Assembly (NCBI GenBank): GCA_022564195.1
Contig: JADFLW010000001.1
Span: 711 to 64,710, forward strand
Source: Patescibacteria group bacterium
GTDB lineage: Bacteria; Patescibacteriota; Microgenomatia; UBA1400; Chisholmbacteraceae
Direction: 5' to 3'
DNA: 64,000 nucleotides
Of this stretch, positions 1 through 64,000 are shown one piece after another. Each line of letters starts with the position of its first letter. Within the stretch, counting starts at the first letter, position 1. The notes under the pieces are model-generated. The model saw only the letters and a program-made list of their open reading frames with translations. It did no database searches and had not been told where the DNA came from. The position numbers and the translations under genes were made by a program.

Positions 1-1
1 T

Positions 2-1705
2 GTTCCCGAGAAGGATCGGGAGACTCCATACTACGATGAAATCCTGCGCAGTGTCTACGCCAATAATGCCGGAAACTGGGGTTCGCACAAGCTCAACGCA
101 ACCTGTACGGATCGGTCAAGAGATTTAGATCAGTTCAGCTTTGAGTCACGCTATGAGATTGATCTGCTGTCGGCGGCAGATGTTTCTGTACGCGAAGGTG
201 AAACCTTAGATAGAGAAAAGATTAAAGAACTTGAGGAGAATGTGTATGCTCTGGCAAGAGAAATGGAAGAGCAGGGGTTTGACAGCGAAAAAGCGAAGGA
301 AGCATTGGCTTCAGAGGTGGAGGAGAAACTCAGGACGGTTCAGGAGCGAGGTGGGTTGACAGGCGTTGATCTTGAGAAAATCACGAGCACTGAAGAACGC
401 TTGTTTTTGTTGCTGGTGGATGCTGTCTATGGGGAGGGGAGCATTGATACTGCTGACTTGAAGCGGTTGGTTATCCGATACGAATTCGCGTATTTTGAGG
501 ATATACGTGATTATATCGAAGGAACAAATGATCGAGTGGGGAGAGCCCGAAACCCTGACTACGGGCTCTTGACTGAGCTTCACAGTTTTTACTCAGACAG
601 AATAAAAGAAGTAAATCGAGGCCTAGTACGAGCAGCATTGGAAAATCCTGAAGTCGCTAAGACTTTTCCTCAATACTTTGAGCAGCTTTCTAAAGACGCT
701 GCCATACAGAAAAGAAAGGAAATTATGAGTCGTCAACGTGTGGACAGGTTGGGGATGAGTGATAGTTTTATAGAACAAATCAGGAGATCATTGAGAGGGA
801 AAACGGGTCGAGACTATACTCCTGAATACGTGAGGCGGCTTATCGCAAGGTATGAGTCGTCAACCGGAGGATTGCGGGAGAAAACAACAGTTTCCAAAAA
901 GAAACGAACAAAAGCATTTTACGGCCAGCTCCGGGCTCAGCGGGAGAAAACGTTTCGGGTCATGCAGGAGCTTACTGGCGAGGAGGTGGATCCTCAGGAC
1001 GTTCATCTTGATGAAATTAACCTTGCAGAGCTTATTGAGGGGCAGGTCAGCATCGAAAAAGGAAGGTATGACGAAGAGCAGTTTGCTTCTTATACCGTGC
1101 AGCGGTTTTTGAATGTGTTTGCTGATGAGCGGGAGGCGATTGAGAGCCAGTTGGATAAATTTAAGACTGCCTCTGGGAAGGGGCGGGAGGTTCTGAATGC
1201 GTATTTCACCAAATCCAAAGAGAGCGCCAATGCGCGGATGGTAGGGGGAGTTTGTGTGGCTGGAGACAACCCCGATAGATCGGGAAGAAAGAATATGTGG
1301 GACATGGAGAACTACTTTCAACTGGTGTTCCAGGATCCTGAAACCTACCGCTGCCAAGGGCTGGTGCTTTTGCACCATTTTACCGATGATGAAGGAAAGA
1401 GGATTCTTGCGGCATCACTCAACCCTTCCAGCACCTACGTCTTGTCGGTAGATGAAGAGGCATTGTTTGCTGGCATCATGGGCCTGTTGGTGGAATTTAC
1501 GGAGGGAAACGAGTTTGACATGATTGTTACATCTTCGAATAGAACGATTCGCACCAACAGAACCGGAGGCGCGTTTGAGAAGGCAATTGAGGAGCGGATT
1601 CGAAAGATCGGAAAGGAGTACCGGTTTGCAGAACCCAAGCGTTTCTCTTTCCAAAACCAGTATCATCTCCAAGAGATGGATGTGGTTTGGGAGAAGGGAG
1701 AGTAG
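2..1705 (+). CDS. hypothetical protein, 5' partial (frame open to window start)
   Basis: ORF track 242..1705; same frame has no stop back to nt 2; stop TAG 1703-1705; no recognisable motif. Confidence 0.55.
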   Translation, partial: VPEKDRETPYYDEILRSVYANNAGNWGSHKLNATCTDRSRDLDQFSFESRYEIDLLSAADVSVREGETLDREKIKELEENVYALAREMEEQGFDSEKAKEALASEVEEKLRTVQERGGLTGVDLEKITSTEERLFLLLVDAVYGEGSIDTADLKRLVIRYEFAYFEDIRDYIEGTNDRVGRARNPDYGLLTELHSFYSDRIKEVNRGLVRAALENPEVAKTFPQYFEQLSKDAAIQKRKEIMSRQRVDRLGMSDSFIEQIRRSLRGKTGRDYTPEYVRRLIARYESSTGGLREKTTVSKKKRTKAFYGQLRAQREKTFRVMQELTGEEVDPQDVHLDEINLAELIEGQVSIEKGRYDEEQFASYTVQRFLNVFADEREAIESQLDKFKTASGKGREVLNAYFTKSKESANARMVGGVCVAGDNPDRSGRKNMWDMENYFQLVFQDPETYRCQGLVLLHHFTDDEGKRILAASLNPSSTYVLSVDEEALFAGIMGLLVEFTEGNEFDMIVTSSNRTIRTNRTGGAFEKAIEERIRKIGKEYRFAEPKRFSFQNQYHLQEMDVVWEKGE

Positions 1706-1730
1706 AGCTATTTCAATTCCACCTGTGCCC

Positions 1731-1765
1731 CTGTCCCCCTTCGCGTAGCGCTTCGAGGGGGACCT
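1731..1765. terminator. GC-rich hairpin (GTCCCCC..GGGGGAC) between convergent genes; no clear U-tract
   Basis: inverted repeat read directly; lies between stop of CDS at 1705 (+) and rplL stop at 1884 (-). Confidence 0.3.
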
Positions 1766-1883
1766 TCACTTGGTGGAATTATTTCAATTCCACCTGTGCT
1801 GACCGTCGGACGCCCCGGCTCAGGTCTCACTTCAGTTCGACTTGAGTGAGCCCGTCAAACGGGTCTGCCCAGGCAGAATTTCA

Positions 1884-2312
1884 TCACTTCAATTCTACTT
1901 GGGCCCCAGCCTCTTCCAACTTCTTCTTTGCCTCTTCCGCGTCTTCCTTGTTCGCGCCTTCGAGAAGTTTCTGTGGCGTCTTTTCGACGAGATCTTTGGC
2001 CTCTTTGAGTCCCAGATCCTGCTTGATTTCGCGGACTGCCTTGATGACTGCGATTTTGTTTGCTCCGGGAGACGTGAGCACCACATCAAATTCGCTTTTC
2101 TCTGGTGCCGCCGCCGGGGCGGCGCCAGCTTCGGCACCGCTTGCAGCTGGTGCACTCGTTGCAGGTGTTGCTGCTGAGACACCGAATTTTTCTTCAAGCG
2201 TAGTTACGACCTCTGCAAGCTCGACGACCGTAAGCTTCTCGATTTCGTCGATGATTTTTTGCAACTTCTCTGGAAGTTTCTTTGCTTTCTTTTCTTTCTT
2301 GGCTTCTGGCAT
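1884..2312 (-). CDS. rplL: 50S ribosomal protein L7/L12
   Basis: ORF track; EKFGVSAA...[11 protein letters not shown]...[10 protein letters not shown] motifs; SD GAGGAGGTG upstream; short Lys-rich N-terminal extension. Confidence 0.93.
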
Positions 2313-2327
2313 GTAGTGTCACCTCCT

Positions 2328-2870
2328 CTAATTTGCCTCCTTCTTCTCCTTGATAGCCTTGATTACCATTGTTAGTTTCTGCATATTTCCAGATAGCACG
2401 TATACCAGCCGGGCGCTGGGTGCGTTGAATGTGCCGATTAAACGAGAGATGAGCTCTTCGCGTGTAGGGAGTTTTGCAAGGCGCTCGATCTCTTCAATTG
2501 AAAGGATACGGTCTTTCGGCTTCAGAATGATGCCAATCTTGAGCTTCGGAAGATCGTGCCCTTGACTAAATTGGACGAGGGCTTTGATCGGGCCGATTTC
2601 GTCTTCGTAAGCAAAGAGGAATGCGGTTGGCCCTCGTAAAGTCTCCTCGACTTTACGGGGTAAACCGCTTTTTCTCATTTCTGAGAAGGCGAGTTTGAAG
2701 AACCTGTTCTTGGCGACAAGAAACTGCCCACCAGCATCGGCTATGTTCTTTCGAAGTTCACTCTGGTCACTGACTGATAGGCCGGAGTAATCGGCCAGAA
2801 TTACCGCTTTTGCAGTCGATAATTTTTCAGAAAGACTCTTGACTTGGTCGATGTTTTTTTGACTTGGCAT
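2328..2870 (-). CDS. rplJ: 50S ribosomal protein L10
   Basis: ORF track; L10-like sequence immediately upstream of rplL in same orientation. Confidence 0.9.
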   Translation of the reverse strand: MPSQKNIDQVKSLSEKLSTAKAVILADYSGLSVSDQSELRKNIADAGGQFLVAKNRFFKLAFSEMRKSGLPRKVEETLRGPTAFLFAYEDEIGPIKALVQFSQGHDLPKLKIGIILKPKDRILSIEEIERLAKLPTREELISRLIGTFNAPSARLVYVLSGNMQKLTMVIKAIKEKKEAN

Positions 2871-2905
2871 AAAAAACCCCCTCCGAAAATGCGAGGGGAT
2901 GATAC
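2871..2905 (-). promoter_or_regulatory. hairpin sequestering the SD (CCCCTC..GAGGGG + GGTTTTTT) directly upstream of rplJ start; possible L10 autoregulatory leader
   Basis: inverted repeat cccctccgaaaatgcgagggg read in sequence; position relative to rplJ ATG. Confidence 0.3.
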
Positions 2906-3051
2906 TTTTGTTGTTTCTCCTCGGCAGGGCTTATTGCTGTGCCTGCTATCTTCGGACGGAAAGAAGTGTACTACAATGGGAGGTCTTTTTCAACTATTTG
3001 GGGTGGAAATTGTCGGCTGATCTAGTGTAGACTAGAGACGAGGAGGTCGGG

Positions 3052-3234
3052 ATGGCGGATGATAGTGGACAGGAGGCAAAGGAAAAGGATCCGGTTGAGG
3101 TGATACGGTCTTCGCTGAATAAGGCGTTGGGGTTTTTAAAACAGCTCTTGGGACAGGAGGAGCGGGAGCTGAAAGAGGAAATGGAAGAAGTCGAAAGGGC
3201 TGGTTCTTCTAAGCAGAATCCCACTTCAGACTAG
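3052..3234 (+). CDS. hypothetical small protein (60 aa)
   Basis: ORF track only. Confidence 0.3.
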   Translation: MADDSGQEAKEKDPVEVIRSSLNKALGFLKQLLGQEERELKEEMEEVERAGSSKQNPTSD

Positions 3235-3345
3235 AACTTTCTCTTGTAACTTTCTTCTTGTCAGCAATGCGGCTGCAGTGTGAAGAAGAAGAGTTGGATT
3301 GTGTGGGATTTCTTCAGAGCGATGGGTGTGGAGATTGGCAGGGTA

Positions 3346-3798
3346 CTAGGGAGCACCCTGCTGTTGAGGTGGTTGATACGACGGAGGGGGTTGGCCGTGG
3401 ACTTCCATTGAGAGAGCCTTGAGTTCGGCTCGGATTTTTTCAATTTCCGCTTGGGTTTCCATCTGTCTTTGTTTGAGCGCTTTCTCGTCAAAGAGGATTT
3501 CCTCTTCCTTTTCTTTGATTTCCTCAAGCTCTTTGAAAAGTTCTTCCTTTTCCTTCTTTTTTTCTTCTTCCTCGTGAACTTCCTGTTCGGCTTCCGCCTC
3601 TGCCTCGGCGATGATTTCGAGTGCTTTTTTAATGAGCTTGATGGCGCGGGAGATCTCGGTTTTGGCGGTCAAGCTATGGTGAAGCCGTTCTCGTTGCTCG
3701 GAGGTAAGCTTGGGAAGAAGGCTGTGCCAGTGGTCCTTGTCTTCATCGCTGAGGGGGGATTTGTTGATAGCATCGAGTAAGGCTTGATCTTCGATCAT
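3346..3798 (-). CDS. hypothetical coiled-coil protein, Glu/Lys-rich
   Basis: ORF track; low-complexity EK-rich heptad-like sequence. Confidence 0.5.
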   Translation of the reverse strand: MIEDQALLDAINKSPLSDEDKDHWHSLLPKLTSEQRERLHHSLTAKTEISRAIKLIKKALEIIAEAEAEAEQEVHEEEEKKKEKEELFKELEEIKEKEEEILFDEKALKQRQMETQAEIEKIRAELKALSMEVHGQPPPSYQPPQQQGAP

Positions 3799-3871
3799 GG
3801 CTCAATGATAACATTCTCCAGTTGCTTGTGGCTACTTGTTCGAGAGTAGTGCATTCGAAATGGGAGAAGTG

Positions 3872-5338
3872 TCAAACCCACTCTGGTGGCTTGAGTTTCA
3901 TGTCGTGGAGTATTGCTCGCGTCACTTTTTCTCTATCGTCTCCAACAACTATCATTCCATGACCTCCTAATTCAATTACTAAGACTTTTCCACGTAGTGG
4001 ATCTTCAGGGGGACCTGGATTTTGAAGCGCCTCAGAAAGCCAAAGTCCGGAGGCGGTGGCGTTTGCTGCGTCTAAAGAACCGCAAGCAAAATCGATATCT
4101 GTCGGATAGTATCTTGGGTCTGGGCGGACGACTTCGACATGGTCTGGGTCATAGTCTTCAAGATGCCAATGGGAGTGGTCGACGACTGTGATCATAGGGA
4201 TGAGCCCTTCCGGTACAATGTCAGCTGCTCCGTTCGTTGAGAATTGCTCTGTTAGCCAGCGCTCCGCCTCTGGAAAGTTTGTCGCGATTCTTCCCAGCGC
4301 GAGCGCGGCGTTCAAGATGATTTTCCCAGCCTCGAATGTTTCAACAGAGCCATTTTTGTATTTCTTTACTATACCTCCTCGCGGTTTTACTACAGCATAT
4401 CCATCTTGGGTGATTTGCATAACTGGGACCAAATGGCCATCACGAGGATCATCGCTTACTTCAACTTTCCCCCCGCCGCTCACGGTGACGCCCATCACCC
4501 GAAGATGTTCATCGAATTGCGCTCTCATACTTTCTCCAAGACTTTTATTCAATGCTTTTTCTATTGATTTAACATGGTCAAAGTCTTCATAGTATTCAGT
4601 TAATTTAACTGCGTTTTGGATGACACCTGCTTCTCCCAATGCCCATGCTGCTTCCGCTGTTTCACGATGGATGGGAGAGAGTTGCCATGTTTCCCAAGTG
4701 AGCCGTTCTGGTACTCCGCCATCGTGCCTTTCCGTTACATACGTTGTCCCGTAATGGGCGAGAATACGTCGGATAACATCCTCTAGGATCTCTTGATGTG
4801 GTTTTCTAATTTCCGCATAGTTTCCTTGCATGCTGGCCCAGAGAGCTCCTGAAACAGTATTCCCGCTGTCGCGACCCTCGAAGACTACGCCGTTGTTACA
4901 CGCTCCAGCAACGAGCTGTCTTCTTGCAATATGGAAATCCACAGGAGGGAGGTGATCGACCGTGTTCACAAGCAAGAATGGGGGTTTTGGAGCCGGCAAC
5001 CTCATGTACACTCCTACTGAGCCTATTCGCGCATCGATCTTCCCGTCGCCGAACATCATAACCATATCAGGACGCTTCTCCACTGGAGTCCTTCTATTTG
5101 GGAGCGGTCGTTGACTGCCTCCAATCGCATCACTTGTGAGTATTGTGCTTAATTGTTGGAAGACTTTTTCTTGGAGAGGTGTAGAGTGGCCAATTCCAAC
5201 TGCAAAGTCAATTGGCTTTGGATGCCAGATGTATGGTTCTGTCTCTGCTCTCCGGCGCAGTAATGGGACGAGCTGATCGGCAGGGAGGTGCCAATTGATG
5301 CTTTCGCCCCAGTATGGTTGTGGAGCGTCTTTTACCAT
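3872..5338 (-). CDS. hypothetical protein (488 aa), no confident family assignment
   Basis: ORF track; long ORF with typical composition. Confidence 0.6.
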   Translation of the reverse strand: MVKDAPQPYWGESINWHLPADQLVPLLRRRAETEPYIWHPKPIDFAVGIGHSTPLQEKVFQQLSTILTSDAIGGSQRPLPNRRTPVEKRPDMVMMFGDGKIDARIGSVGVYMRLPAPKPPFLLVNTVDHLPPVDFHIARRQLVAGACNNGVVFEGRDSGNTVSGALWASMQGNYAEIRKPHQEILEDVIRRILAHYGTTYVTERHDGGVPERLTWETWQLSPIHRETAEAAWALGEAGVIQNAVKLTEYYEDFDHVKSIEKALNKSLGESMRAQFDEHLRVMGVTVSGGGKVEVSDDPRDGHLVPVMQITQDGYAVVKPRGGIVKKYKNGSVETFEAGKIILNAALALGRIATNFPEAERWLTEQFSTNGAADIVPEGLIPMITVVDHSHWHLEDYDPDHVEVVRPDPRYYPTDIDFACGSLDAANATASGLWLSEALQNPGPPEDPLRGKVLVIELGGHGMIVVGDDREKVTRAILHDMKLKPPEWV

Positions 5339-5531
5339 GTACTTTTCATATCAGAATTATGCAGGTTTGGCAAGAAGTATCTTAAGGTCTTTGAAGGTCG
5401 GAGCTGAAAGGGTTGCGGCTTTTACTTCAGAATTTCCGCAAGTGTAGATGGCATCTCTTCATTGCTTACACCGCGTGCTATAATTGATCTCTATAATATT
5501 CAAATAGTCAAGTAGGAGAAGGTGAATATCT

Positions 5532-5849
5532 ATGCAGGTTGAAAAAGGACAACTTAAATCCATCCTCACTGGCGAGTTAGGCTACAGTGAAGTTGATGCC
5601 GAAGTTTATGCAGGCCAATATCCAGAACTTCATGAGACTCTTAGGGTTCCTATGGAGCAGTGGCTCGAAGATAGAACATTCGAGGATGTGAAGGTAGATG
5701 GTGTTTCTTTAAAGGAAGTTATGGAGGTTCATGGCAGTAACTTTGTGCAAGCTACTAGACAATTAAACGATTTGTTAGTTAAACCCTTGAGTGATGGGGA
5801 CAGACAGGTTCTCGTTGATTATTTGCAAAATCCACCTATCTATGAATAG
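5532..5849 (+). CDS. hypothetical protein (105 aa)
   Basis: ORF track; strong SD AGGAGAAGGTG 8 nt upstream of ATG. Confidence 0.55.
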   Translation: MQVEKGQLKSILTGELGYSEVDAEVYAGQYPELHETLRVPMEQWLEDRTFEDVKVDGVSLKEVMEVHGSNFVQATRQLNDLLVKPLSDGDRQVLVDYLQNPPIYE

Positions 5850-5924
5850 AATGGGTCTTTAGGTGTTGTAGTTTTTTACTGAGCTTGCCATGTTGTTTGC
5901 AGGTCGAACCTGCTGATTTAGACT

Positions 5925-6761
5925 TCACGTCTTTTGGAATTCGGAGAGCTCTACTTTTACTCCCGGAGACATCGTGCTTGCTAATGTTAATTTCTTGATG
6001 CGTTTGGTGTCGACGGCGGTGACTAAGGCTTTGAGGTTCTCCGTGAGCTTCTTGGTATCGAGCGAGGTTTTTCCGATCACAACGTGCATGAGCGGCGCTT
6101 TGCCTTCGGTTTTGACCTGGGTGGTTCCGGATTCGAGCTCCTTCTTTCGCTTTTTCGGATCGTCGGTGACGGTGCCAGTTTTGGGGTTGGGCATGAGTCC
6201 CATCGGCCCCAAGATTTTTGCAACTTTGACGATTTTCTTCATCGTATCTGGTGTGGCGAGAAGCACATCGAAGTCGATCTTTTTTTCCTCGATCTTTTTA
6301 AGCAGCGTATCGGTTGCGATGGCCACTCGTGCTTGTTTTCCGGTGGAGTGGGGGAAGGTGACGTCGGCCGATACTTTCTCCTCGTTGAGATTGAGGTGGG
6401 CTGAGATGGTGCCGTCAAAACGGGCGATTGAGGTTTTTTTGACCAACTCAATGGCCTCATCAATAGGATACGGTTTGGTTCGGTCCACTCTTGAGCGGGC
6501 GAGCTTGTAGCGGCGGCTTCGAACTCGAGGTTTGCGCTCGCGCTTTGGCTCGACTTTTTCCACCTCGGAGGTGTCTTCAGTTTTCACCTCCGAGGTGACT
6601 TTCTCTTCGAGTTCTATGCCTTCAATGGCCTCAGATTTGTCGGCAATGCGGCCGGCTCGTTTGCCGGTTTTGACGGCGGTCTTGGCGGCCCGCTTTTGGC
6701 TGACCTTTTTTTGCTTATCTTTTTGTGACGCGTCGATGACGCTGATGCGTTTTTGACCCAC
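5925..6761 (-). CDS. rplA: 50S ribosomal protein L1 with ~80 aa Lys/Glu-rich N-terminal extension
   Basis: ORF track; L1 core KPYPIDEAIELVKK..FDGTISAHLNL..; GTG start at 6761 preceded by GGAGGTG. Confidence 0.88.
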   Translation of the reverse strand: MGQKRISVIDASQKDKQKKVSQKRAAKTAVKTGKRAGRIADKSEAIEGIELEEKVTSEVKTEDTSEVEKVEPKRERKPRVRSRRYKLARSRVDRTKPYPIDEAIELVKKTSIARFDGTISAHLNLNEEKVSADVTFPHSTGKQARVAIATDTLLKKIEEKKIDFDVLLATPDTMKKIVKVAKILGPMGLMPNPKTGTVTDDPKKRKKELESGTTQVKTEGKAPLMHVVIGKTSLDTKKLTENLKALVTAVDTKRIKKLTLASTMSPGVKVELSEFQKT

Positions 6762-6872
6762 GTTTCACCTCCGGTAATAGACTCAAATGGCAAAACTCAA
6801 ATCGCAAAACCACATCTCAAATCTGAATAACTTTTAGTTTTGAATTGCAGTTTTGACTTTTGAACTTTTCGT

Positions 6873-7301
6873 TTAGCTTGCTACTTTTACTCCCATGCTC
6901 TTAGCAGTACCGATAATCGTTTTTATCGCCGCCTCCAAATCAGCGGTGTTTAAATCTTGCATTTTTTCGCGGGCGATTTCTTCCACCTGCTCACCTGTTA
7001 AGGTTCCTACCGTTTCAGACCCGGTGCTGTGGGCGCCCTTCTCGAGCTTCAATTTCTTTTTTATCAATTCCGAAACCGGCGGAAGCTTGGTGACAAAGGT
7101 AAATGATCGGTCTTCGTAGATGGTGACTTCAGCAGGGATGACTTGGCCTCTTTTGTCCTGGGTGGCTTCGTTGTAGGCCTTGCAGAAGTCCATGATGTTG
7201 ACGCCATGCTGGCCCAATGCGGGGCCGACCGGGGGGGCAGGATTTGCCTCTCCGGCTTTGAGGTTGAGTTTGAGGACAATCTTTACCTTTTTTGCTGCCA
7301 T
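6873..7301 (-). CDS. rplK: 50S ribosomal protein L11
   Basis: ORF track; [29 protein letters not shown] motif. Confidence 0.93.
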
Positions 7302-7479
7302 AGTAATTAGCGTTTAAGGTTTAGCGTCTAACGTCAAGGGGAAACGAAGAAAGACAAAAAAGAAGCTTCCTCGCAATCCCAAACTGGTATTGCTCCCTCA
7401 ATCTTCTCTGAGGTTTGAGTTCCAGATCCGCCCGGTTGGCAGGCATTACGCTTGGACGAGGGGATTATAGCAGAAACGG

Positions 7480-7520
7480 TGGGGGAGTGGAGGGTGTTTT
7501 TGGGGATGTTGTGGTAGAAT
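7480..7520 (+). promoter_or_regulatory. candidate promoter with extended -10 (TGgTAGAAT at 7512-7520) for the acidic-protein gene array
   Basis: sequence read; ~80 nt upstream of CDS 7601. Confidence 0.3.
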
Positions 7521-7600
7521 GCGAGTTTAACTGAAGCGCTATTTTTTTGAGAAGGTGAGGGAGTCTGCTAGAAACAGCTGAGAGTGGTGAGTTTTCGAGC

Positions 7601-7966
7601 GTGGACGAGGCGATGGCGGCGTTTAGAGATGCCGCGATCCGCGATGAACAGCTGTTCATCGGAGGTTCCGAGGAATCTACGTACCAGCCGTCTCCGCCTC
7701 CACAGTTCGAACAGATTATGCGGGATAAGGTAAACGCTCAACAGGCAGCGATCGACATGGGGGCGACAGAGGCAGATCTGGTGAGGATAGAACTAGAGAT
7801 CAGAGATGGGCAAGAGCAGCGGATGCTTTTTACCTGGCTGCAGGCGGGAGGTCATCCAAGATTGACCCCTGAAGATATGCAGCAACTGGGAGGGGAGTTT
7901 GGGCTTGAGTGTCTCTCTCCAGAGACGGGGCAGGAATCGATGGACGAGTTTGGGCTGGAAAGGTAA
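7601..7966 (+). CDS. small acidic protein, GATE(A/V)D..FGLE paralog family member 1
   Basis: ORF track; shares MGATEADLVRIELE...FGLE motif with 8033 and 8797 ORFs. Confidence 0.55.
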   Translation: MDEAMAAFRDAAIRDEQLFIGGSEESTYQPSPPPQFEQIMRDKVNAQQAAIDMGATEADLVRIELEIRDGQEQRMLFTWLQAGGHPRLTPEDMQQLGGEFGLECLSPETGQESMDEFGLER

Positions 7967-8032
7967 GTTTTTTGATTTTCCAGGTAGAATATATTGTCCT
8001 ATAAACTAAGTTAAAGGAAGAGGTGAGGAAGG

Positions 8033-8428
8033 ATGGCGAGTCCAATAGAGGGTAGAGAGTTGTCAAATAAAGACGAGGCGTTGGGCGCTTATCGGGATCT
8101 AATAGAAGACGGGACAGTATTGACCGGTTCCTTCAAAGATGGAGAGATTACCGAGGCCGAGTATTATGAGCGTTTCGATGGGATTTTGGAGGCTGCAAGT
8201 ACAATTCTCGATTCGGCGATGCGCATGGGGGCGACAGAGGTTGACATCTTTCGAATCGATCTTGACCTCGCAGGTCAAGAGGCTCAACAGGCACTTTTTT
8301 TGAGCCAACAAATCAGCGGTCTTCCCGGGCTGACTTCTAGCCAGATCGAGGAGCTAAAGCAAGAGTTTGGACTGGAGGATGTGGATCCTGAGCAGAAGGA
8401 GGAACTCGGTGGGTATTTTGAGCTATAA
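8033..8428 (+). CDS. small acidic protein, paralog family member 2
   Basis: ORF track; SD GGAAGAGGTGAGGAAGG; MGATEVDIFRIDLD...EFGLE. Confidence 0.55.
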   Translation: MASPIEGRELSNKDEALGAYRDLIEDGTVLTGSFKDGEITEAEYYERFDGILEAASTILDSAMRMGATEVDIFRIDLDLAGQEAQQALFLSQQISGLPGLTSSQIEELKQEFGLEDVDPEQKEELGGYFEL

Positions 8429-8497
8429 CAGCAATGTGTTTTCGTCCATGTGATACAATACCAACCTATAATATTACTTTAAGAAGGGTGCTGATTT

Positions 8498-8800
8498 ATG
8501 ACAGAAGGCGATGAGGTTGAGCGAGAACCAGTCAATTTAGGGCTAGAAAAGTTACAAGAACATATGGAGCCTGGTGAGATATTCATCACCAATGCGCCAA
8601 GATCTCCAGACCCTCTTATTTCGGAGATTCAAACTGCGGAGCAATTCGCGTATGATCTTGAAGAGGAAGGGAGATATGAGTCGGTTCGGGTGATCGACGC
8701 GGCATTTGGTATAGATGGTGAACCGATGGAAGATGATCAAGCTGTGGTGGCATTTCCCAAGCAAGAGCCAAGTACTTCGGAAGGAGGTGAGGGAGCATGA
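8498..8800 (+). CDS. small acidic hypothetical protein (not obviously in the paralog family)
   Basis: ORF track. Confidence 0.45.
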   Translation: MTEGDEVEREPVNLGLEKLQEHMEPGEIFITNAPRSPDPLISEIQTAEQFAYDLEEEGRYESVRVIDAAFGIDGEPMEDDQAVVAFPKQEPSTSEGGEGA

Positions 8801-9234
8801 GTGGACCAGAGGGGAGTGGTGATTATCCGAGCTTAGACGGGGCGATGGAGGCGATTAGAACTTCTTGGGAAAGTGAACAGCAATTGTCCCAAGCCCATCA
8901 GGACGGAGATATTACTCTTGGTGAATACAGAGAACAAAATCGGGAGATAACACAAGCTCGAGCATATGCTGAAAAGGCTGCTAGAGGCCTAGGAGCAACG
9001 GAGGTTGATCTCTGGGGTGTGACCTTGGAGTCTAAAGAGGATGAGTCGGGTCGGCAACTTCTTTTTGACGTTCTGCAGTTTGAAGGTCATCCAGAGATGG
9101 GTTCCGATGAATTCGGACAGCTGGCTGATCAGTTCGGCCTTGATACTCTGACAGAAGAGAGAAGTCAAGAGATGGAGCAGCAAAGTCAGCAGTGGATCGA
9201 AGAGGAACGGAGAGAAGCGGGGCTGCAGGAGTAG
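8797..9234 (+). CDS. small acidic protein, paralog family member 3
   Basis: ORF track; SD GGAAGGAGGTGAGGG; LGATEVDLWGVTLE...QFGLD; 4-nt overlap with upstream ORF. Confidence 0.55.
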   Translation: MSGPEGSGDYPSLDGAMEAIRTSWESEQQLSQAHQDGDITLGEYREQNREITQARAYAEKAARGLGATEVDLWGVTLESKEDESGRQLLFDVLQFEGHPEMGSDEFGQLADQFGLDTLTEERSQEMEQQSQQWIEEERREAGLQE

Positions 9235-9399
9235 GTCATAGTTCTTACTTGTACGCGGATTTGCGGTGGCAAAAGATTTCTCTACTTGTGTAACGTGAAG
9301 AAATTCGAGTTCCCTTCGACTGCACTTCGACTTCGCTCCCGCCAATACGGCGGGCAGGCAGTGCAAGCTCTCAGGGTAAACGACTGGGATCAACTTCTG

Positions 9400-10089
9400 T
9401 TAGACCTGAGCTACTTGGAGGAGATCTAATTCAACAGGTGTCTCTCGGCCGAAGATGGAGACCAGTACTCGGACTTTGCCTTTGGCGTCGTCGATGGAGT
9501 CGACGGTTCCTAAGAAGTCGGCGAATGGCCCTTCGATGATCTTGACTGGGTCACCGATTGAGAATGCAGCCTTGTATTTGGGTGCCTCCATCTCCGTGAA
9601 CTTCTTGATGGTCCTTACCTCTTCTTGAGAGATGGGCGTGGGTTTGTTGCCTATGCCGACGAAGCCGGTGATTCCTGGAGTGGTGCGTACCGCCAGCCAA
9701 GAATCCTCGTCGAGGATGAGTTTCACGAGAAGGTAACCGGGGAAGATTTTCTCTTTGACTCTGACCTTTTGTCCGCGCTGGATTTTTATTCTCTCTTGGG
9801 TGGGCACGAGCAGTTCATGGATTTTATCCTTCAGCTTCATGCTCTTTACGCGTTGGCGAAGGGTTTCCGTAACCTTGGTTTCGTGGCCGGAGTAGGTATG
9901 GACGACGTACCACTTAGATCGTTTATCATCGGAGCGTTTGAAGACGATATAATTCTTCCCGATATCCGGTTCCTGCTTCTGGCTTTTCTTGGTGGTCTCG
10001 GTTTTTTTTTCTGCCGTTTCTTGCAGCTTTTCTTCTTTGGTATCTTCTTGTTTCTTTTTTGGTTTTTCGGCCTTTTTCTTTTTTGGCAT
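9400..10089 (-). CDS. nusG: transcription termination/antitermination factor NusG with ~55 aa Lys-rich N-terminal extension
   Basis: KWYVVHTYSGHE NGN motif and KOW-like C-terminus (GDPVKIIEGPFADFLGTV); start moved to ATG 10087-10089 (SD GAGAGG) because track start 10182 would overlap secE. Confidence 0.85.
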   Translation of the reverse strand: MPKKKKAEKPKKKQEDTKEEKLQETAEKKTETTKKSQKQEPDIGKNYIVFKRSDDKRSKWYVVHTYSGHETKVTETLRQRVKSMKLKDKIHELLVPTQERIKIQRGQKVRVKEKIFPGYLLVKLILDEDSWLAVRTTPGITGFVGIGNKPTPISQEEVRTIKKFTEMEAPKYKAAFSIGDPVKIIEGPFADFLGTVDSIDDAKGKVRVLVSIFGRETPVELDLLQVAQV

Positions 10090-10120
10090 TGCTTGGTACC
10101 TCTCGAATTTGTACGGGTGT

Positions 10121-10345
10121 TTATCTGAGGAATGTCTCAATGAGCTTCGTGTAGATGAAGTCGAGTCCACCAATGTACGCACCGACAGCCACTGAGACGG
10201 CTAAGACGACCAGTGTCAATTTCAGCGTTTCTGCTCGAGTTGGCCAGCTGACCTTTTTGAGCTCATCAACTGCTTGACGAACAAATTGGATCGGGCCGAC
10301 GTTTTCGAGCGCCGGTTTGGCGATTGAGAAATCAGGTTTCTTCAT
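10121..10345 (-). CDS. secE: preprotein translocase subunit SecE
   Basis: ORF track; 74 aa with single C-terminal TM helix, immediately upstream of nusG. Confidence 0.75.
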   Translation of the reverse strand: MKKPDFSIAKPALENVGPIQFVRQAVDELKKVSWPTRAETLKLTLVVLAVSVAVGAYIGGLDFIYTKLIETFLR

Positions 10346-10607
10346 ACCACTTCGCTAAACCTGCCTAGCCGGCAGGCAAGGCTATCGAGGCACACGTCCT
10401 CCTCCGCTATTGAGCTACGGCGGGACAGTTCAGGGAAGTATTCTATCATAGCAGGAAGGCAGTGTGCAAAGGATGCGACAAACGGTTTGTCCGAGTCAGA
10501 CTCGGTTTGTTGACTTTGTGTGTAAGGGGAGAGTATCATTTTAGAGCGCCTAGCCCTTCGATAGAGCTCAGGGTAAACGTTTAGGGTCTAGCGTCTTGGC
10601 TTCATGT

Positions 10608-11504
10608 ATGGCCTCAAACCAGACCTCTCAAAAGCAACGTGTTCGTAAGGCTGTGATTCCCGCAGCAGGATTCGGTACACGATTTCTGCCGCAGACGAAA
10701 GCGATGCCCAAGGAGATGCTTCCCATTGTTGATAAACCCGTCATTCAATATGTGGTGGATGAGTGTGTGGACTCTGGGATTGAAGACATCATCATCGTCA
10801 CGGGGTACCATAAGCGAAACATCGAAGATCATTTTGATCACAACAGCGAGCTTGAGTATCACTTGGATGTGACGGGGAAAAAGGATCAGCTGAGGATGGT
10901 TTCGGAGATCGCGGAATGTGCAAACTTCGTCTACATTCGGCAGAAAGGGGGGTACGGCAACGGTACCCCTGTTTTGAACTCGGCTCATGTGATTGGAAAT
11001 GAACCGTTTGCAGTTTTGTGGGGAGATGAGTTCATCTTTTCAGACCCCCCTCGATTGAAGCAATGTCTTGATGTTTTTGAGCAGTTCGGGAATCCGGTCA
11101 TTTCTGGGATTCGGATTGAGAAGAAGGAGGACATCTCTCGGTATGGAATTGCGGATTTGGAGCCTATGGAGGGTAACGTTTCCAAATTGCGGCGGATCGT
11201 TGAAAAGCCCGAACCTGACAAGGCGCCTTCTCAGATCGCTGCTCATGGCTGTTATGTGTTGACCCCAGATATTTTTCCGATTTTGGCGACGCTTAAGCCC
11301 GGGAGGGGGGGAGAGATCTGGTTGGTTGATGCGATTGCGCAGCTGTCGCTGCAGCGGGATATCTTAGTCTGCGAAGTTGAGAATGCAAAGTACTACGATA
11401 CGGGGAATAAGCTGGACTACATGAAGGCGGTGGTGGAATTTGGGCTCAGGCATCCGGATATCAATGGGCCCTTCCGGGAGTATTTGAAGGAGTTGAAGTT
11501 GTAG
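10608..11504 (+). CDS. galU: UTP--glucose-1-phosphate uridylyltransferase
   Basis: KAVIPAAGFGTRFLPQTKAMPKEMLPIVDKPVIQYVVDE motif; track start 10596 is TTG, first in-frame ATG at 10608. Confidence 0.85.
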   Translation: MASNQTSQKQRVRKAVIPAAGFGTRFLPQTKAMPKEMLPIVDKPVIQYVVDECVDSGIEDIIIVTGYHKRNIEDHFDHNSELEYHLDVTGKKDQLRMVSEIAECANFVYIRQKGGYGNGTPVLNSAHVIGNEPFAVLWGDEFIFSDPPRLKQCLDVFEQFGNPVISGIRIEKKEDISRYGIADLEPMEGNVSKLRRIVEKPEPDKAPSQIAAHGCYVLTPDIFPILATLKPGRGGEIWLVDAIAQLSLQRDILVCEVENAKYYDTGNKLDYMKAVVEFGLRHPDINGPFREYLKELKL

Positions 11505-11792
11505 TTGTAGTTGGTCGTTCCTTAGCGTATTGTTGACCGTTGTCGCTGCATGCTATAATGCGGTTGCCCTACGAGAGGCGTGTAAACGAGGACTATTTTC
11601 CTCCACAAATTCACGTCTTTGAGGGAGGGCGATTGCTCAAACTCCGTGGAGTTTGGGATAGCCCACCCACCTGGAATCATCTGGGGGATATCTTCTCGTT
11701 GAACGCTCACGTGGGGCTTTTGTATACTTCTTTTCCGTTGTTTTTCCAGGGGTTGTTTGGTATACTGCTGCTTGAGTTTGATTGGCACTTTT

Positions 11793-11864
11793 GCCGTCCT
11801 AGCTCAATGGTAGAGCAACGGTTTTGTAAACCGTAGGTTCCGGGTTCGAGCCCCGGGGACGGCT
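11793..11864 (+). tRNA. tRNA-Thr (anticodon TGT)
   Basis: hand-folded cloverleaf: acceptor GCCGTCC/GGACGGC, anticodon stem ACGGT/ACCGT, loop TTTGTAA, T-loop TTCGAGC. Confidence 0.8.
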
Positions 11865-11892
11865 CCCTTCCGAAAAACTCAGAACTGACTCG

Positions 11893-11974
11893 CTGGGGTG
11901 CCGGAGTGGACAATCGGACGTGTCTGTAAAACACGCGGCGTAAGCCTACGGAGGTTCGAATCCTCCCCCCAGCA
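11893..11974 (+). tRNA. tRNA-Tyr (anticodon GTA), type II with long variable arm
   Basis: hand-folded; anticodon loop CTGTAAA; T-arm GGAGGTTCGAATCCTCC; close to E. coli tRNA-Tyr in layout. Confidence 0.8.
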
Positions 11975-12022
11975 CCTTGATTAATATCATCCTCCAATGA
12001 ACTACCCCCTACATCTCAGGCA

Positions 12023-12486
12023 ATTATTGATCTTCTGCGGGAGAGGGCCTGCTGGTTTGAAACCTTTAAGCATGAGCCAGTGCGGACCAGCGAGGAGGCG
12101 GCTCGACTCCGACCTGGGTATTCGTTGAAGCAGGGGGCGAAGGCGATCATAGTCAGGGTCAAGCAGTCAAAAGCAAAGAAATTTTTCGTGATGCTGGTTC
12201 TTCCTGGGGACCTGCGGTTTGATATTAAGAAGGTAAAAGGCGTTCTTTTCTGCCAAGGATATTCGCTTTGCGACGAAGGAAGAAGTGGCGAACATTACAA
12301 ACGGCGTCGATCCTGGTGGCGTGTCTCCTGTTTGGGAATCTTTTTAACCTGCCTGTGTATACTGATCCGAAGCTCTTTGGGCAAGAAAATATTGTGTTCA
12401 ACGCTGGGGATCGGAGATTGTCAATTGCAATGCGATCCCAAGATTTCAGGAAGCTGGTTCAGCCGAAGGTAGTTGATCTGGTGTAA
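12023..12486 (+). pseudogene. YbaK/ProX-family aminoacyl-tRNA deacylase, disrupted by two +1 frameshifts at T-homopolymers (~12243-12250 and ~12341-12345); start codon unclear
   Basis: three reading frames each carry consecutive YbaK-like segments (..KKFFVMLVLPGDLRFDIKKVKGVL / AKDIRFATKEEVANITNGVDPGGVSPVWESF / NLPVYTDPKLFGQENIVFNAGDRRLSIAMRSQDF..); removing one T at each run restores one ORF. Confidence 0.6.
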
Positions 12487-12529
12487 GACGGTAGTCTGAT
12501 ATAGGAGAGCAAGTCACCAAGCACAATTT

Positions 12530-12568
12530 CCTTTTTGTTGACGCTCCGGCCGGAGCGCGTTTAAAAAG
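12530..12568. repeat. ~40 bp extended palindrome (T5-N-CGCTCCGGCCGGAGCG-N-A5GGA), copy 1 of 2
   Basis: perfect 16 bp GC palindrome flanked by complementary T-run/A-run; near-identical copy at 24150-24190. Confidence 0.6.
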
Positions 12569-12693
12569 GATTTAGGAGGCGCGTTGAATGAGGTAGGGTT
12601 CTGTTTCTTTTTATGGTTTTTGATACAATAGCGCAGAGAAGAGGGAATCTCTTGCCGGTTTAGTTCAACGGGAGACCTGCCCGCCAGATGCTT

Positions 12694-12765
12694 GCCCAGA
12701 TAGTTCAGTGGTAGAATGCCATCTTGGTAAGATGGAGGTCGAGGGTTCGATCCCCTCTCTGGGCT
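12694..12765 (+). tRNA. tRNA-Thr (anticodon GGT)
   Basis: hand-folded; acceptor GCCCAGA/TCTGGGC, anticodon loop TTGGTAA, T-arm GAGGGTTCGATCCCCTC. Confidence 0.8.
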
Positions 12766-12839
12766 CAGAACGCAAGGCAGGCGGGGCACTCCGACGTAAC
12801 GTCGGAGAGGTCGAGGGTTCAAATCCCACCTCAGGCTCT
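12766..12839 (+). other. degenerate tRNA-like fragment: duplicated 3' part of tRNA-Thr(GGT) (variable loop + T-arm + 3' acceptor strand) preceded by a perfect 9-bp-stem hairpin; no matching 5' acceptor strand
   Basis: AGGTCGAGGGTTCAAATCCCACCTCAGGCTC aligns to tRNA-Thr AGGTCGAGGGTTCGATCCCCTCTCTGGGCTC; palindrome CTCCGACGT-A-ACGTCGGAG. Confidence 0.45.
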
Positions 12840-12858
12840 GAGATTAGGATATTTTTAT

Positions 12859-13116
12859 ATGACGGAGAGTGAGTATTACATCCTTGGGGAGGATGAATAT
12901 AAGCTGGAGGTTCCGAAAGACGTGGTTGATTCCATATTTGGTGGATCCTCTGGCACTACCCTAAGGAATAAGTTCGGCATCGAGCTGTCGGATGCGGACA
13001 GATGGTCTGTAGAGTTAGCGCGAGATTGGATTTCGGATGATTTCCGAGATTTTGTGAATCGGGTGAAGGAAAAGAGAGCGGAGGCGGATTCCCAAGCTGA
13101 TTCGTCTCAGGAATAG
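12859..13116 (+). CDS. hypothetical protein (86 aa)
   Basis: in-frame ATG downstream of tRNA region within track ORF 12724..13116 (whose 5' part overlaps the tRNAs). Confidence 0.45.
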   Translation: MTESEYYILGEDEYKLEVPKDVVDSIFGGSSGTTLRNKFGIELSDADRWSVELARDWISDDFRDFVNRVKEKRAEADSQADSSQE

Positions 13117-13174
13117 GAGGATATATGTCAACGGGGACTAGCATTGAGTCGGTTTCCCTTTCATAAAGGGGGTC

Positions 13175-13330
13175 TATGGCTAAGAAGAAGGGATCGAGAA
13201 TCATCATCGGGCTGAAGTGCTCGGAGTGTGGGGCGTTTAACTACATCACCGAGCGCAACAAGGTGAACACACCGGAAAAGCTCGCGATCCGAAAATACTG
13301 TAAACGGTGTCGGAAGCATACCGAGCATAA
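13175..13330 (+). CDS. rpmG: 50S ribosomal protein L33 (zinc-ribbon type, 51 aa)
   Basis: hand translation [51 protein letters not shown]; CxxC..CxxC L33 pattern; below the 60 aa cutoff so absent from ORF track. Confidence 0.8.
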
Positions 13331-13373
13331 GGAAACGAGTAAGTTGAAGTAGAGGACAGTCTGACTCCTGCCC

Positions 13374-14192
13374 GTGGCTGGCAAGACGATGCATCAACCT
13401 CAGGGCAAAGAATTCGGGTCTCATGATCATGAGACACATTCCCTTCGGGCCGAGGGGATTCTGGTGCTTGCTGCTTTAGGCTTCACCGCAGCCGGCTGTC
13501 GACTTCTTGTTCCTGAAGAGACTCCTGCCGTAGAGCCGGCCCCTCGTCCTACCGCCGCACTCGCGCTTGAAGCTACCGCGACGGAAGCCGTCGCAGAAAT
13601 TCTGCCGGCGGACCTTGCTCTCATGGAGCGGGTGCGTGCCGAGGATCGAGGAGAGCCTGTGGAGGTGAAGAATGTGCTTGTCGAGCGCGTGTTCCGATAC
13701 ACTCGGCCGAAACGAGACGCGATTTTTGCCGAGCTTGCTGTTGAATATGCGGATGGGAGTACGCAAGCCTTTGCTTATCTTGAAAATGCGGATTGCGTCA
13801 AGGATCGGCTCGAAGCTCAAGGAAGGCTAGGCTTGGAGGAGAAGTCGGGCAGGTGGCGCACGCACGCACGGATGGATTTGGAGACTCAAGTGCTTTCCGC
13901 TTCCTCAGCCCAGATCCCATATCCGGTGCTCACGCTGACCGGCATCGTTGTATCCGGTGAAGGTGAGCCGCGAGCGGTGCAAGTCTGTGAGAAAGTTCCC
14001 CTTGCGAAAGATCTTCTGGAGGATCCGTATGAGGATGTCAAGGTATTCCTTGAAGATCTTGAGGTTCCCGATATTGATCTTCCGAGCGTTCGGGAGGCTG
14101 GGCGCTGGTTTGGACGCACATTCGGGGATTTGTTTCGAGGGATTATTGAGGGCGTGGATGAGAGTGGAGACACTCCGACTCCAATTCCTTAG
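13374..14192 (+). CDS. hypothetical lipoprotein (signal peptide with AAGC lipobox-like motif)
   Basis: ORF track; N-terminal hydrophobic segment ILVLAALGFTAAGC. Confidence 0.5.
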   Translation: MAGKTMHQPQGKEFGSHDHETHSLRAEGILVLAALGFTAAGCRLLVPEETPAVEPAPRPTAALALEATATEAVAEILPADLALMERVRAEDRGEPVEVKNVLVERVFRYTRPKRDAIFAELAVEYADGSTQAFAYLENADCVKDRLEAQGRLGLEEKSGRWRTHARMDLETQVLSASSAQIPYPVLTLTGIVVSGEGEPRAVQVCEKVPLAKDLLEDPYEDVKVFLEDLEVPDIDLPSVREAGRWFGRTFGDLFRGIIEGVDESGDTPTPIP

Positions 14193-14391
14193 GGTCTTTT
14201 TTCATTTCTTGTTTTATTCAAGTACCATACACGCTGTTTGCAACACGCGGAGCGTCCGTTTAGTGCAGATGGTCACGTCCATGACTGGGCGGAGGCGCTT
14301 GGGTTGAAGGGACCACTGGCGACGGTTCACCACTGGCAGGGTTTCCCAGCATCTCCCGTTTGTGTATCTTCTAGGGAAGGAAGCGTAACTA

Positions 14392-15717
14392 CTATGCAAG
14401 CAAGAGCAGGGTTTTGAGTATACTTTGTGCTCCATTTAGGAAGAGAGGATCTATTTCCAGGGCTTTTTCTATGGCGTGGGCGAACCAAGTCTCGTGGTCG
14501 TGAATCGCTGGTTGCTCCAGGGCTTGTATTTGCTTCTGAAAGGTTTCCGGTGTGGCGCGGCGGGCGATCCCGCGTTGCTCAAATGTTTCCTGGATGCGCT
14601 CCTCCCACTCTCCCCAGGGTTCCATGAGGAGCAAGAAGCAGCCGGCCGCCGCGGCGTCGTAGGCCATGTCGCCTGATGGCTTGGTGATCACGCCATCAGC
14701 CCAGGGGAACATCCAGTTGATGAGCTTCTCGTTGGCGTCCATGATGTTGTTGCCGCGGAGGATTCGGTAGACCGCGTTGGGATCGTTCTCGTTGCCGACC
14801 GATATCTGGTGGTTTTGGGCAAAGAGCCCGAACATCGTCGCGAAATCCTCGTGGGTGCCGGCGTAGCAGATGAGTTGGACATGTGGCGGCGGATTCGTCA
14901 GGTAAGGGAGCAGTTGATTCAGGATGGTTTCGATTTCGCCTTTGTTGGTCCCAAGACCTCCGGTGGTGATTGCCAGTCGTATGCTTGCGGAGATTGGAGA
15001 TGGTTCTGAGAAGCGCTTGCTGAATTTGGCAACCGATTTCCCCTTTCTCGCATCGACAATGCGGGGATCAACGGGTGGGCCGGTGACGTGGACGCGGTCT
15101 GGGTGGAGTTTTTTCCCCTCGCGTTGGGCTCCCTCGAGCATCTCGATCTTGGTTTTGTCGTCAAAGACGGCGTAATGCAATTTCTGATTGTCAGCGTACT
15201 TGAGGTATTGGGGGCGGACGTGGGGATCGGTGACGGCTTGGAGTACGGTTTTCCCGGCTTCGACCAGGAGATTGCCGGTTTCGTAGTGGAAGGAAGCGAT
15301 GGGGCGCGTGACGTTTTTGAAAAGAAAAAGGAGTGGGTCTTTGATGGCGTCGGAGATGGGGAGTTTGTTGCGGGCGCGAGTGTCGATCATGTCTTTAATT
15401 TTTTTGAGGGTTTCGTGGCGGGCGACGGCTTCAGCGATCTTTTCGGTGACGAGCACCTTGTGCCAGTCTTCAGCCGCAACGAAGTTGGTGGGATCGACGA
15501 ACCAGAAGGTTTTGCCTTCCATGCCGGCGGCGATCAAGAGCGAAAGAGCTTGGGAGTAGTGGGCGCGGGAGAAGACGATCTCTTCACGCTTGAATTTATA
15601 GGCGTGCTGTTGTGAGATATGGTCGAGAAAGGTGGCGGAAACGGTGGCGATGGGAACCTCGGCCTCTTGGAGAAGCTCGCGTTCATGTTTGAGAACTTCT
15701 TGCAGCTCGTTTTCCAT
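14392..15717 (-). CDS. glycosyltransferase, GT-B fold (GT28/MGDG-synthase-like C-terminal domain)
   Basis: ORF track; C-terminal ITKPSGDMAYDAAAAGCFLLLMEPWGEWEE resembles GT28/GT1 donor-binding domain; N-terminal domain atypical. Confidence 0.45.
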   Translation of the reverse strand: MENELQEVLKHERELLQEAEVPIATVSATFLDHISQQHAYKFKREEIVFSRAHYSQALSLLIAAGMEGKTFWFVDPTNFVAAEDWHKVLVTEKIAEAVARHETLKKIKDMIDTRARNKLPISDAIKDPLLFLFKNVTRPIASFHYETGNLLVEAGKTVLQAVTDPHVRPQYLKYADNQKLHYAVFDDKTKIEMLEGAQREGKKLHPDRVHVTGPPVDPRIVDARKGKSVAKFSKRFSEPSPISASIRLAITTGGLGTNKGEIETILNQLLPYLTNPPPHVQLICYAGTHEDFATMFGLFAQNHQISVGNENDPNAVYRILRGNNIMDANEKLINWMFPWADGVITKPSGDMAYDAAAAGCFLLLMEPWGEWEERIQETFEQRGIARRATPETFQKQIQALEQPAIHDHETWFAHAIEKALEIDPLFLNGAQSILKTLLLLA

Positions 15718-15789
15718 CAGGTTTAATGGTAATGAGTTTGGGAGGACTTGTCCAGCGAGGAGATGATTACTATAGGTTATTTCGGGAAG

Positions 15790-15807
15790 ACTACGCGATC
15801 GCGTAGT
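15790..15807. promoter_or_regulatory. perfect 18 bp palindrome ACTACGCGATCGCGTAGT in divergent intergenic region
   Basis: read directly; ~75 nt upstream of minus-strand GT gene start. Confidence 0.3.
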
Positions 15808-15900
15808 TTAATGGCCGGGAAGAAGCAGGCAAAGATACCATGATGCTATAATACATGATTGTCGATCTCTTAAAACGGATTTATCTAAGGAGGTGTTTGA

Positions 15901-15966
15901 ATGAAGATTGAAGCGGGATCTCAAACTGGCGATGCTCAAGAAGTGAAGCATCCACGCGTCGGATAG
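15901..15966 (+). CDS. candidate 21-codon micro-ORF (MKIEAGSQTGDAQEVKHPRVG) with near-consensus SD TAAGGAGGTG
   Basis: SD-ATG spacing 8 nt; extended -10 TGcTATAAT at 15844-15852 upstream. Confidence 0.25.
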   Translation: MKIEAGSQTGDAQEVKHPRVG

Positions 15967-16221
15967 TATGTTGATCGCGAGCAATTGGAGCAGGTGAGGC
16001 AGGCGTTGGGTGAGCATCCGGATGTTGAGGAGTATGATCTCGCATTCCCCCTGGCATCACTCAATTTCCGACTGGAGATGGACACACGATCATTCTCAAA
16101 GAACACGATGATCCAGAAGGTGTGTCCGTCGTCGAATGTGACCCTGAAGCTGTTCCGATCATTACAGATATTTTAGGTTTTGAGGGTATCCGGTAGCCTT
16201 CATTTGCTCCTCACAGATATT

Positions 16222-16251
16222 TTGAACAATACTACATGTGTAGGGTAAAAT
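16222..16251 (+). promoter_or_regulatory. candidate sigma70 promoter for tRNA-Trp (TTGAAC -N18- TAAAAT)
   Basis: hexamers read in sequence 14 nt upstream of tRNA 5' end. Confidence 0.35.
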
Positions 16252-16264
16252 AGGGAGACAATCT

Positions 16265-16335
16265 AGGCCCGTGATGAAATGGTATCATGAGGGTCTCCAA
16301 AACCCTTCTTCCAGGTTCGAGTCCTGGCGGGCCTG
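16265..16335 (+). tRNA. tRNA-Trp (anticodon CCA)
   Basis: hand-folded: acceptor AGGCCCG/CGGGCCT, D-stem ATGA/TCAT, anticodon stem AGGGT/ACCCT loop CTCCAAA, T-arm CCAGGTTCGAGTCCTGG. Confidence 0.8.
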
Positions 16336-16352
16336 CAAAAAGATTGTAGTGG

Positions 16353-16595
16353 TTGACAGACCTAGTCGTTCGATTTACAATTCTCTACATCAATAGAACA
16401 GGAGATGCCATGGAGCATGAACCACGATCTTTTCCAGAAGGCGAACAACCAATTGAACCGGAAAAAGCAGCCATCCCAGGCATAGAGATTCTCGTTGATG
16501 CAGCAACTGGAATGACGGATCAGCAACGGTCTGAGATTGACTCAGCTCTGGTTACACCCGAAGTGCATGATATTGAAAACCCCTATTCAAGATAG
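16353..16595 (+). CDS. hypothetical small protein
   Basis: ORF track only; start uncertain. Confidence 0.3.
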   Translation: MTDLVVRFTILYINRTGDAMEHEPRSFPEGEQPIEPEKAAIPGIEILVDAATGMTDQQRSEIDSALVTPEVHDIENPYSR

Positions 16596-16685
16596 ATCAA
16601 CTTCTGATATAGTCCCTTCGATTTCACTCCCTTCGATATACTCAGGATAAACAGGATAAACCAAAAGGGCCTCACATCTCGGCTC

Positions 16686-16719
16686 TTGACAAATGTAAGA
16701 ATACTGTCATAATTCTTAC
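16686..16719 (+). promoter_or_regulatory. promoter (TTGACA -N16/17- CATAAT) with overlapping 8 bp inverted repeat GTAAGAAT..ATTCTTAC, likely autoregulatory operator of the TA operon
   Basis: hexamers and inverted repeat read directly upstream of antitoxin start. Confidence 0.5.
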
Positions 16720-16722
16720 ACT

Positions 16723-17007
16723 GTGTCCAGACAGTTGATTCAAGAAGAGGAGTTCACCAGTGTCCAGGAGGCGCAGGCCGGCATCACGCGGCTGTTTCGT
16801 AAAGCAAAGAAGCTCAAGAAGTTTTACCGCGTGATGCGTAATCAGGAGCCTTTGGGTGTGCTGGTGCCGAATGACCTGTGGTTGTCTCTCATCGAAGATT
16901 TGGAAGCGTTGTCCAGCTCCCACTATCTTTCACAGATCGAGAAGGCTCGGAAGGACAAGGGGCGGGTTTCCAGTCGGGCGGCAAAGCGGCGACTTGGCTT
17001 GCGTTAA
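16723..17007 (+). CDS. type II antitoxin (Phd/YefM or RelB-like), GTG start
   Basis: ORF track; small protein 4 nt upstream of a RelE/ParE toxin. Confidence 0.65.
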   Translation: MSRQLIQEEEFTSVQEAQAGITRLFRKAKKLKKFYRVMRNQEPLGVLVPNDLWLSLIEDLEALSSSHYLSQIEKARKDKGRVSSRAAKRRLGLR

Positions 17008-17010
17008 TTC

Positions 17011-17265
17011 ATGGACTACCAATTCACCACTTGCGCATTTCGACAACTTCAGGAGCTCCCACCTCCAGTTCAGAAACGGATTCTTGAGAAACTTGACTTT
17101 TATTGCAGGCAGAAAGAGCCGCTGCGGTTTGCAGATCGGCTGACAGATTTTCGGCTCGGAACCTACCGGTTTCGGATAGGGGAGTACCGCGTGATCTGTG
17201 ACCTTGAAGCTGAGGAAACGCTTCTTGTCCTTCTCGTCGGCCACCGAAAGGAAATTTATCGATGA
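17011..17265 (+). CDS. type II toxin, RelE/ParE family
   Basis: C-terminal ..YRFRIGEYRVICDLEAEETLLVLLVGHRKEIYR matches RelE/ParE signature. Confidence 0.8.
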   Translation: MDYQFTTCAFRQLQELPPPVQKRILEKLDFYCRQKEPLRFADRLTDFRLGTYRFRIGEYRVICDLEAEETLLVLLVGHRKEIYR

Positions 17266-17266
17266 C

Positions 17267-17306
17267 GCCTCAATTGGGTCGAGGCGGGAGGCGCGGTTGT
17301 GATTGT
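17267..17306 (+). repeat. left ~40 bp direct repeat flanking the AT-rich cassette
   Basis: gcctcaattgggtcgaggcgggaggcgcggttgtgattgt; ~80% identical to 18005-18054. Confidence 0.6.
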
Positions 17307-17341
17307 AAAATCAGTTCGATAATACACTCTCAGTAATATTT

Positions 17342-17983
17342 ATGAAGTTAACAGAATTGACTAAGGATATTTACAATGTAAATTTTCCTACACGAACGGA
17401 GTTGGCATCCACGTTCTTAAGATTTCAAGAATATTATGAATCACCTAAATTTAGAAGAAAAATATTTACACTAGCAGAGTATAAAAAGTGGTATATTGCC
17501 AACTCTCCTGGCGGTAAAAAAACCGGTAAATTTACTTATTATCAAGACTGGGGTGGATTTAATATGCCCAGTTTTGCTTTGAAGCCCTTCTATCAGGGAA
17601 AATTTAATCCTTTATCTACAAAAGAAAAGAGATTTCTTGACTTATTTAAAGATAAAAAGGGGAAGTTTTACATAATTGGCACTTATGGAAAAGTTCCTGA
17701 AAAACTTTTAAGACACGAAATTGCTCATGGATTCTTTTACACAAATTCAGAGTATAAAAACGAAGTTTTGAGAATTTTGAGAAAATTAGATAAGAAGACT
17801 AGAACAAAGATAAATGATTATTTATATTCCTCGGGCGGTTACCACCCGGAGGTTTGGGTTGACGAGACACATACGCACCTTATGAGCAATCTAGGAGAGT
17901 TAGAAAAGGCAGGTGTGAATGTTTCAAAACTTAAAGAAGTTAATAAGAACCTGAATAGCTCATTAGACAAGTATTTGAATTAA
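17342..17983 (+). CDS. hypothetical protein with HExxH motif (HEIAHGFF), AT-rich, likely horizontally acquired
   Basis: ORF track; visibly lower GC than all neighbouring genes. Confidence 0.6.
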   Translation: MKLTELTKDIYNVNFPTRTELASTFLRFQEYYESPKFRRKIFTLAEYKKWYIANSPGGKKTGKFTYYQDWGGFNMPSFALKPFYQGKFNPLSTKEKRFLDLFKDKKGKFYIIGTYGKVPEKLLRHEIAHGFFYTNSEYKNEVLRILRKLDKKTRTKINDYLYSSGGYHPEVWVDETHTHLMSNLGELEKAGVNVSKLKEVNKNLNSSLDKYLN

Positions 17984-18004
17984 TGATTCTACTCGTATTT
18001 TAGT

Positions 18005-18054
18005 GCCTCGATTGGGTCGAGACTTGAGGCGGGCAGCGCCTCTTTTGTGATTGT
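18005..18054 (+). repeat. right ~50 bp direct repeat flanking the AT-rich cassette
   Basis: gcctcgattgggtcgagacttgaggcgggcagcgcctcttttgtgattgt. Confidence 0.6.
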
Positions 18055-18068
18055 CTCTGGTTTGACGT

Positions 18069-19103
18069 TCAAAGAAAAGGATGAACTGGGTGGGATCCGT
18101 CTGTTTCTTTTGCTTGTTTGGGTTGTTCTTTGAAGAGCGCGAGTTCACCTGCGTAGACCATTTTTCCGTTTTCCGCCAGCATCAGCTTATCCTCAGGAAA
18201 ACCTGGATTTTCAAAGGCAAAATGCTGCCAGTTCGGGTTCAAGTGCGTGAACACCACCATCGTCTGGTCTGTTAGCACCTGGCGCTTTTTCAAGTTCGTG
18301 TAGAGGCGATAAATATCCTTTGGGGCAGAATGAGGCGTTGACGTGTCCCGATTATGCGGGTTTGGGCATCCGACGATGAAATAATCGAGTGGGCTGGAAT
18401 CCTTGGCGGCAAGTGCGATGTTTCTTTCTAATTTTCCTCCTTTGCCAATTTCAAAGTCAGGCATGTACAGGTATCGCTTCTTTCTGGAGTCAATGATATA
18501 TCCATAGCAAGTGTGTTTTCCTTCGAAATGACGGGGACTTCGTTGCTGGTAGGACCACTTATGCACGGCATCGAAGGGTACGAACTTCAGCCCGTCAATC
18601 TCTTCTGGTGTATTGAGAACCAGCGTATGGACGTGTAAGGTTCTGCCATCTGTTATTCTCTGGAGTCTGTGATAGATATCAGTCACTCGTGTATGGTTCG
18701 TGTTGCCCCCGGCACCTTTCGAACCGGTTGGGTCGAAGCCATTCGTGGTTAACAGGAGGTCAACAACACCCTGTGGTCCAAAAAGGTGGACTGGGTAGGT
18801 ATCCTCCTGACCAGAACCAAAATTGGCGAACCGGGAATCAAAGACTCCAGTCCACGGATGCATTGGATCGAAATGATCCATATGGCCATGGGTGACTACA
18901 AACACCGCGTCTTTATGAAATAACCAATCACCGAAGTCGCTCCAGTTTTGTGGTGTAACGTCAATGAGGTATGGCCTGCCGTCAACTACCAATAGGAGAC
19001 CGGAATGATGCCAGCCTGGCCTCGGTTCTACCGCCCCTGCACCAATAATTTGACAGAAGTTCTGAGGTTGTAAATGGCTTGTCAGGTTTTTTGCGTCCGT
19101 CAT
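18069..19103 (-). CDS. metallo-beta-lactamase-fold hydrolase
   Basis: ORF track; VVTHGHMDHFD motif. Confidence 0.7.
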   Translation of the reverse strand: MTDAKNLTSHLQPQNFCQIIGAGAVEPRPGWHHSGLLLVVDGRPYLIDVTPQNWSDFGDWLFHKDAVFVVTHGHMDHFDPMHPWTGVFDSRFANFGSGQEDTYPVHLFGPQGVVDLLLTTNGFDPTGSKGAGGNTNHTRVTDIYHRLQRITDGRTLHVHTLVLNTPEEIDGLKFVPFDAVHKWSYQQRSPRHFEGKHTCYGYIIDSRKKRYLYMPDFEIGKGGKLERNIALAAKDSSPLDYFIVGCPNPHNRDTSTPHSAPKDIYRLYTNLKKRQVLTDQTMVVFTHLNPNWQHFAFENPGFPEDKLMLAENGKMVYAGELALFKEQPKQAKETDGSHPVHPFL

Positions 19104-19145
19104 GGGCAGATATTTTGGTGCTCCTTACTATTTAACGCATAGTCT

Positions 19146-20642
19146 TTGGGCAAAAGCAAACGCATAGGAACTACACATCGTGCCGGTAGGCGCCTAGGTT
19201 CTGGCTGTGCTACGATTGAAGCAATGAAACGCAGCTGGTTATTTTTGGCGTTTGGTACCGCCTTTCTCGTCTTGAAATTGGTCAATCTGGCTCCACAAGT
19301 CTCCGATGAAAATCTTTATTTCTACGCGGCTCAGCTTGTCGCAAATGGCGTTGTCCCATATCGGGACTTTTTCTTTCAGCACCCGCCAACGCAGATTTTG
19401 CTGTTGGCGTTTTTGATCAAGCTTTTCGGATTTCGTCTCTTTGCTTTCAAGTTAGTTCATGTTTTGGTCACACTGGGCTCGGCGTTTTTGCTGTATCGCC
19501 TGACTGGCTCCAAACGTGGAGCGATGGGGCTTTTTGCTTCGCTGTTTTTCCTGTCTTCGTCCGTCATCTTCACTGCTACTGATTTTGCTGTTGGAGTACA
19601 CGAGGCAACATTCTTTCTGATCTTGTCGTGGTATCTTCTTGGCAAGCGCCCGAAGCTTGCCGGTCTGGCGCTTTTTTTGGGACTCACAATACGCATGTAT
19701 ATTCTTCCTGCTGGGCTTGGTCTAGTTGCGTATGCATTTTGGCGAGGGAACCGGCGAGGCACGACGCACTTTCTTTTATACAGTTTGGTTCCGTTTGCTC
19801 TTTTCAACCTGGTTCTTCTTGGTCTTTTTGGAGAGGGCTTCTTGACACCCGTTTGGCGCTATCATTTCCTGAAACCTACTGTTGAGATCCGTCAGCAAGC
19901 GTTTACGGATTTTTTCCGAAATGAAAAGTTCTTGCTTTTGTTCTCTGCTGCCTCGGCGTTTATTCTGTTGCGCAGGGCAGTTGCTGGTCGATGGATATTT
20001 CCTCCGGCGCCCGCCCGCCTATCAGGCGATGTGCATCTTGGATTGGCTGCCGCCTTTGGGCTTGCTGCTCAATTCATTTTTCTCTCCCGTCTGCCTACCG
20101 TCTTTCTTATCTATTTCGTCACCGTGATTCCTTTTCTTGCGGTTTTGGCGTCATTGACGCTTGCCGTGTTTTTGCCAGCGCGGAGTCGAAAAGTGGCCTA
20201 TCTTTTCGTGGTGTTGGTTTTTGGGCTCAATGCCCTTAGTTATGAGAAAAATATGGCTGGCAAGTATGCTTTTGGTGCGTTGGACGATATTGTTGCCGAT
20301 GTCAGGACGGTGACCGGCGCCCGTGAGACTATTTTTGGGGCATATCTGGTTACGCCTGCGGTTGCATTGTATTCAGATCGGTCCATCACCGATCACGAGG
20401 TCGATACGAATACACAACGGTTCATGACCGGTTTGCTCTCGGCGGAAACCTCTACTCGTTTGGCAACGGGCAGTGGCGTGTTTTTGCAGAGTGTGGTTTT
20501 TGACGAAGGTACGGGAGCGGTTCGCAACGTTGACCCATTTGTCGATCCCGGTATCCTTGTTGAATCGTGTCGTCCGTATCGGATGTATCCCGTCGACCAA
20601 GATTTCGGATTTAACCGGTTGGTTTTATGGAAGTGCTCGTAG
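19146..20642 (+). CDS. membrane glycosyltransferase, GT-C fold (GT39/ArnT/PMT-like); true start possibly ATG 19224
   Basis: ORF track; multiple TM helices; DE motif in first loop (VSDENLYFYAAQ). Confidence 0.5.
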   Translation: MGKSKRIGTTHRAGRRLGSGCATIEAMKRSWLFLAFGTAFLVLKLVNLAPQVSDENLYFYAAQLVANGVVPYRDFFFQHPPTQILLLAFLIKLFGFRLFAFKLVHVLVTLGSAFLLYRLTGSKRGAMGLFASLFFLSSSVIFTATDFAVGVHEATFFLILSWYLLGKRPKLAGLALFLGLTIRMYILPAGLGLVAYAFWRGNRRGTTHFLLYSLVPFALFNLVLLGLFGEGFLTPVWRYHFLKPTVEIRQQAFTDFFRNEKFLLLFSAASAFILLRRAVAGRWIFPPAPARLSGDVHLGLAAAFGLAAQFIFLSRLPTVFLIYFVTVIPFLAVLASLTLAVFLPARSRKVAYLFVVLVFGLNALSYEKNMAGKYAFGALDDIVADVRTVTGARETIFGAYLVTPAVALYSDRSITDHEVDTNTQRFMTGLLSAETSTRLATGSGVFLQSVVFDEGTGAVRNVDPFVDPGILVESCRPYRMYPVDQDFGFNRLVLWKCS

Positions 20643-20714
20643 CCTCAGGACGACTTCCACGGATTCCCGTTTCTCATTTGACAAACTATCCGTTCTTGGG
20701 TACTATGAGGCGCT

Positions 20715-21572
20715 ATGGAAGAAGGGAAAAAACCTTCTGCCCAAGATAAACCAGAGAAACCTGCTTCTGGGCCCTCCAAAAAATCCGCTTCGAGGAAAAA
20801 GAAACCTCTTATGGTTCTTCTGGCCTTGTTGGTGTTCTTGCTGATTGGAGGACTGGCTTTTTGGCAGGGAACTCAACGAAGAGAAGGGGAGGGTGAGGAG
20901 CCGGTTGCAACGGAGAGCGCCGATTTGGCTGATGAACAAGAGGCTGCGCCGAGTCCGACGCTGTCTCCGACGGAAGGTGAGGTGCCGACTCCAACGCCGA
21001 CCAGCACTCCGACCCCGACCCCGACGCCCACTCCAGCTCCGGTGACCAAGACATTCGACTCCAGTGATACGATTGACGGATTCCGATCAAGCAACGCAGG
21101 AGGGAACAGCGGCTTGGACATTCGAACTGGAAGGAACGTGAATCTCATCACTCGGGGATTTGCCAGCTTTGGCATCGGTGATATCCCCGATGGAGCGACG
21201 ATCGAGAAAGCGGTGTTGCGATTGTATCAAGCCAATATCATCGGCAACCCGTATGGTGCAGGAATCCGGGTGATGGTTGATCATCTCGATTACGGTGACA
21301 CGCTTGAGCACGCGGATTATGCCGCTCCTTCGATCTCGGCGAGCTTCGCCACGCTTTCAACGAACGCAAATCTTGAGTGGAAAGAGGTCGATGTGACCGA
21401 TGCGGTGCGCAATGATATGGAAAACAACCGTGAACGCTCCCAGTTCAGGACCCATCTTGCAGTTGAAAATATTGGTGGAGACGTTCAAGGCGATTTTGCC
21501 TACTTTGAGTCAGCGGACAACTCGCAAGGCACCGGCAACACTCCTAAATTGGTGGTCACGTACACTGAATAG
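20715..21572 (+). CDS. membrane-anchored protein with Pro/Thr-rich linker and C-terminal domain of unknown function
   Basis: ORF track; N-terminal TM, TPTPTPTSTPTPTPTPTPAP linker. Confidence 0.55.
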   Translation: MEEGKKPSAQDKPEKPASGPSKKSASRKKKPLMVLLALLVFLLIGGLAFWQGTQRREGEGEEPVATESADLADEQEAAPSPTLSPTEGEVPTPTPTSTPTPTPTPTPAPVTKTFDSSDTIDGFRSSNAGGNSGLDIRTGRNVNLITRGFASFGIGDIPDGATIEKAVLRLYQANIIGNPYGAGIRVMVDHLDYGDTLEHADYAAPSISASFATLSTNANLEWKEVDVTDAVRNDMENNRERSQFRTHLAVENIGGDVQGDFAYFESADNSQGTGNTPKLVVTYTE

Positions 21573-21950
21573 GACTCGTACGAAGCTAGGCGCGGCCGGG
21601 GACCTTCGGTCGGGTGCCGATCGGGCGAACGTCTATGTGCCTTTTCCGGCCTTCCTTTCCATAAGGGTGTTTTCCCTTTTGTACTCTTGTTTGCCACTTA
21701 AGGATGGCTCTGGAGTCATGTGCTGGAGTGCTTTTAGTGGATTTCGTGTCTTCGTTGCTCATATCTCTCCTCTTCGCTTCGTATTCTAGTCGAAGGACGT
21801 GTTTACTGCAAGCCTCTGGGAGTTTCTACAAGTATTCTTTCAATCTCCGGCTCCGGATGGGGTTGCGCAGTTTCCTCAGGAACTTCTGGCTGTTTCATTT
21901 TTCGTGTATGGGTATTGTATAGCAAAGGGGAAGAGCACAAAGAGATGAGG

Positions 21951-23258
21951 CTATTCTTTCAGGTAGTCGATGAGTTGGCGGCGGACATCCGGGTTGCGGA
22001 GGCGTCTTAAGGCTTGGGCTTCAATTTGGCGGGCGCGCTCGCGGGTGAATCCCATTTTGCGACCAACTTCCTCGAGGGTGTAGGGTATTCCATCGAGAAA
22101 ACCAAAGCGGAGCTTTAGGACCTGGACTTCCCGGGGAGGGAGGGTGTGCAAGACATCCCGCAGCTGTTCTTTTAAGAGGTTGTGGTTGGCATCCGTTGAG
22201 GGATCAGCGTCTTTGTTTTTGATGAACTTGATGAGGGCGGAATCGTCTTCTTCATCGCCGGTTGGGGTTTCTAGGGATATCGGCCGTCTAGCAATCTGCT
22301 GTATCTCTTCGATCTTTTTCGTCGTATACGTTTGTGGCTTTTTCGTCTTCCCTTTCTTTTTCTTTTGCTCAAATTTTTGTTTGGCTTGCTCCGTCATTTT
22401 TCTTGCGAGTTCATCCGGTTTCGGGTCGCGGCCGAGCTCTTGGGTGAGCCCGTGTTGAAGTCGCAGCATCCAATTGATTTGCTCGACCATGTGCACGGGG
22501 ACCCTAATCGTGCGGCCTTGATCGGCGATGGCACGGGTCACGGCTTGGCGGATCCACCAGGTGGCGTAGGTTGAAAATTTATGTCCACGTCTGTAGTCGA
22601 ATTTCTTCGCGGCACGCATGAGGCCGATGTTTCCCTCCTGGATGAGGTCGAGGAATGGAACGCCGCGGCCCATATATCTTTTGGCGACGCTTATCACTAA
22701 TCGAGAGTTGGCGGTAATCAGATGCTCTCGAGCCGCCCAGCCGTCCTCGATGATCGGTCTCAGCTGTTTTCGGTCTTTTCTGGAAGCACTCCCTCTGGCC
22801 ATTGCTTCCCGGGCTTTTCTGCCTCGCTCGATTCGCTTCGAAAGGGAGACTTCTTGCTTAGCGGTGAGCAGTGGGATTCGTCCCACGTCCTTCATATAGA
22901 GGCCTATCGAGTCGAGTGCATCCACTTGTCCGAGCGGGTCTTCCTCTTTTTCTCTCTGGCTTTCATCGATCAGTTCTTTATCAGTAGGGCCTTCGATAAT
23001 GGAGTCATCTTCTAGATAGAGAAGTCCTGCCTCTCTTATGGCATCGTATGCTTGCTCGACAAGATCGAGGTTTTTCTCAGGTTCGGGGATGACGTGCAGG
23101 AGGTCCTCTTCTGTGACGAAGCCTTTGTCTCGCCCTAATTCGACAATCTCGACGAGAGCAGGATTGTCTCCAAGATCGGAAACGTTTTCCACCGGACCTC
23201 CTCCAGTTCCGCGAATCGGTGTATGCAGTGGTGTTGGTTGAAATTCTTTCGATGACAT
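21951..23258 (-). CDS. rpoD: RNA polymerase sigma-70 factor (RpoD/SigA-like), 435 aa
   Basis: regions 2-4 motifs (IADQGRTIRVPVHMVEQINW.., TLEEVGRKMGFTRERARQIEAQALRRLR); start set at internal ATG 23256-23258 because track N-terminus would overlap truB. Confidence 0.85.
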   Translation of the reverse strand: MSSKEFQPTPLHTPIRGTGGGPVENVSDLGDNPALVEIVELGRDKGFVTEEDLLHVIPEPEKNLDLVEQAYDAIREAGLLYLEDDSIIEGPTDKELIDESQREKEEDPLGQVDALDSIGLYMKDVGRIPLLTAKQEVSLSKRIERGRKAREAMARGSASRKDRKQLRPIIEDGWAAREHLITANSRLVISVAKRYMGRGVPFLDLIQEGNIGLMRAAKKFDYRRGHKFSTYATWWIRQAVTRAIADQGRTIRVPVHMVEQINWMLRLQHGLTQELGRDPKPDELARKMTEQAKQKFEQKKKKGKTKKPQTYTTKKIEEIQQIARRPISLETPTGDEEDDSALIKFIKNKDADPSTDANHNLLKEQLRDVLHTLPPREVQVLKLRFGFLDGIPYTLEEVGRKMGFTRERARQIEAQALRRLRNPDVRRQLIDYLKE

Positions 23259-23337
23259 TTCTCTCGAGTCTATTATACCTTGCGGGCGTAATGTGTAATG
23301 GTTACCCTTATCTTCTGATACAATTCCGCTAGAGTTT

Positions 23338-24000
23338 ATGTTTCTTCTTGTTGACAAACCCAAAGGAATGACGAGCCATGATGTTGTGGATCGGCTGCGC
23401 ACGATCACGGGGGAGCGGAGAGTCGGACACGCGGGGACTTTGGACCCGAATGCAACGGGACTGTTGATTTTGGGTATTGGGCGGGAGTCGACGAAGAAAC
23501 TTGGCAAGATTTCAAAAGATACGCGCAAGACGTATATGGCTGAGATTGTTTTAGGAGAAGAGCGAGACACCGATGACAGTGAAGGGAAGGTGGTTTTAAA
23601 GGCAAAAGGGGTGTTGCCGCCCGGCAGGAAGGAAGTTGTTAAAATCCTGCGTGAGTTTTTGGGTGAGCAGGAGCAGATTCCTCCAAAGTACTCAGCTATA
23701 AAGCTCAAAGGAAAAAAGGCATACGAGCTGGCACGTAAGGGGATGAAGTTTACTTTGATACCGAGAAAAGTATTCGTACATAAGATAAATCTGATAAGAT
23801 ATAAATACCCAAACTTGGAGATTGAGGTTGAAGTTTCTGCGGGAACCTACATTCGGGCGCTGGCGCGGGATATTGGACGGAAATTGGGAATTGGGGCGTA
23901 TTTGAGTGAGCTTCGTAGAACGAAGATAGGGGAGTATTTTGTGGAGGATGCAGTTTCTTTGGAGAAACTGACGAGAGAGAATTGGAAGAGGTTCGTCTGA
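23338..24000 (+). CDS. truB: tRNA pseudouridine(55) synthase
   Basis: ORF track; GHAGTLDPNATGLLILGIG motif. Confidence 0.9.
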   Translation: MFLLVDKPKGMTSHDVVDRLRTITGERRVGHAGTLDPNATGLLILGIGRESTKKLGKISKDTRKTYMAEIVLGEERDTDDSEGKVVLKAKGVLPPGRKEVVKILREFLGEQEQIPPKYSAIKLKGKKAYELARKGMKFTLIPRKVFVHKINLIRYKYPNLEIEVEVSAGTYIRALARDIGRKLGIGAYLSELRRTKIGEYFVEDAVSLEKLTRENWKRFV

Positions 24001-24149
24001 CAGGGTCCATCCCTTAGGCCTATAATGGCTAGAAGTCGAGTTTTTTGAGCTTCTTTTGCAGGGCTTCGAAGGAGAAGTGCTTTTTTGCAATTCGGAAGGA
24101 CAGGAATCGGATTCGCATGAGATTAATCTCGTTATTCTTCTTAAGAAAT

Positions 24150-24190
24150 CCTTTTTCAACGCGCTCCGGCCGGAGCGCCAACAAAAAGGA
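24150..24190. repeat. ~40 bp extended palindrome, copy 2 of 2 (see 12530-12568)
   Basis: cctttttcaacgcgctccggccggagcgccaacaaaaagga. Confidence 0.6.
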
Positions 24191-24417
24191 ATTGCAGATG
24201 ATGTTTATTGCTTTGTAGGGAAGTAGTTGTTTGCGCTTGCTGAGTACTAGCGGTCTATCGTCATGATCCCTTCGATCTATTTAGCGTAACCTTCATCGAC
24301 TGGTTCTGGGAGTTTCCTGCTGATTTCGCCCGCTTGATCAGCGAGGAAGGCATTAGGAAAAAGATTTTAGTTAGTGTGAAGAAAAAGTACGGAGCGACAA
24401 CTAAATCCTAAATATAA

Positions 24418-24765
24418 TTATCCTGATTGATCCACGACTATACTAACTCCTTCAGCGAACGCTTCATCTTCACTAAATAGGTCTAAATATTCCTGACGTA
24501 CTTCGGCCGCGACGTCGGATTTCATCCTGATACGCTCCTGAGTTTCTATTTCCATATCTTGCCACATTTTTTCAGCCTCCCACCTTCCGTCCCATAATCT
24601 CCTGAGACCCTGTTTACCACGTTCGCTTAGTTCTCCAAATTGATTTATTTGTGTGGATAAATGGTTATCAAAATATTTTTCAAATCCATAAGGATCTTCT
24701 TGTTCAGCAGGCCCGGCGGGCTCTTCATGAAGATTTTCTCCTAGTTCGTTAGCGTCCATACTCAT
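24418..24765 (-). CDS. hypothetical acidic protein
   Basis: ORF track. Confidence 0.45.
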   Translation of the reverse strand: MSMDANELGENLHEEPAGPAEQEDPYGFEKYFDNHLSTQINQFGELSERGKQGLRRLWDGRWEAEKMWQDMEIETQERIRMKSDVAAEVRQEYLDLFSEDEAFAEGVSIVVDQSG

Positions 24766-24801
24766 TTTTGCTAATCTTAAAAAAATGACTAGTAGATTAT
24801 A

Positions 24802-25587
24802 TCATTCTCTTTGGGCTTCTCTCTTGCGTCTTTTTTCCAGTTCTTGCTTTGCTTTTTCCTGTGTCAGTCCGACTTCCCCGAGACCTTTGACTGCTTTCTG
24901 CTGTTCAGCCAGGAATGCTTTCACTCTTGATTCCGGCATCCATCGTATGGAGACCACCTGACGGGCGAAGGGGAATTCGGCAATCCGCTCTGGCGCTCCT
25001 GGTATCGGCGAGGCGACTGTTTTTCTCTCCTTGCGGGTCACCAGAGTTTTTCTTTCGACTATCAGCCTCGAGTCGTCCTTGGTGATGGTGGTGACGGCAA
25101 CGTTGTTCTCGCCTTTCGGTAGTGTGAACTGCATCGTGCCTTCAGCGCCTTCGAGGGCCCTGGCGATGGCGGAGGTGACTTGTCTCTTGGCGTCGTAATC
25201 GCTGATATCTGGAGCCGCTTCTTGCTTGATGTTGAATTCATCTCCTCTGACGGTGAGTTCTGTTGGTTCGGGGCCAAAGAGCTGTTTGAGTTGCTTCGTG
25301 CCTTCATTGCGCGCTTCTACAACGTGGCCGACACCGTGCTTTTCTGGTTTGAAGAAGCGGGCGGGGCGGAAGATGACGCGCTGCTCACCGGTATCGGTCG
25401 TGTGCGTCCAGACAAGCGTGTTTTCTGCGCCGAGAGTGATTTTCCCGAATGGTTTTGCCTCCGGAGGCTTAGGAAGGGGAGTCTCTTTGCGAGGAATGCC
25501 GGCAGCGATCCTGCCCAGGCGCGTTATTGGCTGTTTCTTCTCGGGTGCTGGGGCCGGTTTTCCTAATTCGACGTCGGCGTCTACCAT
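24802..25587 (-). CDS. hypothetical protein (261 aa)
   Basis: ORF track. Confidence 0.5.
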   Translation of the reverse strand: MVDADVELGKPAPAPEKKQPITRLGRIAAGIPRKETPLPKPPEAKPFGKITLGAENTLVWTHTTDTGEQRVIFRPARFFKPEKHGVGHVVEARNEGTKQLKQLFGPEPTELTVRGDEFNIKQEAAPDISDYDAKRQVTSAIARALEGAEGTMQFTLPKGENNVAVTTITKDDSRLIVERKTLVTRKERKTVASPIPGAPERIAEFPFARQVVSIRWMPESRVKAFLAEQQKAVKGLGEVGLTQEKAKQELEKRRKREAQRE

Positions 25588-25635
25588 GTTCTGGGTTATT
25601 TCTTTATTTCTAATTTTTTCTGATGTTGCTTGCGA

Positions 25636-25959
25636 CTAACCTTCGCTGCTTTCTGAGTGGATGATCTCCATCAGCCGTTCGCTGAGCGGGGGAAGGAATT
25701 CTCCTTCGATGATTTCTGGTTCCTGAGGAGGATTTTCCCATAGCTCAGGATCCCTGGCAATCGCCTCATCGCGACTTTGGACATAGCTCTCTCCCAGTTC
25801 TTCCTTTCTTGTTTCGGCGTAGCCGATTGCTTGTCCTTCTGAAGTTTGCGGCGTCATGCCGCCGTAATGAGAACGCATGGAGTCATCTACCTGTTCGCTT
25901 AACTGTCTGTGGATCTCAAGAGACTCTTGGGAAGATGGAAGTTCTTGATTTGTTGCCAT
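25636..25959 (-). CDS. hypothetical acidic protein
   Basis: ORF track. Confidence 0.45.
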   Translation of the reverse strand: MATNQELPSSQESLEIHRQLSEQVDDSMRSHYGGMTPQTSEGQAIGYAETRKEELGESYVQSRDEAIARDPELWENPPQEPEIIEGEFLPPLSERLMEIIHSESSEG

Positions 25960-26024
25960 TTTTTATTTACTTATTGTTGATTTGATTCTTTTTCGTGAGG
26001 CCTTGGCATTCTGCCGGACAAGCT

Positions 26025-26354
26025 CTAAGCCTTTGAATGCTCAAGGCCTAACCTTGCTTTGGCTGCTTGCACCTTTTTCTCTCGTTTTTGCTTTTTCTTT
26101 TCCGTCTGTATTATTTTTCTTCCGGTGGCTATTTCACTGCTGTCATATTCGGCAGTTGGGAGCGTTTGAGCTCTAGCACTCTGTACCCACGGCGATTCCG
26201 TTATTTGCGCCGGCTCGGCGGCTTTTTTAGTGGCACTTGTTTCTGCCTTTTGAGAAGTGGATGTCGTTGCCCTGCGACGATGGAAAAGCCCTCTGCGCTT
26301 TTTCTTGGGCTCCTTTCCATCGACCTCTAGTACTTCTGCTCTGAACTGAACCAT
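26025..26354 (-). CDS. hypothetical Lys-rich basic protein
   Basis: ORF track. Confidence 0.45.
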   Translation of the reverse strand: MVQFRAEVLEVDGKEPKKKRRGLFHRRRATTSTSQKAETSATKKAAEPAQITESPWVQSARAQTLPTAEYDSSEIATGRKIIQTEKKKQKREKKVQAAKARLGLEHSKA

Positions 26355-26385
26355 ATGATTTCCTTTTGAGTATTATACCACGGTG

Positions 26386-26625
26386 TTAAAAGCGGAGGTT
26401 GAGGGGCTTGAGGATTAAGGCGGAGGAGAGGCCGAGTATGAGGAGGAGCCAGATGACTTGGATGCCGATGAAGATCAAGATGTGCTTGGGCTTGAGGGTG
26501 GTTCCGGTTTTGGCTTGTTTGACGAGGGCGATCACGAGGATGATGGATGGCCAAAGGAGCAAGGGGGCGCCGAGGATAGCTAGGAGGGGTGCGAGTTTGC
26601 CGACAATGTCGGTGAGATCTAGCAT
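26386..26625 (-). CDS. small membrane protein (2 predicted TM helices)
   Basis: ORF track; hydrophobic. Confidence 0.5.
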   Translation of the reverse strand: MLDLTDIVGKLAPLLAILGAPLLLWPSIILVIALVKQAKTGTTLKPKHILIFIGIQVIWLLLILGLSSALILKPLNLRF

Positions 26626-26702
26626 GGATATAGCATAGCATAGCAGTGGATTTTTTGGCAGTGTTTGACGTCAGTAGAGGAACACGTATACAATGAATTT
26701 GT

Positions 26703-26867
26703 ATGGCGAAAGAGAAAAAAGAAACGTCAGAGGAGACGACGACGGTATTGGTGAGCGAAGACGAGAAAGGGAAGAAGAAGTTTCCGGGGCGGCTTATCCT
26801 GATTTATTTTCTCTTGCTGGCTGCCGGACTTTTCATCGGCATCGTTTTCAAACTTGCTTTCCAATAG
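26703..26867 (+). CDS. candidate small membrane protein (54 aa; acidic N-terminus, one C-terminal TM)
   Basis: hand translation MAKEKKETSEETTTVLVSEDEKGKKKFPGRLILIYFLLLAAGLFIGIVFKLAFQ*; alternative to overlapping track ORF 26693..26989. Confidence 0.3.
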   Translation: MAKEKKETSEETTTVLVSEDEKGKKKFPGRLILIYFLLLAAGLFIGIVFKLAFQ

Positions 26868-26912
26868 CTTGCCTTTGGGCCTCGATTTCTTCGAAACTCC
26901 TGTTGGCTGTGT

Positions 26913-27713
26913 TTACTCTGGGAGCTCGTACACGCCCCTCATATTCGGGGGAAGGTGGGCTGCGAGGTCGTACATCAGGATGTCTTTGAAGGGTATTCCT
27001 TCTGAAATTCCTCGTTGATGCCATTCCCGCTCAATTTCTTCCTTGGAGCGCGGTGCGCCGATGTTTATCTCAACCAAACCTACTTGCTCGCGATTGTAAT
27101 CTCCATGGGGGATCACTGCCCAAGGCGCATAAAGGACTGATGGGCCATATCCTTCTAAGTGCTCCACTCCAGGCTGGGCTGTTTGGAGTTTTCCATCAGC
27201 GCTTCTGGTGGCTTCGGGTGTGATCAGAAACACTCCTCCCGCTTTTCCCATAACCTTTCTTCCTTTGTTTGAGAAATCTCTGCTTACTCTTTTTCTTTGC
27301 TTGGGCGTTATATGCGCCTCGTAATCGGACTCGTTGTTGGGTCGTGGAACAGGGAAGACTTCAAATCCGTAAAGTGGAGCGGTTTGCAAAAGCAGATATT
27401 TTAGGAAGCCTTGCCTTTGAAATTCGAAGTAGTGGTTCGCTCCAACCGGTGCTGCTATTTGTTGAAGTTGTCCGTGGAGCTCGCGGACTGCCAGCGCACC
27501 GACGAGAAATGGATCCTTTCTGGTGAAATGATTGAGAAAGATTGCCAGGGATCTGGTTTTGAGGTGTTCGCGATGAGGTTCAAGATTTTCTTGAGATTCG
27601 GGAGAGAGCAGTGGACCGTGTCCGTGGAGGACCCATTCGGCGACCGTTGCTGCCAAGACTCGAAACTCTAATGCTCTCAGTGGATTTCTTTCCGTGGTAC
27701 TCTCTGGCCTCAT
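26913..27713 (-). CDS. lysophospholipid acyltransferase (PlsC/LPLAT family)
   Basis: ORF track; HX4D box (NHFTRKD) and FPEGTR-like box (ITPEATRS). Confidence 0.55.
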   Translation of the reverse strand: MRPESTTERNPLRALEFRVLAATVAEWVLHGHGPLLSPESQENLEPHREHLKTRSLAIFLNHFTRKDPFLVGALAVRELHGQLQQIAAPVGANHYFEFQRQGFLKYLLLQTAPLYGFEVFPVPRPNNESDYEAHITPKQRKRVSRDFSNKGRKVMGKAGGVFLITPEATRSADGKLQTAQPGVEHLEGYGPSVLYAPWAVIPHGDYNREQVGLVEINIGAPRSKEEIEREWHQRGISEGIPFKDILMYDLAAHLPPNMRGVYELPE

Positions 27714-28354
27714 GACTCGTGGATTGTATCATAGGAAAGGAATTTTCTGATGAAGGTTTTGCGGTGGAAGTGTTGGGGTCCAAACTTCATGATCGCTTGG
27801 CGGTGGAGGAGCGTTCCGTAGCCTTTGTGGCGCTCAAGACGATAGGGAGGATAGCGTTTGCCGAGCTTGACCATGAGTTTATCTCGATGGACTTTGGCAA
27901 GGATTGAGGCGGCGGCAATCGTAAAGCAACGCTCGTCGCCTTTTTTGACGGCGAGTTGTTTTTTGCGACTGATACCACTGAGGTAGGGGATATGGAAGGC
28001 GTCGACCAAAACAAAGTCCACTTGCTTGAGGGCTTTGACGGCTCGTCGCATGGCCATCAGTGTCGCTTTCACGATTCCCGTGTGGTTGATTTCTGAAACG
28101 GTTGCTTTGCCGTACGCCCAGTCGAGGGCGGTGGATTTGATGATGGGAACAAGCCGTTCTCGTTTCTTTGCGGAAATCAGTTTTGAATCACGGATATCAG
28201 AAAGTTCTCGAATTTTTGGAAGTTTACTTGGAAATATCACCGCGGATACAAAGACAGGCCCGGCGAGGGCTCCGCGGCCGACTTCGTCGATGCCAGCAAC
28301 ATGCGCGAGCCCTTGTTTCCAGAGTGTTTTTTCGTAACGGAGGGTGGGTTTCAT
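27710..28354 (-). CDS. rnhB: ribonuclease HII
   Basis: AGIDEVGRGALAGPVFVSAVIF motif; start set at internal ATG 28352-28354 to avoid overlap with convergent neighbour. Confidence 0.85.
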   Translation of the reverse strand: MKPTLRYEKTLWKQGLAHVAGIDEVGRGALAGPVFVSAVIFPSKLPKIRELSDIRDSKLISAKKRERLVPIIKSTALDWAYGKATVSEINHTGIVKATLMAMRRAVKALKQVDFVLVDAFHIPYLSGISRKKQLAVKKGDERCFTIAAASILAKVHRDKLMVKLGKRYPPYRLERHKGYGTLLHRQAIMKFGPQHFHRKTFIRKFLSYDTIHES

Positions 28355-28388
28355 CGTGATGATTGTAGCAGATGTATAATAGGATGGT

Positions 28389-28952
28389 ATGTCTGAGGAG
28401 TTGACTGGCTTTCCGAGACGAAAGAAGGAGATCAAACGGAGGAAAGAGATCAAGGTTGGTGATGGTGGAGAGTTCAGGGTTCCGATCGGCTTCAGTGCCA
28501 TTGTCGGGAGCGCTCCGAAGTCGGTCCGTCGACGTTTTCCCTATGAGCGGTTCATCACGATCCGTGGTCTCGATAAAGGTGATCGACTCGATGAATGTGC
28601 GGTGGAGTTCTACTATAACGAGGACGGGTGTCCCCGAGTTCGCAAAGGATCGGGGAAAGAGGGATACTTCCCAGAGAACACAGTCGTGGTTTGGAGTCGT
28701 CATGAAGCACATTGGCATGACTATACTCTCGGCGAACGGAAGCGAAACGTCCCGGAAGAGTTTTGGGAGATTGCTGGTGATGGCAGCATTTTTGTCGACA
28801 TGTATGGCCAAACGCCTGACAGTGACGAAGATGTGCTTTTGGTGCGACTTCGAGAATCCGCCCGACATCATGTTTCCCTAGGCACCTACGAGCGATCCTA
28901 CCAGGTTCAAATCAAGCCTCCGAAGTCTGAGTGGGATTTGAAAAAGCGGTAG
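28389..28952 (+). CDS. hypothetical protein
   Basis: ORF track. Confidence 0.5.
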   Translation: MSEELTGFPRRKKEIKRRKEIKVGDGGEFRVPIGFSAIVGSAPKSVRRRFPYERFITIRGLDKGDRLDECAVEFYYNEDGCPRVRKGSGKEGYFPENTVVVWSRHEAHWHDYTLGERKRNVPEEFWEIAGDGSIFVDMYGQTPDSDEDVLLVRLRESARHHVSLGTYERSYQVQIKPPKSEWDLKKR

Positions 28953-28967
28953 GGTGTAAAAACCACA

Positions 28968-29588
28968 CTACGGAATGAGGATTCCGAGGATTGTGCTGAT
29001 GATGGGAGAGAGGAAGTAGAAAATTGGCGATGTCCCTGTAAATGGGAAGATGAGAAACAGGAGGATGATCATGCCGTATTTGGAGAGAATGGCATTCCAC
29101 TCGTAGGCTACATCTTTAGGGAGGAAGCCGATGAGGATTTTCCCTCCATCAAGGGGATGAATGGGGATGAGGTTGAACACTGCCAGGATGACGTTGAGGC
29201 GGATGATTGAGGTGAGGGTCACGAACAGGAGGAGTGAGGAGGGGAGGACTCGGAGCGCAAACGAGAGTAACAAGGCGAGGATGATGTTTGACGCCGGACC
29301 CGCGAGCCCGATGATTGCGGCATCTCTTCTTGGGTCTTTGAGGTTAAACGGATCGAAGATCACGGGCCTTCCCCAGCCGAACCAGAAAAAGAGTATCGCA
29401 AGGGTGCCGAGCGGGTCAAGGTGTGCCCTTGGGTCAAGGGTGAGACGACCTTGGATTCTGGGTGTCGGGTCTCCCAGCTTGTCTGCAGCAAACCCGTGGG
29501 AAAATTCGTGGATCGTGATTGAGATGATCAAGCTGCCAAACAGGATGATGAAGGGGAGAAGACCGGCTGAGAAAAGAATGGAAATCAT
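28968..29588 (-). CDS. site-2 protease family zinc metalloprotease (peptidase M50)
   Basis: ORF track; HEFSHG plus ..PIHPLDGG.. motifs; polytopic membrane protein. Confidence 0.75.
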   Translation of the reverse strand: MISILFSAGLLPFIILFGSLIISITIHEFSHGFAADKLGDPTPRIQGRLTLDPRAHLDPLGTLAILFFWFGWGRPVIFDPFNLKDPRRDAAIIGLAGPASNIILALLLSFALRVLPSSLLLFVTLTSIIRLNVILAVFNLIPIHPLDGGKILIGFLPKDVAYEWNAILSKYGMIILLFLIFPFTGTSPIFYFLSPIISTILGILIP

Positions 29589-29656
29589 TGTTTTTTTCTA
29601 TCTTGCCTGGTATAGTATACCGGTTCTCATTATATCGATAAGTAATCGAGGTAGCA

Positions 29657-29920
29657 ATGGCGTACATTTGTGAGCACTGCGAAAAGGGTGTCCAATACGG
29701 ACACAACATCCGTCACAAGCGGGGTGTGGCCGGTGGTCGCTGGAAGCGGAAAGCGCAAAAGACCCCGAGAGTGTGGCTTCCGAATCTTCACTGGGCGCGG
29801 GTAGTGGAGAATGGACAGGTTGTTCGTCGGCGTTTGTGCACGAAGTGTTTGCGTCGAGCGGAAAGACCACAGAAGAAGGAGGAGAAAGGAGAGACCCATG
29901 CGGATGCCAGAGCTTCTTGA
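29657..29920 (+). CDS. rpmB: 50S ribosomal protein L28 with Lys/Glu-rich C-terminal tail
   Basis: ORF track; MAYICEHCEKG..GHNIRHK..LPNLH..RRRLCTKCLR pattern typical of L28. Confidence 0.7.
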   Translation: MAYICEHCEKGVQYGHNIRHKRGVAGGRWKRKAQKTPRVWLPNLHWARVVENGQVVRRRLCTKCLRRAERPQKKEEKGETHADARAS

Positions 29921-30119
29921 ATCACTGGGATCGATTCAGGGCCGATGTGATGTCGGAGCCTGTGCGGTGATTCCTGAATGTGAGTTTGCTCCACAAGTGA
30001 TTTCTGAACTGCGAGTTGACCAGACCAGTGATGCAGTAGCAAGTCGAGTATACGACGCCTGTCCCCATAGCGATGAGGTACGAGGTTTGTACGAGCAATT
30101 CCTTGAGGCAGAGGAGTAA
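29898..30119 (+). CDS. hypothetical small Cys-containing protein
   Basis: ATG with SD AGGAGAAAGGAGAG within track ORF 29811..30119. Confidence 0.3.
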   Translation: MRMPELLESLGSIQGRCDVGACAVIPECEFAPQVISELRVDQTSDAVASRVYDACPHSDEVRGLYEQFLEAEE

Positions 30120-30266
30120 CGATTTCATCTTCAATGAAAGAGGCGGGAAAGCATTCGCAAACAGAGCAGCCTACCCTCTTGCCCGACGGATTCATCCGTC
30201 TTGAGCACTTTGAGGGAGCCTTGCCCGAGCGGAGAGGCTACAGAAGAAGGAGGTGAAGAAAGAGAA

Positions 30267-30575
30267 ATGACAGAAGAACCTGGACGTGGACCAGATTTTG
30301 ACTCTGATGAGTTCATGGATGGACTGCGAGGGATCGAAGGGCAGTACGCAGAGGACGAGACGTTGTCTCTCGAACAACGTCCACGAGCAGAGTTGGAAGC
30401 TGCGGTGCAGCACGTCGTCCTTTATGCTGATCAACTGCGCGAGGATAGTAGTCTCGGTGAGGCGTTTCAGACAGTTCGAGAGATTCACCCTGAGGAGAGT
30501 GAGTATCTTGAAGGTCTTCTCGGTGAGATGGTCGAGCGGAACGCTTTCAGCGAAGACGAGATTTCTGAGGAGTAG
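30267..30575 (+). CDS. hypothetical acidic protein
   Basis: ATG with SD AGGAGGTG within track ORF 30201..30575. Confidence 0.4.
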   Translation: MTEEPGRGPDFDSDEFMDGLRGIEGQYAEDETLSLEQRPRAELEAAVQHVVLYADQLREDSSLGEAFQTVREIHPEESEYLEGLLGEMVERNAFSEDEISEE

Positions 30576-30587
30576 AAGGCCCTGCTG

Positions 30588-30872
30588 TTGGGTGGGAAGA
30601 AGGGAGGAGCGATGAATCGTGATTTTTTAAATTACGCTCGGGTTCTAGCCCATGCCGCAGAGTTCGCTCGAGAAGTCCGGGGTGAATTCGAGGAGATGCT
30701 GACGGGTGAACTTTCAGACTCGCAGAGACAGCAGGTCGAAATAAATCTTGAGTGGACAAAAACGCTTGCTTCATATGCTGAAAAGAAAGCGTTGGGCGAT
30801 CCGTTGACCGAGGAAGAAGAGGCGTTTGGACACTTCCTCTTGGGAGAAAGTGATGGCCAGCTCGCTGATTGA
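30588..30872 (+). CDS. hypothetical protein
   Basis: ORF track. Confidence 0.4.
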   Translation: MGGKKGGAMNRDFLNYARVLAHAAEFAREVRGEFEEMLTGELSDSQRQQVEINLEWTKTLASYAEKKALGDPLTEEEEAFGHFLLGESDGQLAD

Positions 30873-30877
30873 ATGAT

Positions 30878-31750
30878 TTAGAGTGTGTAGGGGAGATGGT
30901 GCTTGAAGTCGTTGGCTTCGGCCCAGTGGAGGACTTTCTTCACGAGTACTTCGGTTTCTTTGGGGTCTTTTTTGGTAACGGCGGTCAGTTTTGCAGCAAC
31001 TTTATTTGGGGATAAATGTTGTTCGAAAGCAAGATAAAGGATTGGATCAGACTCCTCATAGGAGAACCCCAATTCACCTTCGTCTGTTTGGCCGCGCCAA
31101 AGATCGGCTGTTGGTGGTTTTTGGGAGATTTCTTTAGGTATTTTGAGGTGTGTTGCGAGTTGACGGACTTGCGTTTTGTACAAGTATTTGATGGGTTCAA
31201 GGTCCGACGCTTCATCTCCGAAGCGCGTGTAGTAGCCTAAGAGATGTTCCGAATGGTTTTCGGTGCCGACGACTAAGTCATCGTGGAGTTTGGCTTGGTC
31301 GTAGATGACGAGCATGCGGATGCGGGCGGTGAGGTTGGCGAGGCGCAGGCGGCTGAGCCGGGCGATTTCTTGATTTCTTTTTTTTCGACCGGAAACACCT
31401 TTCTTCTCCAAAGCAATTGGTGAAGTTTGCTTGATGATGTTCCAGGTTTTCTGGATGATTCCCCCGATGTTGATGATCGTGATGTTTTTTTCTGGAATCT
31501 TGGCGGCTTTGGTAGCTAATTGGCTGTGTTTAAGATGGACGGAATCGGTGGTTTTGGATGGAAGATGGAGTACGCGGACGTTTTGGGGCTTTATTGCTTT
31601 GGCGGTGAGCAAGAGTATGGTCGTTGAGTCCACGCCACCGGAAGCGGCGATGAGCGCTGTCGTTTTTCCGGATTTTTTGAACGTGTCGGCAATGAAGGTG
31701 ATGATTTTTTTTGTTTCTTTGGCTGGGTTGATTCTCGGGGGATAGTTCAT
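30878..31750 (-). CDS. nadE: NH3-dependent NAD+ synthetase
   Basis: ORF track; SGGVDS PP-loop; ..GTENHSEHLLGYYTRFGD.. Confidence 0.85.
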   Translation of the reverse strand: MNYPPRINPAKETKKIITFIADTFKKSGKTTALIAASGGVDSTTILLLTAKAIKPQNVRVLHLPSKTTDSVHLKHSQLATKAAKIPEKNITIINIGGIIQKTWNIIKQTSPIALEKKGVSGRKKRNQEIARLSRLRLANLTARIRMLVIYDQAKLHDDLVVGTENHSEHLLGYYTRFGDEASDLEPIKYLYKTQVRQLATHLKIPKEISQKPPTADLWRGQTDEGELGFSYEESDPILYLAFEQHLSPNKVAAKLTAVTKKDPKETEVLVKKVLHWAEANDFKHHLPYTL

Positions 31751-31758
31751 TCGTGTCT

Positions 31759-32352
31759 CTAATACACCCTATGAATTCGAAGGTATTTTAGCACCGATGG
31801 TGGAACGAGGTGGGCGATCTGCTGGCGTTTGCGAATTCGCTCGCGGATGAGGGTGGAGCTGATGTTGGTGATGACTTGGGTTGGGGATTCAAGAAGGGAC
31901 ATATTTGAAAATGTGATTTTGTTTCTGTATCCTGCACGAGGGTAGATGTAAAAGGGCATTTCCTCAATGAGTTTCTCCCAGTTCCCCCATTTTTTGAATC
32001 CTTTCAGCTGATCGGTTCCCATGAGGAATGAGAAGGTGTGATTGGAGTAGCTCTCTTTGAGCAATTGAAGTGCGTCGTAGGTTTCGCCGGAAAGTTTGTG
32101 GTCAATTTCGATGGTAGAGAGTTTTACTCTAGGTGAAAATGCATTGGCTTCGTTTACCAGCAGCTGGCTCATTTTGAACCGGTGCGTGACGGGGGCGAGG
32201 TTTTTCTGGAACGTGTGGCGGTAGCAGGGGAGGATCCAGAGTTCGTCAATCTTGGGGATGAGTTCAAAGGCTTGTTGGATAACGATCGAATGGCCAAAGT
32301 GAGGGGGATTGAAACTTCCCCCAAACAGTACAACATTCATGTATTTGCGCAT
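31759..32352 (-). CDS. nadD: nicotinate-nucleotide adenylyltransferase
   Basis: ORF track; GGSFNPPHFGH motif. Confidence 0.85.
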   Translation of the reverse strand: MRKYMNVVLFGGSFNPPHFGHSIVIQQAFELIPKIDELWILPCYRHTFQKNLAPVTHRFKMSQLLVNEANAFSPRVKLSTIEIDHKLSGETYDALQLLKESYSNHTFSFLMGTDQLKGFKKWGNWEKLIEEMPFYIYPRAGYRNKITFSNMSLLESPTQVITNISSTLIRERIRKRQQIAHLVPPSVLKYLRIHRVY

Positions 32353-32533
32353 GGACTAGTTTGTGTGATTCCTGTCCACCAATCAGGATTAGAGCCGCCG
32401 CCAAGCATAGTGCTGTACATGGCAGGCCAGGTGCCGAATGGCACTTGGCCGAAGAGCGTGATGTGCATGGAGTGAGTATAGCAAAGAAGAGACGGTCTGT
32501 TGCGATGACTCGTTGTTCTTTCTGGAACGCTTC

Positions 32534-32761
32534 TCACCCATAGCGCCTATCCATGTAGTCCGCGAGCTGTCCTCCGAAGTCTGCGCTGTCTTCGCTGAAC
32601 TGGGCAGCACTGTGGATGGTTGCGATGTCTTCTGCGTCCAATCCCTCTTGAGTACGCATAATCTCTTGTTCGGACATCTCTCCATACATCAGTAGATTAT
32701 ACGCACCGGGGTCCATAAACGTGATCGTTCCTAGGAATCCTTCAACCGCTTCTTTTGTCAT
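32534..32761 (-). CDS. hypothetical small acidic protein (starts MTKEA..)
   Basis: ORF track; a possible 37-aa paralog also starting MTKEA lies at 32818..32931 (-). Confidence 0.35.
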   Translation of the reverse strand: MTKEAVEGFLGTITFMDPGAYNLLMYGEMSEQEIMRTQEGLDAEDIATIHSAAQFSEDSADFGGQLADYMDRRYG

Positions 32762-33037
32762 ATGGGTGATTATATATTAGCGATGTCGTTTGATGACTAC
32801 GGTTCCTCGTTGCCCCATTATTCAGAGTACCGGGTTTGGATGAACCTTTCCATATACAACCTGATGTCCGTGTACGATTCTGCGTTGAGGACTGCGGCAG
32901 CGCCAAGATTGAGCGCAGCTTCTTTCGTCATAGTGAAGAAGTATTTTATCACATCCGATGATTGTTCGTTGGCCTTCTTGCTTTCGATAGAATACAATGA
33001 ATAGGTGTTGTTTGCGGTAGTATGGAGGGCATTTAAC

Positions 33038-33460
33038 ATGTCTGGAGAGGGTGAGGCACTTCTAGGCGAGGAGGGGGAAGAGTGGAGTTTTGCAGATTTT
33101 CTCGGAGCTGGGAGAAAGAGAGAGACCATTCAGGAGTTGGCAGGAAAAGTCTTGGGTTTTGAGGGGACAGAATCCTTGCAGCGGTCGCTCGGAGCAAGCG
33201 GGCTTGAGCCCGAAGATGTCAGTGAGCTGCGGCACACCTTGGGAGGGAGACGGCGAAAGTGGGAATCAGACGAAGCGTTTGAAGCTCGGAGACGGGCTGC
33301 AGATCAGCTGTTGACTGTACGGGGCAAAATGGCATGGAAGCCTGGAGGGCGAGATGAAGAAGACGTACAAGCCAGGAAAAAAAGTGGTATAGGACGATGG
33401 ACAAGAAGTAGGCAAGAACTGGAAGATCTTCAGAGACCTAAGGAGGAGGGCGAAGAATAG
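33038..33460 (+). CDS. hypothetical acidic protein
   Basis: ATG with GGAGGG 9 nt upstream inside track ORF 33005..33460; conflicts with minus-strand ORF 32818..33129. Confidence 0.35.
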   Translation: MSGEGEALLGEEGEEWSFADFLGAGRKRETIQELAGKVLGFEGTESLQRSLGASGLEPEDVSELRHTLGGRRRKWESDEAFEARRRAADQLLTVRGKMAWKPGGRDEEDVQARKKSGIGRWTRSRQELEDLQRPKEEGEE

Positions 33461-33490
33461 GGTCTGAGACATTGGTCATCTCGTTGTTCA

Positions 33491-34557
<1,067 letters not shown>

Positions 34558-34561
<4 letters not shown>

Positions 34562-35190
34562 ATCAATGAGAGATCTATTTTCACCAGTTCCTCGTTTCTG
34601 CTTTCATAGAGGGGGAGGTGGTCGCTGAGGGAGTGGTCGGTGAAGAGGATGCCATTCAAATGGTCTAGCTCGTGTTGGATGACGCGGGCGGGGAAGTCTG
34701 TGTATCGCTCGTTCCGCTCGGTTAGCGTTAAGCGTTTAGCGTCTAGCGTGAAGTACTTTAGTTTTATCCAGGTGTGGCGGTGGACGGGGCCCCAGATACC
34801 GGGGATGGACAGGCAGCCCTCAAGGACTGGCTTTGCGTTTTCGTTCTCGATCTTCGGATAGGGTTTGCCATCTGATAATTTCTTTCTGGTGATGATTTCT
34901 CCGAGCGTTTTTTCTTTGCTCGTCTCGATGATTTCGGGGTTGATGAAAGTCTTCAAGATCGGTTTTTGCTTCTCGTCATCCGGATTGCCCGATGGGGGAA
35001 GGTAGGTTGCAAAGGCACGGATCGGCTTTCCGATCTGCACGGCGGAAAGCCCGACGCCCTTGGGATTTTCTCCGCCTGTTAAGGTTTCCTGGACGTCGCG
35101 AATGATCTTGAGCGTTTTTTTGTCGAGTTTACGGATTGGCTTTGAGACCTCGCGAAGGATTGGATTTGGGGTAGTGATGATTTTTGCCAC
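34558..35190 (-). CDS. def: peptide deformylase (GTG start)
   Basis: ORF track; EGCLSIPG and QHELDHLNG motifs; 4-nt overlap with fmt. Confidence 0.88.
34722..34749. repeat. tandem heptamer (TTAGCGT/TAAGCGT/TTAGCGT/CTAGCGT) inside def coding region
   Basis: read directly; translates to ..LDAKRLTLT.. in Def. Confidence 0.6.
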
Positions 35191-35293
35191 GTTGGCATTA
35201 TAACAGCTTGAGATCAGAGCTTCTTATGGAGCCGGTTGCACTCTAGGGTATAATTCAAGGCTAATCGCATTCGTTTCTGCTATTTGAGGGGTT

Positions 35294-35803
35294 ATGCCAG
35301 AAGTTGGTCACAAAACAAGAGGACTTGAGCGAGAAGCTTTTTTGGAGCGGATTGGCGAGGAATTTCCGAATGCTGAAGCGGAAATTCCAGGGATCTACCC
35401 CAATGGGCGGCTTCTTGATGTCTTGGGAGCGGAGCCGATGACCGATTTTGTCGGGACTTTCCATGAGGAGATGGAGCAGGATCCCCGCACGTTCAGGATG
35501 GCACTTTCGGAGCTCTCAGACGTGATCGTCTATTCCGAACGTTCGCAGGATGATTCGGGTTGCCGGTGGAGACTTCACGACACCAAGCAGTACATGGGTT
35601 GGGAAGGACGAAGTAAAATTCTTATGGAAATGAACGAGGACGAACGGGAGAATTACGAAGGGCTGTTTGGGCAGCTGGTTAGTCATCATTATTGGAATAC
35701 CATGCAGGACTGGCTGCGGAATCAGCCGTATCGAGGTGAAGATCTGCTTCCCTTTGCAAAGCTTCAGCTGCTCCGGCTCGATTTACCTTCCTTGGAGCAT
35801 TGA
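35294..35803 (+). CDS. hypothetical protein
   Basis: ORF track. Confidence 0.5.
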   Translation: MPEVGHKTRGLEREAFLERIGEEFPNAEAEIPGIYPNGRLLDVLGAEPMTDFVGTFHEEMEQDPRTFRMALSELSDVIVYSERSQDDSGCRWRLHDTKQYMGWEGRSKILMEMNEDERENYEGLFGQLVSHHYWNTMQDWLRNQPYRGEDLLPFAKLQLLRLDLPSLEH

Positions 35804-35807
35804 AGCT

Positions 35808-35828
35808 CCGTGGGCTAAGGGCCCACGG
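35808..35828 (+). terminator. hairpin CCGTGGGC-TAAGG-GCCCACGG just after stop of CDS 35294..35803 (no U-tract)
   Basis: inverted repeat read directly. Confidence 0.35.
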
Positions 35829-36165
35829 ATTCTCCCTTCGTAGTACCTAACTAAACGATCTACCGAAGCTGAAATCCCCGACCTGCCTCGCCGACTTCGT
35901 CTGGCCGTAGGCCGACTCCGTCGAGCCGAAGGCCGAGTCAAGGCGGGAGCGAAATTGTTCCAACTCCGAGGCAGGCTATCCATCCGAGGGCTACCGCGTC
36001 CGTTCGTAGCCCTGCCCGCAATCGCTGCACTCAAGCGTTGCAGGCGGGCTTTGGCGAAGGAGGAACAGGCCTCGGGTTTTCGCGGAGGTGGACTAGAGAA
36101 AGGGAGATGTCCCTCGAGTTGTAAAGTAGGGTATAATGCTGGAATCCTAGATGAGAGTCTAGGTT

Positions 36166-36191
36166 TTTTTTGCACACCTTACGTAGGTTCG
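36166..36191 (+). terminator. rho-independent terminator (CCTAG-ATGAGAGT-CTAGG + T8)
   Basis: stem-loop followed by eight T; canonical architecture. Confidence 0.6.
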
Positions 36192-36342
36192 ATAGTAATC
36201 GAGCTTCTATACATAGTGTGCAACCCTTAACGAATCCCGGCGTAACACCGGGAGGAGTGGGGTGAATTCACAAATGAGTCGGTCGGTCCCGACATAGCGT
36301 CGGGATGCGAGTGGTTTTTTTTGTGGAATAGATCCTGCTTTG

Positions 36343-36357
36343 CCACGTCGAACGTGG
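36343..36357. promoter_or_regulatory. 15 bp palindrome CCACGTCGAACGTGG (copy 1), nested in larger hairpin ATCCTGC..GCAGGAT
   Basis: second copy CCACGTCAAACGTGG at 41080-41094; both upstream of plus-strand genes. Confidence 0.3.
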
Positions 36358-36490
36358 CTGCGCAGGATGCACCTTTGACCCAACTGCGCATTTGCGAGTT
36401 CGCGCAGACTGCCTATTCGGCCGTTTCGCGACTCGAATGCTTCGATGGGTTAAAGTGCGAAGCACTTTAACAATTTGGAAAGCCTAACAA

Positions 36491-37234
36491 TTGTTTGATG
36501 CTCCGAAATCGAATCGGAAGGAAATTCAGCGTGGGCCATCTGGCCCAAAGGAGAGAGAATGGATGCTACAAGAACTGGAGTTTACACTACCTGCAATAGC
36601 GCTGATTCTTCTTGCGCATGAAGCAGGTCACATCGTTGCCCTTTTAGGGCTTGGCATTGAAGTTGAGGGGTTGAGCATCGGTTTGCCCTTTCGACCAAGG
36701 CTCTTTCGGTTTCGCGTGAGGGGTTTTACGATCCAAGTCACCCCGTGGCTGGTTTCCGTGGGACCGATTGTCCGCAATGCGATTTTTCGGAAGGCGCCGA
36801 GCTGGAAGAAAGTCGCTGTCGTTGCGTACGGCGCAGTCGCTCAAGTCGTCTTTGGGCTCTTTATCGCAGTGCTCGTGTTCGGTCCCTCAGAGGGACTGCA
36901 GATCTCCGTAGGATTCATTCGATCATTCTCTGACTTTACAACCCATGGGGCAATAGCCGAGATGTTGGGGTTGTTTGATCAGGATCGGATGCTGACAGGA
37001 GATGTCCTCGCGGCAGTGCTTGCGGAGCTTAATAAGCCACTTCTGCACGACTTGGCACCGAGGATTGAAACTGCGAGTCGATGGGAACGAACTATCATGG
37101 GAGGTATGCTTCTGAACCTGGAGCTTGTGGTGGTCAACTTGCTGCCACTTCCACTGTTTGACGGTGGATGGTTGATTCTTCTTGTCGTAGGGAGTTGGCT
37201 GGAGCGAATCAGGAAGCGGGATCAGCCGGCCTGA
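36491..37234 (+). CDS. peptidase M50-like membrane metalloprotease (second paralog); start possibly ATG ~36563
   Basis: ORF track; HEAGH and ..LPLPLFDGG.. motifs. Confidence 0.6.
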   Translation: MFDAPKSNRKEIQRGPSGPKEREWMLQELEFTLPAIALILLAHEAGHIVALLGLGIEVEGLSIGLPFRPRLFRFRVRGFTIQVTPWLVSVGPIVRNAIFRKAPSWKKVAVVAYGAVAQVVFGLFIAVLVFGPSEGLQISVGFIRSFSDFTTHGAIAEMLGLFDQDRMLTGDVLAAVLAELNKPLLHDLAPRIETASRWERTIMGGMLLNLELVVVNLLPLPLFDGGWLILLVVGSWLERIRKRDQPA

Positions 37235-37255
37235 TGCCTGAAGGAGGGAAACACA

Positions 37256-37687
37256 ATGAACGGGTTTGACTTTGCAGACGTTGGGCTGCTCATGTTTGCA
37301 ACAGCTTCGGCAATAGCCACAAAATGTTTTGTTATCCGAGGTCAGTATATCCGAACTGGAATGGATGAGAGGTTTCCGCTTGACTATGTGAATTGGTTGC
37401 TGGTTCGGATCGTGCCAATTCTTGCGATTGGTGGATTGGTGATTCTTGCCATGCGATCTCAGACATTGACTGATGAACTGAGCGGCGGAATTGCATCCAT
37501 CGCGATTCGACTTGTCGCTGTCATCTTGACGGCGAACGGTTTGAGCACCCTCATTGCGGCACCGCTATTGGAGTGGGCCATTTCTAGGAGGGCCAGCAGA
37601 CTACCGAAATATCGTACCGTGGTTGTTGCTTCCTTTCTGCTCATTCTGACTGGAATGCTCTTCTACGCGAGACTGATCGGCGTTTGA
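37256..37687 (+). CDS. hypothetical membrane protein
   Basis: ORF track; hydrophobic. Confidence 0.45.
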   Translation: MNGFDFADVGLLMFATASAIATKCFVIRGQYIRTGMDERFPLDYVNWLLVRIVPILAIGGLVILAMRSQTLTDELSGGIASIAIRLVAVILTANGLSTLIAAPLLEWAISRRASRLPKYRTVVVASFLLILTGMLFYARLIGV

Positions 37688-37711
37688 ACAACTCACTCAT
37701 GGGGCTGAGGG

Positions 37712-38041
37712 GTGGAAGGAGGAATTTCAGATGCATTGGGAAGGCTAACATATTTCCTTCAATCTCCACTTCTAAACACTTCACGAGGAGGGACGCGATG
37801 TAGAGGATCTGCCATGACGGCAGCGGTGAATGTGACCTATGGTGGAGGCAGGACTGCGCGCTTTGAGGACCAGATCATCACGGGTCCTATGTCAGAGGGC
37901 GGAGATTCTGGTTCACTTCTGGTGGACGCCGATGAACTCAAGGCCGTGGGGCTGCTCTTCGCCGGTTCTGCTGGTCCTACCGGAGTCACCATCCACAATC
38001 CGATCGACGAGGTCCTCGGACTCCTGGGGGTGACGCTATGA
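37712..38041 (+). pseudogene. C-terminal fragment of an S1 (streptogrisin/alpha-lytic-like) serine protease; N-terminal His/Asp half absent
   Basis: ..TAAVNVTYGGGRTARFEDQIITGPMSEGGDSGSLL..GVTIHNPIDEVLGLLGVTL resembles S1E C-terminal half including GDSG serine motif. Confidence 0.4.
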
Positions 38042-38589
38042 AACTGAGTGAGCAAATCAACGTTCTATGACCCTGATAAGGGTTGGAACATCGAGCGAGT
38101 CTAGGGACTGAGAAGGGTACAAGAGCGACTGTTCCTTCTACAGCGCGATTCTCTCGACAGGCCGTGCTAGGGAACCTCATTCCGGTGTTCGATCTCGATA
38201 CCGAGGAGGTCGACGACGGCGACGAAGAGGAGTACGGCTCCTGAGAACCTTCATGAAAATTGAATAGGTTGCCCGCCAAATAATAGGGTACATACAAAAG
38301 GGGCGTTCCTACGTCCCAGGCTTTCCATCCAAGTCCAACTTGGTTGTAGATGGAACTGACTTTGCTTTGCTGAGTCAGACTCCGCTGGTCCAGGTCGGAG
38401 CTTGGTATGCAGATTCTTTTTGCAAAAGCGCCTTGTGATAAAGGATGATGAGAGTGAGAGGATTGGGTGTCGCAGTTGCGATCAACACAGCTGTAACTGT
38501 GATCCCTTTCTTTTCTCTCTCCTCTCACTCATCCACTTGGCGCTTTTTTGTTGGCCATTTTTCGTTACTTCTTTTTTACTCATGACTTT

Positions 38590-40860
38590 CTATTCATTCC
38601 TCATTGTTGAGGATTTTGTTGCCAAACGCTCCAAGGCGCGAGTGGCGGTGGGGTCGCCGGATTTAAACTCCAAGATCGCTTCGTATTGTTGGATCGCTTT
38701 TTCCGGTTGGCCGAGTTTTTCGTAAAGCGACGCGAGGGCCACTCTTGTCAGTTCGTAGTCGGGTTTGAGGGCGATTGCTCTTTCGAGTTCTTCCAACGCG
38801 CGTTCCGGCTCGTCTTGCTGCTGGTAGAAGAGACCCAGGTTGTAGGCAGTTTTGGGATCGGTTGGGGCAAGTTGCGCGGCTCTTTGGAGTGCTTCTTGTG
38901 CGAATTTCCTGTATGTTGGATCGATGCTGGCAAGATGGATCATCGTTGCGGCACGATTTTTGAGGTAATTGAGGTGCACTGGGTTTTGGAGGATGGTGAG
39001 GTCTGAGTGAGCTGCGGATAGTTCTGCGAATTGCGCTGCACTGGTTGCCTCGCCTGAGAGGTGAAGTGCCACTGCGGATCTTGCGAAGTCCAAGGCGAGT
39101 CTGTCGTGGAACAAGGGTTCATCTGGGACAAGGGCGTACGCCCGCTGCAAGAGGATGAGCCCCTCGCTCATCCGGTTTGAATCTGAGAGCCCTTTTCCTT
39201 GGGCGAACAGGCGGTCGGCATACCAGCGTTTTCCAACTTGGGAGAACAGATACAAGAAGAGAAAAAGTACGAGGGTTATAGAGACGGTTTGCGTGAACGT
39301 CAACTTTTCCTTCTGTTTTTTTGCGCCTAGGCGGAGCAGTCTCCAGCGAGGGAGTTCTTGGGTGCTTGCCACTGCGAAAGCTGGGAACATGAAGAACAGG
39401 AGGCCGGTGGTTACGGTGGAGAAGCCGAAGAAGTTTGTCACTGCTAAGCCGGAATATCCGGCCAGCAGTGAAATGAGTAATGAGTAATGAGTAATGAGTA
39501 ATACTTTATTTTTGAAGATTTGCTTGAGCGACCAAATGGCGAACCAGCCTTGGAGAAGGAGGTAGCTCCCCAGACCGACGCTGCCGGTGGTTGCGAGGAA
39601 GTTGAGGTATTCGTTATGGGCTTTGTTGTAGAGGAAGTCCCACTCGGAGACGAAGTTATGCTCCACGGGGCGAAAGTTGTAGTAGGAGTAGGCGAAGGTT
39701 TCCACTCCGGATCCAAAGATGGGCCAGTGGCGCCAGACGTCGATTGCCCCCTTCCAGACGATTCTCCGAATCTCTTCTGATGGGGTTCCCCCTACTGGGA
39801 GTTTTGGTGCTTCCTGCGATGCCGGTTGGGGAGCTCGTAAAGGTTGTGTTGTGAGTCGCTTTGCTATTTGGCTTAGGGAAGGGGTGAATGGGGTGCCGAC
39901 GAGGAGGGTGATGCTCAAGATAAGCGCCGAGGTTTTTACAAATTGCTTAACGGAGGAGTGTCGTTTTCTTATCAGAAGCAAGAGTCCCCAGTAAACTGCA
40001 TACATCAGGGTGAAGCCCAAGAGCCCCGAGCGGGATTTTGTGTAGAGGAGGGTGAGGTAGAAGATGGCAAGTAGAATATAGGAAACAGAGGTGGGAATCG
40101 CTCGGAGAGCAGCAATTTTTTGGTCGCTAACGGTTGTGGTCCTTGGGCGCCCTTTTGTTGAACGGCTAGCCAGGCCGATTGCCTGGCCTAAGCGACGCGC
40201 AAAATTGGCTCCCCGCGCGCTTTTGACTACAGATTCTTTATTGAGAAGGGGAATGAAGGTGAGGGGGGTGACGGTGACGAGGAAGGCGGCGAGCCAGTTA
40301 GGTTGGCCCAATGTTGAGAAGACCCTGTTGCGTACGTCTTGTACCCAATACTTGGCATCAATTCCGAAATGCTCGAGGATTCCGTAGATGGCAACGATGG
40401 TCGCCGATGTGAGGAGGATGAGGAGGGAGGCAGAAATTTTTTCCCTGCCCTCTCGCTTACTAGAAGTATTTGAATGGAATGATGAGAGGTTTGAAACAAA
40501 CGCGTAGTAGAGGAGGATGTAGGAAATGGTGGAAAGAAGCCCGCCGTGGAAGCGGGAGTAGTAGCCCCAGAGTGAAGTGTGTGGTTCGATGGAGAACAGG
40601 GTACTTGCGATCTGTGAGCCCAAGAACAGCAGGATTGGGATGTCAAACGGCGTTTTTCTTACAAAGAATCGTCTTTGAAGAATCATTTTGATGAGCCAAG
40701 CGGCAGCAATGATGGTGGTGGCAAAATACACCGTAAACATCTTGTTGAATTGAAACAGCTCGAAGTTGCCGCGGAGAAAGATGAGGGGGACGATGAAGAA
40801 GAGGGCGTAGAAAGTGTAGTGGATGATTTTGGAGGCAATTGTGTCGAGGTTCATAGGCAA
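38590..40860 (-). CDS. O-antigen ligase-like (Wzy_C) polytopic membrane protein with C-terminal TPR repeats
   Basis: ORF track; ~12 TM helices; ..NKAHNEYLNFLATTGSVG.. motif; TPR-like C-terminus; contains repeat 40099-40215 and heptamer repeat 39473-39500. Confidence 0.65.
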   Translation of the reverse strand: MPMNLDTIASKIIHYTFYALFFIVPLIFLRGNFELFQFNKMFTVYFATTIIAAAWLIKMILQRRFFVRKTPFDIPILLFLGSQIASTLFSIEPHTSLWGYYSRFHGGLLSTISYILLYYAFVSNLSSFHSNTSSKREGREKISASLLILLTSATIVAIYGILEHFGIDAKYWVQDVRNRVFSTLGQPNWLAAFLVTVTPLTFIPLLNKESVVKSARGANFARRLGQAIGLASRSTKGRPRTTTVSDQKIAALRAIPTSVSYILLAIFYLTLLYTKSRSGLLGFTLMYAVYWGLLLLIRKRHSSVKQFVKTSALILSITLLVGTPFTPSLSQIAKRLTTQPLRAPQPASQEAPKLPVGGTPSEEIRRIVWKGAIDVWRHWPIFGSGVETFAYSYYNFRPVEHNFVSEWDFLYNKAHNEYLNFLATTGSVGLGSYLLLQGWFAIWSLKQIFKNKVLLITHYSLLISLLAGYSGLAVTNFFGFSTVTTGLLFFMFPAFAVASTQELPRWRLLRLGAKKQKEKLTFTQTVSITLVLFLFLYLFSQVGKRWYADRLFAQGKGLSDSNRMSEGLILLQRAYALVPDEPLFHDRLALDFARSAVALHLSGEATSAAQFAELSAAHSDLTILQNPVHLNYLKNRAATMIHLASIDPTYRKFAQEALQRAAQLAPTDPKTAYNLGLFYQQQDEPERALEELERAIALKPDYELTRVALASLYEKLGQPEKAIQQYEAILEFKSGDPTATRALERLATKSSTMRNE
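39473..39500. repeat. tandem heptamer (ATGAGTA)x4 inside O-antigen-ligase-like CDS
   Basis: read directly; encodes ..LLITHYSLLISLL.. on minus strand. Confidence 0.7.
40099..40215. repeat. ~115 bp palindrome-containing repeat element, copy B (inside O-antigen-ligase-like CDS)
   Basis: aattttttggtcgctaacggtt..gccctttt..gctagccaggccgattgcctggcc..gcgcaaaattggc. Confidence 0.55.
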
Positions 40861-41079
40861 TCATTGTACCACGGGATTTGACAGTCTAAGGATTTCTGTG
40901 TCAGACCTGATCAAGCTGTGCAGCAGTTTTTTCATCGTTTAGAATCTCCAGGCGAATAACGCAGAACCTTCGCGAATACCTTCTCGCGAGCTTCAATGCT
41001 TTCTGCTATACTGAGCGCGGATTTTTCGTGAGATTTTGATTGTTTTTGATATCGTTAGACGGTGTATTTGTTCTGCCCA

Positions 41080-41094
41080 CCACGTCAAACGTGG
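41080..41094. promoter_or_regulatory. 15 bp palindrome CCACGTCAAACGTGG (copy 2), ~95 nt upstream of mreB
   Basis: read directly. Confidence 0.3.
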
Positions 41095-41189
41095 CTCTAC
41101 CGACTGTTTCATAGCGCAGCGTAGCCGCCAGGTTCTATGGGGCTCTTTGGGTGCGTTTTTAGATTACTTTTCTTACTCAAGGCTCGATC

Positions 41190-42284
41190 GTGTTAAATAA
41201 ACTTTTCGGACTCTTTAGCCACGACATAGCCATCGACCTTGGTACTGCCAATACATTGGTCTTGGTGCGCGGCAAGGGCATTGTGGTCCGAGAGCCTTCG
41301 GTTGTGGCGCGGCATCGGAAAACCAAGGCGGTGCTGGCGATTGGCTCCGAAGCAAAACGCATGGTGGGCAAGACCCCGCAAGCCATTGAAGCTCTGCGGC
41401 CGCTCCGCGATGGGGTGATTGCTGACTTTGATGCGGCAGAGGCGATGCTTTCGCACTACATTGCGCTAGTGCATGAGACCCATGGGATCATGCCACGGAT
41501 TCCTCGGCCGCGAGTGGTTGTGGGGATTCCTTCTGGGGTAACAGAAGTTGAGCGGCGGGCCGTGCAAGAGGTTTGTCTGTCCGCCGGGGCGCGAGAAGCG
41601 TATCTTATTGAAGAGCCGATGGCTGCCGCCATTGGGGCTGGACTGCCGTTTGAGGAGCCACAGGGGCACTTGGTTGTTGATATTGGTGGAGGAACTACGG
41701 AGATTGCGGTTATTTCACTGGGGGGGATTGTGATTAATCGCTCGATTCGGATTGCCGGTGATGAGCTCGATGAGGCAGTTCAGTCGTTTGCTCGTTTGAA
41801 GTTCGGAATGCTTTTAGGAATCGCGAGTTCCGAGGCAGTGAAGATTGCCGTGGGTAGTGCCTACCCCTTCGAAGATTCCGCAAAGCAGGGAGGTTCTTCT
41901 GAACATGAGGGAACGTCTTCTGGACCGTTGCAGGTTGTTGCTCGAGGCCGGGACCTTGAGACGGGTCTCCCGAGATCTTTCAAGATCAACAGCGTTGAAA
42001 TTCGTGAGGCTTTAGCACCGGTTGTGCGGCAGATTATTGAGAAAATCAAGGATACGCTTGAGGAGACACCGCCCGAGCTCATTGCCGACATCTTGGAGCA
42101 CGGAATCACGATGGCGGGAGGGAGTTCGCTGTTGCGAGGCATTGATCGGTTGATTGCGGAAGAGACGAAAATGCCGGTGTGGGTGATCGAAGACCCACAG
42201 ACGGCTGTGGTTCGAGGGTGTGGGATCCTTCTTGATGATGAGCGACTTCTTTCAAAAGTGCGGGTGAGAGGCAGCCTGAGGTAG
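41190..42284 (+). CDS. mreB: rod shape-determining protein MreB (GTG start; ~15 aa insertion near ..GSAYPFEDSAKQGGSSEHEGTSSGP..)
   Basis: ORF track; ..IDLGTANT.., ..VVDIGGGTTEIAVISLGG.. actin-fold motifs. Confidence 0.92.
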   Translation: MLNKLFGLFSHDIAIDLGTANTLVLVRGKGIVVREPSVVARHRKTKAVLAIGSEAKRMVGKTPQAIEALRPLRDGVIADFDAAEAMLSHYIALVHETHGIMPRIPRPRVVVGIPSGVTEVERRAVQEVCLSAGAREAYLIEEPMAAAIGAGLPFEEPQGHLVVDIGGGTTEIAVISLGGIVINRSIRIAGDELDEAVQSFARLKFGMLLGIASSEAVKIAVGSAYPFEDSAKQGGSSEHEGTSSGPLQVVARGRDLETGLPRSFKINSVEIREALAPVVRQIIEKIKDTLEETPPELIADILEHGITMAGGSSLLRGIDRLIAEETKMPVWVIEDPQTAVVRGCGILLDDERLLSKVRVRGSLR

Positions 42285-42299
42285 TGTATACTTGGCTCG

Positions 42300-42875
42300 A
42301 TGAAGCGAGTTGCCCAGATTATCTCGAGAGTGTTTGATCCCATCATTGAGGTTCCGCTTCTTTTAACGCTTACTGTGTGGTACGCCTATGTCAACGGGAT
42401 GGGATGGCAGTTTCTGGTCATTTTGCTGTTTATTGACACTGTTTTACCATTTCTTTTTTTCCTGCATTTGCTCCGCAAACACGAGGTCGACAGTTGGGAC
42501 ATCTCCCGTCGTGAACAACGCATCCCGGTGTATGGCTTTACCATGCTGGCTCATCTTACGGGTGTGGGTGTCGCCTTTTTGACTGGGCGGATGCAGGTTG
42601 TGCAGATCCTTTTTGTATTTTGGCTGTTGGGAATGCTGTTTTTTGCGATTACCACGTTTTGGAAGGTGAGCGTTCATGCCGGAGTGAACGCGGGGCTTGT
42701 CACATTTCTCGTGTTGGTCGCTGGTCCTGCGTACGCGTGGCTCTATCTTTTGCTCGTGCCTGTCGGATGGGCCCGTGTGTACTCAAAAAATCACAGTCTT
42801 GGTGAGTTCGCGGTTGGATCGGTCTTGGCTACTGGGGGTTTGTGGGGAGGATTTTGGCTGTTTGGGTTAACGTAA
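42300..42875 (+). CDS. PAP2-family membrane phosphatase (PgpB/BcrC-like)
   Basis: ORF track; ..KVSVHAG.. and ..RVYSKNHSLGEF.. resemble PAP2 motifs 2 and 3. Confidence 0.5.
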   Translation: MKRVAQIISRVFDPIIEVPLLLTLTVWYAYVNGMGWQFLVILLFIDTVLPFLFFLHLLRKHEVDSWDISRREQRIPVYGFTMLAHLTGVGVAFLTGRMQVVQILFVFWLLGMLFFAITTFWKVSVHAGVNAGLVTFLVLVAGPAYAWLYLLLVPVGWARVYSKNHSLGEFAVGSVLATGGLWGGFWLFGLT

Positions 42876-42890
42876 TGATGTTCGTTGAGT

Positions 42891-43679
42891 ATGAAACAGT
42901 TGGAGGTTTCACAGCCACTGCGGATGTTTGCTCTCTGGATTGCGGTTTCTGCGGCACTTGTTGGGCTGGACCACGCGGGTTGGGTGAGGGGAATGCGCGG
43001 GATCGCTGAGGCGGTGCTGCTCCCCTTTGAGCGAGCGGTTTTTCAGGCTTCCGATGTTGTGCGCAGCCCCTTTCAAACCTTGCGGTTCTGGCGCAGTGGC
43101 ACGGCGCGAATTGCGGATTTGGAGCGACAGGTTGCCGAGCTTACGGTTGACGCAACCCGTGTCATGCAGCTTGAGGAAGAGAATGCCGCCATGCGCAAGC
43201 TCCTCGGGGCGCCGCTGCCTCCCCAGTGGCGGTTCATTCCTGCCCCGCTCGTGGGTAGAGGAGAAGAGATCTTTCTCGGTGTGGGCACCCGAGAGGGAGT
43301 TCTCGTGGGAGATGTTGTGGTTTGGGGAGATGTGCTTGTGGGCACGATTTTGCAAACGAGCACGCGCCAAAGCAGCGTGCGTTTGCTCACGGACCCGAGA
43401 AGCAGTCTTCCAGTCTATCTTCCTTCCTCTGGTGCCGATGGTTTACTCGAGGGAAGGTTTGGATCCCAGATGGTATTAACTCAAGTTTTGCAGTCAGCGA
43501 ATCTTCGTGAGGATGCGCTGGTTGTGACGAGCGGCGCTTTTGGACCGCCCCGTGGATTGGTAGTGGGAAAGGTTCGTGAGATTCTTACCAATGAGACCGA
43601 TGTCTACCAAGAGGCTGTTGTGGAGCCGGTTGTGGATTTTTCTTATTTCATCACTGTTTTTGTGGTAAAGGAGCAATAG
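42891..43679 (+). CDS. mreC: rod shape-determining protein MreC
   Basis: ORF track (TTG at 42885; first ATG 42891); coiled-coil then ..GDVVVWGDVLVGTILQ..VVTSGAFGPPRGLVVGKV.. pattern. Confidence 0.78.
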   Translation: MKQLEVSQPLRMFALWIAVSAALVGLDHAGWVRGMRGIAEAVLLPFERAVFQASDVVRSPFQTLRFWRSGTARIADLERQVAELTVDATRVMQLEEENAAMRKLLGAPLPPQWRFIPAPLVGRGEEIFLGVGTREGVLVGDVVVWGDVLVGTILQTSTRQSSVRLLTDPRSSLPVYLPSSGADGLLEGRFGSQMVLTQVLQSANLREDALVVTSGAFGPPRGLVVGKVREILTNETDVYQEAVVEPVVDFSYFITVFVVKEQ

Positions 43680-43685
43680 CTAAAT

Positions 43686-44120
43686 ATGGGTATACTTTTT
43701 GCGCTTGGCGCTATTATCTTTCTTGCTATCCTCGGGAAGAGCCTGGTGGGATTTTCGCTGGTTCTGCCGCTTGTTCTTGCTGTAAGTTTTAAGGCCTCAG
43801 CCGAGCAAAGTTTCCTTTTGGCTTTCTTCGGCGGATTGGTGGTGGGTTTCGTTGATGGCTCTCTGCTTGGAAGGGACAGTGTGGGACTCCTTTTGGCTTC
43901 GGGCCTTATCCATCTTTATGGTCGGCGTTTTTCAAAGAAGCATTGGGCCTTTACCTTGGTGTTTGCCGCATTGGGGAGCGTTGCATACTCGTGGGTTTCA
44001 GGTAGGTACCTTCGTTTACCGCAGATTGCCATCGATGCTGGTCTCGTGGGAGCATCACTCCCCCTTGTATCTTGGTGGCGCGAGCGTTTTTTTCAAGATT
44101 CAATCGTTCTTAAAGTATGA
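43686..44120 (+). CDS. mreD: rod shape-determining protein MreD (putative)
   Basis: ORF track; small polytopic membrane protein in mreC-mrdA context. Confidence 0.55.
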   Translation: MGILFALGAIIFLAILGKSLVGFSLVLPLVLAVSFKASAEQSFLLAFFGGLVVGFVDGSLLGRDSVGLLLASGLIHLYGRRFSKKHWAFTLVFAALGSVAYSWVSGRYLRLPQIAIDAGLVGASLPLVSWWRERFFQDSIVLKV

Positions 44121-45844
44121 GTCCCTCCAAGCTTGGATACGTCTTTTCCGAGGAGCTACGAGAAGCGGCTCACAAGCCTACATCTCAGTTTTACCTCAAT
44201 CGCTTGCGCGTTTTTTTGACTGTTTTCATCGGCATTTTTGTGGTCTTGTTTGCCCGTCTTTTCTGGCTACAGGTTATTGAAGGCACGCGGAATCGGATTC
44301 TCTCTGAAGAGAATCGGATTTTGGCCCGGCGGATTCAGGCTCCACGGGGAGTGATTATGGACCGAAATGAGATGGTTTTAGTGCAGAATATTCCGGTGTA
44401 TAAAAAAGCGCAGAATCCAGCATGTGTCCGTGAGGATGGCTCCATTCCCGCTCCCCGTGCCGAAGGATGTCCGGAGTTTGTTGAGATCACCAGAGAAGAA
44501 GCCCTGCGTCTCGAAGCTTCGGGGCAGCAAGCAGAGGTACGTACGCTGGTTGGGCGTCGCTATGTGTATGGGCCGGAGATTGCCCATTTGACGGGCTTCG
44601 TTGGAGAGGTGAGTCATGAGGATCTGGCGGAGCGCAGTGATTACGCACTTGGGGATCTCATTGGAAAGTCGGGCATTGAGCGAATGTACGAGGACTTTCT
44701 TCACGGAAAAGATGGAGCCGAGCTGGTGGAGGTTGATGCTTCAAGTTCGGTTGTCCGTGAAGTTGCCAAAAAAGAGCCGGTGAACGGGAGGAACCTTCGT
44801 TTGACTCTCGATTATCGTTTGCAGCGCAAAGGGTTTGCGCTTTTGGATGACTATCGTGGGGCATTGGTGGCGCTTGATCCTAGAAATGGCGAGGTCTTGG
44901 CACTCGTTTCTCAGCCCACGTTTGATCCGAACGATGTTGCCCCTTCCCTGGATCGTGAAGATCAGCCGTTTTTTAATCGAGCAATCGCTGGATTGTATCC
45001 TCCAGGATCGGTCTTTAAAGTGGTGACGGCGACGGCAGGGCTTGAAGAAGGAAAGATTGATGCCTCCACCGAAATTGAAGACACTGGGGAGATTCGTATC
45101 GGGTCATATCGGTATGGGAATTGGTATTTTGATCAGTATGGAAGGAAAGAGGGGTTGGTGAACGTTGTGCGTGCGATGAAGCGTTCCAACGACATCTTCT
45201 TCTATCGGGTGGGTCAGCTGGTTGGTGCCACGACGCTTTCTTTTTGGGGAAAGGCCTTTGGGTTTGGGCAGGCCACAGGAATCGATCTTCCTGGTGAGGC
45301 ACAAGGGTTGGTGCCGTCGCCCCTGTGGAAAGAGAGGGAGAAGGGTGAGCGCTGGTTTTTGGGGAACACCTTTCATTTTGCCATCGGGCAGTCGGATCTC
45401 ACGTCAACACCTTTGCAAGTGGCACAGATGACAGCGGTGATTGCCAACGATGGGAAGCTCTGTCGGCCGCATCTTGCATTGGATGGTGTGGGGGACGAGG
45501 AGCTTTGCCAGGATCTTACGATCAGTGAAGAGACGCTCAGGCTTGTGCAGGAGGGAATGGTGGAGGCCTGTTTGCCAAAGGGAACGGCGTTTCCGTTTTT
45601 CAACTTTGGTGTAGAAGACGGAGGGGAGTTCCGACGGATTGAGGTGGGGTGCAAGACAGGGACTTCTGAGTATGGGGATCCTCAAGGGCGGACGCATGCC
45701 TGGTTTACCGTCTATGCACCAAGCAACAATCCAGAGATTGTTGTGACGGTGCTTTTGGAGGGGGCAGGGGAGGGATCGTATCAAGCGGCACCGGTTGCAA
45801 AGGGGTTTTTGGAGTATTATTTTAAAGAGATAAGCGCTGATTGA
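44117..45844 (+). CDS. mrdA: penicillin-binding protein 2 (peptidoglycan D,D-transpeptidase)
   Basis: ORF track; SVFK (SxxK) and KTGT motifs; N-terminal TM. Confidence 0.88.
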   Translation: MSPSKLGYVFSEELREAAHKPTSQFYLNRLRVFLTVFIGIFVVLFARLFWLQVIEGTRNRILSEENRILARRIQAPRGVIMDRNEMVLVQNIPVYKKAQNPACVREDGSIPAPRAEGCPEFVEITREEALRLEASGQQAEVRTLVGRRYVYGPEIAHLTGFVGEVSHEDLAERSDYALGDLIGKSGIERMYEDFLHGKDGAELVEVDASSSVVREVAKKEPVNGRNLRLTLDYRLQRKGFALLDDYRGALVALDPRNGEVLALVSQPTFDPNDVAPSLDREDQPFFNRAIAGLYPPGSVFKVVTATAGLEEGKIDASTEIEDTGEIRIGSYRYGNWYFDQYGRKEGLVNVVRAMKRSNDIFFYRVGQLVGATTLSFWGKAFGFGQATGIDLPGEAQGLVPSPLWKEREKGERWFLGNTFHFAIGQSDLTSTPLQVAQMTAVIANDGKLCRPHLALDGVGDEELCQDLTISEETLRLVQEGMVEACLPKGTAFPFFNFGVEDGGEFRRIEVGCKTGTSEYGDPQGRTHAWFTVYAPSNNPEIVVTVLLEGAGEGSYQAAPVAKGFLEYYFKEISAD

Positions 45845-45902
45845 CGCTGAGAGCAACGCTGAAGGACGCGGATGAAGCGTTTATCGGCGTAGCAATCCGC
45901 GT

Positions 45903-47030
45903 ATGTCAGCGTTTGAGTGTATGTCAGCGATCACTCAACAAGAACGGGCATATCGGGCGGCGCTGTATGAGGTTGATGGTATAGGGCCGGTGCGGATGCA
46001 GGTGCTTTTACACTACTTCGGTTCGGCGAGTGCGGTGTGGAATGTTCGTGAGAAGACGCTTTTGGAGATTGGTGTTCCTGTTGATGCGGTGGGTGAGCTT
46101 AAAAAGCGTCGTAAAACCGTCGACCCAGAGCAGCATCTTGCGGCGCTGGCAAAACTTGGGATCCGGGTTTTGGTTCCTGAAGATGAAGAGTATCCAGAAC
46201 GACTGCGCGAGATTGATAAGTCGCCGCAGGTCTTGTTTGTGCGCGGCCATTTTGATCATTCGGATCGGCGTGCGTTGGCTGTGGTGGGAACGAGGAAGCC
46301 GACCCCCTATGGTCGGGAAGTCACGCAGCGGTTGGTCGGACAGCTTGTTACCCATGGTTTTACCATTGTTTCGGGGTTGGCGCGCGGGATTGATGGGGTA
46401 GCACACCGGACAGCCCTTGAGTGTGGAGGGAGGACGATTGGGGTGCTTGGTGGAGGGGTGGATCGAGTGTATCCGCCTGAACATATTGGGCTCGCTGAGG
46501 AGGTTGCTAAGCACGGGGCGGTGATCAGCGAGTTTGCACCAGGCAAGCTTCCGGTTCCTGGGAACTTCCCAGCCAGAAACCGCATCATTTCTGGGCTTTC
46601 GTTGGGTGTGGTGGTGATTGAGGGAGCGGCACAGTCGGGAACGAAGATCACTGCCGGTCACGCTCTGGAGCAGGGAAGGGAGGTGTTTGCGGTTCCCGGG
46701 CCGATCACCAGTCAAAAGTCGGAGGCGACGGCTGATCTCATCAAAGCTGGGGCGAAGGTGGTGACGGACGTCTCTGACATCCTGGAAGAGCTTTCTTTAG
46801 AGGTCGGACCTGTATCCAGAGATGGTGATCGAAAGACTTCGATCAATTTGGACGCTTTGGAGGAAGAGGAACGGAAGGTTGTTGAGGTGTTAGCGGACGG
46901 GAATCTTCATGTTGATGATATTGTACGAGAGCTGAAGATGGAGACGGCTACGGTTTCCGCAACCTTGACCCTGCTTGAGATCAAGGGCATGGTTCGGCAT
47001 TTGGGGGGAATGGTGTACTCGAGGAGATAG
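45903..47030 (+). CDS. dprA: DNA-processing protein DprA/Smf
   Basis: ORF track; ..VVGTRKPTPYGREVT..SGLARGIDGVAH.. Rossmann-like DprA core. Confidence 0.82.
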   Translation: MSAFECMSAITQQERAYRAALYEVDGIGPVRMQVLLHYFGSASAVWNVREKTLLEIGVPVDAVGELKKRRKTVDPEQHLAALAKLGIRVLVPEDEEYPERLREIDKSPQVLFVRGHFDHSDRRALAVVGTRKPTPYGREVTQRLVGQLVTHGFTIVSGLARGIDGVAHRTALECGGRTIGVLGGGVDRVYPPEHIGLAEEVAKHGAVISEFAPGKLPVPGNFPARNRIISGLSLGVVVIEGAAQSGTKITAGHALEQGREVFAVPGPITSQKSEATADLIKAGAKVVTDVSDILEELSLEVGPVSRDGDRKTSINLDALEEEERKVVEVLADGNLHVDDIVRELKMETATVSATLTLLEIKGMVRHLGGMVYSRR

Positions 47031-47306
47031 CGTCCCCGTAAATCCCGACGAAATGTCAGGATACGGGGCAAGCGAGCGTAGAGCGTATAGGGTTAAGACA
47101 GATATGAATTGCTTGAGGGAAACGTGAAACTAGATGGACGGCCGTCCACTTGGATTCATGTTTTCATTGTTTTGTTCCACTGCTGGCTGTCAATGCATTC
47201 TCTAGGTAGCTTTTATCCTTATTGCATCGATATCGAAGTTTTTCCGCTTGACACTACCGTTATACTTTGAAAGAGTTTTATGGTGATGATCAATGAGTAG
47301 AAAGTA

Positions 47307-49322
47307 ATGAGCAATGATTATATGAAGCTTGTGATCGTTGAATCTCCAACGAAAGCCAGAACGCTGGCTCGGTTTCTAGGGAAAGAGTACACCATTGAGG
47401 CGAGCATGGGGCATGTCCGGGACCTTCCCAAAAGCAAACTGGGTGTTGATGTAGAGCATGATTTCGCACCGGAGTATGTTGTGGTGCCTGAGAAGGCAGA
47501 CATTGTGGCAAAACTACGGAAGGACGCGAAGAAGGCCTCCCAGATTTTTCTTTCCATGGATCCTGACCGGGAAGGGGAGGCGATTGCCTACCATGTTCAG
47601 CACCTCGTTGGTGGGGATAGCAAGTTCAAGCGTGTGGTTTTTCACCAGATCACGAAGGCAGCTATTGAGGAGGCGTTTGCCCATCCACGGAGCATCGATG
47701 CGAACCTTGTTGATGCTCAACTGGCGCGACGGGTGCTGGATCGATTGGTTGGCTATACACTCTCGCCCCTTCTTTGGCGTAAAGTCCGTCGCGGTCTTTC
47801 AGCCGGGCGTGTCCAGTCCGTTGCTGTCCGTCTCATCGTCGAGCGCGAGCGGGAGATCGAGGCCTTCCAAGCGGAGGAATATTGGGAGATTGGTGTTGAT
47901 CTTGCGAAAGAGAAGGGCAAGAAAGAAGAGCAATTCACCGCCTGGCTTCGCAAGATTGATGGAAAGAAAGCAGCGGTTGAGAACGGTAAGCAAGCGCAGC
48001 GTATCGTTTCCGATTTGGAAGCATCTGCGTATGCGGTTATCGATGTACGCAAAAAGGAAGTTCGCAGAACCCCTTTCCCTCCCTTTACAACCTCAACACT
48101 GCAGCAGAGTGCTGCGAATGTTTTGCGATTCAGCGCCAGACGGACGATGCGGCTGGCACAGCAGCTGTATGAGCGGGGGCACATCACCTACCATCGCACC
48201 GACAGTTTCAATCTGGCGCCGGAGGCCGTTGCCGCCGCGAGGAAGCGTATTGCGAAGAAGTTTGGAGATGCATACTTGCCAGGGGAGCCACGGCGCTATA
48301 AAACCCGTAGCAAGCTTGCCCAGGAAGCCCATGAGGCAATACGGCCAACCCGACCGGCGGCGGAGGTTGATTCCCTGAAGTTTCCTGACAAATTTGCGCG
48401 AGATTTACGCAGGCTCTATGAGCTTGTTTGGAAGCGGTTTATGGCTTCGCAGATGAGTGACGCTGTCTACGATCAGACGGCGGTAGACATTGAAGCACAT
48501 CAGCGTTTAGCTTCAAGCGTTGAGCGTCCAGTGTATTTATTGCGGGCGAGTGGGAGTATTCGGAAGTTTGATGGCTGGCGGAAGCTTTACAAACGAACGA
48601 GTGAAGATCGCGATCTTCCTGAAGTTTCCACGGGAGATGCCGCTATTCTTCTAAAGGTTCTTTCGGAGCAGAAGTTCAGCGAACCGCCGCCCAGATACAC
48701 CGATGCCTCCTTGGTGAAGGCGCTTGAGCAGCGGGGAATTGGTAGGCCGTCGACCTATGCGCCGACGATTTCGACAATTTTGGCACGCCACTATGTTGAA
48801 TATGAGGATCGCAAGTTCAAACCCACACCCGTTGGGACTGCAACGAACGACTTTTTGGTTGCCAATTTCGAAAAGATTGTTGACTATGACTTCACGGCAG
48901 GGATGGAGGAGGACTTGGATAAGATTGCCCGAGGAGATCGAAAGTGGGTACCCGTGATACGTGAGTTTTGGGGACCCTTTCATCGCAAGAGCAAATCGGT
49001 GGAGAAAACAGCGAAGCGAGTGGCCGTGCTTACCGAACCGACCGGGAAGAAGTGCCCGGAGTGTGGCGAAGGGGATGAGGTGATTCGGGTGGGAAGGTTT
49101 GGGAAGTTCCTTTCCTGTTCCCGATTTCCTGAGTGCAAGTACACCGCGAATTTTGTTGAGAAGCTTAAGGGAGTGCAGTGCCCAGAAGATGGGGGAGATA
49201 TTGTTATTAAACGCACCCGCAAAGGGAAGCAATTTTACGGTTGCTCCAATTATCCTAAGTGCACCTGGGCTACATGGCGAAAGCCCAAGGCCTCCAAGCC
49301 CAGCAAAACGAATGCGACTTGA
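47307..49322 (+). CDS. topA: DNA topoisomerase I (with C-terminal zinc ribbons); alternative start ATG 47322
   Basis: ORF track; ..KLVIVESPTKA.. TOPRIM start, active-site Tyr region, C-terminal CPECG/CxxC repeats. Confidence 0.92.
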   Translation: MSNDYMKLVIVESPTKARTLARFLGKEYTIEASMGHVRDLPKSKLGVDVEHDFAPEYVVVPEKADIVAKLRKDAKKASQIFLSMDPDREGEAIAYHVQHLVGGDSKFKRVVFHQITKAAIEEAFAHPRSIDANLVDAQLARRVLDRLVGYTLSPLLWRKVRRGLSAGRVQSVAVRLIVEREREIEAFQAEEYWEIGVDLAKEKGKKEEQFTAWLRKIDGKKAAVENGKQAQRIVSDLEASAYAVIDVRKKEVRRTPFPPFTTSTLQQSAANVLRFSARRTMRLAQQLYERGHITYHRTDSFNLAPEAVAAARKRIAKKFGDAYLPGEPRRYKTRSKLAQEAHEAIRPTRPAAEVDSLKFPDKFARDLRRLYELVWKRFMASQMSDAVYDQTAVDIEAHQRLASSVERPVYLLRASGSIRKFDGWRKLYKRTSEDRDLPEVSTGDAAILLKVLSEQKFSEPPPRYTDASLVKALEQRGIGRPSTYAPTISTILARHYVEYEDRKFKPTPVGTATNDFLVANFEKIVDYDFTAGMEEDLDKIARGDRKWVPVIREFWGPFHRKSKSVEKTAKRVAVLTEPTGKKCPECGEGDEVIRVGRFGKFLSCSRFPECKYTANFVEKLKGVQCPEDGGDIVIKRTRKGKQFYGCSNYPKCTWATWRKPKASKPSKTNAT

Positions 49323-49365
49323 AGACGGATTCGTTTGCTTCGGGGTGGTATAATAAGGTTGAGTT

Positions 49366-49386
49366 GCCCAGAGATGGGCTTTTTTG
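49366..49386 (+). terminator. rho-independent terminator after topA (GCCCA-GAGA-TGGGC + T7)
   Basis: stem-loop plus T-run read directly. Confidence 0.6.
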
Positions 49387-49700
49387 TTCGTTAAAATCTG
49401 AGGGCGCCTTGTTTCTCCCTGAGAGGGCATGCTTGGATGTGCCTTGTCGGGGTTGGAAACAAGGACTAATCCTTATCTGTGGCCGTTGTTCGTTGATACG
49501 TTTGTGTCATCCTCATTGCAATATTCGCTTTATAGCTTGTATTGTCTGCCGAACGGCGCGTTGTAGATTTGTTTTCCAATCCCCGGGGAGTGCGTGAGCT
49601 TAGGTGTTTGTCGAAAGACGTAAAAGTATGTTGCTTGAGGAGTACCCTCAGCGCATTTATTGCCTTCGGGCACTTTTACACTCTTTCTATCATCACCATC

Positions 49701-49715
49701 GTGACTATATGTCAC
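49701..49715. promoter_or_regulatory. 15 bp palindrome GTGACTATATGTCAC ~200 nt upstream of nrdJ; NrdR-box-like (speculative)
   Basis: read directly; AT-rich centre flanked by GTGAC/GTCAC. Confidence 0.3.
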
Positions 49716-49915
49716 ACTCACCACTTCTCGGTCCCTCCAAATACTCCCCATAAATTTGTTGTAATGAGTACACTCTTTCTCCAAGGGCGGTTTCCATGGT
49801 CATTGGTTTTTTGCATGTTTCTCTCGCGACTCGGCTTCATCGGTTTTTCTGATGGTCTTTGATGCAGATATTGCTGGTTGCATAGATTTTGAAGGCTCTG
49901 TTAGCATGGATTCAA

Positions 49916-52126
49916 ATGGCAATGTGGCAGGTTCGAAAACGAAGCGGAGAGGTTGAGGATTTTCAAGCACCCAAGATCACCCAATCGATCGTCATGGCGC
50001 AATCCAATGTCGGGATCACCGATGCTGAGCAAGCAAAGCGGGTCGGCAGGCTGGTTTTTTCGGACCTTCAGAAGCGTTTAGCTCAAGATCGTGTGATCGG
50101 CACGGATCAGATCGGTGATGCGGTTGAGCGGATCCTCATCGATGAGGCGCTGTATGAGATCGCCCGTGCCTACATCATTGCCCGTGAGCGGCAGCGGCAG
50201 GAAACAAGAGCAGAGAAGCAGCTCGGGGTGGTGGATGATGTTGGTCTTCCTTACAACTCCATCGTGGTCATTCGCAACAAGTACCTCAAAAAAGATGAAC
50301 AGGGAAATCCCATTGAGACACCGAAGCAGATGTTTGGGCGAGTGGCGAAGACGCTGGCTCGGGCTGAGAAGAAGCGTGGTGCCTGGGAGGACCGGTTTTT
50401 TGATGTCATGGTTTCCCTGCGGTTTTTGCCGGCTGGGCGAACGCTTGCCAATGCGGGAACAACGAATAATCAGATGGCGAACTGCTTTGTTCTGCCGATG
50501 CCGGATAGTGTGGAAGGCATCTTTGAGGTGGTGAAGGCAAGCTCGATACTCAAGAAAAACGGTGGGGCAGTTGGCTTTAACTTCGGAAAGATCCGCCCCA
50601 AAGGGGATGTGGTTGCCGGAACGACCGGTGAGGCCTGTGGTCCGGTGGCGCTGATGAAGATCCTCAACGATGCCTCGGACATTCTTCTACAAGCGGGTGG
50701 TCGGAGAAGCGGCAACATGGTGCTGCTTCCGGTTTCCCATCCTGATGTACTTGAGTTTGTCACCTGTAAAGAGGATGAATCGCTTCTTCCCCACATCAAT
50801 TATTCCTTGGGGGTGACCAGCAAGTTCATGCAGGCGGTGGCGGATGATGAACCATGGGATTTAGTAAATCCCAGAAATGGAGAGGTGGTCAACACGGTTT
50901 CGGCAAGGAGCATTTTTGATCTGGCCAGTTCCTTGGCTTGGCGCAACGGTGATCCCGGGATGGTGTTTTTGGATCGGGTGAATCGCGATAATCCCACGCC
51001 GCAGGTTGGGGTTCTGGAGGCCGTCAATCTCTGCGGGGAGCAGCCGCTTCTTTCTTGGGAGGCGTGCAACCTGGGATCAATCAATTTGGCCGCGCATCTC
51101 TCAAGCAATGGCAAACGAACCATGGATTGGAAGAAACTTGAAGAATCGGTACGGCTCGGGATCCGGATGCTTGATAACGTGATTACCCAGTGTAGCTATC
51201 CGGTGAAGGAAGTGGAGCGGATGGTGAAGAGCAATCGAAAGATCGGATTGGGCGTCATGGGGTGGGCGGATGTGTTGGTCCGATTGGGAATAGCCTATGG
51301 CAGCGAAGAGGGGCTACGGTTGGCTCGCAAGACCATGAAGTTTATTCGAAAGATTGCCGAGGATGAGAGCGCGAGGTTGGGTCGGGAGAAGGGGAGTTTT
51401 CCAAACTTCGCTGGTTCGCTTTGGCAGAAGAGCGGATTCAAGCACTTTCGCAATGCGACGCTTTTGACCATCGCTCCGACTGGCTCGATCAGCATGGCGG
51501 CGGGAGTGAGCTACGGCATAGAGCCGCACTTTGCATTGGCGTTTTACAAAGAAGCGATGGGTGGGATTCAATTACCTGAAGTGAACTCGGATCTACTTGA
51601 GGTACTTCGTGATGTCGGGATTGACGACAATGGACTATTGGATGAGATTGCCCAGACCGGGACGATCCAACATTTGCCCCAGATTCCGGAGAAGATTCGC
51701 AAAGTATTTGTGACTGCCCACGATTTAGGCCCGAGTGATCATGTCTTAACACAAGCTGCGTTTCAACGCTACACGGACAACGCGGTTTCCAAGACGATTA
51801 ATCTTCCGCATGACGCGCGGGTTGAGGATATTGAGGAAGCCTTCATGCTTGCCTGGAAGACGGGGTGCAAGGGGATCACTGTGTATCGGGATGCGAGCCG
51901 CAAGGTACAGGTTTTGAATGTTGGGAAACAGGCGAGAAAGCGTCAAGCGTCTAGCGTCAAGCGTCGAGGGAGGAGAGAGGGAGCAGTTGATCAACCCCTA
52001 CAAGCTAAGAAGCTAAGAAGCTCTGTAGCCTCGAGAGATGAATGTCCGCAGTGCGGGGCGAAGATGCAGATGGCAGAAGGTTGTGCCACCTGCCCGTCAT
52101 GCGCATTTTCCGTTTGTTCGGTGTAG
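49916..52126 (+). CDS. nrdJ: adenosylcobalamin-dependent (class II) ribonucleotide reductase with N-terminal ATP-cone and C-terminal zinc ribbon
   Basis: ORF track (TTG 49889; first ATG 49916); ..VRKRSGEVEDF.. ATP-cone; RNR core; C-terminal CPQCG..CATCPSCAF. Confidence 0.85.
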   Translation: MAMWQVRKRSGEVEDFQAPKITQSIVMAQSNVGITDAEQAKRVGRLVFSDLQKRLAQDRVIGTDQIGDAVERILIDEALYEIARAYIIARERQRQETRAEKQLGVVDDVGLPYNSIVVIRNKYLKKDEQGNPIETPKQMFGRVAKTLARAEKKRGAWEDRFFDVMVSLRFLPAGRTLANAGTTNNQMANCFVLPMPDSVEGIFEVVKASSILKKNGGAVGFNFGKIRPKGDVVAGTTGEACGPVALMKILNDASDILLQAGGRRSGNMVLLPVSHPDVLEFVTCKEDESLLPHINYSLGVTSKFMQAVADDEPWDLVNPRNGEVVNTVSARSIFDLASSLAWRNGDPGMVFLDRVNRDNPTPQVGVLEAVNLCGEQPLLSWEACNLGSINLAAHLSSNGKRTMDWKKLEESVRLGIRMLDNVITQCSYPVKEVERMVKSNRKIGLGVMGWADVLVRLGIAYGSEEGLRLARKTMKFIRKIAEDESARLGREKGSFPNFAGSLWQKSGFKHFRNATLLTIAPTGSISMAAGVSYGIEPHFALAFYKEAMGGIQLPEVNSDLLEVLRDVGIDDNGLLDEIAQTGTIQHLPQIPEKIRKVFVTAHDLGPSDHVLTQAAFQRYTDNAVSKTINLPHDARVEDIEEAFMLAWKTGCKGITVYRDASRKVQVLNVGKQARKRQASSVKRRGRREGAVDQPLQAKKLRSSVASRDECPQCGAKMQMAEGCATCPSCAFSVCSV
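51938..51965. repeat. tandem heptamer (AAGCGTC/AAGCGTC/TAGCGTC/AAGCGTC) inside nrdJ coding region
   Basis: read directly; encodes ..RKRQASSVKRRG.. Confidence 0.6.
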
Positions 52127-52175
52127 CTTCTTGAACTTTCTGTTTGCAAGACTCCTTCTGCTATAATGCGGAGCG

Positions 52176-52562
52176 ATGTTGGAGAATTTTGCGAAACCAC
52201 AGATTGTCGTTGACTACGCTTACCAGCTCCGGGATGGGAAGACCGGTCATCACCTAAAGTACAGTACGTACAGTCCTGACCTTTTTGTGCGTCGTACGCT
52301 CTTGAGTACAGAAAACGATGCCTACTTCGCGACCGCAATCCATGAAAGGGTGACTGTGGTCCTCTCCTATCATCAAGAGTCTGACTCATCTCGAGCATTC
52401 CATTTGCTTCTGTGGGGAGGGACTGAGCAAGCAAAGCAAGCGATTGTTGAGGGAATTGGGTCAACGCTGGAAGGTGTTCGTGAGCTGTTCGCTTGGAGTT
52501 CAGTGACTCCTGTAGAGGTGAAAGAGAGAGGCAAGTACGTTTGGGAAGTACAGTTGGAATGA
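52176..52562 (+). CDS. hypothetical protein
   Basis: ORF track. Confidence 0.45.
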   Translation: MLENFAKPQIVVDYAYQLRDGKTGHHLKYSTYSPDLFVRRTLLSTENDAYFATAIHERVTVVLSYHQESDSSRAFHLLLWGGTEQAKQAIVEGIGSTLEGVRELFAWSSVTPVEVKERGKYVWEVQLE

Positions 52563-52637
52563 CGCCGTTGCTTGACAGACGGGCCTTCACGACACAGATT
52601 TTCGTTGCCTAGAACTTTATCTTACCTACTATCAGGA

Positions 52638-52883
52638 TTAGTCTTCTAGAATTTCCCAGTAGGAATCGGGTTTTTTGAGTCCGAATGTGTTCCAGACCCA
52701 ACTGATGTCCTGCTGTGCTTCTGGGGTGGACTCAAATTCCAGTCCTCTTGCGTCAAAGAAAGTTGATTCTGACAATGTTTTCATAAACTCTTGGTCTTTT
52801 TCTGTCATGTTTGGATACGCGAGGATTCTGAAGATGCCTACGAGATTGCGGAGTCGCGTTCTGCTCTGGGGATTCAATAACAC
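52638..52883 (-). CDS. hypothetical small protein
   Basis: ORF track. Confidence 0.35.
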   Translation of the reverse strand: MLLNPQSRTRLRNLVGIFRILAYPNMTEKDQEFMKTLSESTFFDARGLEFESTPEAQQDISWVWNTFGLKKPDSYWEILED

Positions 52884-52949
52884 TCTCAGCGCCTGCTGCT
52901 CTCAAAAGGGGCTTGTTTTCCATGACTTCTTTGTGATAGCTTCTGAACG

Positions 52950-54521
52950 ATGAGTGTACGGGCACGCGGCTGGCCGATCTATTACAAAGATATTCTCCTT
53001 GTTAACGATCCTGATCATCACCTCGGGATCTGCTGTTTGTGGACCGAGCGGCAGGTGGTTGCCAAGCTCATTGGTGACGCCAAGTACAACGTGATTGGGA
53101 ACTTGTATAGCGCCCAGGGGATCAACGCGATGATGCGCAACATCTTTGCCAATCCCGCGATTCGGACAATCGTTCTGTGGGGGGCAGAGATGAGTCTTTC
53201 CGGGCATTCGCTGTTGATGCTCATGAAAGAGGGGCTCGATCGCGAGCGGCGGATCAAAAATGGTCGCGGGGAGATTGAGCGTGAGATTCCGAGACGGGCC
53301 ATTGAGCAGTTCCGGCGCGTGGTTGAGGTTGTTGATTTGCGTGGGAGAGATAAGGACGAGCTTATAAAGACGGTTAAGCGTCTCGCTTCGGAAAAGAAGA
53401 AGCCTTTTGCCAAGAAGCCTAAGACATTTCCCAAATCGCAGCCGCAGTTTAGTGTTCTTCCGAGTGAGAAAGTAGGATTTCGCGTTTCTTCTCCGAAGGT
53501 TGCCAAGACCTGGCTCAAGCTTCTTAACGAAATCTATAAATATGGTCTTCCTAAACACACGCGCTACAGCAAGGACAACGAGATTCGCGAGATTTTGAAT
53601 TTGACGGCTGTGGTGACCGATGAGGATCCTGAAGACATTTACTTTCCTGCGTACCTTCCATTTAGCGAGATAGAGATGAAAGCATACTACGCAGAGCTTC
53701 TGACAGCCAGACAAATTCCCGGTGTCGCATATAACTACGGTCGGCGGTTGCGGCTGGAACTTGGAGTGGACCAAATTAAGAAAATGAAGGAGCTGATTAA
53801 GAAACGGCCGGCATCCAAGAAGATGGCAGCGTTTACCGCCGATGTCAAAAAGGATTGGAGTAAGGTGCACAAGGGCGATACGCCCTGCCTGACACAAATT
53901 CTGGGAAGTATTTACGAGAACAGGTTCTATTTCACGGCCCATTTTAGAAGCCAAGACATGGTGCACGGATGGCCACGCAACGCCTTTGCCTTGCGAAAAC
54001 TTCAACAAGATATTGCTGGTGATACAGGATATTCTCTCGGACCGCTCACCATTATTACTCACAGTGCTCATATCTATGGTGATGACTTCCTGTTGGTTGA
54101 GAACCTGTTGATGGACCACTACGAGAAGGAGTTGGGATTCACGCCGGCAGTGCATTTTAAATTCGATCCGCGGGGAAATATCGTCATTGAAGTTGTGAGT
54201 CGCAATGATGCGTTGGTTTGGCCTGAGTTCGCTCATCGATATGACAAAGAGGCGGTGCCGTATGCGGTTAGCATGGGCTTGAAGCGTCTACCGAAGCGGG
54301 GAAGAAATGCCGGGAAACTCATACGGGCGACCATTTATGCGCCGGATGGCGGAGCGCCGCTTAAGGTTTTTGAAGGGAGGACTGCTCAGGAAGTGGCGTA
54401 TCAAATCGCTGATTGGGGATATATTTCAGAGTCAAGCCATTCAATGTATATTGGCTTGGAGTTACAGCGGGCGGAGGAAGCGATCATTCGTGGGGGTGGG
54501 TATCACCAAGATCCGGCATAA
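52950..54521 (+). CDS. thymidylate synthase (ThyA)-family enzyme (~330 aa) fused to a ~190 aa N-terminal domain of unknown function
   Basis: ORF track; catalytic signatures align with E. coli ThyA: ..GDTPCLTQ.. (Cys nucleophile), ..RSQD.. (R166/D169), ..GWPRNAFALRKL.. (N177), ..HSAHIY.. Confidence 0.7.
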   Translation: MSVRARGWPIYYKDILLVNDPDHHLGICCLWTERQVVAKLIGDAKYNVIGNLYSAQGINAMMRNIFANPAIRTIVLWGAEMSLSGHSLLMLMKEGLDRERRIKNGRGEIEREIPRRAIEQFRRVVEVVDLRGRDKDELIKTVKRLASEKKKPFAKKPKTFPKSQPQFSVLPSEKVGFRVSSPKVAKTWLKLLNEIYKYGLPKHTRYSKDNEIREILNLTAVVTDEDPEDIYFPAYLPFSEIEMKAYYAELLTARQIPGVAYNYGRRLRLELGVDQIKKMKELIKKRPASKKMAAFTADVKKDWSKVHKGDTPCLTQILGSIYENRFYFTAHFRSQDMVHGWPRNAFALRKLQQDIAGDTGYSLGPLTIITHSAHIYGDDFLLVENLLMDHYEKELGFTPAVHFKFDPRGNIVIEVVSRNDALVWPEFAHRYDKEAVPYAVSMGLKRLPKRGRNAGKLIRATIYAPDGGAPLKVFEGRTAQEVAYQIADWGYISESSHSMYIGLELQRAEEAIIRGGGYHQDPA

Positions 54522-54622
54522 TATAGCGTATAGCGGTTGGGGTTGAGGGAACTTCAACGCGTTTGTATTTTTTGGGGGTTTACAACGGTTCCGAATTTCT
54601 GATAGCTTAAACAATTGGTACG

Positions 54623-54961
54623 ATGGCTTCAATCGAACAGGAGATTCAACGAAGAATTGCTGAAGGGGAAACAGGCCTAGTTGGTTTTCAGTGGCCAGAT
54701 GGGTATGTGCGCGTTGGAGTGGTTGTTGAGTGTCCACATTCGGGTGATTCTGAGCACTTTGCGCTGGTTCCGGGAAGTGTGTTTGATGAGGAGGTTGAGT
54801 GCAATGAGGGGCATCGGTTTTTTGTGACGAGAGAGGATGAGGGTCCGGTTTTCCATACCGAAAGGCCGGAACATTTCTCGCCGCCAGTTGTCGTCGATGA
54901 GCGTCATGTAGAACTTGGTACGTATCGCAGTCCTCAACCTTCGAATCATGATGCAGGCTAG
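54623..54961 (+). CDS. hypothetical protein
   Basis: ORF track. Confidence 0.4.
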   Translation: MASIEQEIQRRIAEGETGLVGFQWPDGYVRVGVVVECPHSGDSEHFALVPGSVFDEEVECNEGHRFFVTREDEGPVFHTERPEHFSPPVVVDERHVELGTYRSPQPSNHDAG

Positions 54962-55022
54962 TTCTTGATCGAGGGGGAGAGGAGAAGGACATCGTGGACT
55001 TCCTGATTAAGGAGGTTTTTAT

Positions 55023-56315
55023 ATGGAAAAATTCGAAGGTCTACTGAATCCCATAGAGTTGCAGAGCGCTCATGCAAGCATTCTTGAGCGGATTATTCCT
55101 CCTGAGGGATTGCTTCTCCCTCAAGATCCAATTCTCAAACAGGGAACGACGGGTCTCAAGATTCATATCTTTGAATTCGCTTCAACAGATGATGTCGATA
55201 TTCCGGGTGCGATCGCTGCTGTGTACCCAGAATTAGCGGGTGTCTTTCCTAACGTACTGGTTCTTAAACATCGGGGGGATGAGCCGCATCGGTACTTTGA
55301 GAACATGGGGGAGATTGGGAATCAGACTGTTCTTAATGAAACACGTGTTGACCAGAGAGTCCTTACTAGTGGTTTGGTTCCGTCAGCGCTTGGGCTTGGT
55401 CGAATTGAGAAACACTCTAATGGCATGCGTTTGTTTCCCGACAGTGGAGATGGCTCAGATACGCGCGAGGTAGCGATGGTCATGCCCTATTACGACGAGA
55501 GCACTGATTTTGGCAAGACATTACATGCACGGAAAGATGGAGAGTTTCGAAGAGAAATAATGGATCAAGCAGTTGCGCTCGGCTTTGCGTTTGAGAGAGC
55601 GATGCCGAATCAGCATAGGGCAGAGTATTCGGGATTAGCAGGAATACAGCGGTTGATTAAAGAGACTTTTGATCGAGCCCAATCATGGTACGGAGAACAA
55701 ACCGGGTCATCGAGTATTTCCGGAGGGGTTGAGTTGGGAGAAGCAGAAGTAGCTGCTGAATCAGGAGAGCTTTTTCAAGACAGCATTGACAGGTTGTTCG
55801 CTGATCCTGAGTTTAAGAAATATGTTGATCGGGAGAGAAGGATCGGGGGTTTTGTTGACGTGCACGGTGATTTACGGCCTTATGACAATGCCAATGTTGT
55901 TACCACAACGCGTGGTCGGCCACTCGTGGTCTTTCGCGATCCGGTACGTCTCTATCTTAAGGATGAGAGAGAGTGGTCAAACTTTCATTTCACTCACCGT
56001 GATTTTCAGCTGGGGTTACTCATGGGTCGTTTCTATAGCGAGGGACACCATGACCTGATTAGTTATGGTATTGAGGCTTTCCAGAGGAGAGTTGGCGAGC
56101 GGAATCGATTGGTGGACGGGCGGATTAGTCAGTTGAGTAAGCCAGAGGCTCAGATGAAAGGACTCGGTATATGTTACGGAGTGTTTGTAGAGATTGTCGT
56201 TGCCAAAGGCAAGATGGTGCGCGGTGAAAATGATGGCCCTCCGATCGTTGATTATTGGCGTGCGGTTGGAGAACTTGCAGATCGTGACTTTCTGTCTTGG
56301 AAGGAGGGGTTATGA
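55023..56315 (+). CDS. putative phosphotransferase with protein-kinase-like/APH-like fold
   Basis: ORF track; strong SD AAGGAGG; ..VDVHGDLRPYDN.. resembles HxDxxxxN catalytic loop. Confidence 0.35.
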   Translation: MEKFEGLLNPIELQSAHASILERIIPPEGLLLPQDPILKQGTTGLKIHIFEFASTDDVDIPGAIAAVYPELAGVFPNVLVLKHRGDEPHRYFENMGEIGNQTVLNETRVDQRVLTSGLVPSALGLGRIEKHSNGMRLFPDSGDGSDTREVAMVMPYYDESTDFGKTLHARKDGEFRREIMDQAVALGFAFERAMPNQHRAEYSGLAGIQRLIKETFDRAQSWYGEQTGSSSISGGVELGEAEVAAESGELFQDSIDRLFADPEFKKYVDRERRIGGFVDVHGDLRPYDNANVVTTTRGRPLVVFRDPVRLYLKDEREWSNFHFTHRDFQLGLLMGRFYSEGHHDLISYGIEAFQRRVGERNRLVDGRISQLSKPEAQMKGLGICYGVFVEIVVAKGKMVRGENDGPPIVDYWRAVGELADRDFLSWKEGL

Positions 56316-57067
56316 TTCCGATCTTTATTGCCACAGGACATTCGGGAAGCGGGAAGTCGACTCTCCTGCGATTTGCAAAACAGGCGTTTCAGAACTACGG
56401 ATTGTTTTCGGAGACAGTGACTGACCGTGATCTTCTCTCCCAAGCGGTGGCTCAAGATATGGCAGAGGGCTACGAAGAGCTCGAGGTCGGAGAAGGGAAA
56501 CTTGCAAAGGTCAGCGCTCACGCGGTTTTGTACCGCGATCATCATGATCCGGGACTTCGGGTCTTTACGGTTCGGGATGGCCTGCTATTGAATCGAGTGC
56601 ACCAGAAGATGCGGGACTTAGTTTTCGATTATCGTGATGAGAGTGGATTGGTTGTGGAATGGACGACTGGGCCGAATGTTCATGAGTTCCCCGTTCTTCC
56701 GACTGGTGAGGAGGAATTATATCAGGATGGGAACAGCATCGTTGAGCTGTTTGCCGAGCGTAGGTTAGGAGATGGGAGGCAGGTGCTCATGGTAGCTGTG
56801 AATACCGATTTGGAGCAGCGGATCGAGCGGAACCTTCGTCGCCCAGACCCGATGGATCCTGATGATTTTTCCAAGATATTTCGCGACGGAGGGGAACTTC
56901 GACAGTTTGATGCTGCGCAATTTCCCAAGGGCGTGTTCTTTCATGAGTACGAGAACAACTACGACGATGAAGCACGGTTTTTCCAAGAGATGCGTGAGAT
57001 GTGCGGAAGAGAAGCCCAGAGACTCTTTGAAGGAGGGTGGGTGAACCGAGAACGGCAGAAGAGGTGA
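56312..57067 (+). CDS. P-loop NTPase, predicted nucleotide/nucleoside kinase
   Basis: Walker A ATGHSGSGKST; ATG 56312 with SD AAGGAGGGG, ATGA overlap with upstream stop. Confidence 0.6.
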   Translation: MIPIFIATGHSGSGKSTLLRFAKQAFQNYGLFSETVTDRDLLSQAVAQDMAEGYEELEVGEGKLAKVSAHAVLYRDHHDPGLRVFTVRDGLLLNRVHQKMRDLVFDYRDESGLVVEWTTGPNVHEFPVLPTGEEELYQDGNSIVELFAERRLGDGRQVLMVAVNTDLEQRIERNLRRPDPMDPDDFSKIFRDGGELRQFDAAQFPKGVFFHEYENNYDDEARFFQEMREMCGREAQRLFEGGWVNRERQKR

Positions 57068-57128
57068 TCTTTTGTTTTGAAAAACGGCTCTTGCTATCAT
57101 TTCAAAGGCTCTGTTATTCTGACTAGTG

Positions 57129-58043
57129 ATGAAGCGAGTGAAGGCGATTCTGGATTTTGACGGGACTTTGACCGATGAGACTCGGCAAGCCCAGGAACTC
57201 GCTTCGATTGCCAAGCGGATGCTTGCCGAAGAGATCCTTGAGGTACCCATAGAAGAGGTCGAGACACTTTACCGCGAGATTCGAGAGGAGATCCTACGCA
57301 GACCCCATCGATATTGTTGGGAAGTCAATGGTCTTCCAGCTACTTATGCCTGTGAAGGCGCGTATCTTCTTAATACATCTATTCTTCAGGAAGTAATTCG
57401 CTCAAGTCCCAGTTACGTACGGAAGATTCGCAAGCGCTTTCCGCAGAAATCTCTTGACTCGTTGACCCTATGCTCCAATCACCTTTTCCACACCGGGACT
57501 CTTAAGACTAGGACGCATTTTTTGGATGGGGTGCGGGAACTTCTGGTTTGGCTGATTGAGCATGAGGCGATTGACCCGTGTATTTTGTCGAACTCTGAAA
57601 CCCGCAAAATCAGCAAGAGTTTGTGTTTGCTGAAGATCGGAGAGCGCGGAAGTGACCACGGCTTTGACTATGAGATTGAGATTCTTGGAGATACACGGCA
57701 GTACCATATGGATGAGGAGTGGGGAGAGCATTTTGATCACGGCGAGTACGGCGCAATCCAGGTTGTTCCGGTGAATACGCATTTTTCCATCGATCTTCGT
57801 CGGCCGGTGTATCATGCGGCTCTGAAGAAGGTCGTGGCGGAAGGACATGATGAGGTTGTTGTGGTTGCGGATGGCTTATCGCTCGCTGGCGCCTTGCCGC
57901 TCATGATGGGGTTGCGGTTCATTCTGAAAAAGACCGATCACACTCCTTCTTGGAGTGAGGAGTTTGTCTCTTTGCATCCGAACGGATCGGTGGTTGAGGA
58001 AATTGGGCAAGTCAAGGAAGCGCTTATCTCCCTGGTTGAGTAG
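57129..58043 (+). CDS. HAD-superfamily hydrolase (predicted nucleotidase/phosphatase)
   Basis: motif I ILDFDGTLTD; first ATG after GTG 57126. Confidence 0.7.
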   Translation: MKRVKAILDFDGTLTDETRQAQELASIAKRMLAEEILEVPIEEVETLYREIREEILRRPHRYCWEVNGLPATYACEGAYLLNTSILQEVIRSSPSYVRKIRKRFPQKSLDSLTLCSNHLFHTGTLKTRTHFLDGVRELLVWLIEHEAIDPCILSNSETRKISKSLCLLKIGERGSDHGFDYEIEILGDTRQYHMDEEWGEHFDHGEYGAIQVVPVNTHFSIDLRRPVYHAALKKVVAEGHDEVVVVADGLSLAGALPLMMGLRFILKKTDHTPSWSEEFVSLHPNGSVVEEIGQVKEALISLVE

Positions 58044-58047
58044 TTTG

Positions 58048-58719
58048 ATGGATAGACCTTCTTGGATTTCTGAAATTCTGGCATTGGGGTGGGATTTGGA
58101 CGGGACGCTGTATCGATCGTTTCCTGGGGAGACTGAACTGACGGATATGATTCGCAAGAGGCAGCTGGCTGCGGTGGCGAGCAAGCAAAGATGGGATTTA
58201 CGACGCACTCAGCGTGAATATCGAAAACGGTATCTTGAGTTGGGGAGTAATACGAAGACGATGACGTCATTTGGGATAGATGGAGTTGATTTTTTTACCT
58301 CCATTTGGGATGAGATTGATCTAAAAAAATACATACAACGGGATGGGCGTATCACTGAGCTGTTTGAGCGTTTGCCCGGAAAACGGCATTTCCTGATCTC
58401 AAACAGCAATCGGATCGATCAGATTGAGAAAAAACTCCATCTCATAGGGCTGGATCCAAATGTGTTTGAACTGATTGTCTCGACGGTGGATTTAAAGGCG
58501 GTGAAGCCGGATCCGAAACCATTTCTGGTTGCTTTGGAGAAGCTTCAGTTGAAACCTGGGCAGGTGCTGTTTATCGGCGATCGGGTGACGACGGATGTCA
58601 TGGGGGCGAGGGGAGTCGGGATGCGAACCTGCATGGTTTGGGGCGAGAGTAAAGCGGCTGACATCTCGCTTGCGACGGTGTATGATGTTGGTCGGTTGTT
58701 CAGGGAGGGAAAGACATGA
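58048..58719 (+). CDS. HAD-superfamily hydrolase (second; haloacid-dehalogenase-like phosphatase)
   Basis: motif I LGWDLDGTLY, motif II ISNSN, motif IV GDRVTTD; start ATG 58048 overlaps upstream stop. Confidence 0.7.
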   Translation: MDRPSWISEILALGWDLDGTLYRSFPGETELTDMIRKRQLAAVASKQRWDLRRTQREYRKRYLELGSNTKTMTSFGIDGVDFFTSIWDEIDLKKYIQRDGRITELFERLPGKRHFLISNSNRIDQIEKKLHLIGLDPNVFELIVSTVDLKAVKPDPKPFLVALEKLQLKPGQVLFIGDRVTTDVMGARGVGMRTCMVWGESKAADISLATVYDVGRLFREGKT

Positions 58720-59801
58720 ACGTCTACTTCGGTGCTTCGGTAACGCTTTCTCGAGACTTACTGCCCGTTTATCAAAAGATTGTTTCAGAGATCAAACGGC
58801 AAGGGCATCGTGTCCTTTCCGAGCACGTCGTTGATCCGAAGCTGAAGACAACAGGCAAGCTCGATGCGCGGAGAATCTTTGCCGATGAGGTTGCCAAAAT
58901 TGAGAAGGCAGACGTTATGGTCGCTGAGGTGACCGAGCCTTCTTGGGGTACCGCTTTTTTGGTTGAGGAAGCGCTCGAGCAAGGGAAGCCTGTACTGGCC
59001 CTTTACTTTAAAGATGCTGAGACGCCACTTCCGGTGATGATTCAGGGTCATCCCGAGCTTTATGTTTCCCACTATACTGCTGATAACATCAAGACGGTGC
59101 TTGCCAAGCACTTTGAGCATTTTTCTCAAGCGAATGGTCGGCGCGGCAAGCTTGTAGTGATTGATGGGGCAGATGGATCGGGCAAATCGACACAGACGAA
59201 GCTTTTGCTTTCGTATTATAAAAAGCACGGAATCGCTCACACCTACATTTCATTTCCACGGTACTACACCTCGTTCCATGGTAAACATGTCGGAAGATTC
59301 TTGGCGGGGGAGTTTGGGGGTAACACTGACGTCAGTCCCTACCTCTCATCGTTGGCGTTTGCGCTGGATCGGTTGACAGCCCGGGATGAGATCGTTGAAT
59401 GGCTCAGAGAGGGGAAGATCGTGGTGGCGGATCGATACGTTTCGGCTAGTCTTGCCCATCAAGGGTCGAAGCTGCCTCCGCGCAAGCGGAAAGCATTTCT
59501 CGACTGGCTCTATCGTATGGAGTACAAGGAACACAAGCTGCCAAAAGAGGATGTGGTGATTTATCTTTATGTTCCTGTGGAGGTTGCTCAGAAACTCCTC
59601 CGAAAGGAGGCGCGTCGGAGGGATGTTGCGGATGTTGATGTTGAGCACCAGCGGCGTACGGTCGCTCTCTATAGACAGCTGGTCAAGAGGTACAGATACT
59701 GGGAGATGATTCGTTGCCTGAATTCGAAGGGAGAATTGTACCCGAAGGAAACGATCCACGAGAAGATCCTCAACGCGTTGCGGCGTCGGGAGATCATCTG
59801 A
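58716..59801 (+). CDS. tmk: fusion protein: N-terminal nucleoside 2-deoxyribosyltransferase/Rcl-like domain + C-terminal thymidylate kinase
   Basis: N-domain ..VYFGASVT....GTAFLVEEALEQGKPVLAL..; C-domain KLVVIDGADGSGKSTQ P-loop and ..DRYVSASLAHQ.. Tmk motifs. Confidence 0.75.
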   Translation: MNVYFGASVTLSRDLLPVYQKIVSEIKRQGHRVLSEHVVDPKLKTTGKLDARRIFADEVAKIEKADVMVAEVTEPSWGTAFLVEEALEQGKPVLALYFKDAETPLPVMIQGHPELYVSHYTADNIKTVLAKHFEHFSQANGRRGKLVVIDGADGSGKSTQTKLLLSYYKKHGIAHTYISFPRYYTSFHGKHVGRFLAGEFGGNTDVSPYLSSLAFALDRLTARDEIVEWLREGKIVVADRYVSASLAHQGSKLPPRKRKAFLDWLYRMEYKEHKLPKEDVVIYLYVPVEVAQKLLRKEARRRDVADVDVEHQRRTVALYRQLVKRYRYWEMIRCLNSKGELYPKETIHEKILNALRRREII

Positions 59802-59844
59802 GTGCTTGATTGTGGGTTGACTTTGTTCTAGGAGATACCTAGAC

Positions 59845-60324
59845 TTGAATACCAGAGCGCTTTCACAAAGCTCTGGTATTTTTGCGGCAAATATGAGAAA
59901 AGAGGCGCCTACTTGCCAACAGCAAGGGACATTTCGATCTACGTTTGACGAGAACGGACGGGGTGTACGAAGCGACGAGGTCTCTATCTTCGTTGAGGGA
60001 GCGGTTGAGCGGGGTGGAGTCGTGGATCAGTACGCCTTGGCCGATGAGATCGGGTGCAGTTTGAGTATTGTGCGGGATCATTTACATGCCCATCCGCTTG
60101 TTCAGGTGAAGAATGGAAGAGGGAAAAGACTCACGTTCTGGTCGATTGCACCGCCTCCTCAACCGACGCAAGAAGGCTTGCTCGCTTTCGAAGAGGAGAA
60201 AGCGCATTTTGATGATCGGTTGGGAAGGGACGCTCGAGCTGATTTCTACGGGCTCGTTCGGGAGAGGACCCAGATGGCCAGGCAAAAGAAAATAGGACGC
60301 AGGAGAGTGATACGGCGGTTTTGA
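59845..60324 (+). CDS. hypothetical protein
   Basis: ORF track. Confidence 0.4.
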   Translation: MNTRALSQSSGIFAANMRKEAPTCQQQGTFRSTFDENGRGVRSDEVSIFVEGAVERGGVVDQYALADEIGCSLSIVRDHLHAHPLVQVKNGRGKRLTFWSIAPPPQPTQEGLLAFEEEKAHFDDRLGRDARADFYGLVRERTQMARQKKIGRRRVIRRF

Positions 60325-60358
60325 TTTTTTTCATCCAGAGGATAATTTGCTATAATCG

Positions 60359-60736
60359 TTGCGGCATATGCGTAAAGAATCGCTGAATCCTCCAGTTGGG
60401 GCGGAAGATGCTCCATCTGGTTTCTCAATAGGCTTACCTGGTTTTTTCGAGCGAGGAGGTGGCGCTGCTAGGGGGAGTGGTGGACCTCCTGTAGATGCTG
60501 CCTTAGAATTTCCGGAAGAGCAGGAAGGCAAGACTGGCAAGATACCGCGGTCATTTCGTCGCTTGCCGGTGCCGATTGAGATGGTGAGAGCTCTCTGGGC
60601 CGGCAGCGTTGATCCCGATGTTCATTACAAGAATTGGAGCTATGAAGCTCTTCCTTTGGCTGGATCTGGGACTGGGGAAGGTAAAGAAGAAGTCGTGAGT
60701 TCTGATTCAGCGTCTTCGGAGCAAACTGAGGGTTGA
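60359..60736 (+). CDS. hypothetical protein
   Basis: ORF track. Confidence 0.4.
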   Translation: MRHMRKESLNPPVGAEDAPSGFSIGLPGFFERGGGAARGSGGPPVDAALEFPEEQEGKTGKIPRSFRRLPVPIEMVRALWAGSVDPDVHYKNWSYEALPLAGSGTGEGKEEVVSSDSASSEQTEG

Positions 60737-60774
60737 CATCTTAAGTTTCACTCTTTATATTTTTCACTATACTT

Positions 60775-60799
60775 AGGGCTTAAAAAAAGCCCTTTTTTT
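60775..60799 (+). terminator. rho-independent terminator (AGGGC-loop-GCCCT + T7)
   Basis: read directly. Confidence 0.55.
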
Positions 60800-60830
60800 G
60801 TTTCAAAAATGGGTTCCAGAGGAAAGTGCG

Positions 60831-61592
60831 ATGGTAAACAACGTTGTTGAGAAGAGAGAGATGAGCCATCCTGATCGCAAGTCCATCCTTCCGCGAGGCA
60901 GATTGTACGAGCCGGCACTTCAGGCTGAAACCGCTGCTGCGCTTCGAGCGCTTCTTCGAGAAGATATGGAGGCGCGAGCCTGGGTGAAGGATGATGAGGA
61001 CTACCCTTATCATCCCGGCGAGCCGTTTATCGTCTATGAGCCGATGAACAAGAAGCCTGAGATGGGAGTGGCGGTGCTTCTCGGGAAGCTGGCACGGTTC
61101 GAGCTGGGGCAGGATCATGAACATGGACTTGTGCTGATCGGTGTGCCGCGGTCAGCGACGTGGATGGCGCAGGTGATCATGGAAGCAGGAGTCTTTCCTA
61201 GTGCCCAAGTCGCACACGTCACCAAGGAACCAGCTGACATTCCCGTGGGCGCTTCTGTGCATGAATCCCTGATCCTCTCCTACGCTCACAAAAGAAAGCC
61301 CGATAACTCTCGGGCTCCGGAGGTCGTGTACTTTGTCCATCCTGAACGCATAGCGGGGAAGGATGTCCTTCTTGTTGATGACGTGCTCGCTGAGGGAGAG
61401 ACGGTGATCGGCATGGCGCGGGTTATGCGGGACTTGGGAGCGAATAGGGTCGATGCGGCGGTTGTTCTGTCGAAAGTGCTCCAAGGGGGAAGTAAGAACA
61501 TCCAGGAGTCTCAACTGGTCGAGCAGTTGGTTGAGGGGGTTCGGGTGAGTGCCGTGCGTGGCCCTGGATTTAGGAAGCTTGTTTTTGAATAA
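60831..61592 (+). CDS. phosphoribosyltransferase (type I PRTase fold) domain protein
   Basis: PRPP-loop-like ..VLLVDDVLAEGETV..; track start 60798 is TTG, first ATG 60831. Confidence 0.5.
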   Translation: MVNNVVEKREMSHPDRKSILPRGRLYEPALQAETAAALRALLREDMEARAWVKDDEDYPYHPGEPFIVYEPMNKKPEMGVAVLLGKLARFELGQDHEHGLVLIGVPRSATWMAQVIMEAGVFPSAQVAHVTKEPADIPVGASVHESLILSYAHKRKPDNSRAPEVVYFVHPERIAGKDVLLVDDVLAEGETVIGMARVMRDLGANRVDAAVVLSKVLQGGSKNIQESQLVEQLVEGVRVSAVRGPGFRKLVFE

Positions 61593-61620
61593 AGCAGTCT
61601 CTTTCAGCAATTGAGTTCGT

Positions 61621-62334
61621 ATGCGTACTGTTATCATGACTACTGGTGTTCCTGGCGTCGGGAAGTCGACGTTTATGGCTCTGTTGGAAGCGAAGTTACG
61701 CGGAGATGGTATTCTCGCTGCATTGATCAATGACTACCGGTTTTATTCAGAGTGGAAAGATCTTGAAGGTAATCAAATCTTTTGGGAGCCCTTAGGAGAA
61801 ACATTCAATCTGAAACCAGAAGCCTACGAGCACGTCTCCGTCTATGCGGCTGGTCGACTGGCTGATGAAGTTGCTGACTTTTTTGACGAGGGAAAGCGGG
61901 TGGTTGTCGTTGAAGCTGCTCGGGGTGCTTTTGGAAGGGACAACTATACTGAAGGGTTGTTTGTTCCCATAGCGCAGGGGCTTGATGGCCGGGAGGATCC
62001 GATTTGCTTTGCGAACTTCGAAGTTGTCGCCCCCAGCAAAGAAGTGATAGTGGCGCGGGCGAGGGACCGCATTGGCGAGGATCCGAATGCTGCACCGCCT
62101 GAAACCTGTTTGAAATACTTCGATGGTGACGAGCTTTTTTGCTCGTCGGTTCTTGAGCTTCGCCGATCTCCTCTTGGAGTTACTCCAATCATGAATGAGA
62201 CGGTTGACAACGGTGGAACCATTGAGGGAGTGAAGGCTGTGGTGGAAGGCTTGTATCCCACTATGCTTGAGCGGCTCGGAATTGGAGGCAGTGTAGAGGG
62301 CGGCCGTCCTCTGGACGGGAAAGAGCGGTTGTAG
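61621..62334 (+). CDS. P-loop NTPase/kinase-like protein
   Basis: ORF track; Walker A TTGVPGVGKST. Confidence 0.5.
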   Translation: MRTVIMTTGVPGVGKSTFMALLEAKLRGDGILAALINDYRFYSEWKDLEGNQIFWEPLGETFNLKPEAYEHVSVYAAGRLADEVADFFDEGKRVVVVEAARGAFGRDNYTEGLFVPIAQGLDGREDPICFANFEVVAPSKEVIVARARDRIGEDPNAAPPETCLKYFDGDELFCSSVLELRRSPLGVTPIMNETVDNGGTIEGVKAVVEGLYPTMLERLGIGGSVEGGRPLDGKERL

Positions 62335-62361
62335 GAAGCTTCTGCGTTCCCCTCAATTTCC

Positions 62362-62700
62362 ATGGTATATTACGATGACATGACGACTCCAGAAACCCCT
62401 CAGTGGGTTCAAGATTTACCGAAAGAGTTTCAGTCGTTGATGGAAGAGCATCAAGTTTTCAGTGATAGAAGAGTGCGGTCCGTGTTTGAAGATCCGCTGT
62501 TTGACGAAGATGAGCAAGCGAGAGTGGTCATGTCTCAAGCATTAGAAAGAATCTCGGATCGTTGGGGTGCTGACCGCCGTCTCTTGGTTGTCGACGTCTA
62601 TAGAGCAGTTGAGAAGGCGGCTGAGGACGTGAGCTATATGGGAAAATTACGGCCACTGAAGTATTTAGCTCGAGCCGTGAGAGATTCGCTGTTTTACTAG
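62362..62700 (+). CDS. hypothetical protein
   Basis: ORF track. Confidence 0.4.
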   Translation: MVYYDDMTTPETPQWVQDLPKEFQSLMEEHQVFSDRRVRSVFEDPLFDEDEQARVVMSQALERISDRWGADRRLLVVDVYRAVEKAAEDVSYMGKLRPLKYLARAVRDSLFY

Positions 62701-62786
62701 TGGCGTCTTTTTTTTGCGAGAGAGACTTTGTTGCTGCCCTCCTTCTTATCGGGTGTTGTCGGGCACTGTGATATCATTGAGCGCGT

Positions 62787-64000
62787 ATGGATATGGTGTT
62801 CCGCTTGATTGCCAAAGAGCGTAAACGGCTGCGAGAACAATTGCAGTTGATCCCGTCTGAGAATTACGCATCTTCGGCTGTGATGCGGGCGGTGGGGTCG
62901 GTTCTCATGAACAAATACTCGGAAGGCCAGGTGGGGAAGCGCTATTATCAGGGGAACGTGAACATTGACGATGTTGAGAGGCTTTGTAAAGAGCGGGCGC
63001 TCAAGCTTTTTGGTTTGGATGGGGACAAGTGGGGGGTCAATGTGCAGGGATTGTCCGGATCGCCGGCGAATTTGGCGGTGTACGTGGCGCTTTTGGAGCC
63101 GGGGGAGCGGATCATGAGTATGTTTTTGCCTGAGGGTGGGCACTTGTCGCATGGCTGGCACATGCCGCATAAGAAGGTGAGTTTTGTCTCCAAGATTTGG
63201 GATGTGGAGTTTTATCATGTGGACCGCAAGACGCGGGTCTTTGACTATGATCAGATTGAACGCCAGGCGTTGAGATTCAAGCCGAAGCTCTTAATTTCCG
63301 GAGGGACGGCATATCCTCGTGAGATTGATCACAAACGGATGGGCCAAATTACACGCAAGGTGGGGGCCTATTACCTTGCGGATATTGCCCACGAAGCGGG
63401 TTTGGTGGCGGCTGGGGTGAACTCGTCTCCCTTTCCTCACGCCGATGTCGTGATGATGACCACGCACAAAACCCTGCGTGGGCCACGGGGGGCGATTATT
63501 ATTTCTCGAAAAAAGCTTGCTCAAAAGATCGATTCTGCCGTGTTTCCCGGGCTTCAGGGTGGGCCACATAACCACACCATTGCCGGGATTGCGGTGTGTT
63601 TGGCTGAAGCGCAGCGAGCGTCGTTTCGCCACTATGCAAAGCAAGTGGTCGTCAATGCTCAGGTTCTGGCATCTGAGTTGGCAGCAGCCGGTTTTGACCT
63701 CGTGAGTGGAGGGACGGATAAGCACCTTCTGCTTGTTGATCTTCGCACGATCGGCATCTCCGGGTGGGTGGCGGCTTGGGCGCTTGAGTACGCCAACATC
63801 ATTGTGAATCGGAATACCGTTCCGCAAGAGACCGCCTCGCCGTATTATCCATCAGGATTGCGGATGGGGACGCCGGCAATCACGACGCGCGGGATGAAAG
63901 AGCGAGAGATGCGGCGGATAGCAGGCTGGATCGTTGCGGTCATCGAGCATTCCCGGAAATGGGTGCTTCCGGAAGGGAAGCAGCAACGACGTCTTTTCGC
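62787..64000 (+). CDS. glyA: serine hydroxymethyltransferase, 3' partial (runs off window)
   Basis: hand translation MDMVFRLIAKERKRLREQLQLIPSENYAS..; ..TTHKTLRGPRGA.. PLP-lysine motif; not in ORF track because no stop in window. Confidence 0.88.
   Translation, partial: MDMVFRLIAKERKRLREQLQLIPSENYASSAVMRAVGSVLMNKYSEGQVGKRYYQGNVNIDDVERLCKERALKLFGLDGDKWGVNVQGLSGSPANLAVYVALLEPGERIMSMFLPEGGHLSHGWHMPHKKVSFVSKIWDVEFYHVDRKTRVFDYDQIERQALRFKPKLLISGGTAYPREIDHKRMGQITRKVGAYYLADIAHEAGLVAAGVNSSPFPHADVVMMTTHKTLRGPRGAIIISRKKLAQKIDSAVFPGLQGGPHNHTIAGIAVCLAEAQRASFRHYAKQVVVNAQVLASELAAAGFDLVSGGTDKHLLLVDLRTIGISGWVAAWALEYANIIVNRNTVPQETASPYYPSGLRMGTPAITTRGMKEREMRRIAGWIVAVIEHSRKWVLPEGKQQRRLF

Follow-up and report, generated by a model that had tools for sequence, protein, structure and literature searches.

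Toxin-immunity genes – those of the colicin Im7/Im9 type and the orphan immunity clusters of polymorphic toxins – form arrays of small, acidic, helical tandem paralogues whose copy number varies by strain and whose surfaces evolve rapidly. The DNA mimics and related acidic inhibitors, among them T7 Ocr, ArdA, Neisseria DMP19 and phage p56, are non-enzymatic proteins of ~100-150 aa with a pI near 4, mostly sequence orphans, that bind basic nucleic-acid-binding proteins (PMC5722371, PMC3439906). The locus considered here – an array of small acidic genes lying between rplK and nusG in a 64,000-nucleotide stretch of a Patescibacteria genome (the window) – has features of both.

The left flank of the array is rplK (6873-7301, minus strand), a 142-aa ORF whose identity as the gene for ribosomal protein L11 rests on Pfam matches (Ribosomal_L11_N/L11) of the identical gene in L001 and on tblastn identities of 57-67% to the L11 of relatives. 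(For comparison, strains L001-L003 are near-identical to the window species, L004 is a sister strain and L005 a more distant relative.) On the right the array is convergent with nusG (9400-10086, minus strand), the product of which has a Lys-rich N-terminal extension. The four array genes are on the plus strand, opposite to both flanks, as an earlier reading of the letters without database searches (the sequence-only reading) had placed them, at 7601..7966, 8033..8428, 8498..8800 and 8797..9234. ORF1 (7565..7966) encodes 121 aa from its first canonical start, GTG 7601 (pI 4.14); ORF2 (8033..8428) encodes 131 aa (pI 4.05), ORF3 (8498..8800) 100 aa (pI 4.05) and ORF4 (8797..9234; NCBI hypothetical protein IH980_00065) 145 aa (pI 4.16), the start of the last overlapping the stop of ORF3 (ATGA). 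That these products are very acidic is borne out by their pI of 4.05-4.16, against a window median of 8.9: with net charges of -16 to -23, all four rank among the five most acidic of the 77 ORFs in the window. No toxin-like gene was found beside the array, its neighbours being rplK and nusG and the nearby ORFs having no toxin-domain matches; the ParE-family gene found ~8 kb off is unlinked to the array.

Evidence that ORF1, ORF2 and ORF4 are paralogues comes from pairwise BLASTP comparisons (E 1e-16, 1e-13 and 5e-13; 31-34% identity over 109-122 residues), and the relationship first read from the letters has the support of alignment statistics. The shared C-terminal module described at the outset, (M/L)GATE(A/V)D...LF..LQ..G.P......FGL(E/D), is indeed present, but homology is full-length and not confined to it; an N-terminal motif, D-x-A-x-x-A-x-R, is also common to the paralogues. 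The fourth acidic ORF (ORF3) sits among the paralogues as had been noted, but aligns poorly with the other three and is unrelated to them. Over five members of the family the invariant columns are limited to A, G, D, F, G, P, L and F; an enzymatic function appears unlikely, since the conserved positions comprise only Gly, Pro, hydrophobic residues and one Asp. Codon position 2 is more conserved than position 3 in 10 out of 10 paralogue pairs.

The homology of ORF1 extends upstream of its GTG at 7601: the DNA at 7550-7627 is 76% identical to that at 8782-8859. The conserved unit of Shine-Dalgarno (SD) sequence and start, GGTGAGGGAGnATG, which is common to all paralogues, reads GGTGAGGGAGTCTG in ORF1, which means that CTG has replaced the ancestral ATG at 7565. 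No stop interrupts the frame from 7559 on, and the peptide that it encodes, ESGEFSSVDEA, matches the N-terminus of the paralogue P0005; probably, then, the true start lies upstream of GTG 7601, at CTG 7565. Gene calls in the public assemblies begin ORF1 at ATG 7613, giving 117 aa.

Signals for expression accompany the genes. The extended -10 motif TGNTAHAAT is enriched in this genome (21 observed versus 3.1 expected), and the candidate extended -10 site previously picked out at 7512..7520 upstream of ORF1 (plus strand; TGGTAGAAT) fits this motif as a TAGAAT variant, which recurs upstream of secE at 10440-10448 (minus strand); we take it to be a predicted promoter. Back-to-back with it, at 7464..7472 on the minus strand and ~160 nt upstream of rplK, is TGCTATAAT, one of the 21 TGNTAHAAT sites and a putative promoter judged by its match. 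Upstream of ORF3, at 8451..8459 (plus strand), TGATACAAT fits the enriched motif perfectly, while upstream of ORF2 a reading of the plus strand offers a weaker -10-like candidate without the TG, AGGTAGAAT (7983..7991). Together these sites suggest that the array may be expressed from promoters of its own. The good SDs claimed for the array genes were recovered by pattern search as strong and intact: ORF2 has GAGGTGAGGAAGG, and the block AGAAGGTGAGGGAG (7550..7563, plus strand), supported by direct repeats D1 and D6, by the pattern search and by DNA alignment, is homologous to the SDs of ORF4 (8782-8795) and ORF2 (8020-8031). Codon-position bias, strong SDs, upstream extended -10 motifs and a confident structural model establish that the array genes are real. 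At the other end, between the convergent ORF4 and nusG, a 21-bp segment (9338..9358) contains the hairpin CCCGCC-AATAC-GGCGGG; strains L001 and L002 have lost this segment. Shuffled sequence folds as well as the ORF4-nusG spacer does (z = -0.64), and a terminator scan gave nothing convincing; that the hairpin acts as a terminator is only a guess. Rfam, at a permissive threshold, returned no match across 6700-10400, so that neither strand carries a known leader or sRNA there.

Structure prediction, proposed as a check by the sequence-only reading, gave a confident AlphaFold (AF2) model of ORF4 with six helices (pLDDT 88.6, pTM 0.75), for which Foldseek found no matching fold in the PDB (best E 0.7) or BFVD. 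The single-sequence model of ORF3 was poor (pLDDT 59.5), and its fold search uninformative. ORF1, ORF2 and ORF4 had no match at curated threshold in Pfam-A, NCBIfam, PHROGs or PADLOC; with the PDB also negative, the family does not belong to a well-known one. For membership a protein had to reach the curated threshold of a family or have a significant E-value. One named family is DUF1707 (SHOCT-like; PF08044), which ORF2 and ORF4 resemble in an N-terminal helix-turn-helix 'DG-x-IT-x-x-EY'. The matches, on 'DG(D/E)IT..EY', are weak (ORF4 18.5 bits, E 0.0021; ORF2 14.3 bits, E 0.042) and fall short of the gathering score of 27.6 bits; only two of five members match, the motif being degenerate in ORF1 and P0009 and three members having no match, and membership was rejected. 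ORF3 may be DUF2249-like (PF10006) in its N-terminal part: the stretch from residue 21 to 61 aligns with positions 21-63 of the 70 in the profile, with a sub-threshold score (24.2 bits, E 3.1e-5, cut-off 29.5), and P0011, a cluster 95% identical to ORF3, carries a precomputed PF10006 match, but ORF3 remains below the cut-off with a low-confidence model, and a search for its homologues found none from which to build a profile. The eukaryotic and archaeal ribosomal P-stalk (P1/P2, aP1) was also considered, for which a flexible acidic tail ending in a GFGLFD-type peptide and Ribosomal_60s homology were required. We rejected it because the FGL motif is within ordered helices and not in a tail: FGL(E/D) ends helix 5 (pLDDT >90), and there is no Pfam match.

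The distribution of the family is narrow. A profile of the paralogues, searched exhaustively with HMMER against 1.84 billion representatives as had been advised, identified just two further contigs with real relatives, L004 and L005, in each case beside nusG, and these were the only ones among the 1.84e9 representatives plus 5.8e9 clusters. Hits to large repetitive proteins – P0006 (a TPR kinase), P0007, P0008 and P0010 – were dismissed on reading their sequences as false positives inflated by repeats. A three-sequence alignment found no relatives in metagenome and viral contigs (IMG/VR), and tblastn no match in GenBank phages or PLSDB plasmids. In L005, the NusG of which is 80% identical, there is a single copy that overlaps the nusG stop by 14 nt, and the family motif is conserved as far as this relative; the other genes in its gap have no homologues in the window.

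Comparison of strains reveals rapid change. A further paralogue, P0005, sits in L004 precisely where ORF3 gives way to ORF4, and ORF1 of that strain carries a frameshift. In L001 and L003 it is ORF3 that is frameshifted: clustered changes at 8702-8718 shorten it to 71 aa. The array ORFs are intact in four assemblies. Against L004, ORF2, ORF3 and ORF4 together show 21.5 nonsynonymous and 5.5 synonymous differences, while the flanking nusG, secE and NTP-transferase genes show 5 and 15 (Fisher p = 2.5e-4). The corresponding dN/dS is ~1 for the array versus ~0.05 for nusG, although the counts are small and a value of ~1 is also expected from relaxed constraint or early decay. In their changes of copy number, their frameshifts and their fast evolution the array genes behave like accessory or conflict genes.

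The place of the array is itself informative. The nusG-rplK junction, described in the sequence-only reading as normally contiguous, is so at 15 loci from relatives with NusG at least 55% identical (gap <=150 bp), and every more distant relative examined has it uninterrupted. However, interruption is not unique to this genome: at eight of 23 related Microgenomates loci nusG and rplK are separated, each time by unrelated cargo. Unrelated insertions in about one third of these relatives mark the junction as a recurrent hot-spot in Microgenomates. A literature search for nusG-rplK interruption in Patescibacteria found none. The more general and better-supported point of this analysis is that the junction has repeatedly served lineage-specific genes of Microgenomates as a landing pad. 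Half of the genes in these organisms are of unknown function, and a landing pad is a convenient spot in which to seek accessory functions.

The explanation that we prefer, though tentatively and at somewhat less than even odds, is that the array encodes acidic binders or decoys, an accessory family specific to this lineage and housed in a permissive hot-spot; it is probably no core factor of transcription or translation. The starting point would have been a single ancestral gene, convergent to the 3′-end of nusG and encoding a small, cytosolic, strongly acidic, all-helical product. Unequal recombination at the conserved SD-start sequence, with GGTGAGGGAGnATG as a possible substrate, would have multiplied it in this lineage into three or four tandem paralogues, and the unrelated acidic gene ORF3 would have joined the array. 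The proteins would not be enzymes, and their invariant positions are helix caps and core residues. Most likely the proteins would act stoichiometrically, their variable and highly negative surfaces binding, sequestering or masking basic partner proteins in the manner of DNA-mimic inhibitors and toxin-immunity proteins. The position between nusG and rplK would then reflect a recombination-tolerant gap between separately transcribed units, and not a role in transcription or translation.

Of the alternatives, the one that fares best makes the array proteins lineage-specific accessory factors of the transcription-translation machinery: chaperones, anti-factors or regulators of acidic character, with the Lys-rich N-terminal extension of the neighbouring NusG (and that of L1) or the L11 stalk base as their binding partner. 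The family is directly convergent to nusG in every lineage that has it (the window species with L001-L003, L004 and L005), which could reflect a functional link rather than shared ancestry; yet the genomes concerned make up one narrow clade, so the synteny may stem from a single inherited insertion, and other Microgenomates occupy the same gap with unrelated genes. There is, moreover, a complementarity of charge between the acidic proteins and the basic extensions: the NusG extension is Lys-rich here and in L005, but acidic or neutral in sister Microgenomates, some of which carry in cis an acidic NusG extension, and L1 here has a basic extension of ~75 aa. A factor of this kind is expected to evolve under purifying selection, whereas the strains differ by a dN/dS near 1, by copy number and by frameshifts, and we consider such a role unlikely. 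More specific, and highly improbable, is the proposal that the acidic proteins are trans partners dedicated to the Lys-rich extensions found on NusG (and L1) in this lineage alone, a new bacterial class of charge-matched chaperone or regulator for the machinery that couples transcription to translation, its genes lying beside that of the client; were it true, it would be relevant to the way in which core transcription-translation factors are modified in CPR bacteria.

Recent dN/dS (~1) could also be read as a sign that the genes are remnants under relaxed constraint or in decay, which at present do little or nothing – filler that was duplicated selfishly in a tolerant intergenic gap. The loss of the ORF1 ATG to CTG at 7565 and the frameshift of this gene in L004 accord with decay, as do the frameshifts of ORF3 in L001 and L003 and the presence or absence of one paralogue between strains. 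But the preponderance of conservation at codon position 2 in all ten paralogue pairs speaks for long-term constraint on the protein; the motif has been kept as far as L005, with its NusG only 80% identical; SDs are intact, as are the ORFs in four assemblies; the predicted fold is confident; and ~1.6 kb has been retained in a small, streamlined genome. We regard decay as quite unlikely.

That the block is mobile-element or prophage-remnant cargo, for instance anti-defence or anti-restriction genes, is suggested by the resemblance to the variable arrays of small acidic orphans typical of phage early and anti-defence regions, by an orientation opposite to the flanks with predicted promoters of its own, and by the recurrence of insertion at this junction. 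It is nonetheless very unlikely: the borders have no integrase, flanking direct repeat or tRNA, the GC content (0.46-0.54) is like that of the flanks, and neither relatives in GenBank phages, PLSDB, IMG/VR or PHROGs nor a fold match in BFVD were found.

Last, the proteins might be divergent EF-hand or SHOCT-type helix-loop-helix proteins, calmodulin-like acidic sensors of Ca2+ or another cation. They are calmodulin-like in size, acidity and helicity, ORF2 and ORF4 have the weak DUF1707 matches, and the PDB sequence matches of the family profile, themselves weak (E 0.016-0.26), have EF-hand proteins as their five best (profile positions 75-121), the aligned pattern being F-x-x-(F/L)-...G-x-(G/P)-x-(I/L)-T-x-x-(E/D)-hydrophobic...EFG(V/L)E; the C-terminal module has a local pattern, with its trailing 'EFG(L/V)E', that is like an EF-hand such as that of the CDPK regulatory domain 2aao. 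An EF-hand, however, is defined by a loop of 12 residues whose oxygen ligands occupy positions 1, 3, 5 and 12 and whose position 6 is Gly. This reading is extremely improbable, and EF-hand membership was rejected, given that the Ca ligands are lacking (in the C-terminal module position 1 is Q/R, 3 is variable, 5 is H/R/L/F and 6 is an invariant Pro instead of Gly; in the N-terminal motif positions 1 and 3 are Q/H, G/F or R/Y), that hhalign against calmodulin gave a probability of 0.9%, that Pfam EF-hand models match no member at E <= 10, that no EF-hand structure is among the Foldseek PDB matches, and that all scores are under curated thresholds.

If the array does encode acidic binders or decoys, as we favour, it adds another orphan family of acidic inhibitor type, with a fold unmatched in the PDB and BFVD, and would mean that streamlined CPR genomes harbour arrays of this kind, with a rapid turnover. 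Foldseek detected no similarity to solved immunity or DNA-mimic structures (best E 0.7). From the DNA mimics the array differs in having neither sequence nor fold similarity to them, and in being a chromosomal paralogous array of a CPR bacterium; it resembles them in that its family members are small (121-145 aa) with a pI of 4.05-4.16, under the value of ~5 taken as the mark of such proteins. A DNA mimic would further be marked by surface carboxylates placed as in a DNA backbone and by competition for a DNA-binding protein. The difference from toxin-immunity arrays is the absence of a cognate toxin gene beside the array and of any known immunity family in Pfam, PADLOC or the PDB, while the likeness lies in its tandem paralogues, the extra copy in L004, the frameshifts and a dN/dS of ~1.

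The evidence strongly supports a real, lineage-restricted family, amplified in tandem, of cytosolic proteins that are small, acidic and all-helical and lack detectable relatives; the family turns over fast and lies in a permissive gap between nusG and rplK. Four plus-strand ORFs occupy the gap – ORF1 (7601–7966), ORF2 (8033–8428), ORF3 (8498–8800) and ORF4 (8797–9234) – with rplA (5925–6761) and rplK (6873–7301) on one side and nusG (9400–10086) and secE (10121–10345) on the other, these last four on the minus strand. In public assemblies of this organism the locus is annotated with an identical gene set, and ORF4 stands at NCBI as hypothetical protein IH980_00065 of 'Patescibacteria group bacterium'. 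The paralogy of ORF1, ORF2 and ORF4 proposed by the sequence-only reading was borne out by pairwise BLASTP (E 1e-16, 1e-13 and 5e-13; 31–34% identity over nearly the full length). The motif that it reported in a shared C-terminal module was found, although likeness is not confined to that module: the N-terminus (D-x-A-x-x-A-x-R) is also alike, and ORF2 and ORF4 additionally have a 'DG(D/E)IT..EY' turn in common. Alignment rejects ORF3 as a family member; its sole signal is a sub-threshold one to DUF2249 (24.2 bits, cut-off 29.5). All four proteins are strongly acidic, as had been claimed: their pI is 4.05–4.16 against a window median of 8.9, their net charge −16 to −23, and they fall within the five most acidic of the 77 window ORFs. 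More small, very acidic ORFs (pI 4.05–4.3) lie at 24418–24765 (−), 25636–25959 (−), 30201–30575 (+) and 16353–16595 (+); the family HMM misses these (best E 5.5).

A search by word index through 5.8 billion clusters yielded the organism's own proteins and nothing else. HMMER, run exhaustively over 1.84 billion representatives, gave P0005 (151 aa, E 3.5e-27) and P0009 (101 aa, E 3.1e-4) as true relatives; repeat proteins (TPR and others) from this search were discarded on reading, their scores being the sum of many weak repeats. A second search with the five-member profile gave no further relatives, and the family HMM detected no additional copy, either elsewhere in the 64-kb window or among the 160 other loci retrieved. 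P0005 belongs to a sister strain (L004), with NusG and SecE 100% identical to those of the window, where it is a fifth gene precisely between ORF3 and ORF4; a frameshift splits ORF1 in that assembly. P0009 is the single copy in L005, a relative further removed (NusG 80% identical to the window's), where it is convergent with nusG, overlaps the nusG 3′ end by 14 nt, and is separated from rplK by 2.9 kb and three unrelated genes.

The DNA at the start of ORF1 is 76% identical to that at the start of ORF4, and alignment of the 5′ ends reveals a common SD-start unit, GGTGAGGGAGnATG. In ORF1 the ATG of this unit is replaced by CTG at 7565, and the frame, open from 7559, encodes ...ESGEFSSVDEA, almost identical to the N-terminus of P0005; ORF1 would thus start at CTG 7565, or at GTG 7601 if truncated. 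TGNTAHAAT, an extended −10 motif with 21 occurrences in the window against 3.1 expected, is strongly enriched, has most of its sites ahead of genes and tRNAs, and looks like the organism's main promoter signature: sites precede rplK (7472–7464, −), ORF3 (8451–8459, +), tRNA genes and other genes (for example 5476, 11551, 12621 and 15844). ORF1 is preceded by TGGTAGAAT (7512–7520, +), a TAGAAT variant that also precedes secE, and ORF2 by a weaker −10-like site, AGGTAGAAT. Together with the ATGA overlap of ORF3 and ORF4, these motifs suggest that the array has its own two or three transcription units, which diverge from rplK and converge with nusG. Rfam identified zero RNA families on either strand. 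A 65-aa ORF (10342–10539, −) that overlaps the start of secE is annotated as a gene by public assemblies and has no Pfam match; TGATAGAAT (10440–10448, −) falls within it, which casts doubt on one or other of the two, the ORF or the promoter assignment.

Comparison with strains ~99.9% identical to the window uncovered two changes affecting the block. At 8702–8718, two substitutions and two small deletions within 17 bp frameshift ORF3 to 71 aa in L001 and L003; this cluster, the sole array difference between the window and those strains, may reflect a genuine hot-spot or an error of assembly. At 9338–9358, between the convergent ORF4 and nusG, a 21-bp segment with the GC-rich hairpin CCCGCC-AATAC-GGCGGG is precisely missing in the near-identical L001 and L002. 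Strains differ in copy number where the common SD-start sequence sets the junction, a pattern indicative of unequal homologous recombination.

The claim that nusG and rplK are normally contiguous and are parted here by the block proved correct when NusG was used as anchor in GTDB genomes and metagenomes and the distance to rplK was measured. The nearest GTDB NusG proteins (64–69% identity) come from Microgenomates (Gottesmanbacteria, Daviesbacteria, UBA1449). Among loci whose NusG is at least 55% identical to the window's, 15 are contiguous (<= 150 bp), while 8 are interrupted by 0.9–3.6 kb or have no rplK within at least 1 kb; at ~50–52% identity all examined loci are contiguous. Within the clade the junction is a recurrent hot-spot. 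Its cargo varies by case (a TAT-signal protein, membrane or lipoproteins, a beta-lactamase-like protein, several orphans), and none of the genes inserted at the junction in other loci belongs to the acidic family. In E. coli, secE–nusG and rplKA are separate transcription units, so insertion between them need not disturb either. The TAT-signal protein, with the twin-arginine-like signal RR(D/G)FLK.GGAG, is common to two other Microgenomates, again on the opposite strand (L008, 6519–7403, −; L095, 2253–2966, −), and so forms a separate cargo family that recurs at the junction.

Where ribosomal clusters are broken varies within this clade. In L010, nusG and rplK are contiguous and 4.6 kb (6848–11457) separates rplK from rplA, with YraN-like, ComM/Mg-chelatase-like, DprA-like and other genes by eye. 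In the window the ribosomal stalk cluster is interrupted at a second place, between rplA and rplJ (3346–5849), by three orphan genes lacking Pfam matches: a 150-aa coiled-coil-like ORF (3346–3798, −), a 488-aa ORF (3872–5338, −) and a 105-aa acidic ORF (pI 4.4; 5532–5849, +) with TGCTATAAT at 5476–5484. A giant protein (>1,573 aa, no Pfam domains), of which the C-terminal part is present (window 1–1705, +; L001 1–2929), ends just before rplL, which is on the opposite strand. The usual compact tRNA-Trp/rpmG–secE–nusG arrangement is absent: tRNA-Thr(TGT), tRNA-Tyr, tRNA-Thr(GGT) and tRNA-Trp (11793–11976, 12694–12766, 16265–16336) and rpmG (~13.2 kb) are scattered upstream of secE on the opposite strand, and a ParE-family toxin gene lies at ~17.0–17.3 kb.

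What the acidic proteins do is a matter on which we offer a tentative preference: they may be stoichiometric binders or decoys, attaching to basic partner proteins so as to mask or sequester them. AlphaFold2, given the five-sequence alignment only, produced a confident model (pLDDT 88.6, pTM 0.75) of six helices (13–35, 41–64, 69–78, 83–96, 103–113, 120–141), and the columns in which all five members agree (A, G, D, F, G, P, L, F) are helix caps and core positions, with no catalytic constellation. A binding role is suggested by these non-catalytic conserved residues, by the extreme negative charge, by a conserved core beneath a variable surface, by paralogue amplification, and by gain, loss and frameshifts at strain level. 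Its weaknesses are that no partner or toxin was found for the family, that the proteins resemble no solved DNA-mimic inhibitor or toxin-immunity protein, and that their dN/dS near 1 would suit relaxed constraint too.

The main alternative, which we think unlikely, is a functional link with the neighbours. Every family member adjoins nusG, and Lys-rich N-terminal extensions occur on NusG (~45 aa in the window) and L1 (~75 aa) in exactly the family-bearing lineages, the NusG of L005 (3125–3805) included; sisters have acidic or neutral ones, with long acidic NusG extensions in L007, L009, L015 and L018. This co-occurrence of basic extension and acidic family is, however, based on two related lineages only and may reflect shared ancestry.

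Decay of the acidic ORFs is a less likely alternative again. Relative to L004, nonsynonymous and synonymous differences number 4 and 0 in ORF2, 4 and 1 in ORF3, and 13.5 and 4.5 in ORF4 (dN/dS 0.8–1.1), whereas nusG has 12 synonymous changes and zero amino-acid changes; pooled, the three ORFs differ significantly from the flanking genes (Fisher p = 2.5e-4). The genes are real: in codon alignments of the five members, identity at position 2 exceeds that at position 3 in 10 of 10 pairs (for example 62% versus 42%), the mark of protein-level selection over a long time. That the array is mobile-element cargo is very unlikely, and zero relatives were found in JGI metagenome contigs, IMG/VR, GenBank phages or PLSDB plasmids. 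A cation-binding, EF-hand-like role is the most improbable: a PDB-sequence profile search gave weak matches, all EF-hand proteins (best E 0.016), aligning to an EF-hand-like helix-loop-helix in the C-terminal module, but the calcium ligand positions are unconserved, the loop glycine is an invariant proline, hhalign against calmodulin gave a probability of 0.9%, and no Pfam EF-hand model matched; we do not class the family with EF-hand proteins. SHOCT-like DUF1707 matches in two paralogues were weak and sub-threshold.

The acidic array is real and as first described, an orphan family in a CPR genome; orphan genes being common in such genomes, a specialist would not be very surprised. Two threads are worth following: the hot-spot behaviour of the nusG–rplK junction and the possible link with the NusG extension. 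As stoichiometric binders, members of the acidic family would act in the same masking or sequestering mode as DNA-mimic inhibitors and toxin-immunity proteins.

What the first reader, a model, noticed from the sequence alone, without database searches (positions are those of the whole stretch)
17267..18054. AT-rich single-gene cassette (HExxH protein) bounded by ~45 bp direct repeats, next to a RelE/antitoxin pair and tRNA-Trp
Imperfect direct repeats at 17267-17306 and 18005-18054 (gcctcRattgggtcgag..gcggg..gcgc..tgtgattgt, about 80% identical) flank a 690 bp segment. That segment has much lower GC than its surroundings and carries one ORF, 17342..17983, with an HEIAHGFF motif. The left repeat starts 2 nt after the RelE stop codon, and the right repeat ends 14 nt before the convergent MBL-hydrolase stop. 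The whole tRNA-Trp-proximal segment from about 16336 to 19140 looks accessory: a small ORF, the TA module, the cassette and the MBL hydrolase. No integrase lies within the window.
Basis: seen in the sequence. Interest (0 to 1): 0.65.

Follow-up and report, generated by a model that had tools for sequence, protein, structure and literature searches.

The report
Imported gene flanked by macB-tail relics
A single AT-rich gene for an uncharacterised zinc-hydrolase-like protein was imported into this candidate-phyla-radiation bacterium, and the "direct repeats" around it are two leftover copies of the last ~17 codons of an ABC-transporter permease gene (macB) that travelled with it from another lineage.

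Summary
Repeats 17267-17306 and 18005-18054 bracket a 33% GC ORF (17342-17983, HEIAHGFF) in a 51% GC window. The att-site reading fails its own test. Three contigs 99.8-99.9% identical in the flanks lack the gene and both repeats, and carry an unrelated 175 nt instead of window 17262-18059.

Read on the minus strand, the repeats encode the C-terminus of a MacB/FtsX permease (..ASRLDPIEAL[KR]YE*). The left copy is 29/30 identical to the real macB 3' end of a Woesebacteria-like contig. In another genome the 83%-identical gene has the same left relic, and its right "repeat" is the real end of an intact macB. Relatives of that genome have macB without the gene, some with decayed orphan macB tails.

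So the repeats are imported scars of insertion at a macB 3' end. They are not sites of this locus. No recombinase was seen in the 27 window ORFs scanned.

The protein belongs to a large unannotated family (2,630 clusters at 50% identity) found in DPANN archaea, CPR bacteria, jumbo phages and 261 viral contigs. It is mislabelled "ABC transporter ATP-binding protein". Its AlphaFold model is confident but has no PDB analogue by Foldseek. H-E-xx-H and a downstream Glu are invariant.

The parts
16265..16336 (+). tRNA-Trp (CCA); landmark only, with no demonstrated role in the insertion
   Evidence: ARAGORN; Rfam tRNA, 59 bits
16723..17007 (+). Phd/YefM-like antitoxin candidate (94 aa)
   Evidence: PF02604, E=0.003, 17.7 bits, below the 29.8-bit cut-off. 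It sits 3 nt upstream of the toxin. Conserved in L001-L004.
17011..17265 (+). ParE/RelE-family toxin (84 aa). Its last sense codon and stop codon lie inside the variable segment: cgA TGA here, cgG TAG in the cassette-less allele. Both alleles give the same protein.
   Evidence: PF05016, 35.4 bits, cut-off 23. Exact protein found on L001-L003. Junction SNPs at 17262, 17264 and 17265.
17262..18059 (.). Strain-variable segment (798 nt) made of left relic, gene and right relic. Contigs L001-L003 carry an unrelated 175 nt (L001 6252-6426) in its place.
   Evidence: Flanks are 99.8-99.9% identical up to 17261 and from 18060. The 175 nt are not similar to the cassette. The same segment with the same junctions occurs in L004 and L311.
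17267..17306 (-). Left repeat: an orphaned macB/FtsX 3'-end relic. It reads ..NHNRASRLDPIEA on the minus strand, is truncated before LRYE* by the junction with the toxin stop, and contains the hairpin CGCCTCAA-TTGGG-TCGAGGCG.
   Evidence: Translation. tblastn of a MacB protein hits 17295-17266 at 100% over residues 386-395. 29/30 nt identical to the real macB tail of L306. Homologous to the relic upstream of the gene in L005.
17342..17983 (+). 213-aa HExxH protein (H125-E126-xx-H129; invariant Y167 and E175). Member of a large unannotated family; predicted gluzincin-like hydrolase.
   Evidence: ORF. Family alignment and invariant columns. 349 homologues with E<=1e-3. 2,630 clusters at 50% identity with E<=1e-3. 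AF2 pLDDT 94.7. No Pfam, NCBIfam, PADLOC or PDB match.
17989..18054 (-). Right relic, with the repeat proper at 18005-18054: a complete orphaned macB 3' end including its stop codon. It reads TITKEALPASSLDPIEALKYE* on the minus strand. It carries 7-nt and ~8-nt insertions relative to the left copy.
   Evidence: Translation. tblastn hit 18039-17992 to MacB residues 384-399, 75% identity. Alignment with real macB tails and orphans.
18026..18042 (+). Terminator-like hairpin GAGGCG-GGCAG-CGCCTC followed by TTTTGTG, inside the right relic. It may terminate the HExxH gene.
   Evidence: Consensus scan; fold. Function is inferred only.
18069..19103 (-). MBL-fold hydrolase (344 aa), convergent neighbour. 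Not part of the imported block.
   Evidence: PF12706, 30.3 bits. Present in all close relatives. Only 4 homologous clusters with E<=1e-20, and those are non-syntenic.

Best explanation
Window 17262-18059 is a horizontally imported block that segregates within this Patescibacteria population.

What it carries:
- One gene for an uncharacterised, probably zinc-dependent (HExxH...E) hydrolase. Its family is common in DPANN archaea, other CPR bacteria and phages.
- The block is bracketed by two orphaned copies of the last ~17 codons of a macB/FtsX-type ABC permease gene.

Shown:
- The repeats are macB-tail relics.
- They came in with the gene and were not generated at this site.
- The cassette-less allele holds unrelated DNA.
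- In another CPR lineage the same gene sits tail-to-tail with an intact macB, behind the same left relic.
- macB loci of that lineage exist without the gene, some with arrays of decayed orphan tails.

Inferred:
- The gene first lodged at a macB 3' end. The route was recombination anchored in the conserved, hairpin-forming macB tail: either Campbell-type insertion of a circle or tandem unit, or homology-facilitated illegitimate recombination. This is the process that leaves 'displaced' 3' ends downstream of rhs and T6SS effector genes.
- A slightly longer-than-unit piece (738-nt unit plus ~50 nt of redundancy) was later taken up, plausibly by natural transformation since DprA is encoded in the window. 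It was joined illegitimately between the relE-like toxin and the MBL gene, replacing the intergenic DNA.
- Within the species the two alleles are then exchanged by ordinary homologous recombination of the near-identical flanks.
- The right relic now supplies a terminator-like hairpin.
- No recombinase of its own is involved.
For: Polymorphism:
- L001-L003 carry the exact toxin protein and 99.8-99.9% identical flanks, but an unrelated 175 nt instead of 798 nt.
- L004 (98.3%) and L311 carry the block with identical junctions.
- Four assemblies carry the block and three lack it.

Identity of the repeats:
- Minus-strand translations read ..RASRLDPIEA and ..LPASSLDPIEALKYE*.
- The only tblastn hits of a 399-aa MacB in the 64 kb are the two repeats.
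- The left copy is 29/30 identical to the real macB tail of L306.

Travelling with the gene:
- In L005 (83% aa identity, host GC 0.41) the gene has the same left relic..NHNHASRLDPIEALRYE*. Its right repeat is the true 3' end of an intact MacB (PF12704+PF02687).
- L009-L011 and L006-L008 (75-76% identity) each have a tail relic 5-10 nt after the stop codon.

Empty macB sites and orphan tails:
- L306-L308 have GT1 -> <- macB without the gene.
- L306 has two decayed tails and L309 one.

Foreignness:
- Gene GC is 0.33-0.34 in hosts of 0.41-0.51.
- The closest relatives in species genomes are Woesearchaeota, at <=64% identity.
- The tail association is confined to the >=75% clade.

No mobility enzyme: 27 window ORFs were scanned and none is a recombinase. 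DprA lies at 45903-47030.

Precedent for one-sided homologous insertion that leaves orphaned 3' ends: PMC5361080.
Against: - The recombination mechanism itself is not observed.
- No donor-type SNP tracts flank the block. The window equals L001 right up to both junctions, so one-sided homologous anchoring at this site is not visible.
- No clear microhomology is seen at the junctions.
- Polarity is unresolved. The block differs by 1.1% between window and L004, against 1.7% for the flanks. It therefore predates that split, and the 175-nt allele could be the newcomer.
- The right relic shares the 'TTGTGATTGT' end with the left relic rather than continuing into macB sequence. This needs a circular or tandem intermediate, or gene conversion; neither was detected.
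- The left relic is robustly shared only by the window lineage and L005. L009 and L006 upstream regions are not significantly similar.
- The biochemical function of the protein is untested, and Foldseek found no zincin match in the PDB.
Confidence: 0.7

Rival explanations
1. The block is a non-autonomous, site-specifically mobile cassette. A ~738-bp circle carries one att-like site that mimics the conserved hairpin-forming macB 3' end. A trans-acting tyrosine, Xer-type or other recombinase integrates it, as with integron cassettes or Xer-exploiting elements. The window copy would be an off-target or secondary-site insertion.
For: - Direct repeats flank the gene in two unrelated contexts.
- The repeat contains a perfect 7-8 bp hairpin.
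- In L005 the left and right copies look like the hybrid products expected from a circle recombining with the real macB tail.
- Both window copies end at the same position (..TTGTGATTGT), as if they were the same complete site.
- The junctions are identical in strains whose flanks differ.
Against: - The empty allele has no copy or half-site of the repeat. Conservative site-specific recombination at a non-homologous site would not duplicate ~45 nt.
- No recombinase was found in the 27 ORFs scanned.
- There is no GTTRRRY/RYYYAAC integron core at the boundaries.
- Only two copies occur in 64 kb.
- Four contexts is too few to show a target preference beyond macB.
- The repeats carry indels and decay like pseudogene fragments.
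Confidence: 0.13
2. The gene is the last surviving cargo gene ('moron') of a degraded prophage or integrative element. That element used the macB 3' end as attB and carried a replacement tail in attP. The relics would be attL/attR remnants, and the remnant was later transplanted here.
For: - The family is frequent in viruses: 261 IMG/VR contigs including >200-kb phages, Xanthomonas jumbo phages XacN1 and Xoo-sp13, a 642-kb uncultured phage, and a Megaviridae structural match.
- Serial orphan tails downstream of macB are what repeated integration and excision at a gene's 3' end would leave.
Against: - No other phage-like gene, integrase or att-flanked larger element lies next to the gene in any of the four contexts.
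- The viral homologues are only 34-44% identical, while cellular DPANN/CPR homologues are closer.
- Orphan tails also occur where no foreign gene is present.
Confidence: 0.1
3. The repeats are ordinary local structure, such as terminator or REP-like hairpins or chance similarity in an intergenic region, and the gene is native.
For: - Both copies fold into GC-rich hairpins, and the right one is followed by a T-run.
- They lie between convergent genes, where terminators are expected.
Against: - 0 of 1000 shuffles reach the alignment score.
- The copies show nucleotide-level identity to real macB tails in other genomes.
- The gene is absent from near-identical strains.
- The GC deficit is 17 points.
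- There are only two copies in the window.
Confidence: 0.02

Closest known systems
C-terminal (3'-end) displacement with orphan modules in rhs, CDI and T6SS effector loci, attributed to homology-facilitated illegitimate recombination (PMC5361080 and the references it cites: Jackson 2009; de Vries & Wackernagel 2002; Prudhomme 2002)
   Same: A conserved gene body serves as the homologous anchor. The incoming DNA brings a new 3' end plus a downstream gene. The old 3' end is pushed downstream and decays, giving strings of orphaned tails. This pattern is seen in L306, L309, L009 and L005, and as the two relics in the window.
   Different: The gene is a macB/FtsX permease, not a polymorphic toxin. 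The displaced piece is only ~17 codons of a conserved tail, so it adds no functional diversification. No immunity gene is involved. In the window the relics sit at a locus with no macB at all.
Integron gene cassettes (attC) and other recombinase-in-trans cassettes, including Xer-exploiting elements
   Same: A single promoter-poor ORF bounded by imperfect, hairpin-forming repeats, next to a toxin-antitoxin pair, with no recombinase in the unit.
   Different: There is no attC architecture or GTTRRRY core, no intI, no array, and no single-site empty allele. The repeats are recognisable gene fragments.
Integrative elements that target the 3' end of a conserved gene or tRNA gene and carry a replacement 3' end
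   Same: In L005 the target gene macB stays intact, while a displaced copy of its 3' end lies on the far side of the inserted DNA.
   Different: The insert is 0.7 kb with no integrase. The tRNA-Trp nearby is not the target. In the window neither flank is a macB gene.
Gluzincin-type metallopeptidases (HExxH plus a downstream Glu), such as minigluzincins, M48/M56 and ImmA/IrrE M78
   Same: H125, E126 and H129 are invariant on a long helix that follows a beta-strand, and D174-E175 is invariant or nearly so on a later helix. This is the secondary-structure order of a zincin core.
   Different: There is no sequence match to any Pfam or NCBIfam peptidase family. No Foldseek PDB hit was found (best E=0.57), and IrrE appears only at E=0.12 with TM 0.18. 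Catalysis and metal binding are untested.

Membership tests
   L001-L003 (99.8-99.9% identical flanks) have no copy, only an unrelated 175 nt
   None among 27 window ORFs scanned, nor next to the gene in L004-L011. 30 window ORFs were not scanned.
Integron gene cassette | attC site with inverse core RYYYAAC and core GTTRRRY, next to intI/attI or within a cassette array | tested here: not met
   Neither boundary carries the core motifs. There is a single unit only, and no integrase.
MacB/FtsX permease 3' end (identity of the repeats) | Encodes the conserved C-terminal peptide ..A(S/A)RLDP(I/V)EALR(Y/H)E* and matches real macB tails at the nucleotide level | tested here: met
   Translations. tblastn of MacB hits only the two repeats. 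29/30 nt identical to the L306 macB tail. Alignment A5.
3'-end displacement / orphan-tail arrays (rhs-like, HFIR) | An intact gene followed downstream by one or more decayed copies of its own 3' end, with foreign DNA between some of them | tested here: met
   L306 has two orphans, L309 one and L009 one, and L005 has an orphan beyond the HExxH gene. This was shown in donor-like genomes, not at the window locus.
3'-end displacement / orphan-tail arrays (rhs-like, HFIR) | One junction homologous and the other illegitimate with microhomology; dependence on natural transformation | not testable with these tools
   Only DprA presence and the junction sequences are available. No clear microhomology is seen.
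Zincin / gluzincin metallopeptidase | Invariant HExxH on a helix, plus a third ligand (Glu) on a downstream helix | tested here: met
   H125, E126, H129 and E175 are invariant in 56 sequences. Helices span 120-134 and 169-182.
Zincin / gluzincin metallopeptidase | Fold similarity to solved zincins, or a sequence match to a peptidase family | tested here: inconclusive
ImmA/IrrE (M78) or SprT-like | Match to PF06114, PF10263 or related models, or to their structures | tested here: not met
   No such Pfam hit for the protein or for any of 56 family members at E<=5. A viral IrrE model matched only at E=0.12, TM 0.18.
AbiJ N-terminal domain 5 (PF18865) | Pfam match above the gathering score; fusion to HEPN or TIR effector domains | tested here: not met
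   Only 8 of 56 members match, with a best E of 0.0026, and the window protein does not. Ten longer family members show no Pfam domain at all.
Type II toxin-antitoxin (ParE/RelE with Phd/YefM) | Toxin above the Pfam cut-off, with a small upstream antitoxin in an operon | tested here: met
   Toxin PF05016, 35.4 bits against a cut-off of 23. The antitoxin lies 3 nt upstream but scores only 17.7 bits against 29.8.

The most novel reading that the evidence does not exclude
The 738-nt unit (macB-tail mimic + HExxH gene) may be a genuine miniature mobile cassette of CPR bacteria. It would circularise and re-insert through its hairpin-forming macB-tail site, using a host recombinase supplied in trans. 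Its cargo, a family shared by jumbo phages, giant viruses, DPANN and CPR, would be a conflict-related (for example anti-defence) metallohydrolase with a previously unseen fold.
Probability: 0.12. Interest if true: 0.75.

Novelty: new variant of a known kind. Interest (0 to 1): 0.45.

Why it matters
- It gives a worked example of how genes move between ultra-small, uncultured bacteria. The scars around the gene name the kind of locus it came from (the 3' end of a macB permease gene in a Woesebacteria-like lineage). Near-identical strains show the acquisition still segregating.
- It shows that 3'-end displacement with orphan tails, known from polymorphic toxin loci, also happens at an ordinary transporter gene.
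- It flags a large family as unstudied: 2,630 clusters at 50% identity in DPANN, CPR, jumbo phages and giant viruses. The family is confidently foldable and mis-annotated as 'ABC transporter ATP-binding protein'. Its invariant HExxH...E motif makes it a good target for biochemical work.

Tried and rejected
1. Similarity between the 175-nt alternative allele and the cassette or its repeats. None was better than shuffles, so the alternative allele is not a deletion derivative. It has no Rfam match, and its fold z-scores are only -0.9 and -0.4.
2. Homology of the HExxH upstream region to macB beyond the repeat. Not significant.
3. A left relic in L009 and L006. Marginal in L009 (75/1000 shuffles) and absent in L006.
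4. A metagenome-wide and viral scan for ATTGGGTCGAGN{0,8}GCGGGNRGC. The pattern was badly chosen, because GCGGGAGGC is still macB coding sequence (ASR). The 130 fetched loci were FtsX tails of unrelated organisms or chance matches. None had the gene or the TTGTGATT extension.
5. Conserved gene neighbours of the family. There are none in 80 cellular loci. The recurrent viral neighbours only reflect synteny within one phage group.
6. An outgroup for the relE-MBL junction through MBL homologues. Only 4 clusters exist, and they are non-syntenic.
7. Function by fusion partners. Ten longer family members have no Pfam domain.
8. PADLOC, PHROGs and NCBIfam. Nothing usable.
10. A sigma-70 promoter inside the left relic was not flagged by the scan, so I make no promoter claim.

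Full report
OBSERVATION.

- The two imperfect direct repeats lie at 17267-17306 and 18005-18054.
- They align with gaps at a local score of 22, against 7.7 +/- 1.5 for 1000 shuffles; none reached 22.
- The 17-nt core GCCTCRATTGGGTCGAG occurs only at these two places in the 64 kb, even with three mismatches allowed.
- Between them lies one ORF, 17342-17983 (213 aa, HEIAHGFF).
- The ORF has 32.7% GC, the insert 35.5% and the window 50.6%.
- Upstream are tRNA-Trp (16265-16336), a weak Phd/YefM-like ORF and a ParE/RelE-family toxin (PF05016, 35.4 bits).
- Downstream, convergent, is an MBL-fold protein (PF12706).

THE EMPTY-SITE TEST. I looked up the exact toxin protein in public assemblies.

- This returned three metagenome contigs, L001-L003. 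Their flanks are 99.8-99.9% identical to the window over 3.4 kb on the left and 5.8 kb on the right.
- They lack the ORF and both repeats. Window 17262-18059 (798 nt) is replaced by 175 nt (L001 6252-6426).
- The 175 nt show no significant similarity to the cassette or to either repeat.
- The switch is sharp. The alleles differ from 17262, the third base of the toxin's last codon. Both alleles keep Arg-stop, and identity resumes at 18060, 9 nt before the MBL stop.
- A more divergent strain, L004 (98.3% identical), carries the block with the same junctions. So do L311 and a 1.4-kb contig.
- Between window and L004 the block differs at 9 of 799 positions (1.1%), similar to the flanks. The block is therefore older than that split.
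- The window's flanks equal the cassette-less L001, not L004, right up to both junctions.

The block is thus a segregating replacement polymorphism. Which allele is ancestral cannot be decided. MBL homologues are too rare and non-syntenic to give an outgroup.

WHAT THE REPEATS ARE. The closest homologues of the gene gave the answer.

The L005 context:
- In L005 the gene is 83% identical at the amino-acid level, and the host has 41% GC. The motif ATTGGGTCGAG again lies on both sides of the gene.
- There the right copy is the real 3' end of an intact, convergent MacB permease (PF12704+PF02687). It reads ..APAIRASRLDPIEALRYE* on the minus strand.
- The left copy is an orphan reading ..NHNHASRLDPIEALRYE*.

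The window copies:
- The window's right copy reads TITKEALPASSLDPIEALKYE*, with the stop codon at 17989-17991.
- The left copy reads ..NHNRASRLDPIEA and is cut by the junction with the toxin stop.
- A tblastn of the 399-aa MacB against the whole window hits only these two spots. The window has no macB gene.

Relatives of the L005 macB:
- Searching with that MacB gave contigs L306-L308. There the same glycosyltransferase and macB are convergent neighbours with no HExxH gene between them. This is the empty site for the L005 context.
- The real macB tail of L306 is GCCTCAATCGGGTCGAGGCGGGAGGCGCGG. It is 29/30 identical to window 17267-17296.
- L306 also carries two decayed orphan tails between the glycosyltransferase and the real tail. 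L309 carries one.
- L009-L011 (75% identical gene, also next to macB) and L006-L008 (76%, no macB nearby) each have a tail relic 5-10 nt after the gene's stop codon.
- Among 80 more distant family members from species genomes, none has a macB or a tail relic nearby.

The repeats are therefore orphaned macB 3' ends that belong to the history of this particular gene clade in Patescibacteria.

HOW IT PROBABLY HAPPENED (inference). Arrays of orphaned 3' ends behind an intact gene are the signature of 3'-end displacement.

- In that process the incoming DNA is anchored by homology in the conserved gene and joined illegitimately at its other end. Alternatively a circle or tandem unit carrying a copy of the tail recombines with the resident tail.
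- This is the explanation given for rhs and T6SS effector loci (PMC5361080).
- L005 has exactly the expected products. The orphan on the far side continues into the HExxH upstream DNA (..GGTTGTGATTAT..). The macB-side copy continues into macB.
- The window block is one 738-nt unit plus about 50 nt of terminal redundancy. Its right copy is complete: stop codon, LKYE, hairpin, and the same ..TTGTGATTGT end as the left copy. Its left copy lacks the stop-proximal part.
- This arrangement is most simply a longer-than-unit piece of a tandem or circular form, joined illegitimately into the relE-MBL spacer. Gene conversion between the copies is an alternative.
- No recombinase or transposase was found among the 27 window ORFs scanned. 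The surroundings are core genes: NusG, 6S RNA, rpoD, truB, RNase HII, fmt, mreB. DprA, the transformation mediator, is encoded at 45903-47030.
- Uptake of DNA followed by recombination is therefore the most economical route, but it is not demonstrated. No donor SNP tracts or clear microhomologies are visible.
- The right relic contains a hairpin plus T-run (18026-18042) that could now terminate the gene.

THE PROTEIN.

Size and spread of the family:
- 349 homologues with E<=1e-3 in the 90%-clustered collection.
- 2,630 clusters at 50% identity with E<=1e-3, of which 1,123 have E<=1e-30.
- 128 species genomes, mostly Woesearchaeota, Nanoarchaeota and Pacearchaeota, plus Parcubacteria and Saccharibacteria and a few Bradyrhizobium.
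- 261 IMG/VR viral contigs, including several over 200 kb.
- Xanthomonas jumbo phages XacN1 and Xoo-sp13 and a 642-kb uncultured phage.

Annotation and structure:
- Depositors call it 'ABC transporter ATP-binding protein'. I read this as a misnomer, because no library supports it.
- It has no Pfam, NCBIfam, PHROG-with-function, PADLOC or PDB sequence match.
- A 56-sequence alignment shows invariant R27, F28, E30, W50, Y51, D69, H125, E126, H129, Y167 and E175.
- The AlphaFold2 model is confident (pLDDT 94.7, pTM 0.88). It has a small sheet, a helix carrying HExxH (120-134) and a later helix carrying D174-E175. This is the order expected of a gluzincin core.
- Foldseek finds nothing in the PDB (best E=0.57). 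In BFVD it finds only one uncharacterised Megaviridae protein (E=1.2e-6, TM 0.58/0.70).
- Weak AbiJ_NTD5 hits in 8 of 56 members are below threshold.
- Longer family members have no recognisable extra domains.
- Cellular loci share no conserved neighbour.

I therefore call it a probable zinc-dependent hydrolase of unknown substrate. The virus-rich distribution hints at a role in virus-host or symbiont-host conflict, but that is speculation.

COMPARISON AND NOVELTY.

- It works like 3'-end displacement and orphan formation at rhs, CDI and T6SS loci. Here, however, it happens at a housekeeping-type macB permease, with tiny non-diversifying tails, and the relics were then carried to a locus that has no macB.
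- It is not an integron cassette: no attC core, no intI, no array.
- It is not an att-flanked insertion of this site, because the empty allele has no repeat.
- It cannot be filed under ImmA/IrrE or SprT.
- I rate it a new variant of a known kind. As a mechanism it is of moderate interest. The unannotated protein family adds some value.

CAVEATS.
- All comparative sequences are metagenome contigs.
- Polarity of the polymorphism is open.
- The recombination steps are inferred from end products.
- Thirty window ORFs were not scanned for recombinases.

Noticed in passing
window 11563-11721 (+): 6S/SsrS RNA (Rfam RF00013, 48.3 bits, gathering score 46.4). It lies upstream of a tRNA-Thr/Tyr/Thr cluster (11793-12766).
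   Followed up: partly
L001 6252-6426 (the allele that replaces window 17262-18059): The 175-nt alternative intergenic allele contains a perfect 12-bp inverted repeat (GTGTCTAGTGAA ... TTCACTAGACAC/T) enclosing a second hairpin (CCACTC-CCG-GAGTGG). It has no Rfam match, and its fold energy is not unusual (z -0.9). Its origin and role are unknown.
   Followed up: partly
window 45903-47030 (+): DprA (PF02481 + DprA_WH), the recombination mediator of natural transformation. This is relevant to how foreign DNA could enter this genome.
   Followed up: no
L306 5201-5297; L309 3650-3702; L009 6572-6629; L006 6646-6700: Decayed 'orphan' copies of the macB 3' end (type TTTACTCATA.CG.A.TGCCTCGATACTTCGA..A.CTCAG...) lie downstream of macB in Woesebacteria-like contigs, with or without the HExxH gene. 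L306 has two in tandem. macB tails seem to be a recurrent recombination spot in this lineage.
   Followed up: partly
window 17447-17506 vs L005 1241-1300: A 60-nt stretch is 100% identical (and the next 60 nt 93% identical) inside genes that are otherwise ~83% identical at the nucleotide level, with neighbouring windows at 62-70%. This suggests mosaic recombination between cassette variants, or strong local constraint.
   Followed up: no
L006/L007 (samples ERZ24945681, ERZ23499034); protein P0003 = MCH7952046.1: A 76%-identical paralogue of the HExxH gene sits in a different context (M23-like gene upstream, host GC 0.46). It occurs in the same two samples that hold the cassette-less strain. 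Its GenBank accession is only ~900 away from the window's MCH7951132.1. It may belong to the same MAG or to a co-resident organism, so a donor pool is at hand.
   Followed up: no
window 16961-17053 vs L004 28-116: About 25 substitutions and a 4-nt indel cluster at the antitoxin 3' end and toxin 5' end between window and L004. The rest of the flank is ~98-99% identical. The TA junction looks like a divergence or recombination hot spot.
   Followed up: no
L311 887-931 (equivalent to window ~18216): One cassette-bearing strain has a 43-nt insertion in the MBL gene that splits it into 55-aa and 311-aa ORFs. The MBL gene may be decaying in part of the population.
   Followed up: no
L095 (Xanthomonas phage XacN1, 306771-307415): The jumbo-phage homologue (31.5% identity over the tblastn match), annotated 'ABC transporter ATP-binding protein', lies directly after a MazG pyrophosphohydrolase gene in a run of unannotated ORFs.
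   Followed up: no
proteins P0182, P0211, P0233, P0260 and others: Some family members are 350-734 aa long, with the HExxH domain at the C-terminus or in the middle. The extra regions have no Pfam match, so these are possible new fusion partners.
   Followed up: partly
window 16410-16595 (+): A small acidic ORF (61 aa as called in relatives) lies between tRNA-Trp and the TA pair. It is conserved in L001-L003 and has no family match in Pfam, NCBIfam or PADLOC.
   Followed up: partly

Follow-up and report, generated by a model that had tools for sequence, protein, structure and literature searches.

The locus described here lies in a 64-kb stretch of DNA (the window, meaning the whole stretch analysed) and raises the question of whether its tightly packed genes supply ordinary deoxynucleotides or, as in some phages, non-canonical and hypermodified pyrimidines. 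The first-pass annotation had considered both. All seven ORFs that it listed exist on the + strand at the positions given, as part of a co-directional run that spans nrdJ through glyA. On balance, we read the locus as a chromosomal operon for deoxynucleotide (dTMP/dNTP) supply in a Ca. Chisholmbacteria-like bacterium (Microgenomates/CPR). The operon core is ordinary, housekeeping and common to the whole class.

The operon core and its synteny

The flanking genes are as had been proposed, both nrdJ and glyA passing curated cut-offs. The former (49889–52126, +) encodes a class II, adenosylcobalamin-dependent ribonucleotide reductase carrying an ATP-cone at its N-terminus (Pfam ATP-cone, RNR lgN, and lgC; TIGR02504 NrdJ_Z, 621 bits vs. 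cut-off 400), 78–82% identical to orthologues in the related loci L004, L013, and L015. It is followed (52176–52953, +) by ORFs of 128 aa (52176–52562) and 92 aa (52675–52953) that have no matches in Pfam or NCBIfam and no homologues in related loci; relatives have other small ORFs between nrdJ and the gene of the thymidylate-synthase-like enzyme (52950–54521, +), a three-domain protein hereafter called the ThyA fusion.

At the other end of the packed genes lie a HAD-IA hydrolase and a fusion protein. The HAD-IA hydrolase (58048–58719, +), separated by 4 nt from the preceding gene, exceeds the cut-offs of PF00702 (70.9 bits) and PF13419 (61.7 bits) and is similar to pyrimidine 5'-nucleotidase/YjjG; its start codon is supported by alignment with the L004 orthologue. 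Its best NCBIfam subfamily matches all fall far below the cut-offs, the nearest including the YjjG non-canonical pyrimidine nucleotidase. The next gene (58716–59801, +) overlaps it by 4 nt and encodes an NDT/Rcl (DNPH1)-like domain (58722–59021; PF05014, 35.3 bits) fused to a dTMP kinase (59160–59696; PF02223, 73.4 bits), both above cut-offs, while the dTMP kinase model NF005923 gives 127 bits, below its cut-off of 193. In this subgroup the position of the Rcl-type catalytic Glu is occupied by Leu, with a Glu at +2.

Further downstream on the same strand are ORFs of 159 aa (59845–60324) and 125 aa (60359–60736) with no match in Pfam, NCBIfam, or PHROGs, the former 41% identical to the ORF at the same position in L015. 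A terminator-like hairpin (60775–60793) and a promoter-like site (60733–60761) follow the 125-aa ORF, such signals being no more frequent than in shuffled sequence. Then come the expected PRTase-fold protein (60798–61592, +; PF00156, 37.9 bits vs. cut-off 26.3) and second P-loop protein (61621–62334, +; Walker-A-level matches only), a 112-aa ORF (62362–62700, +), and glyA, encoding serine hydroxymethyltransferase (62787–64000, +, continuing past the window end; NF000586, 495.7 bits vs. cut-off 335). The latter is 76% identical to its L004 counterpart, which is followed by folD-rpsB-tsf-frr.

This arrangement is not due to chance, as the order nrdJ, ThyA fusion, h112, kinase, P-loop, HAD, HAD, NDT::Tmk, 159-aa ORF recurs in another Chisholmbacteria genome (L015). 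In a census of 79 Microgenomates species loci, the ThyA fusion is preceded by dcd in ∼45 and by nrdJ in ∼20, and followed by dNK in ∼25, HAD-IA in ∼40, and the NDT/Rcl::Tmk fusion in ∼25, or else by Tmk. Relatives also carry glyA, folD, and pyrH downstream, and L039 shows the arrangement dNK-glyA-ThyA fusion-folD. The synteny of the three-domain protein with dcd or nrdJ, dNK, HAD-IA, NDT/Rcl::Tmk, glyA, and folD across Microgenomates identifies the core as a class-wide housekeeping operon. The earlier proposal of a pyrimidine deoxynucleotide and dTMP-synthesis module is thus upheld, since in dozens of Microgenomates species nrdJ, HAD-IA, NDT::Tmk, and glyA share a neighbourhood with the ThyA fusion; homology and class-wide synteny establish this core.

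Architecture of the three-domain enzyme

The ThyA fusion is a protein of 523 aa in which PF04208, PF00303, and PF14251 all exceed their cut-offs. Its N-terminal domain had been described as novel; instead, it is an MtrA-like Rossmann domain (52962–53411, +; PF04208, 47 bits vs. cut-off 25), similar to MtrA structures in Foldseek (TM 0.73). The middle, thymidylate synthase (TS) domain (53487–54113, +; PF00303) is best described by the methanogen-type TS model TIGR03283, although its 111 bits fall short of the 174.55 cut-off, and its N-terminal half is unalignable with classical ThyA. A third, C-terminal DUF4346 domain (54165–54512, +, residues 406–521; PF14251) had been overlooked, and invariant residues extend to the extreme C-terminus (Y518, Q520, D521, P522, and A523). 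The two AlphaFold models in this analysis are of middling quality (pLDDT 63), too low in the TS core for domain placement.

About 500 homologues have the identical three-domain architecture. The 79 Microgenomates species loci, which encode the same protein at 50–80% identity, belong to Chisholm-, Woese-, Pace-, Beckwith-, Cerri-, Gottesman-, and Roizmanbacteria; the nearest species representatives are Chisholmbacteria (78–80% identity), and an identical protein is on record from a Patescibacteria MAG.

Chemistry of the thymidylate synthase domain

As claimed previously, the TS domain retains the Cys nucleophile and the equivalents of R166/D169 and N177, found as C313 (codon 53886–53888, +), R333/D336, and N344. 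The dUMP-binding and catalytic residues kept are C313, R333, S334, D336, N344, H374, and Y376, and the Asn at position 344 implies a uracil substrate. The hydrophobic residues of the folate pocket, on the other hand, are changed: the E. coli positions L143, L172, F176, and W80 are occupied by D, H, R, and L/M, respectively. R126/R127 are replaced by Lys-Lys. The residue at the L143 position, Asp310 of the DTPCL motif (codon 53877–53879, +), is invariant in all ∼84 fusion ORFs.

This combination of residues at L143, L172, F176, and R126/R127 is the pattern of dUMP hydroxymethylases, unlike proven methylating enzymes, and the D143/D169/N177 set is the same as in the SP10 dUMP hydroxymethylase and its RSL1 homologue, while differing from TS of E. 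coli, phi3T, and Aeh1. One could therefore suppose that the domain is a dUMP hydroxymethylase and that dedicated kinases and phosphatases lead to 5-hmdUMP and 5-hmdUTP, and to DNA with 5-hydroxymethyluracil or a derivative, an explanation that we consider quite unlikely. The invariance of Asp310 and the match to SP10 and RSL1 are in its favour, as is the Rcl/DNPH1-like domain fused to Tmk, since human DNPH1 acts on hmdUMP. Moreover, hydroxymethylation regenerates THF, in keeping with the lack of folA nearby, and the residue at L143 has been found to correlate with a methylated vs. hydroxymethylated product (PMC13326640). However, when we probed this position, the curated methanogen-type TS model also favoured an acidic residue (wild-type D 114.3, E 115.9, L 112.3 bits), so that Asp is a trait of the clade and not diagnostic; the classical TS model gained 4.4 bits when L was placed there. 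The warning that methylation and hydroxymethylation cannot be separated by sequence alone is thus borne out.

The surroundings of the enzyme also argue against hydroxymethylation. It is class-wide and accompanied by TK, dNK, and Tmk, which suits dTMP, and the accessory domains would be superfluous for a hydroxymethylase. Partners of the 5-HMUDK, aGPT-PPlase-like, radical-SAM, PLP, or glycosyltransferase types, as defined in PMC5889632, are missing; in particular, neither the window nor ∼90 related loci encode counterparts of the 5-hmdU DNA kinase/pyrophosphorylase and the radical-SAM proteins of SP10. There is no glycosyl- or aminoacyl-transferase, no phage homologues of the locus kinases were found, there are no PHROG matches, and we found no link of the locus to defence. 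Lacking a 5-hmdU DNA kinase, a glycosylase-like transferase, and a radical-SAM partner, the locus does not support the phage-style hypermodification considered in the first-pass annotation. Methylation by the TS domain is more likely than hydroxymethylation, and a role in dTMP supply fits an enzyme that is conserved class-wide and adjoins TK, dNK, and Tmk in sister genomes.

Methylation could also proceed by a new mechanism, with the TS domain forming the exocyclic-methylene intermediate and the reducing equivalents coming not from the folate C6 hydride but from a cofactor (a corrinoid, a flavin, or another pterin) held by the MtrA-like and DUF4346 domains. No dihydrofolate would then be made, and DHFR would be unneeded. 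We regard this as possible but doubtful. It is consistent with the class-wide retention of two accessory domains, at 50–80% identity and with invariant C-terminal residues, with the altered folate pocket, and with the absence of folA homologues from the window and within 10 kb of the ThyA fusion gene in ∼90 loci, albeit only a local test. Use of corrinoids by this organism is evident from the adjacent NrdJ, and a flavin-cofactor switch has a precedent among ThyA-fold enzymes (PDB 9iqc/9iqu, also Foldseek matches here; PMC13326640). The most conserved N-domain loops (G50–N59, W77–H86, and R106–E112) correspond to the three cobalamin-contacting elements of MtrA (PMC4915002), but the cobalamin signature itself has been lost: MtrA His84 falls into an alignment gap, Glu54 aligns with Ser54/Ala55, and GAIPF[YF]xEN with RGEIEREIP, leaving near-invariant His86 alone nearby. 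Further, the polar pocket is shared with the methanogen-type TS model, whose enzymes stand alone, the glyA/folD synteny is equally compatible with ordinary folate chemistry, and the AF2 TS core is of insufficient quality for placing the domains.

A lineage-variable slot and its kinases

Between the TS gene and HAD-IA, at a fixed position, lies a lineage-variable slot, here containing h112, a kinase, P-loop256, and HAD305. Sister loci L001 and L014 have dNK and TK in the slot, and L004 has TK-like, dNK-like, and P-loop194 proteins, none of which resembles those of the window, while no homologues of dNK, TK, or dcd were found across the whole 64 kb. The slot genes do not strictly replace dNK, as L006 has both dNK and the kinase-fold gene. 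The notion that all enzymes belong to housekeeping families with identical operons in relatives holds for the core and fails for these four proteins, which belong to no described family.

The small protein h112 (54623–54961, +) has a Zn motif, CPH...C..H, and no family match; its homologues in L009, L015, and L007, 38–42% identical, are each encoded directly upstream of the kinase gene. The kinase itself (55023–56315, +; 430 aa) has a kinase fold, as had been suggested, and is a member of a new family of protein-kinase-like small-molecule kinases with the APH/choline-kinase fold. The motif set K/E/HGD..N/D is invariant (K82, E106, G282-D283-x-R285, N289, and D306), and the top Foldseek matches are aminopropanol kinase (6ef6), choline kinases, NahK, and APH(7''), at TM 0.33–0.38 from a poor model; it has no Pfam or PDB sequence matches. 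The family is rare, with four matches among 5.8 billion clusters and 18 when 1.84 billion representatives were searched with a profile, and nucleotide genes accompany it in every locus found. Loci L013/L008 and L009 carry it downstream of the ThyA fusion, together with HAD305, and in L006 it is found between nrdJ and a series of genes encoding a P-loop256 homologue, a P-loop::HAD-IA fusion, HD::Tmk, Tmk, PRPP synthetase, dNK, and guaA.

P-loop256 (56312–57067, +) resembles P-loop kinases and belongs to an undescribed family; its ATG start overlaps the previous stop by 4 nt (ATGA). Its Pfam matches are sub-threshold and at the Walker-A level only (AAA_18/33, CPT, Zeta, and KTI12). It is 65% identical to its homologue in L015 and 26% in L006, both adjoining the kinase gene, and L045, L062, and L073 have tandem paralogues after Tmk. 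HAD305 (57129–58043, +), a phosphatase-like member of the HAD superfamily, has a large cap and an invariant motif I, DFDGT, and comes from an uncharacterised family of 581 homologues, including Anaerolineae at ∼43% identity; orthologues in L013 and L015 are 64–65% identical. It scores 23.4 bits with PF00702, below the cut-off of 26.4, but 16 of 18 relatives match this model, and no PDB relatives were found.

We predict that the slot proteins are non-orthologous (deoxy)nucleoside or nucleotide phosphotransfer enzymes for salvage. None of them matches a characterised family, so that their substrates can only be guessed from gene position and context. Alternatively, these proteins might combine with HAD-IA and the Rcl-like domain into a pool-sanitation or resistance module, which would inactivate or remove nucleosides and nucleotides that are toxic or non-canonical and have been taken up from hosts, phage DNA, or antibiotic producers; this seems unlikely to us. 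APH-fold kinases are typically resistance enzymes, and APH(7'') and APH(2'') are among the Foldseek matches; the kinase family is rare and lineage-restricted, and the kinase and h112 are by a wide margin the fastest-evolving proteins of the operon (38 and 42% identity between the window and L015, vs. 60–82% for neighbours). The similarity of HAD-IA to YjjG would also fit, but every such subfamily match is far below cut-off, no resistance or defence model is matched, and genuine salvage kinases (dNK and TK) fill the slot in sister genomes.

Very improbable is a role of the slot genes in corrinoid or pterin cofactor salvage for the B12-dependent NrdJ and the MtrA-like TS. Aminopropanol kinase is the top Foldseek match, nrdJ is adenosylcobalamin-dependent, and the combination of kinase, P-loop protein, phosphatase, and PRTase-fold protein is loosely reminiscent of the steps in nucleotide-loop assembly. 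Still, the TM-scores are low, the slot proteins resemble neither CobU, CobT, CobS, or CobC nor any model of a cofactor pathway, the kinase lies amid nucleotide genes in L006, and the slot genes are absent from most nrdJ–ThyA fusion loci.

In the deoxynucleotide-supply operon, NrdJ would reduce ribonucleotides, and the methanogen-type TS domain would convert dUMP and a one-carbon unit from methylene-tetrahydrofolate, made by GlyA/FolD, most probably to dTMP, to be phosphorylated by the Tmk part of the NDT/Rcl::Tmk fusion. The HAD-IA nucleotidase and the Rcl-like domain may trim or sanitise the dNMP pool. We infer the product of the TS domain, as well as the roles of the MtrA-like and DUF4346 domains. 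The operon thus combines an ordinary core with an unstudied three-domain thymidylate-synthase-like enzyme and a slot of undescribed kinases.

The operon and its class-wide core

The plus strand of the window carries a single co-directional gene run from 49.9 to 64 kb. All seven ORFs of the first-pass annotation were located on this strand. They encode the ThyA-like protein (52950-54521); h112, a small protein encoded directly upstream of the kinase-fold gene (54623-54961); a 430-aa kinase-fold protein (55023-56315); P-loop256, a P-loop kinase-like protein (56312-57067, with an ATGA overlap with the preceding gene); the HAD protein HAD305 (57129-58043); the HAD protein HAD-IA (58048-58719, after a 4-nt gap); and NDT/Rcl::Tmk, a fusion of an NDT/Rcl (DNPH1)-like domain with dTMP kinase (58716-59801, again with an ATGA overlap). 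The neighbors listed in that annotation were recovered as well. Upstream lies nrdJ, encoding an adenosylcobalamin-dependent ribonucleotide reductase, whose score of 621.2 bits against TIGR02504 (cut-off 399.95) places it in class II. Downstream are genes of a PRTase-fold protein and a second P-loop protein, and glyA (NF000586, 496 bits against 335).

Between NDT/Rcl::Tmk and the PRTase-fold gene we found two ORFs of 159 and 125 aa without a family match (59845-60736). The longer one is 41% identical to an ORF in the same position in the related locus L015, and the shorter one has a high content of Gly, Glu, and Ser and is possibly not a real gene. Promoter- and terminator-like sites in the run were not more numerous than expected from shuffled sequences; the best candidates follow the 125-aa ORF (60733-60793) and precede glyA (62687-62705). 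Two long minus-strand ORFs, at 52902-54236 (444 aa) and 54462-54992 (176 aa), overlie the genes of the ThyA-like protein and h112 and were treated as non-coding shadows of these genes. Four tRNA genes at 11793-16336 (Thr-TGT, Tyr-GTA, Thr-GGT, and Trp-CCA) are unrelated to the operon.

The ThyA-like protein is 100% identical to one from a "Patescibacteria group bacterium" MAG, and its nearest relatives among species representatives, with 78-80% identity, belong to Candidatus Chisholmbacteria, which places the window in a CPR/Microgenomates genome. About 500 homologs share its architecture, and the mean column identity among 18 diverse ones is 67%. A scan with one genome per species yielded 79 loci from Chisholm-, Woese-, Pace-, Beckwith-, Cerri-, Gottesman-, and Roizmanbacteria, and their ORFs were compared by phmmer for a census of neighbors. 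Upstream of the gene we found dcd in ∼45 loci and nrdJ in ∼20. Downstream, dNK is present in ∼25 loci, an ortholog of the window HAD-IA in ∼40, and the NDT/Rcl::Tmk fusion in ∼25, with plain Tmk elsewhere, in addition to glyA, folD, and pyrH. Further out, the operon is flanked by mreB/C-PBP2-dprA-topA on the upstream side and by rpsB-tsf-frr on the downstream side. In one locus (L039), the gene order is dNK-glyA-fusion-folD. The locus core is thus a class-wide housekeeping arrangement that provides dUMP and one-carbon units, forms dTMP, and phosphorylates it. The operon had been read as a module for pyrimidine deoxynucleotide salvage and dTMP synthesis; given the census of 79 loci, this reading stands for the class-wide core, while the variable kinases and the HAD protein next to the ThyA-like gene fall outside described families.

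Many TPA MAGs titled "uncultured Pseudomonadales" or "uncultured Gammaproteobacteria" carry the same CPR-specific three-domain gene and CPR-type synteny (loci L016, L020, L023, L025-L028, L031, L035-L037, L044-L049, and others). The organism labels of these MAGs are probably wrong.

Domains and active site of the ThyA-like protein

The ThyA-like protein, hereafter the ThyA fusion, is a single chain of 523 aa. It is comprised of an MtrA-like domain (residues 5-154; PF04208, 47.1 bits, cut-off 25), a thymidylate synthase (TS) domain (residues 270-388; PF00303, 38.6 bits, cut-off 24.3), and a C-terminal DUF4346 domain (residues 406-521; PF14251, 47.5 bits, cut-off 29.6), which the first-pass annotation had missed. 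The N-terminal domain, described there as novel, belongs to a known fold family: in addition to the PF04208 match, it superposes on the MtrA crystal structures 5l8x/5laa (Foldseek on the AlphaFold model; E 3e-7, TM 0.73). The model has a mean pLDDT of 63, with good terminal domains and a poor TS core (<50). As this model and that of the kinase-fold protein are weak (pLDDT ∼63, with <50 in the TS core of the one and the catalytic loop of the other), only fold-level matches were used. In the literature searched, we found no paper on DUF4346/PF14251 or on the MtrA-TS-DUF4346 architecture.

Like MtrA, the corrinoid subunit of the methanogen methyl-H4MPT:CoM methyltransferase, the N-terminal domain has a Rossmann-like fold. 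Its residue numbering is in register with MtrA to about residue 78, and its conservation is highest in the same three loops, invariant here at G50-N59, W77-H86, and R106-E112. Unlike MtrA, it has no membrane anchor, is joined to a TS domain, and appears not to keep the signature of the MtrA cobalamin site, that is, His84, Glu54, and the GAIPF[YF]xEN segment (PMC4915002). When aligned with 5LAA by HMMER, the domain has a two-residue gap opposite His84 and Ser54/Ala55 opposite Glu54, and the segment reads RGEIEREIP. A near-invariant His86 lies two to four residues from the MtrA His84 position. The domain probably keeps a ligand site.

Invariant residues in the 18 diverse homologs reach the last residue of the protein, as its tail, Y-x-Q-D-P-A, is invariant (residues 518-523, window 54500-54521). 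In classical ThyA, the active site is closed by the C-terminal carboxylate, and so the tail may, by analogy, take part in catalysis or gating. The protozoan bifunctional DHFR-TS also has a TS covalently joined to a domain of a pterin-cofactor family; the analogy is one of architecture only, and the ThyA fusion has no DHFR homology and a different domain order. In the window, and in ∼90 loci searched up to 10 kb from the gene, we found neither a FolA homolog (E. coli FolA as the query) nor a ThyX motif, which is weak evidence of a local kind.

The best model for the TS domain, by about 80 bits, is the methanogen-type TIGR03283 (residues 180-381, 111.5 bits; 114.3 bits with the isolated domain). 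This score is below the curated cut-off of 174.55, while the match spans the full short TS domain of ∼200 residues (profile positions 4-199 of 201, E 4e-32). Classical TS models yield only 20-30 bits. The Cys nucleophile and the equivalents of E. coli R166/D169 and N177, which had been recognized at the first reading, are confirmed by alignment as C313, R333, D336, and N344, and S334, H374, and Y376 correspond to S167, H207, and Y209. All seven are invariant in the 18 diverse homologs and in ∼84 ORFs, where the segments DTPCL and RSQDMVHGWPRN are essentially invariant as well.

The TS domain shares with the methanogen-type TS the catalytic Cys, the RSxD...N motif, and HxY. Unlike it, the domain is placed between the MtrA-like and DUF4346 domains, is found in CPR bacteria with folate-type glyA and folD, and has Lys-Lys (K290-K291) at the R126/R127 positions, where both TIGR03283 and classical TS favor Arg-Arg. 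With classical ThyA (E. coli, B. subtilis, and phage td/ThyP3), the C-terminal half can be aligned (E. coli residues 108-213) and the equivalents of C146, R166, S167, D169, G173, P175, N177, H207, and Y209 are present. By contrast, the N-terminal half does not align, the TS domain lacks a free C-terminus, and the substitutions are L143 to D, L172 to H, F176 to R, W80 to L/M, H147 to L, and R126R127 to KK. Just after B. subtilis ThyA, both as sequence and as fold matches, rank PDB entries 9iqc/9iqu, which are named "Thymidylate synthase" and represent the flavin-dependent dCMP hydroxylase AfhB of phage HY126, with a short ThyA fold.

In ThyA-fold enzymes, the choice between uracil and cytosine depends on N177, D169N is the mark of flavin hydroxylases, and the residue at L143, where a bulky hydrophobic side chain excludes water, correlates with whether the product is methylated or hydroxymethylated (PMC13326640). 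We compared these positions with proven TSs (phi3T ThyP3, Aeh1 td, and E. coli ThyA, the last with the expected length of 264 and all landmark residues in place), with the SP10 dUMP hydroxymethylase and its RSL1 homolog, and with 5-hydroxy-dCMP synthases of the RB69-gp48 and RL38JI types. Proven TSs have L143, D169, N177, L172, F176, and W80. The SP10/RSL1 hydroxymethylases have, in the same order, D, D, N, Y/W, T/A, and M, and the window family D310, D336, N344, H339, R343, and L/M; the 5-hydroxy-dCMP synthases carry E at L143, N at D169, and D at N177. Hence the hydrophobic residue expected in a methylating TS is replaced by an invariant Asp310, and by the L143 rule alone the window enzyme looks like a dUMP hydroxymethylase. 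Two other activities do not fit the sequence. A flavin-dependent 5-hydroxy-dCMP synthase (RB69 gp48 or HY126 AfhB type) would carry D169N/N177D, as LG08 and phiR1-RT do, and the window enzyme has Asp336 and Asn344. A dCMP hydroxymethylase of the T4 gp42 type needs Asp at the N177 position for cytosine specificity, and this position is Asn344.

The weight of Asp310 was assessed by scoring point variants of the TS domain against the curated TIGR03283 and the classical NF002495 models. The wild type scored 114.3 and 29.6 bits, respectively, compared to 115.9 and 29.8 for D310E, 114.1 and 30.1 for D310N, 113.3 and 30.6 for D310A, 112.3 and 34.0 for D310L, 113.9 and 32.3 for H339L, and 113.0 and 33.2 for R343F. 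Restoring the hydrophobic residues raises the score of the classical model, which thus provides a positive control. The preferences of TIGR03283 were inferred from the score changes: an acidic residue is favored over Leu at the L143 column, and hydrophobic residues are not preferred at L172/F176. Therefore, the L143 rule may not hold in this clade, and the acidic residue and the polar pocket appear to be common to the clade curated by NCBI as methanogen TS. Judged by these profile scores, Asp310 and the polar pocket are not diagnostic of hydroxymethylation in this clade, and we rejected Asp310 as proof of hydroxymethylase activity.

The pocket comparison leaves an ordinary TS, a TS with another way of handling its cofactor, and a hydroxymethylase, in line with the first-pass view that hydride transfer and water attack cannot be told apart by sequence. 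Ordinary dTMP synthesis has in our estimate about an even chance. We consider it unlikely that dTMP is made by a non-canonical cofactor route, as the accessory domains might suggest, and very unlikely that the product is 5-hmdUMP, as the L143 rule would have it; other readings account for the rest.

Comparison with phage hypermodification systems

Phage hypermodification systems combine a dUMP hydroxymethyltransferase, a 5-hmdU DNA kinase, and a glycosylase-like pyrophosphorylase (aGPT-PPlase), often accompanied by PLP or radical-SAM enzymes (PMC5889632). The dUMP hydroxymethylase pathways of SP10, PhiW-14, and SPO1 (PMC5889632) resemble the window in having a ThyA-fold enzyme with Asp at L143, Asp169, and Asn177, the gene of which is clustered with kinases and HAD phosphatases. 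However, the identity between the window enzyme and phage dUMP hydroxymethylases is 25-27% and does not extend beyond the TS domain, the three-domain architecture is carried by no phage, and the window setting is chromosomal, class-wide, and housekeeping. Phage matches to the ThyA fusion in general cover only the TS domain, with 24-33% identity.

In the window and the related loci, we found no homolog of SP10 gp186 or gp185 (best E 0.088), and partners of the 5-HMUDK, aGPT-PPlase, radical-SAM, or PLP kinds were likewise absent. A tblastn search of 50,697 phage records yielded no match to the kinase-fold or P-loop256 protein. PHROGs matches in the locus were limited to TS, Tmk, and HAD, with the P-loop proteins matching no further than the Walker A motif, and PADLOC yielded nothing meaningful; no defense model matched. 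The earlier suggestion of a phage-style pathway for non-canonical pyrimidines thus found no support, as the kinases have no phage relatives and gp186/gp185 no counterpart. A phage or defense origin of the locus was rejected on the basis of the PHROGs, PADLOC, phage tblastn, and SP10 searches.

The variable slot and associated enzymes

The genes between the ThyA fusion and HAD-IA form a slot with a fixed position and a content varying even in close relatives. In L001/L014 (fusion 78% identical to that of the window), the slot contains dNK and TK. In L004 (80%), it contains divergent TK-like and dNK-like proteins, assigned from a reading of motifs, and an AAA_33-type P-loop kinase, none of which resembles the slot proteins of the window. 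The window and L015 (78%) share h112, the 430-aa protein, P-loop256, and HAD305, and L013 (identical to L008) and L009 (79-80%) carry a member of the 430-aa family, one or two distant paralogs, and HAD305. Many other loci have dNK/TK in the slot position, as do L001/L014 and L004. In the 64-kb window, phmmer searches with dNK/TK queries from L001, L004, and L006 yielded no match, and dcd has no homolog there either.

The 430-aa protein is rare: we found four relatives in 5.8 billion clusters, 18 in 1.84 billion representatives (profile search), and none in a profile search of the genome contigs of species representatives. It had no sequence match in Pfam, NCBIfam, PHROG, PADLOC, or PDB, the profile of 17 sequences included. 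Invariant in 17 family members are K82, E106, G282-D283-x-R285, N289, and D306-P-x-R-L. By motif, K82/E106/D283/N289/D306 form the Lys, Glu, catalytic-loop, and Mg-Asp pattern of protein-kinase-like enzymes. The AlphaFold model (pLDDT 63) matches aminopropanol kinase, choline kinases, N-acetylhexosamine 1-kinase, and APH enzymes in Foldseek, with probabilities of 0.95-1.0 and low TM-scores. Like kinases of the APH/choline kinase/NahK/MtnK type, the protein has the beta3 Lys, the alphaC Glu, the HGDxRxxDN loop, and the DxxR "DFG-like" Asp; unlike them, it has a catalytic Asp-Asn spacing one residue longer, and its gene is always paired with h112 and embedded in a dNTP operon. We conclude that it represents a predicted new family of small-molecule kinases with the APH/choline-kinase fold.

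Every locus with a member ties this family to nucleotide genes. The most distant one, L006, contains nrdJ, the kinase, a P-loop256 homolog, an AAA_33 kinase::HAD-IA fusion, an HD::Tmk fusion, Tmk, PRPP synthetase, dNK, and guaA. The kinase-fold gene is the fastest-evolving one in the operon: between the window and L015 (13322-14572), the identity is 38%, followed by 42% for h112 (12938-13291 in L015), compared to 60-82% for nrdJ, the ThyA fusion, P-loop256, HAD305, HAD-IA, and NDT::Tmk. In some Chisholmbacteria loci, one or two proteins of ∼420-440 aa are encoded directly after the gene (L009:8671-9942, L009:10034-11365, and L008:9281-10519). With a kinase-like loop GNGDTKPxN...IDP and a marginal match to the family profile (E 3e-4 to 7), they resemble tandem paralogs that have diverged strongly.

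P-loop256 has only sub-threshold matches at the level of Walker A (AAA_18/33, CPT, Zeta, and KTI12). Its family shows the motifs GxxGSGKS, SDRxxLE, DGxxLNxVH, E(Y/W)ATGP, RNxxRPD, and YFxDGG, of which SDRxxLE, following strand 2, may correspond to the Asp/Arg pair found in P-loop kinases that phosphorylate hydroxyl groups, T4 Pnk among them. In Gottesmanbacteria-like genomes lacking the kinase-fold gene, two or three diverged paralogs form tandem arrays directly after Tmk (L073:15673-17963, L062:10296-12103, and L045:16556-17287).

In HAD305, motif I, D9-x-D11-G-T13, is invariant. Its PF00702 score (23.4 bits) is below the cut-off (26.4), yet 16 of 18 relatives match the model. It has 581 homologs, extending into Anaerolineae, where, as in other loci outside CPR, the context is not informative, and a PDB profile search found no real match and no solved relative. 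HAD-IA is a capped type-IA hydrolase by the HAD phosphatase models (PF00702, 70.9 bits; PF13419, 61.7 bits), and its best subfamily matches (CTE7, pyrimidine 5'-nucleotidase, and YjjG) are all below the cut-offs.

Elsewhere, HAD-IA is linked to P-loop kinases. In L006:3504-4760, an AAA_33-type kinase is fused to its ortholog in a kinase-phosphatase layout similar to T4 Pnk, and in L004 and L016 a P-loop kinase and HAD-IA are encoded by adjacent genes. These arrangements echo T4 polynucleotide kinase-phosphatase, with its P-loop 5'-kinase and HAD phosphatase. On the other hand, the T4 phosphatase is capless and HAD-IA is of the capped, small-molecule type IA, P-loop256 of the window belongs to a different family than the AAA_33-type kinase of L006/L004, and these kinase and phosphatase proteins had no PNK family match.

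The Tmk moiety of the NDT/Rcl::Tmk protein is above the PF02223 cut-off (73.4 bits against 27) and below those of NF005923 (126.9 against 193) and TIGR00041 (63.6 against 83.25), and the NDT/Rcl domain scores 35.3 bits against PF05014 (cut-off 28.8). It shares the YFxxS...AEVTxPSxG motifs with DNPH1/Rcl and nucleoside 2-deoxyribosyltransferases and differs from DNPH1/Rcl in its fusion to dTMP kinase. We take the catalytic Glu to lie in the G-x-G/A-x-E motif. In the window subgroup the sequence is PSWGTAFLVEEA, where Leu aligns with the catalytic Glu and a Glu follows at +2, and in the Gottesmanbacteria subgroup it is PSSGVGGELVYA, with the Glu kept (GVGGEL motif). In L006:4757-5854, the NDT/Rcl domain is replaced by an HD domain fused to a Tmk-like domain.

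It is possible, if doubtful, that the Microgenomates enzyme is unconventional, either as a cofactor-module TS or as a true dUMP hydroxymethylase. In the former case, it would be a third kind of TS, in which a polar ThyA site resembling that of hydroxymethylases would receive its reductant or one-carbon unit from the MtrA-like/DUF4346 module; no dihydrofolate would be made, and no DHFR would be needed. In the latter case, DNA derived from 5-hydroxymethyluracil would be expected across a whole class of uncultured bacteria. In both cases, the pyrimidine nucleotides so produced would be the substrates of the kinase-fold and P-loop kinases that replace dNK/TK in Chisholmbacteria.

To our knowledge, thymidylate synthesis, one of the best-understood essential reactions, is carried out by only two types of enzymes, ThyA and ThyX. 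A whole CPR class relies on a three-domain ThyA-like protein, in whose active site the residues believed to enforce methylation are absent and whose accessory domains derive from corrinoid/pterin families. Should this enzyme be an ordinary TS, the locus amounts to no more than a well-conserved housekeeping operon that includes a few orphan enzymes. If it works differently, this would explain folate recycling in these reduced genomes and might uncover a further route to dTMP or a cellular genome with 5-hmdU. In the slot, deoxynucleoside kinases are replaced non-orthologously by families that lack a description in any database, which bears on how obligate symbionts scavenge DNA precursors.
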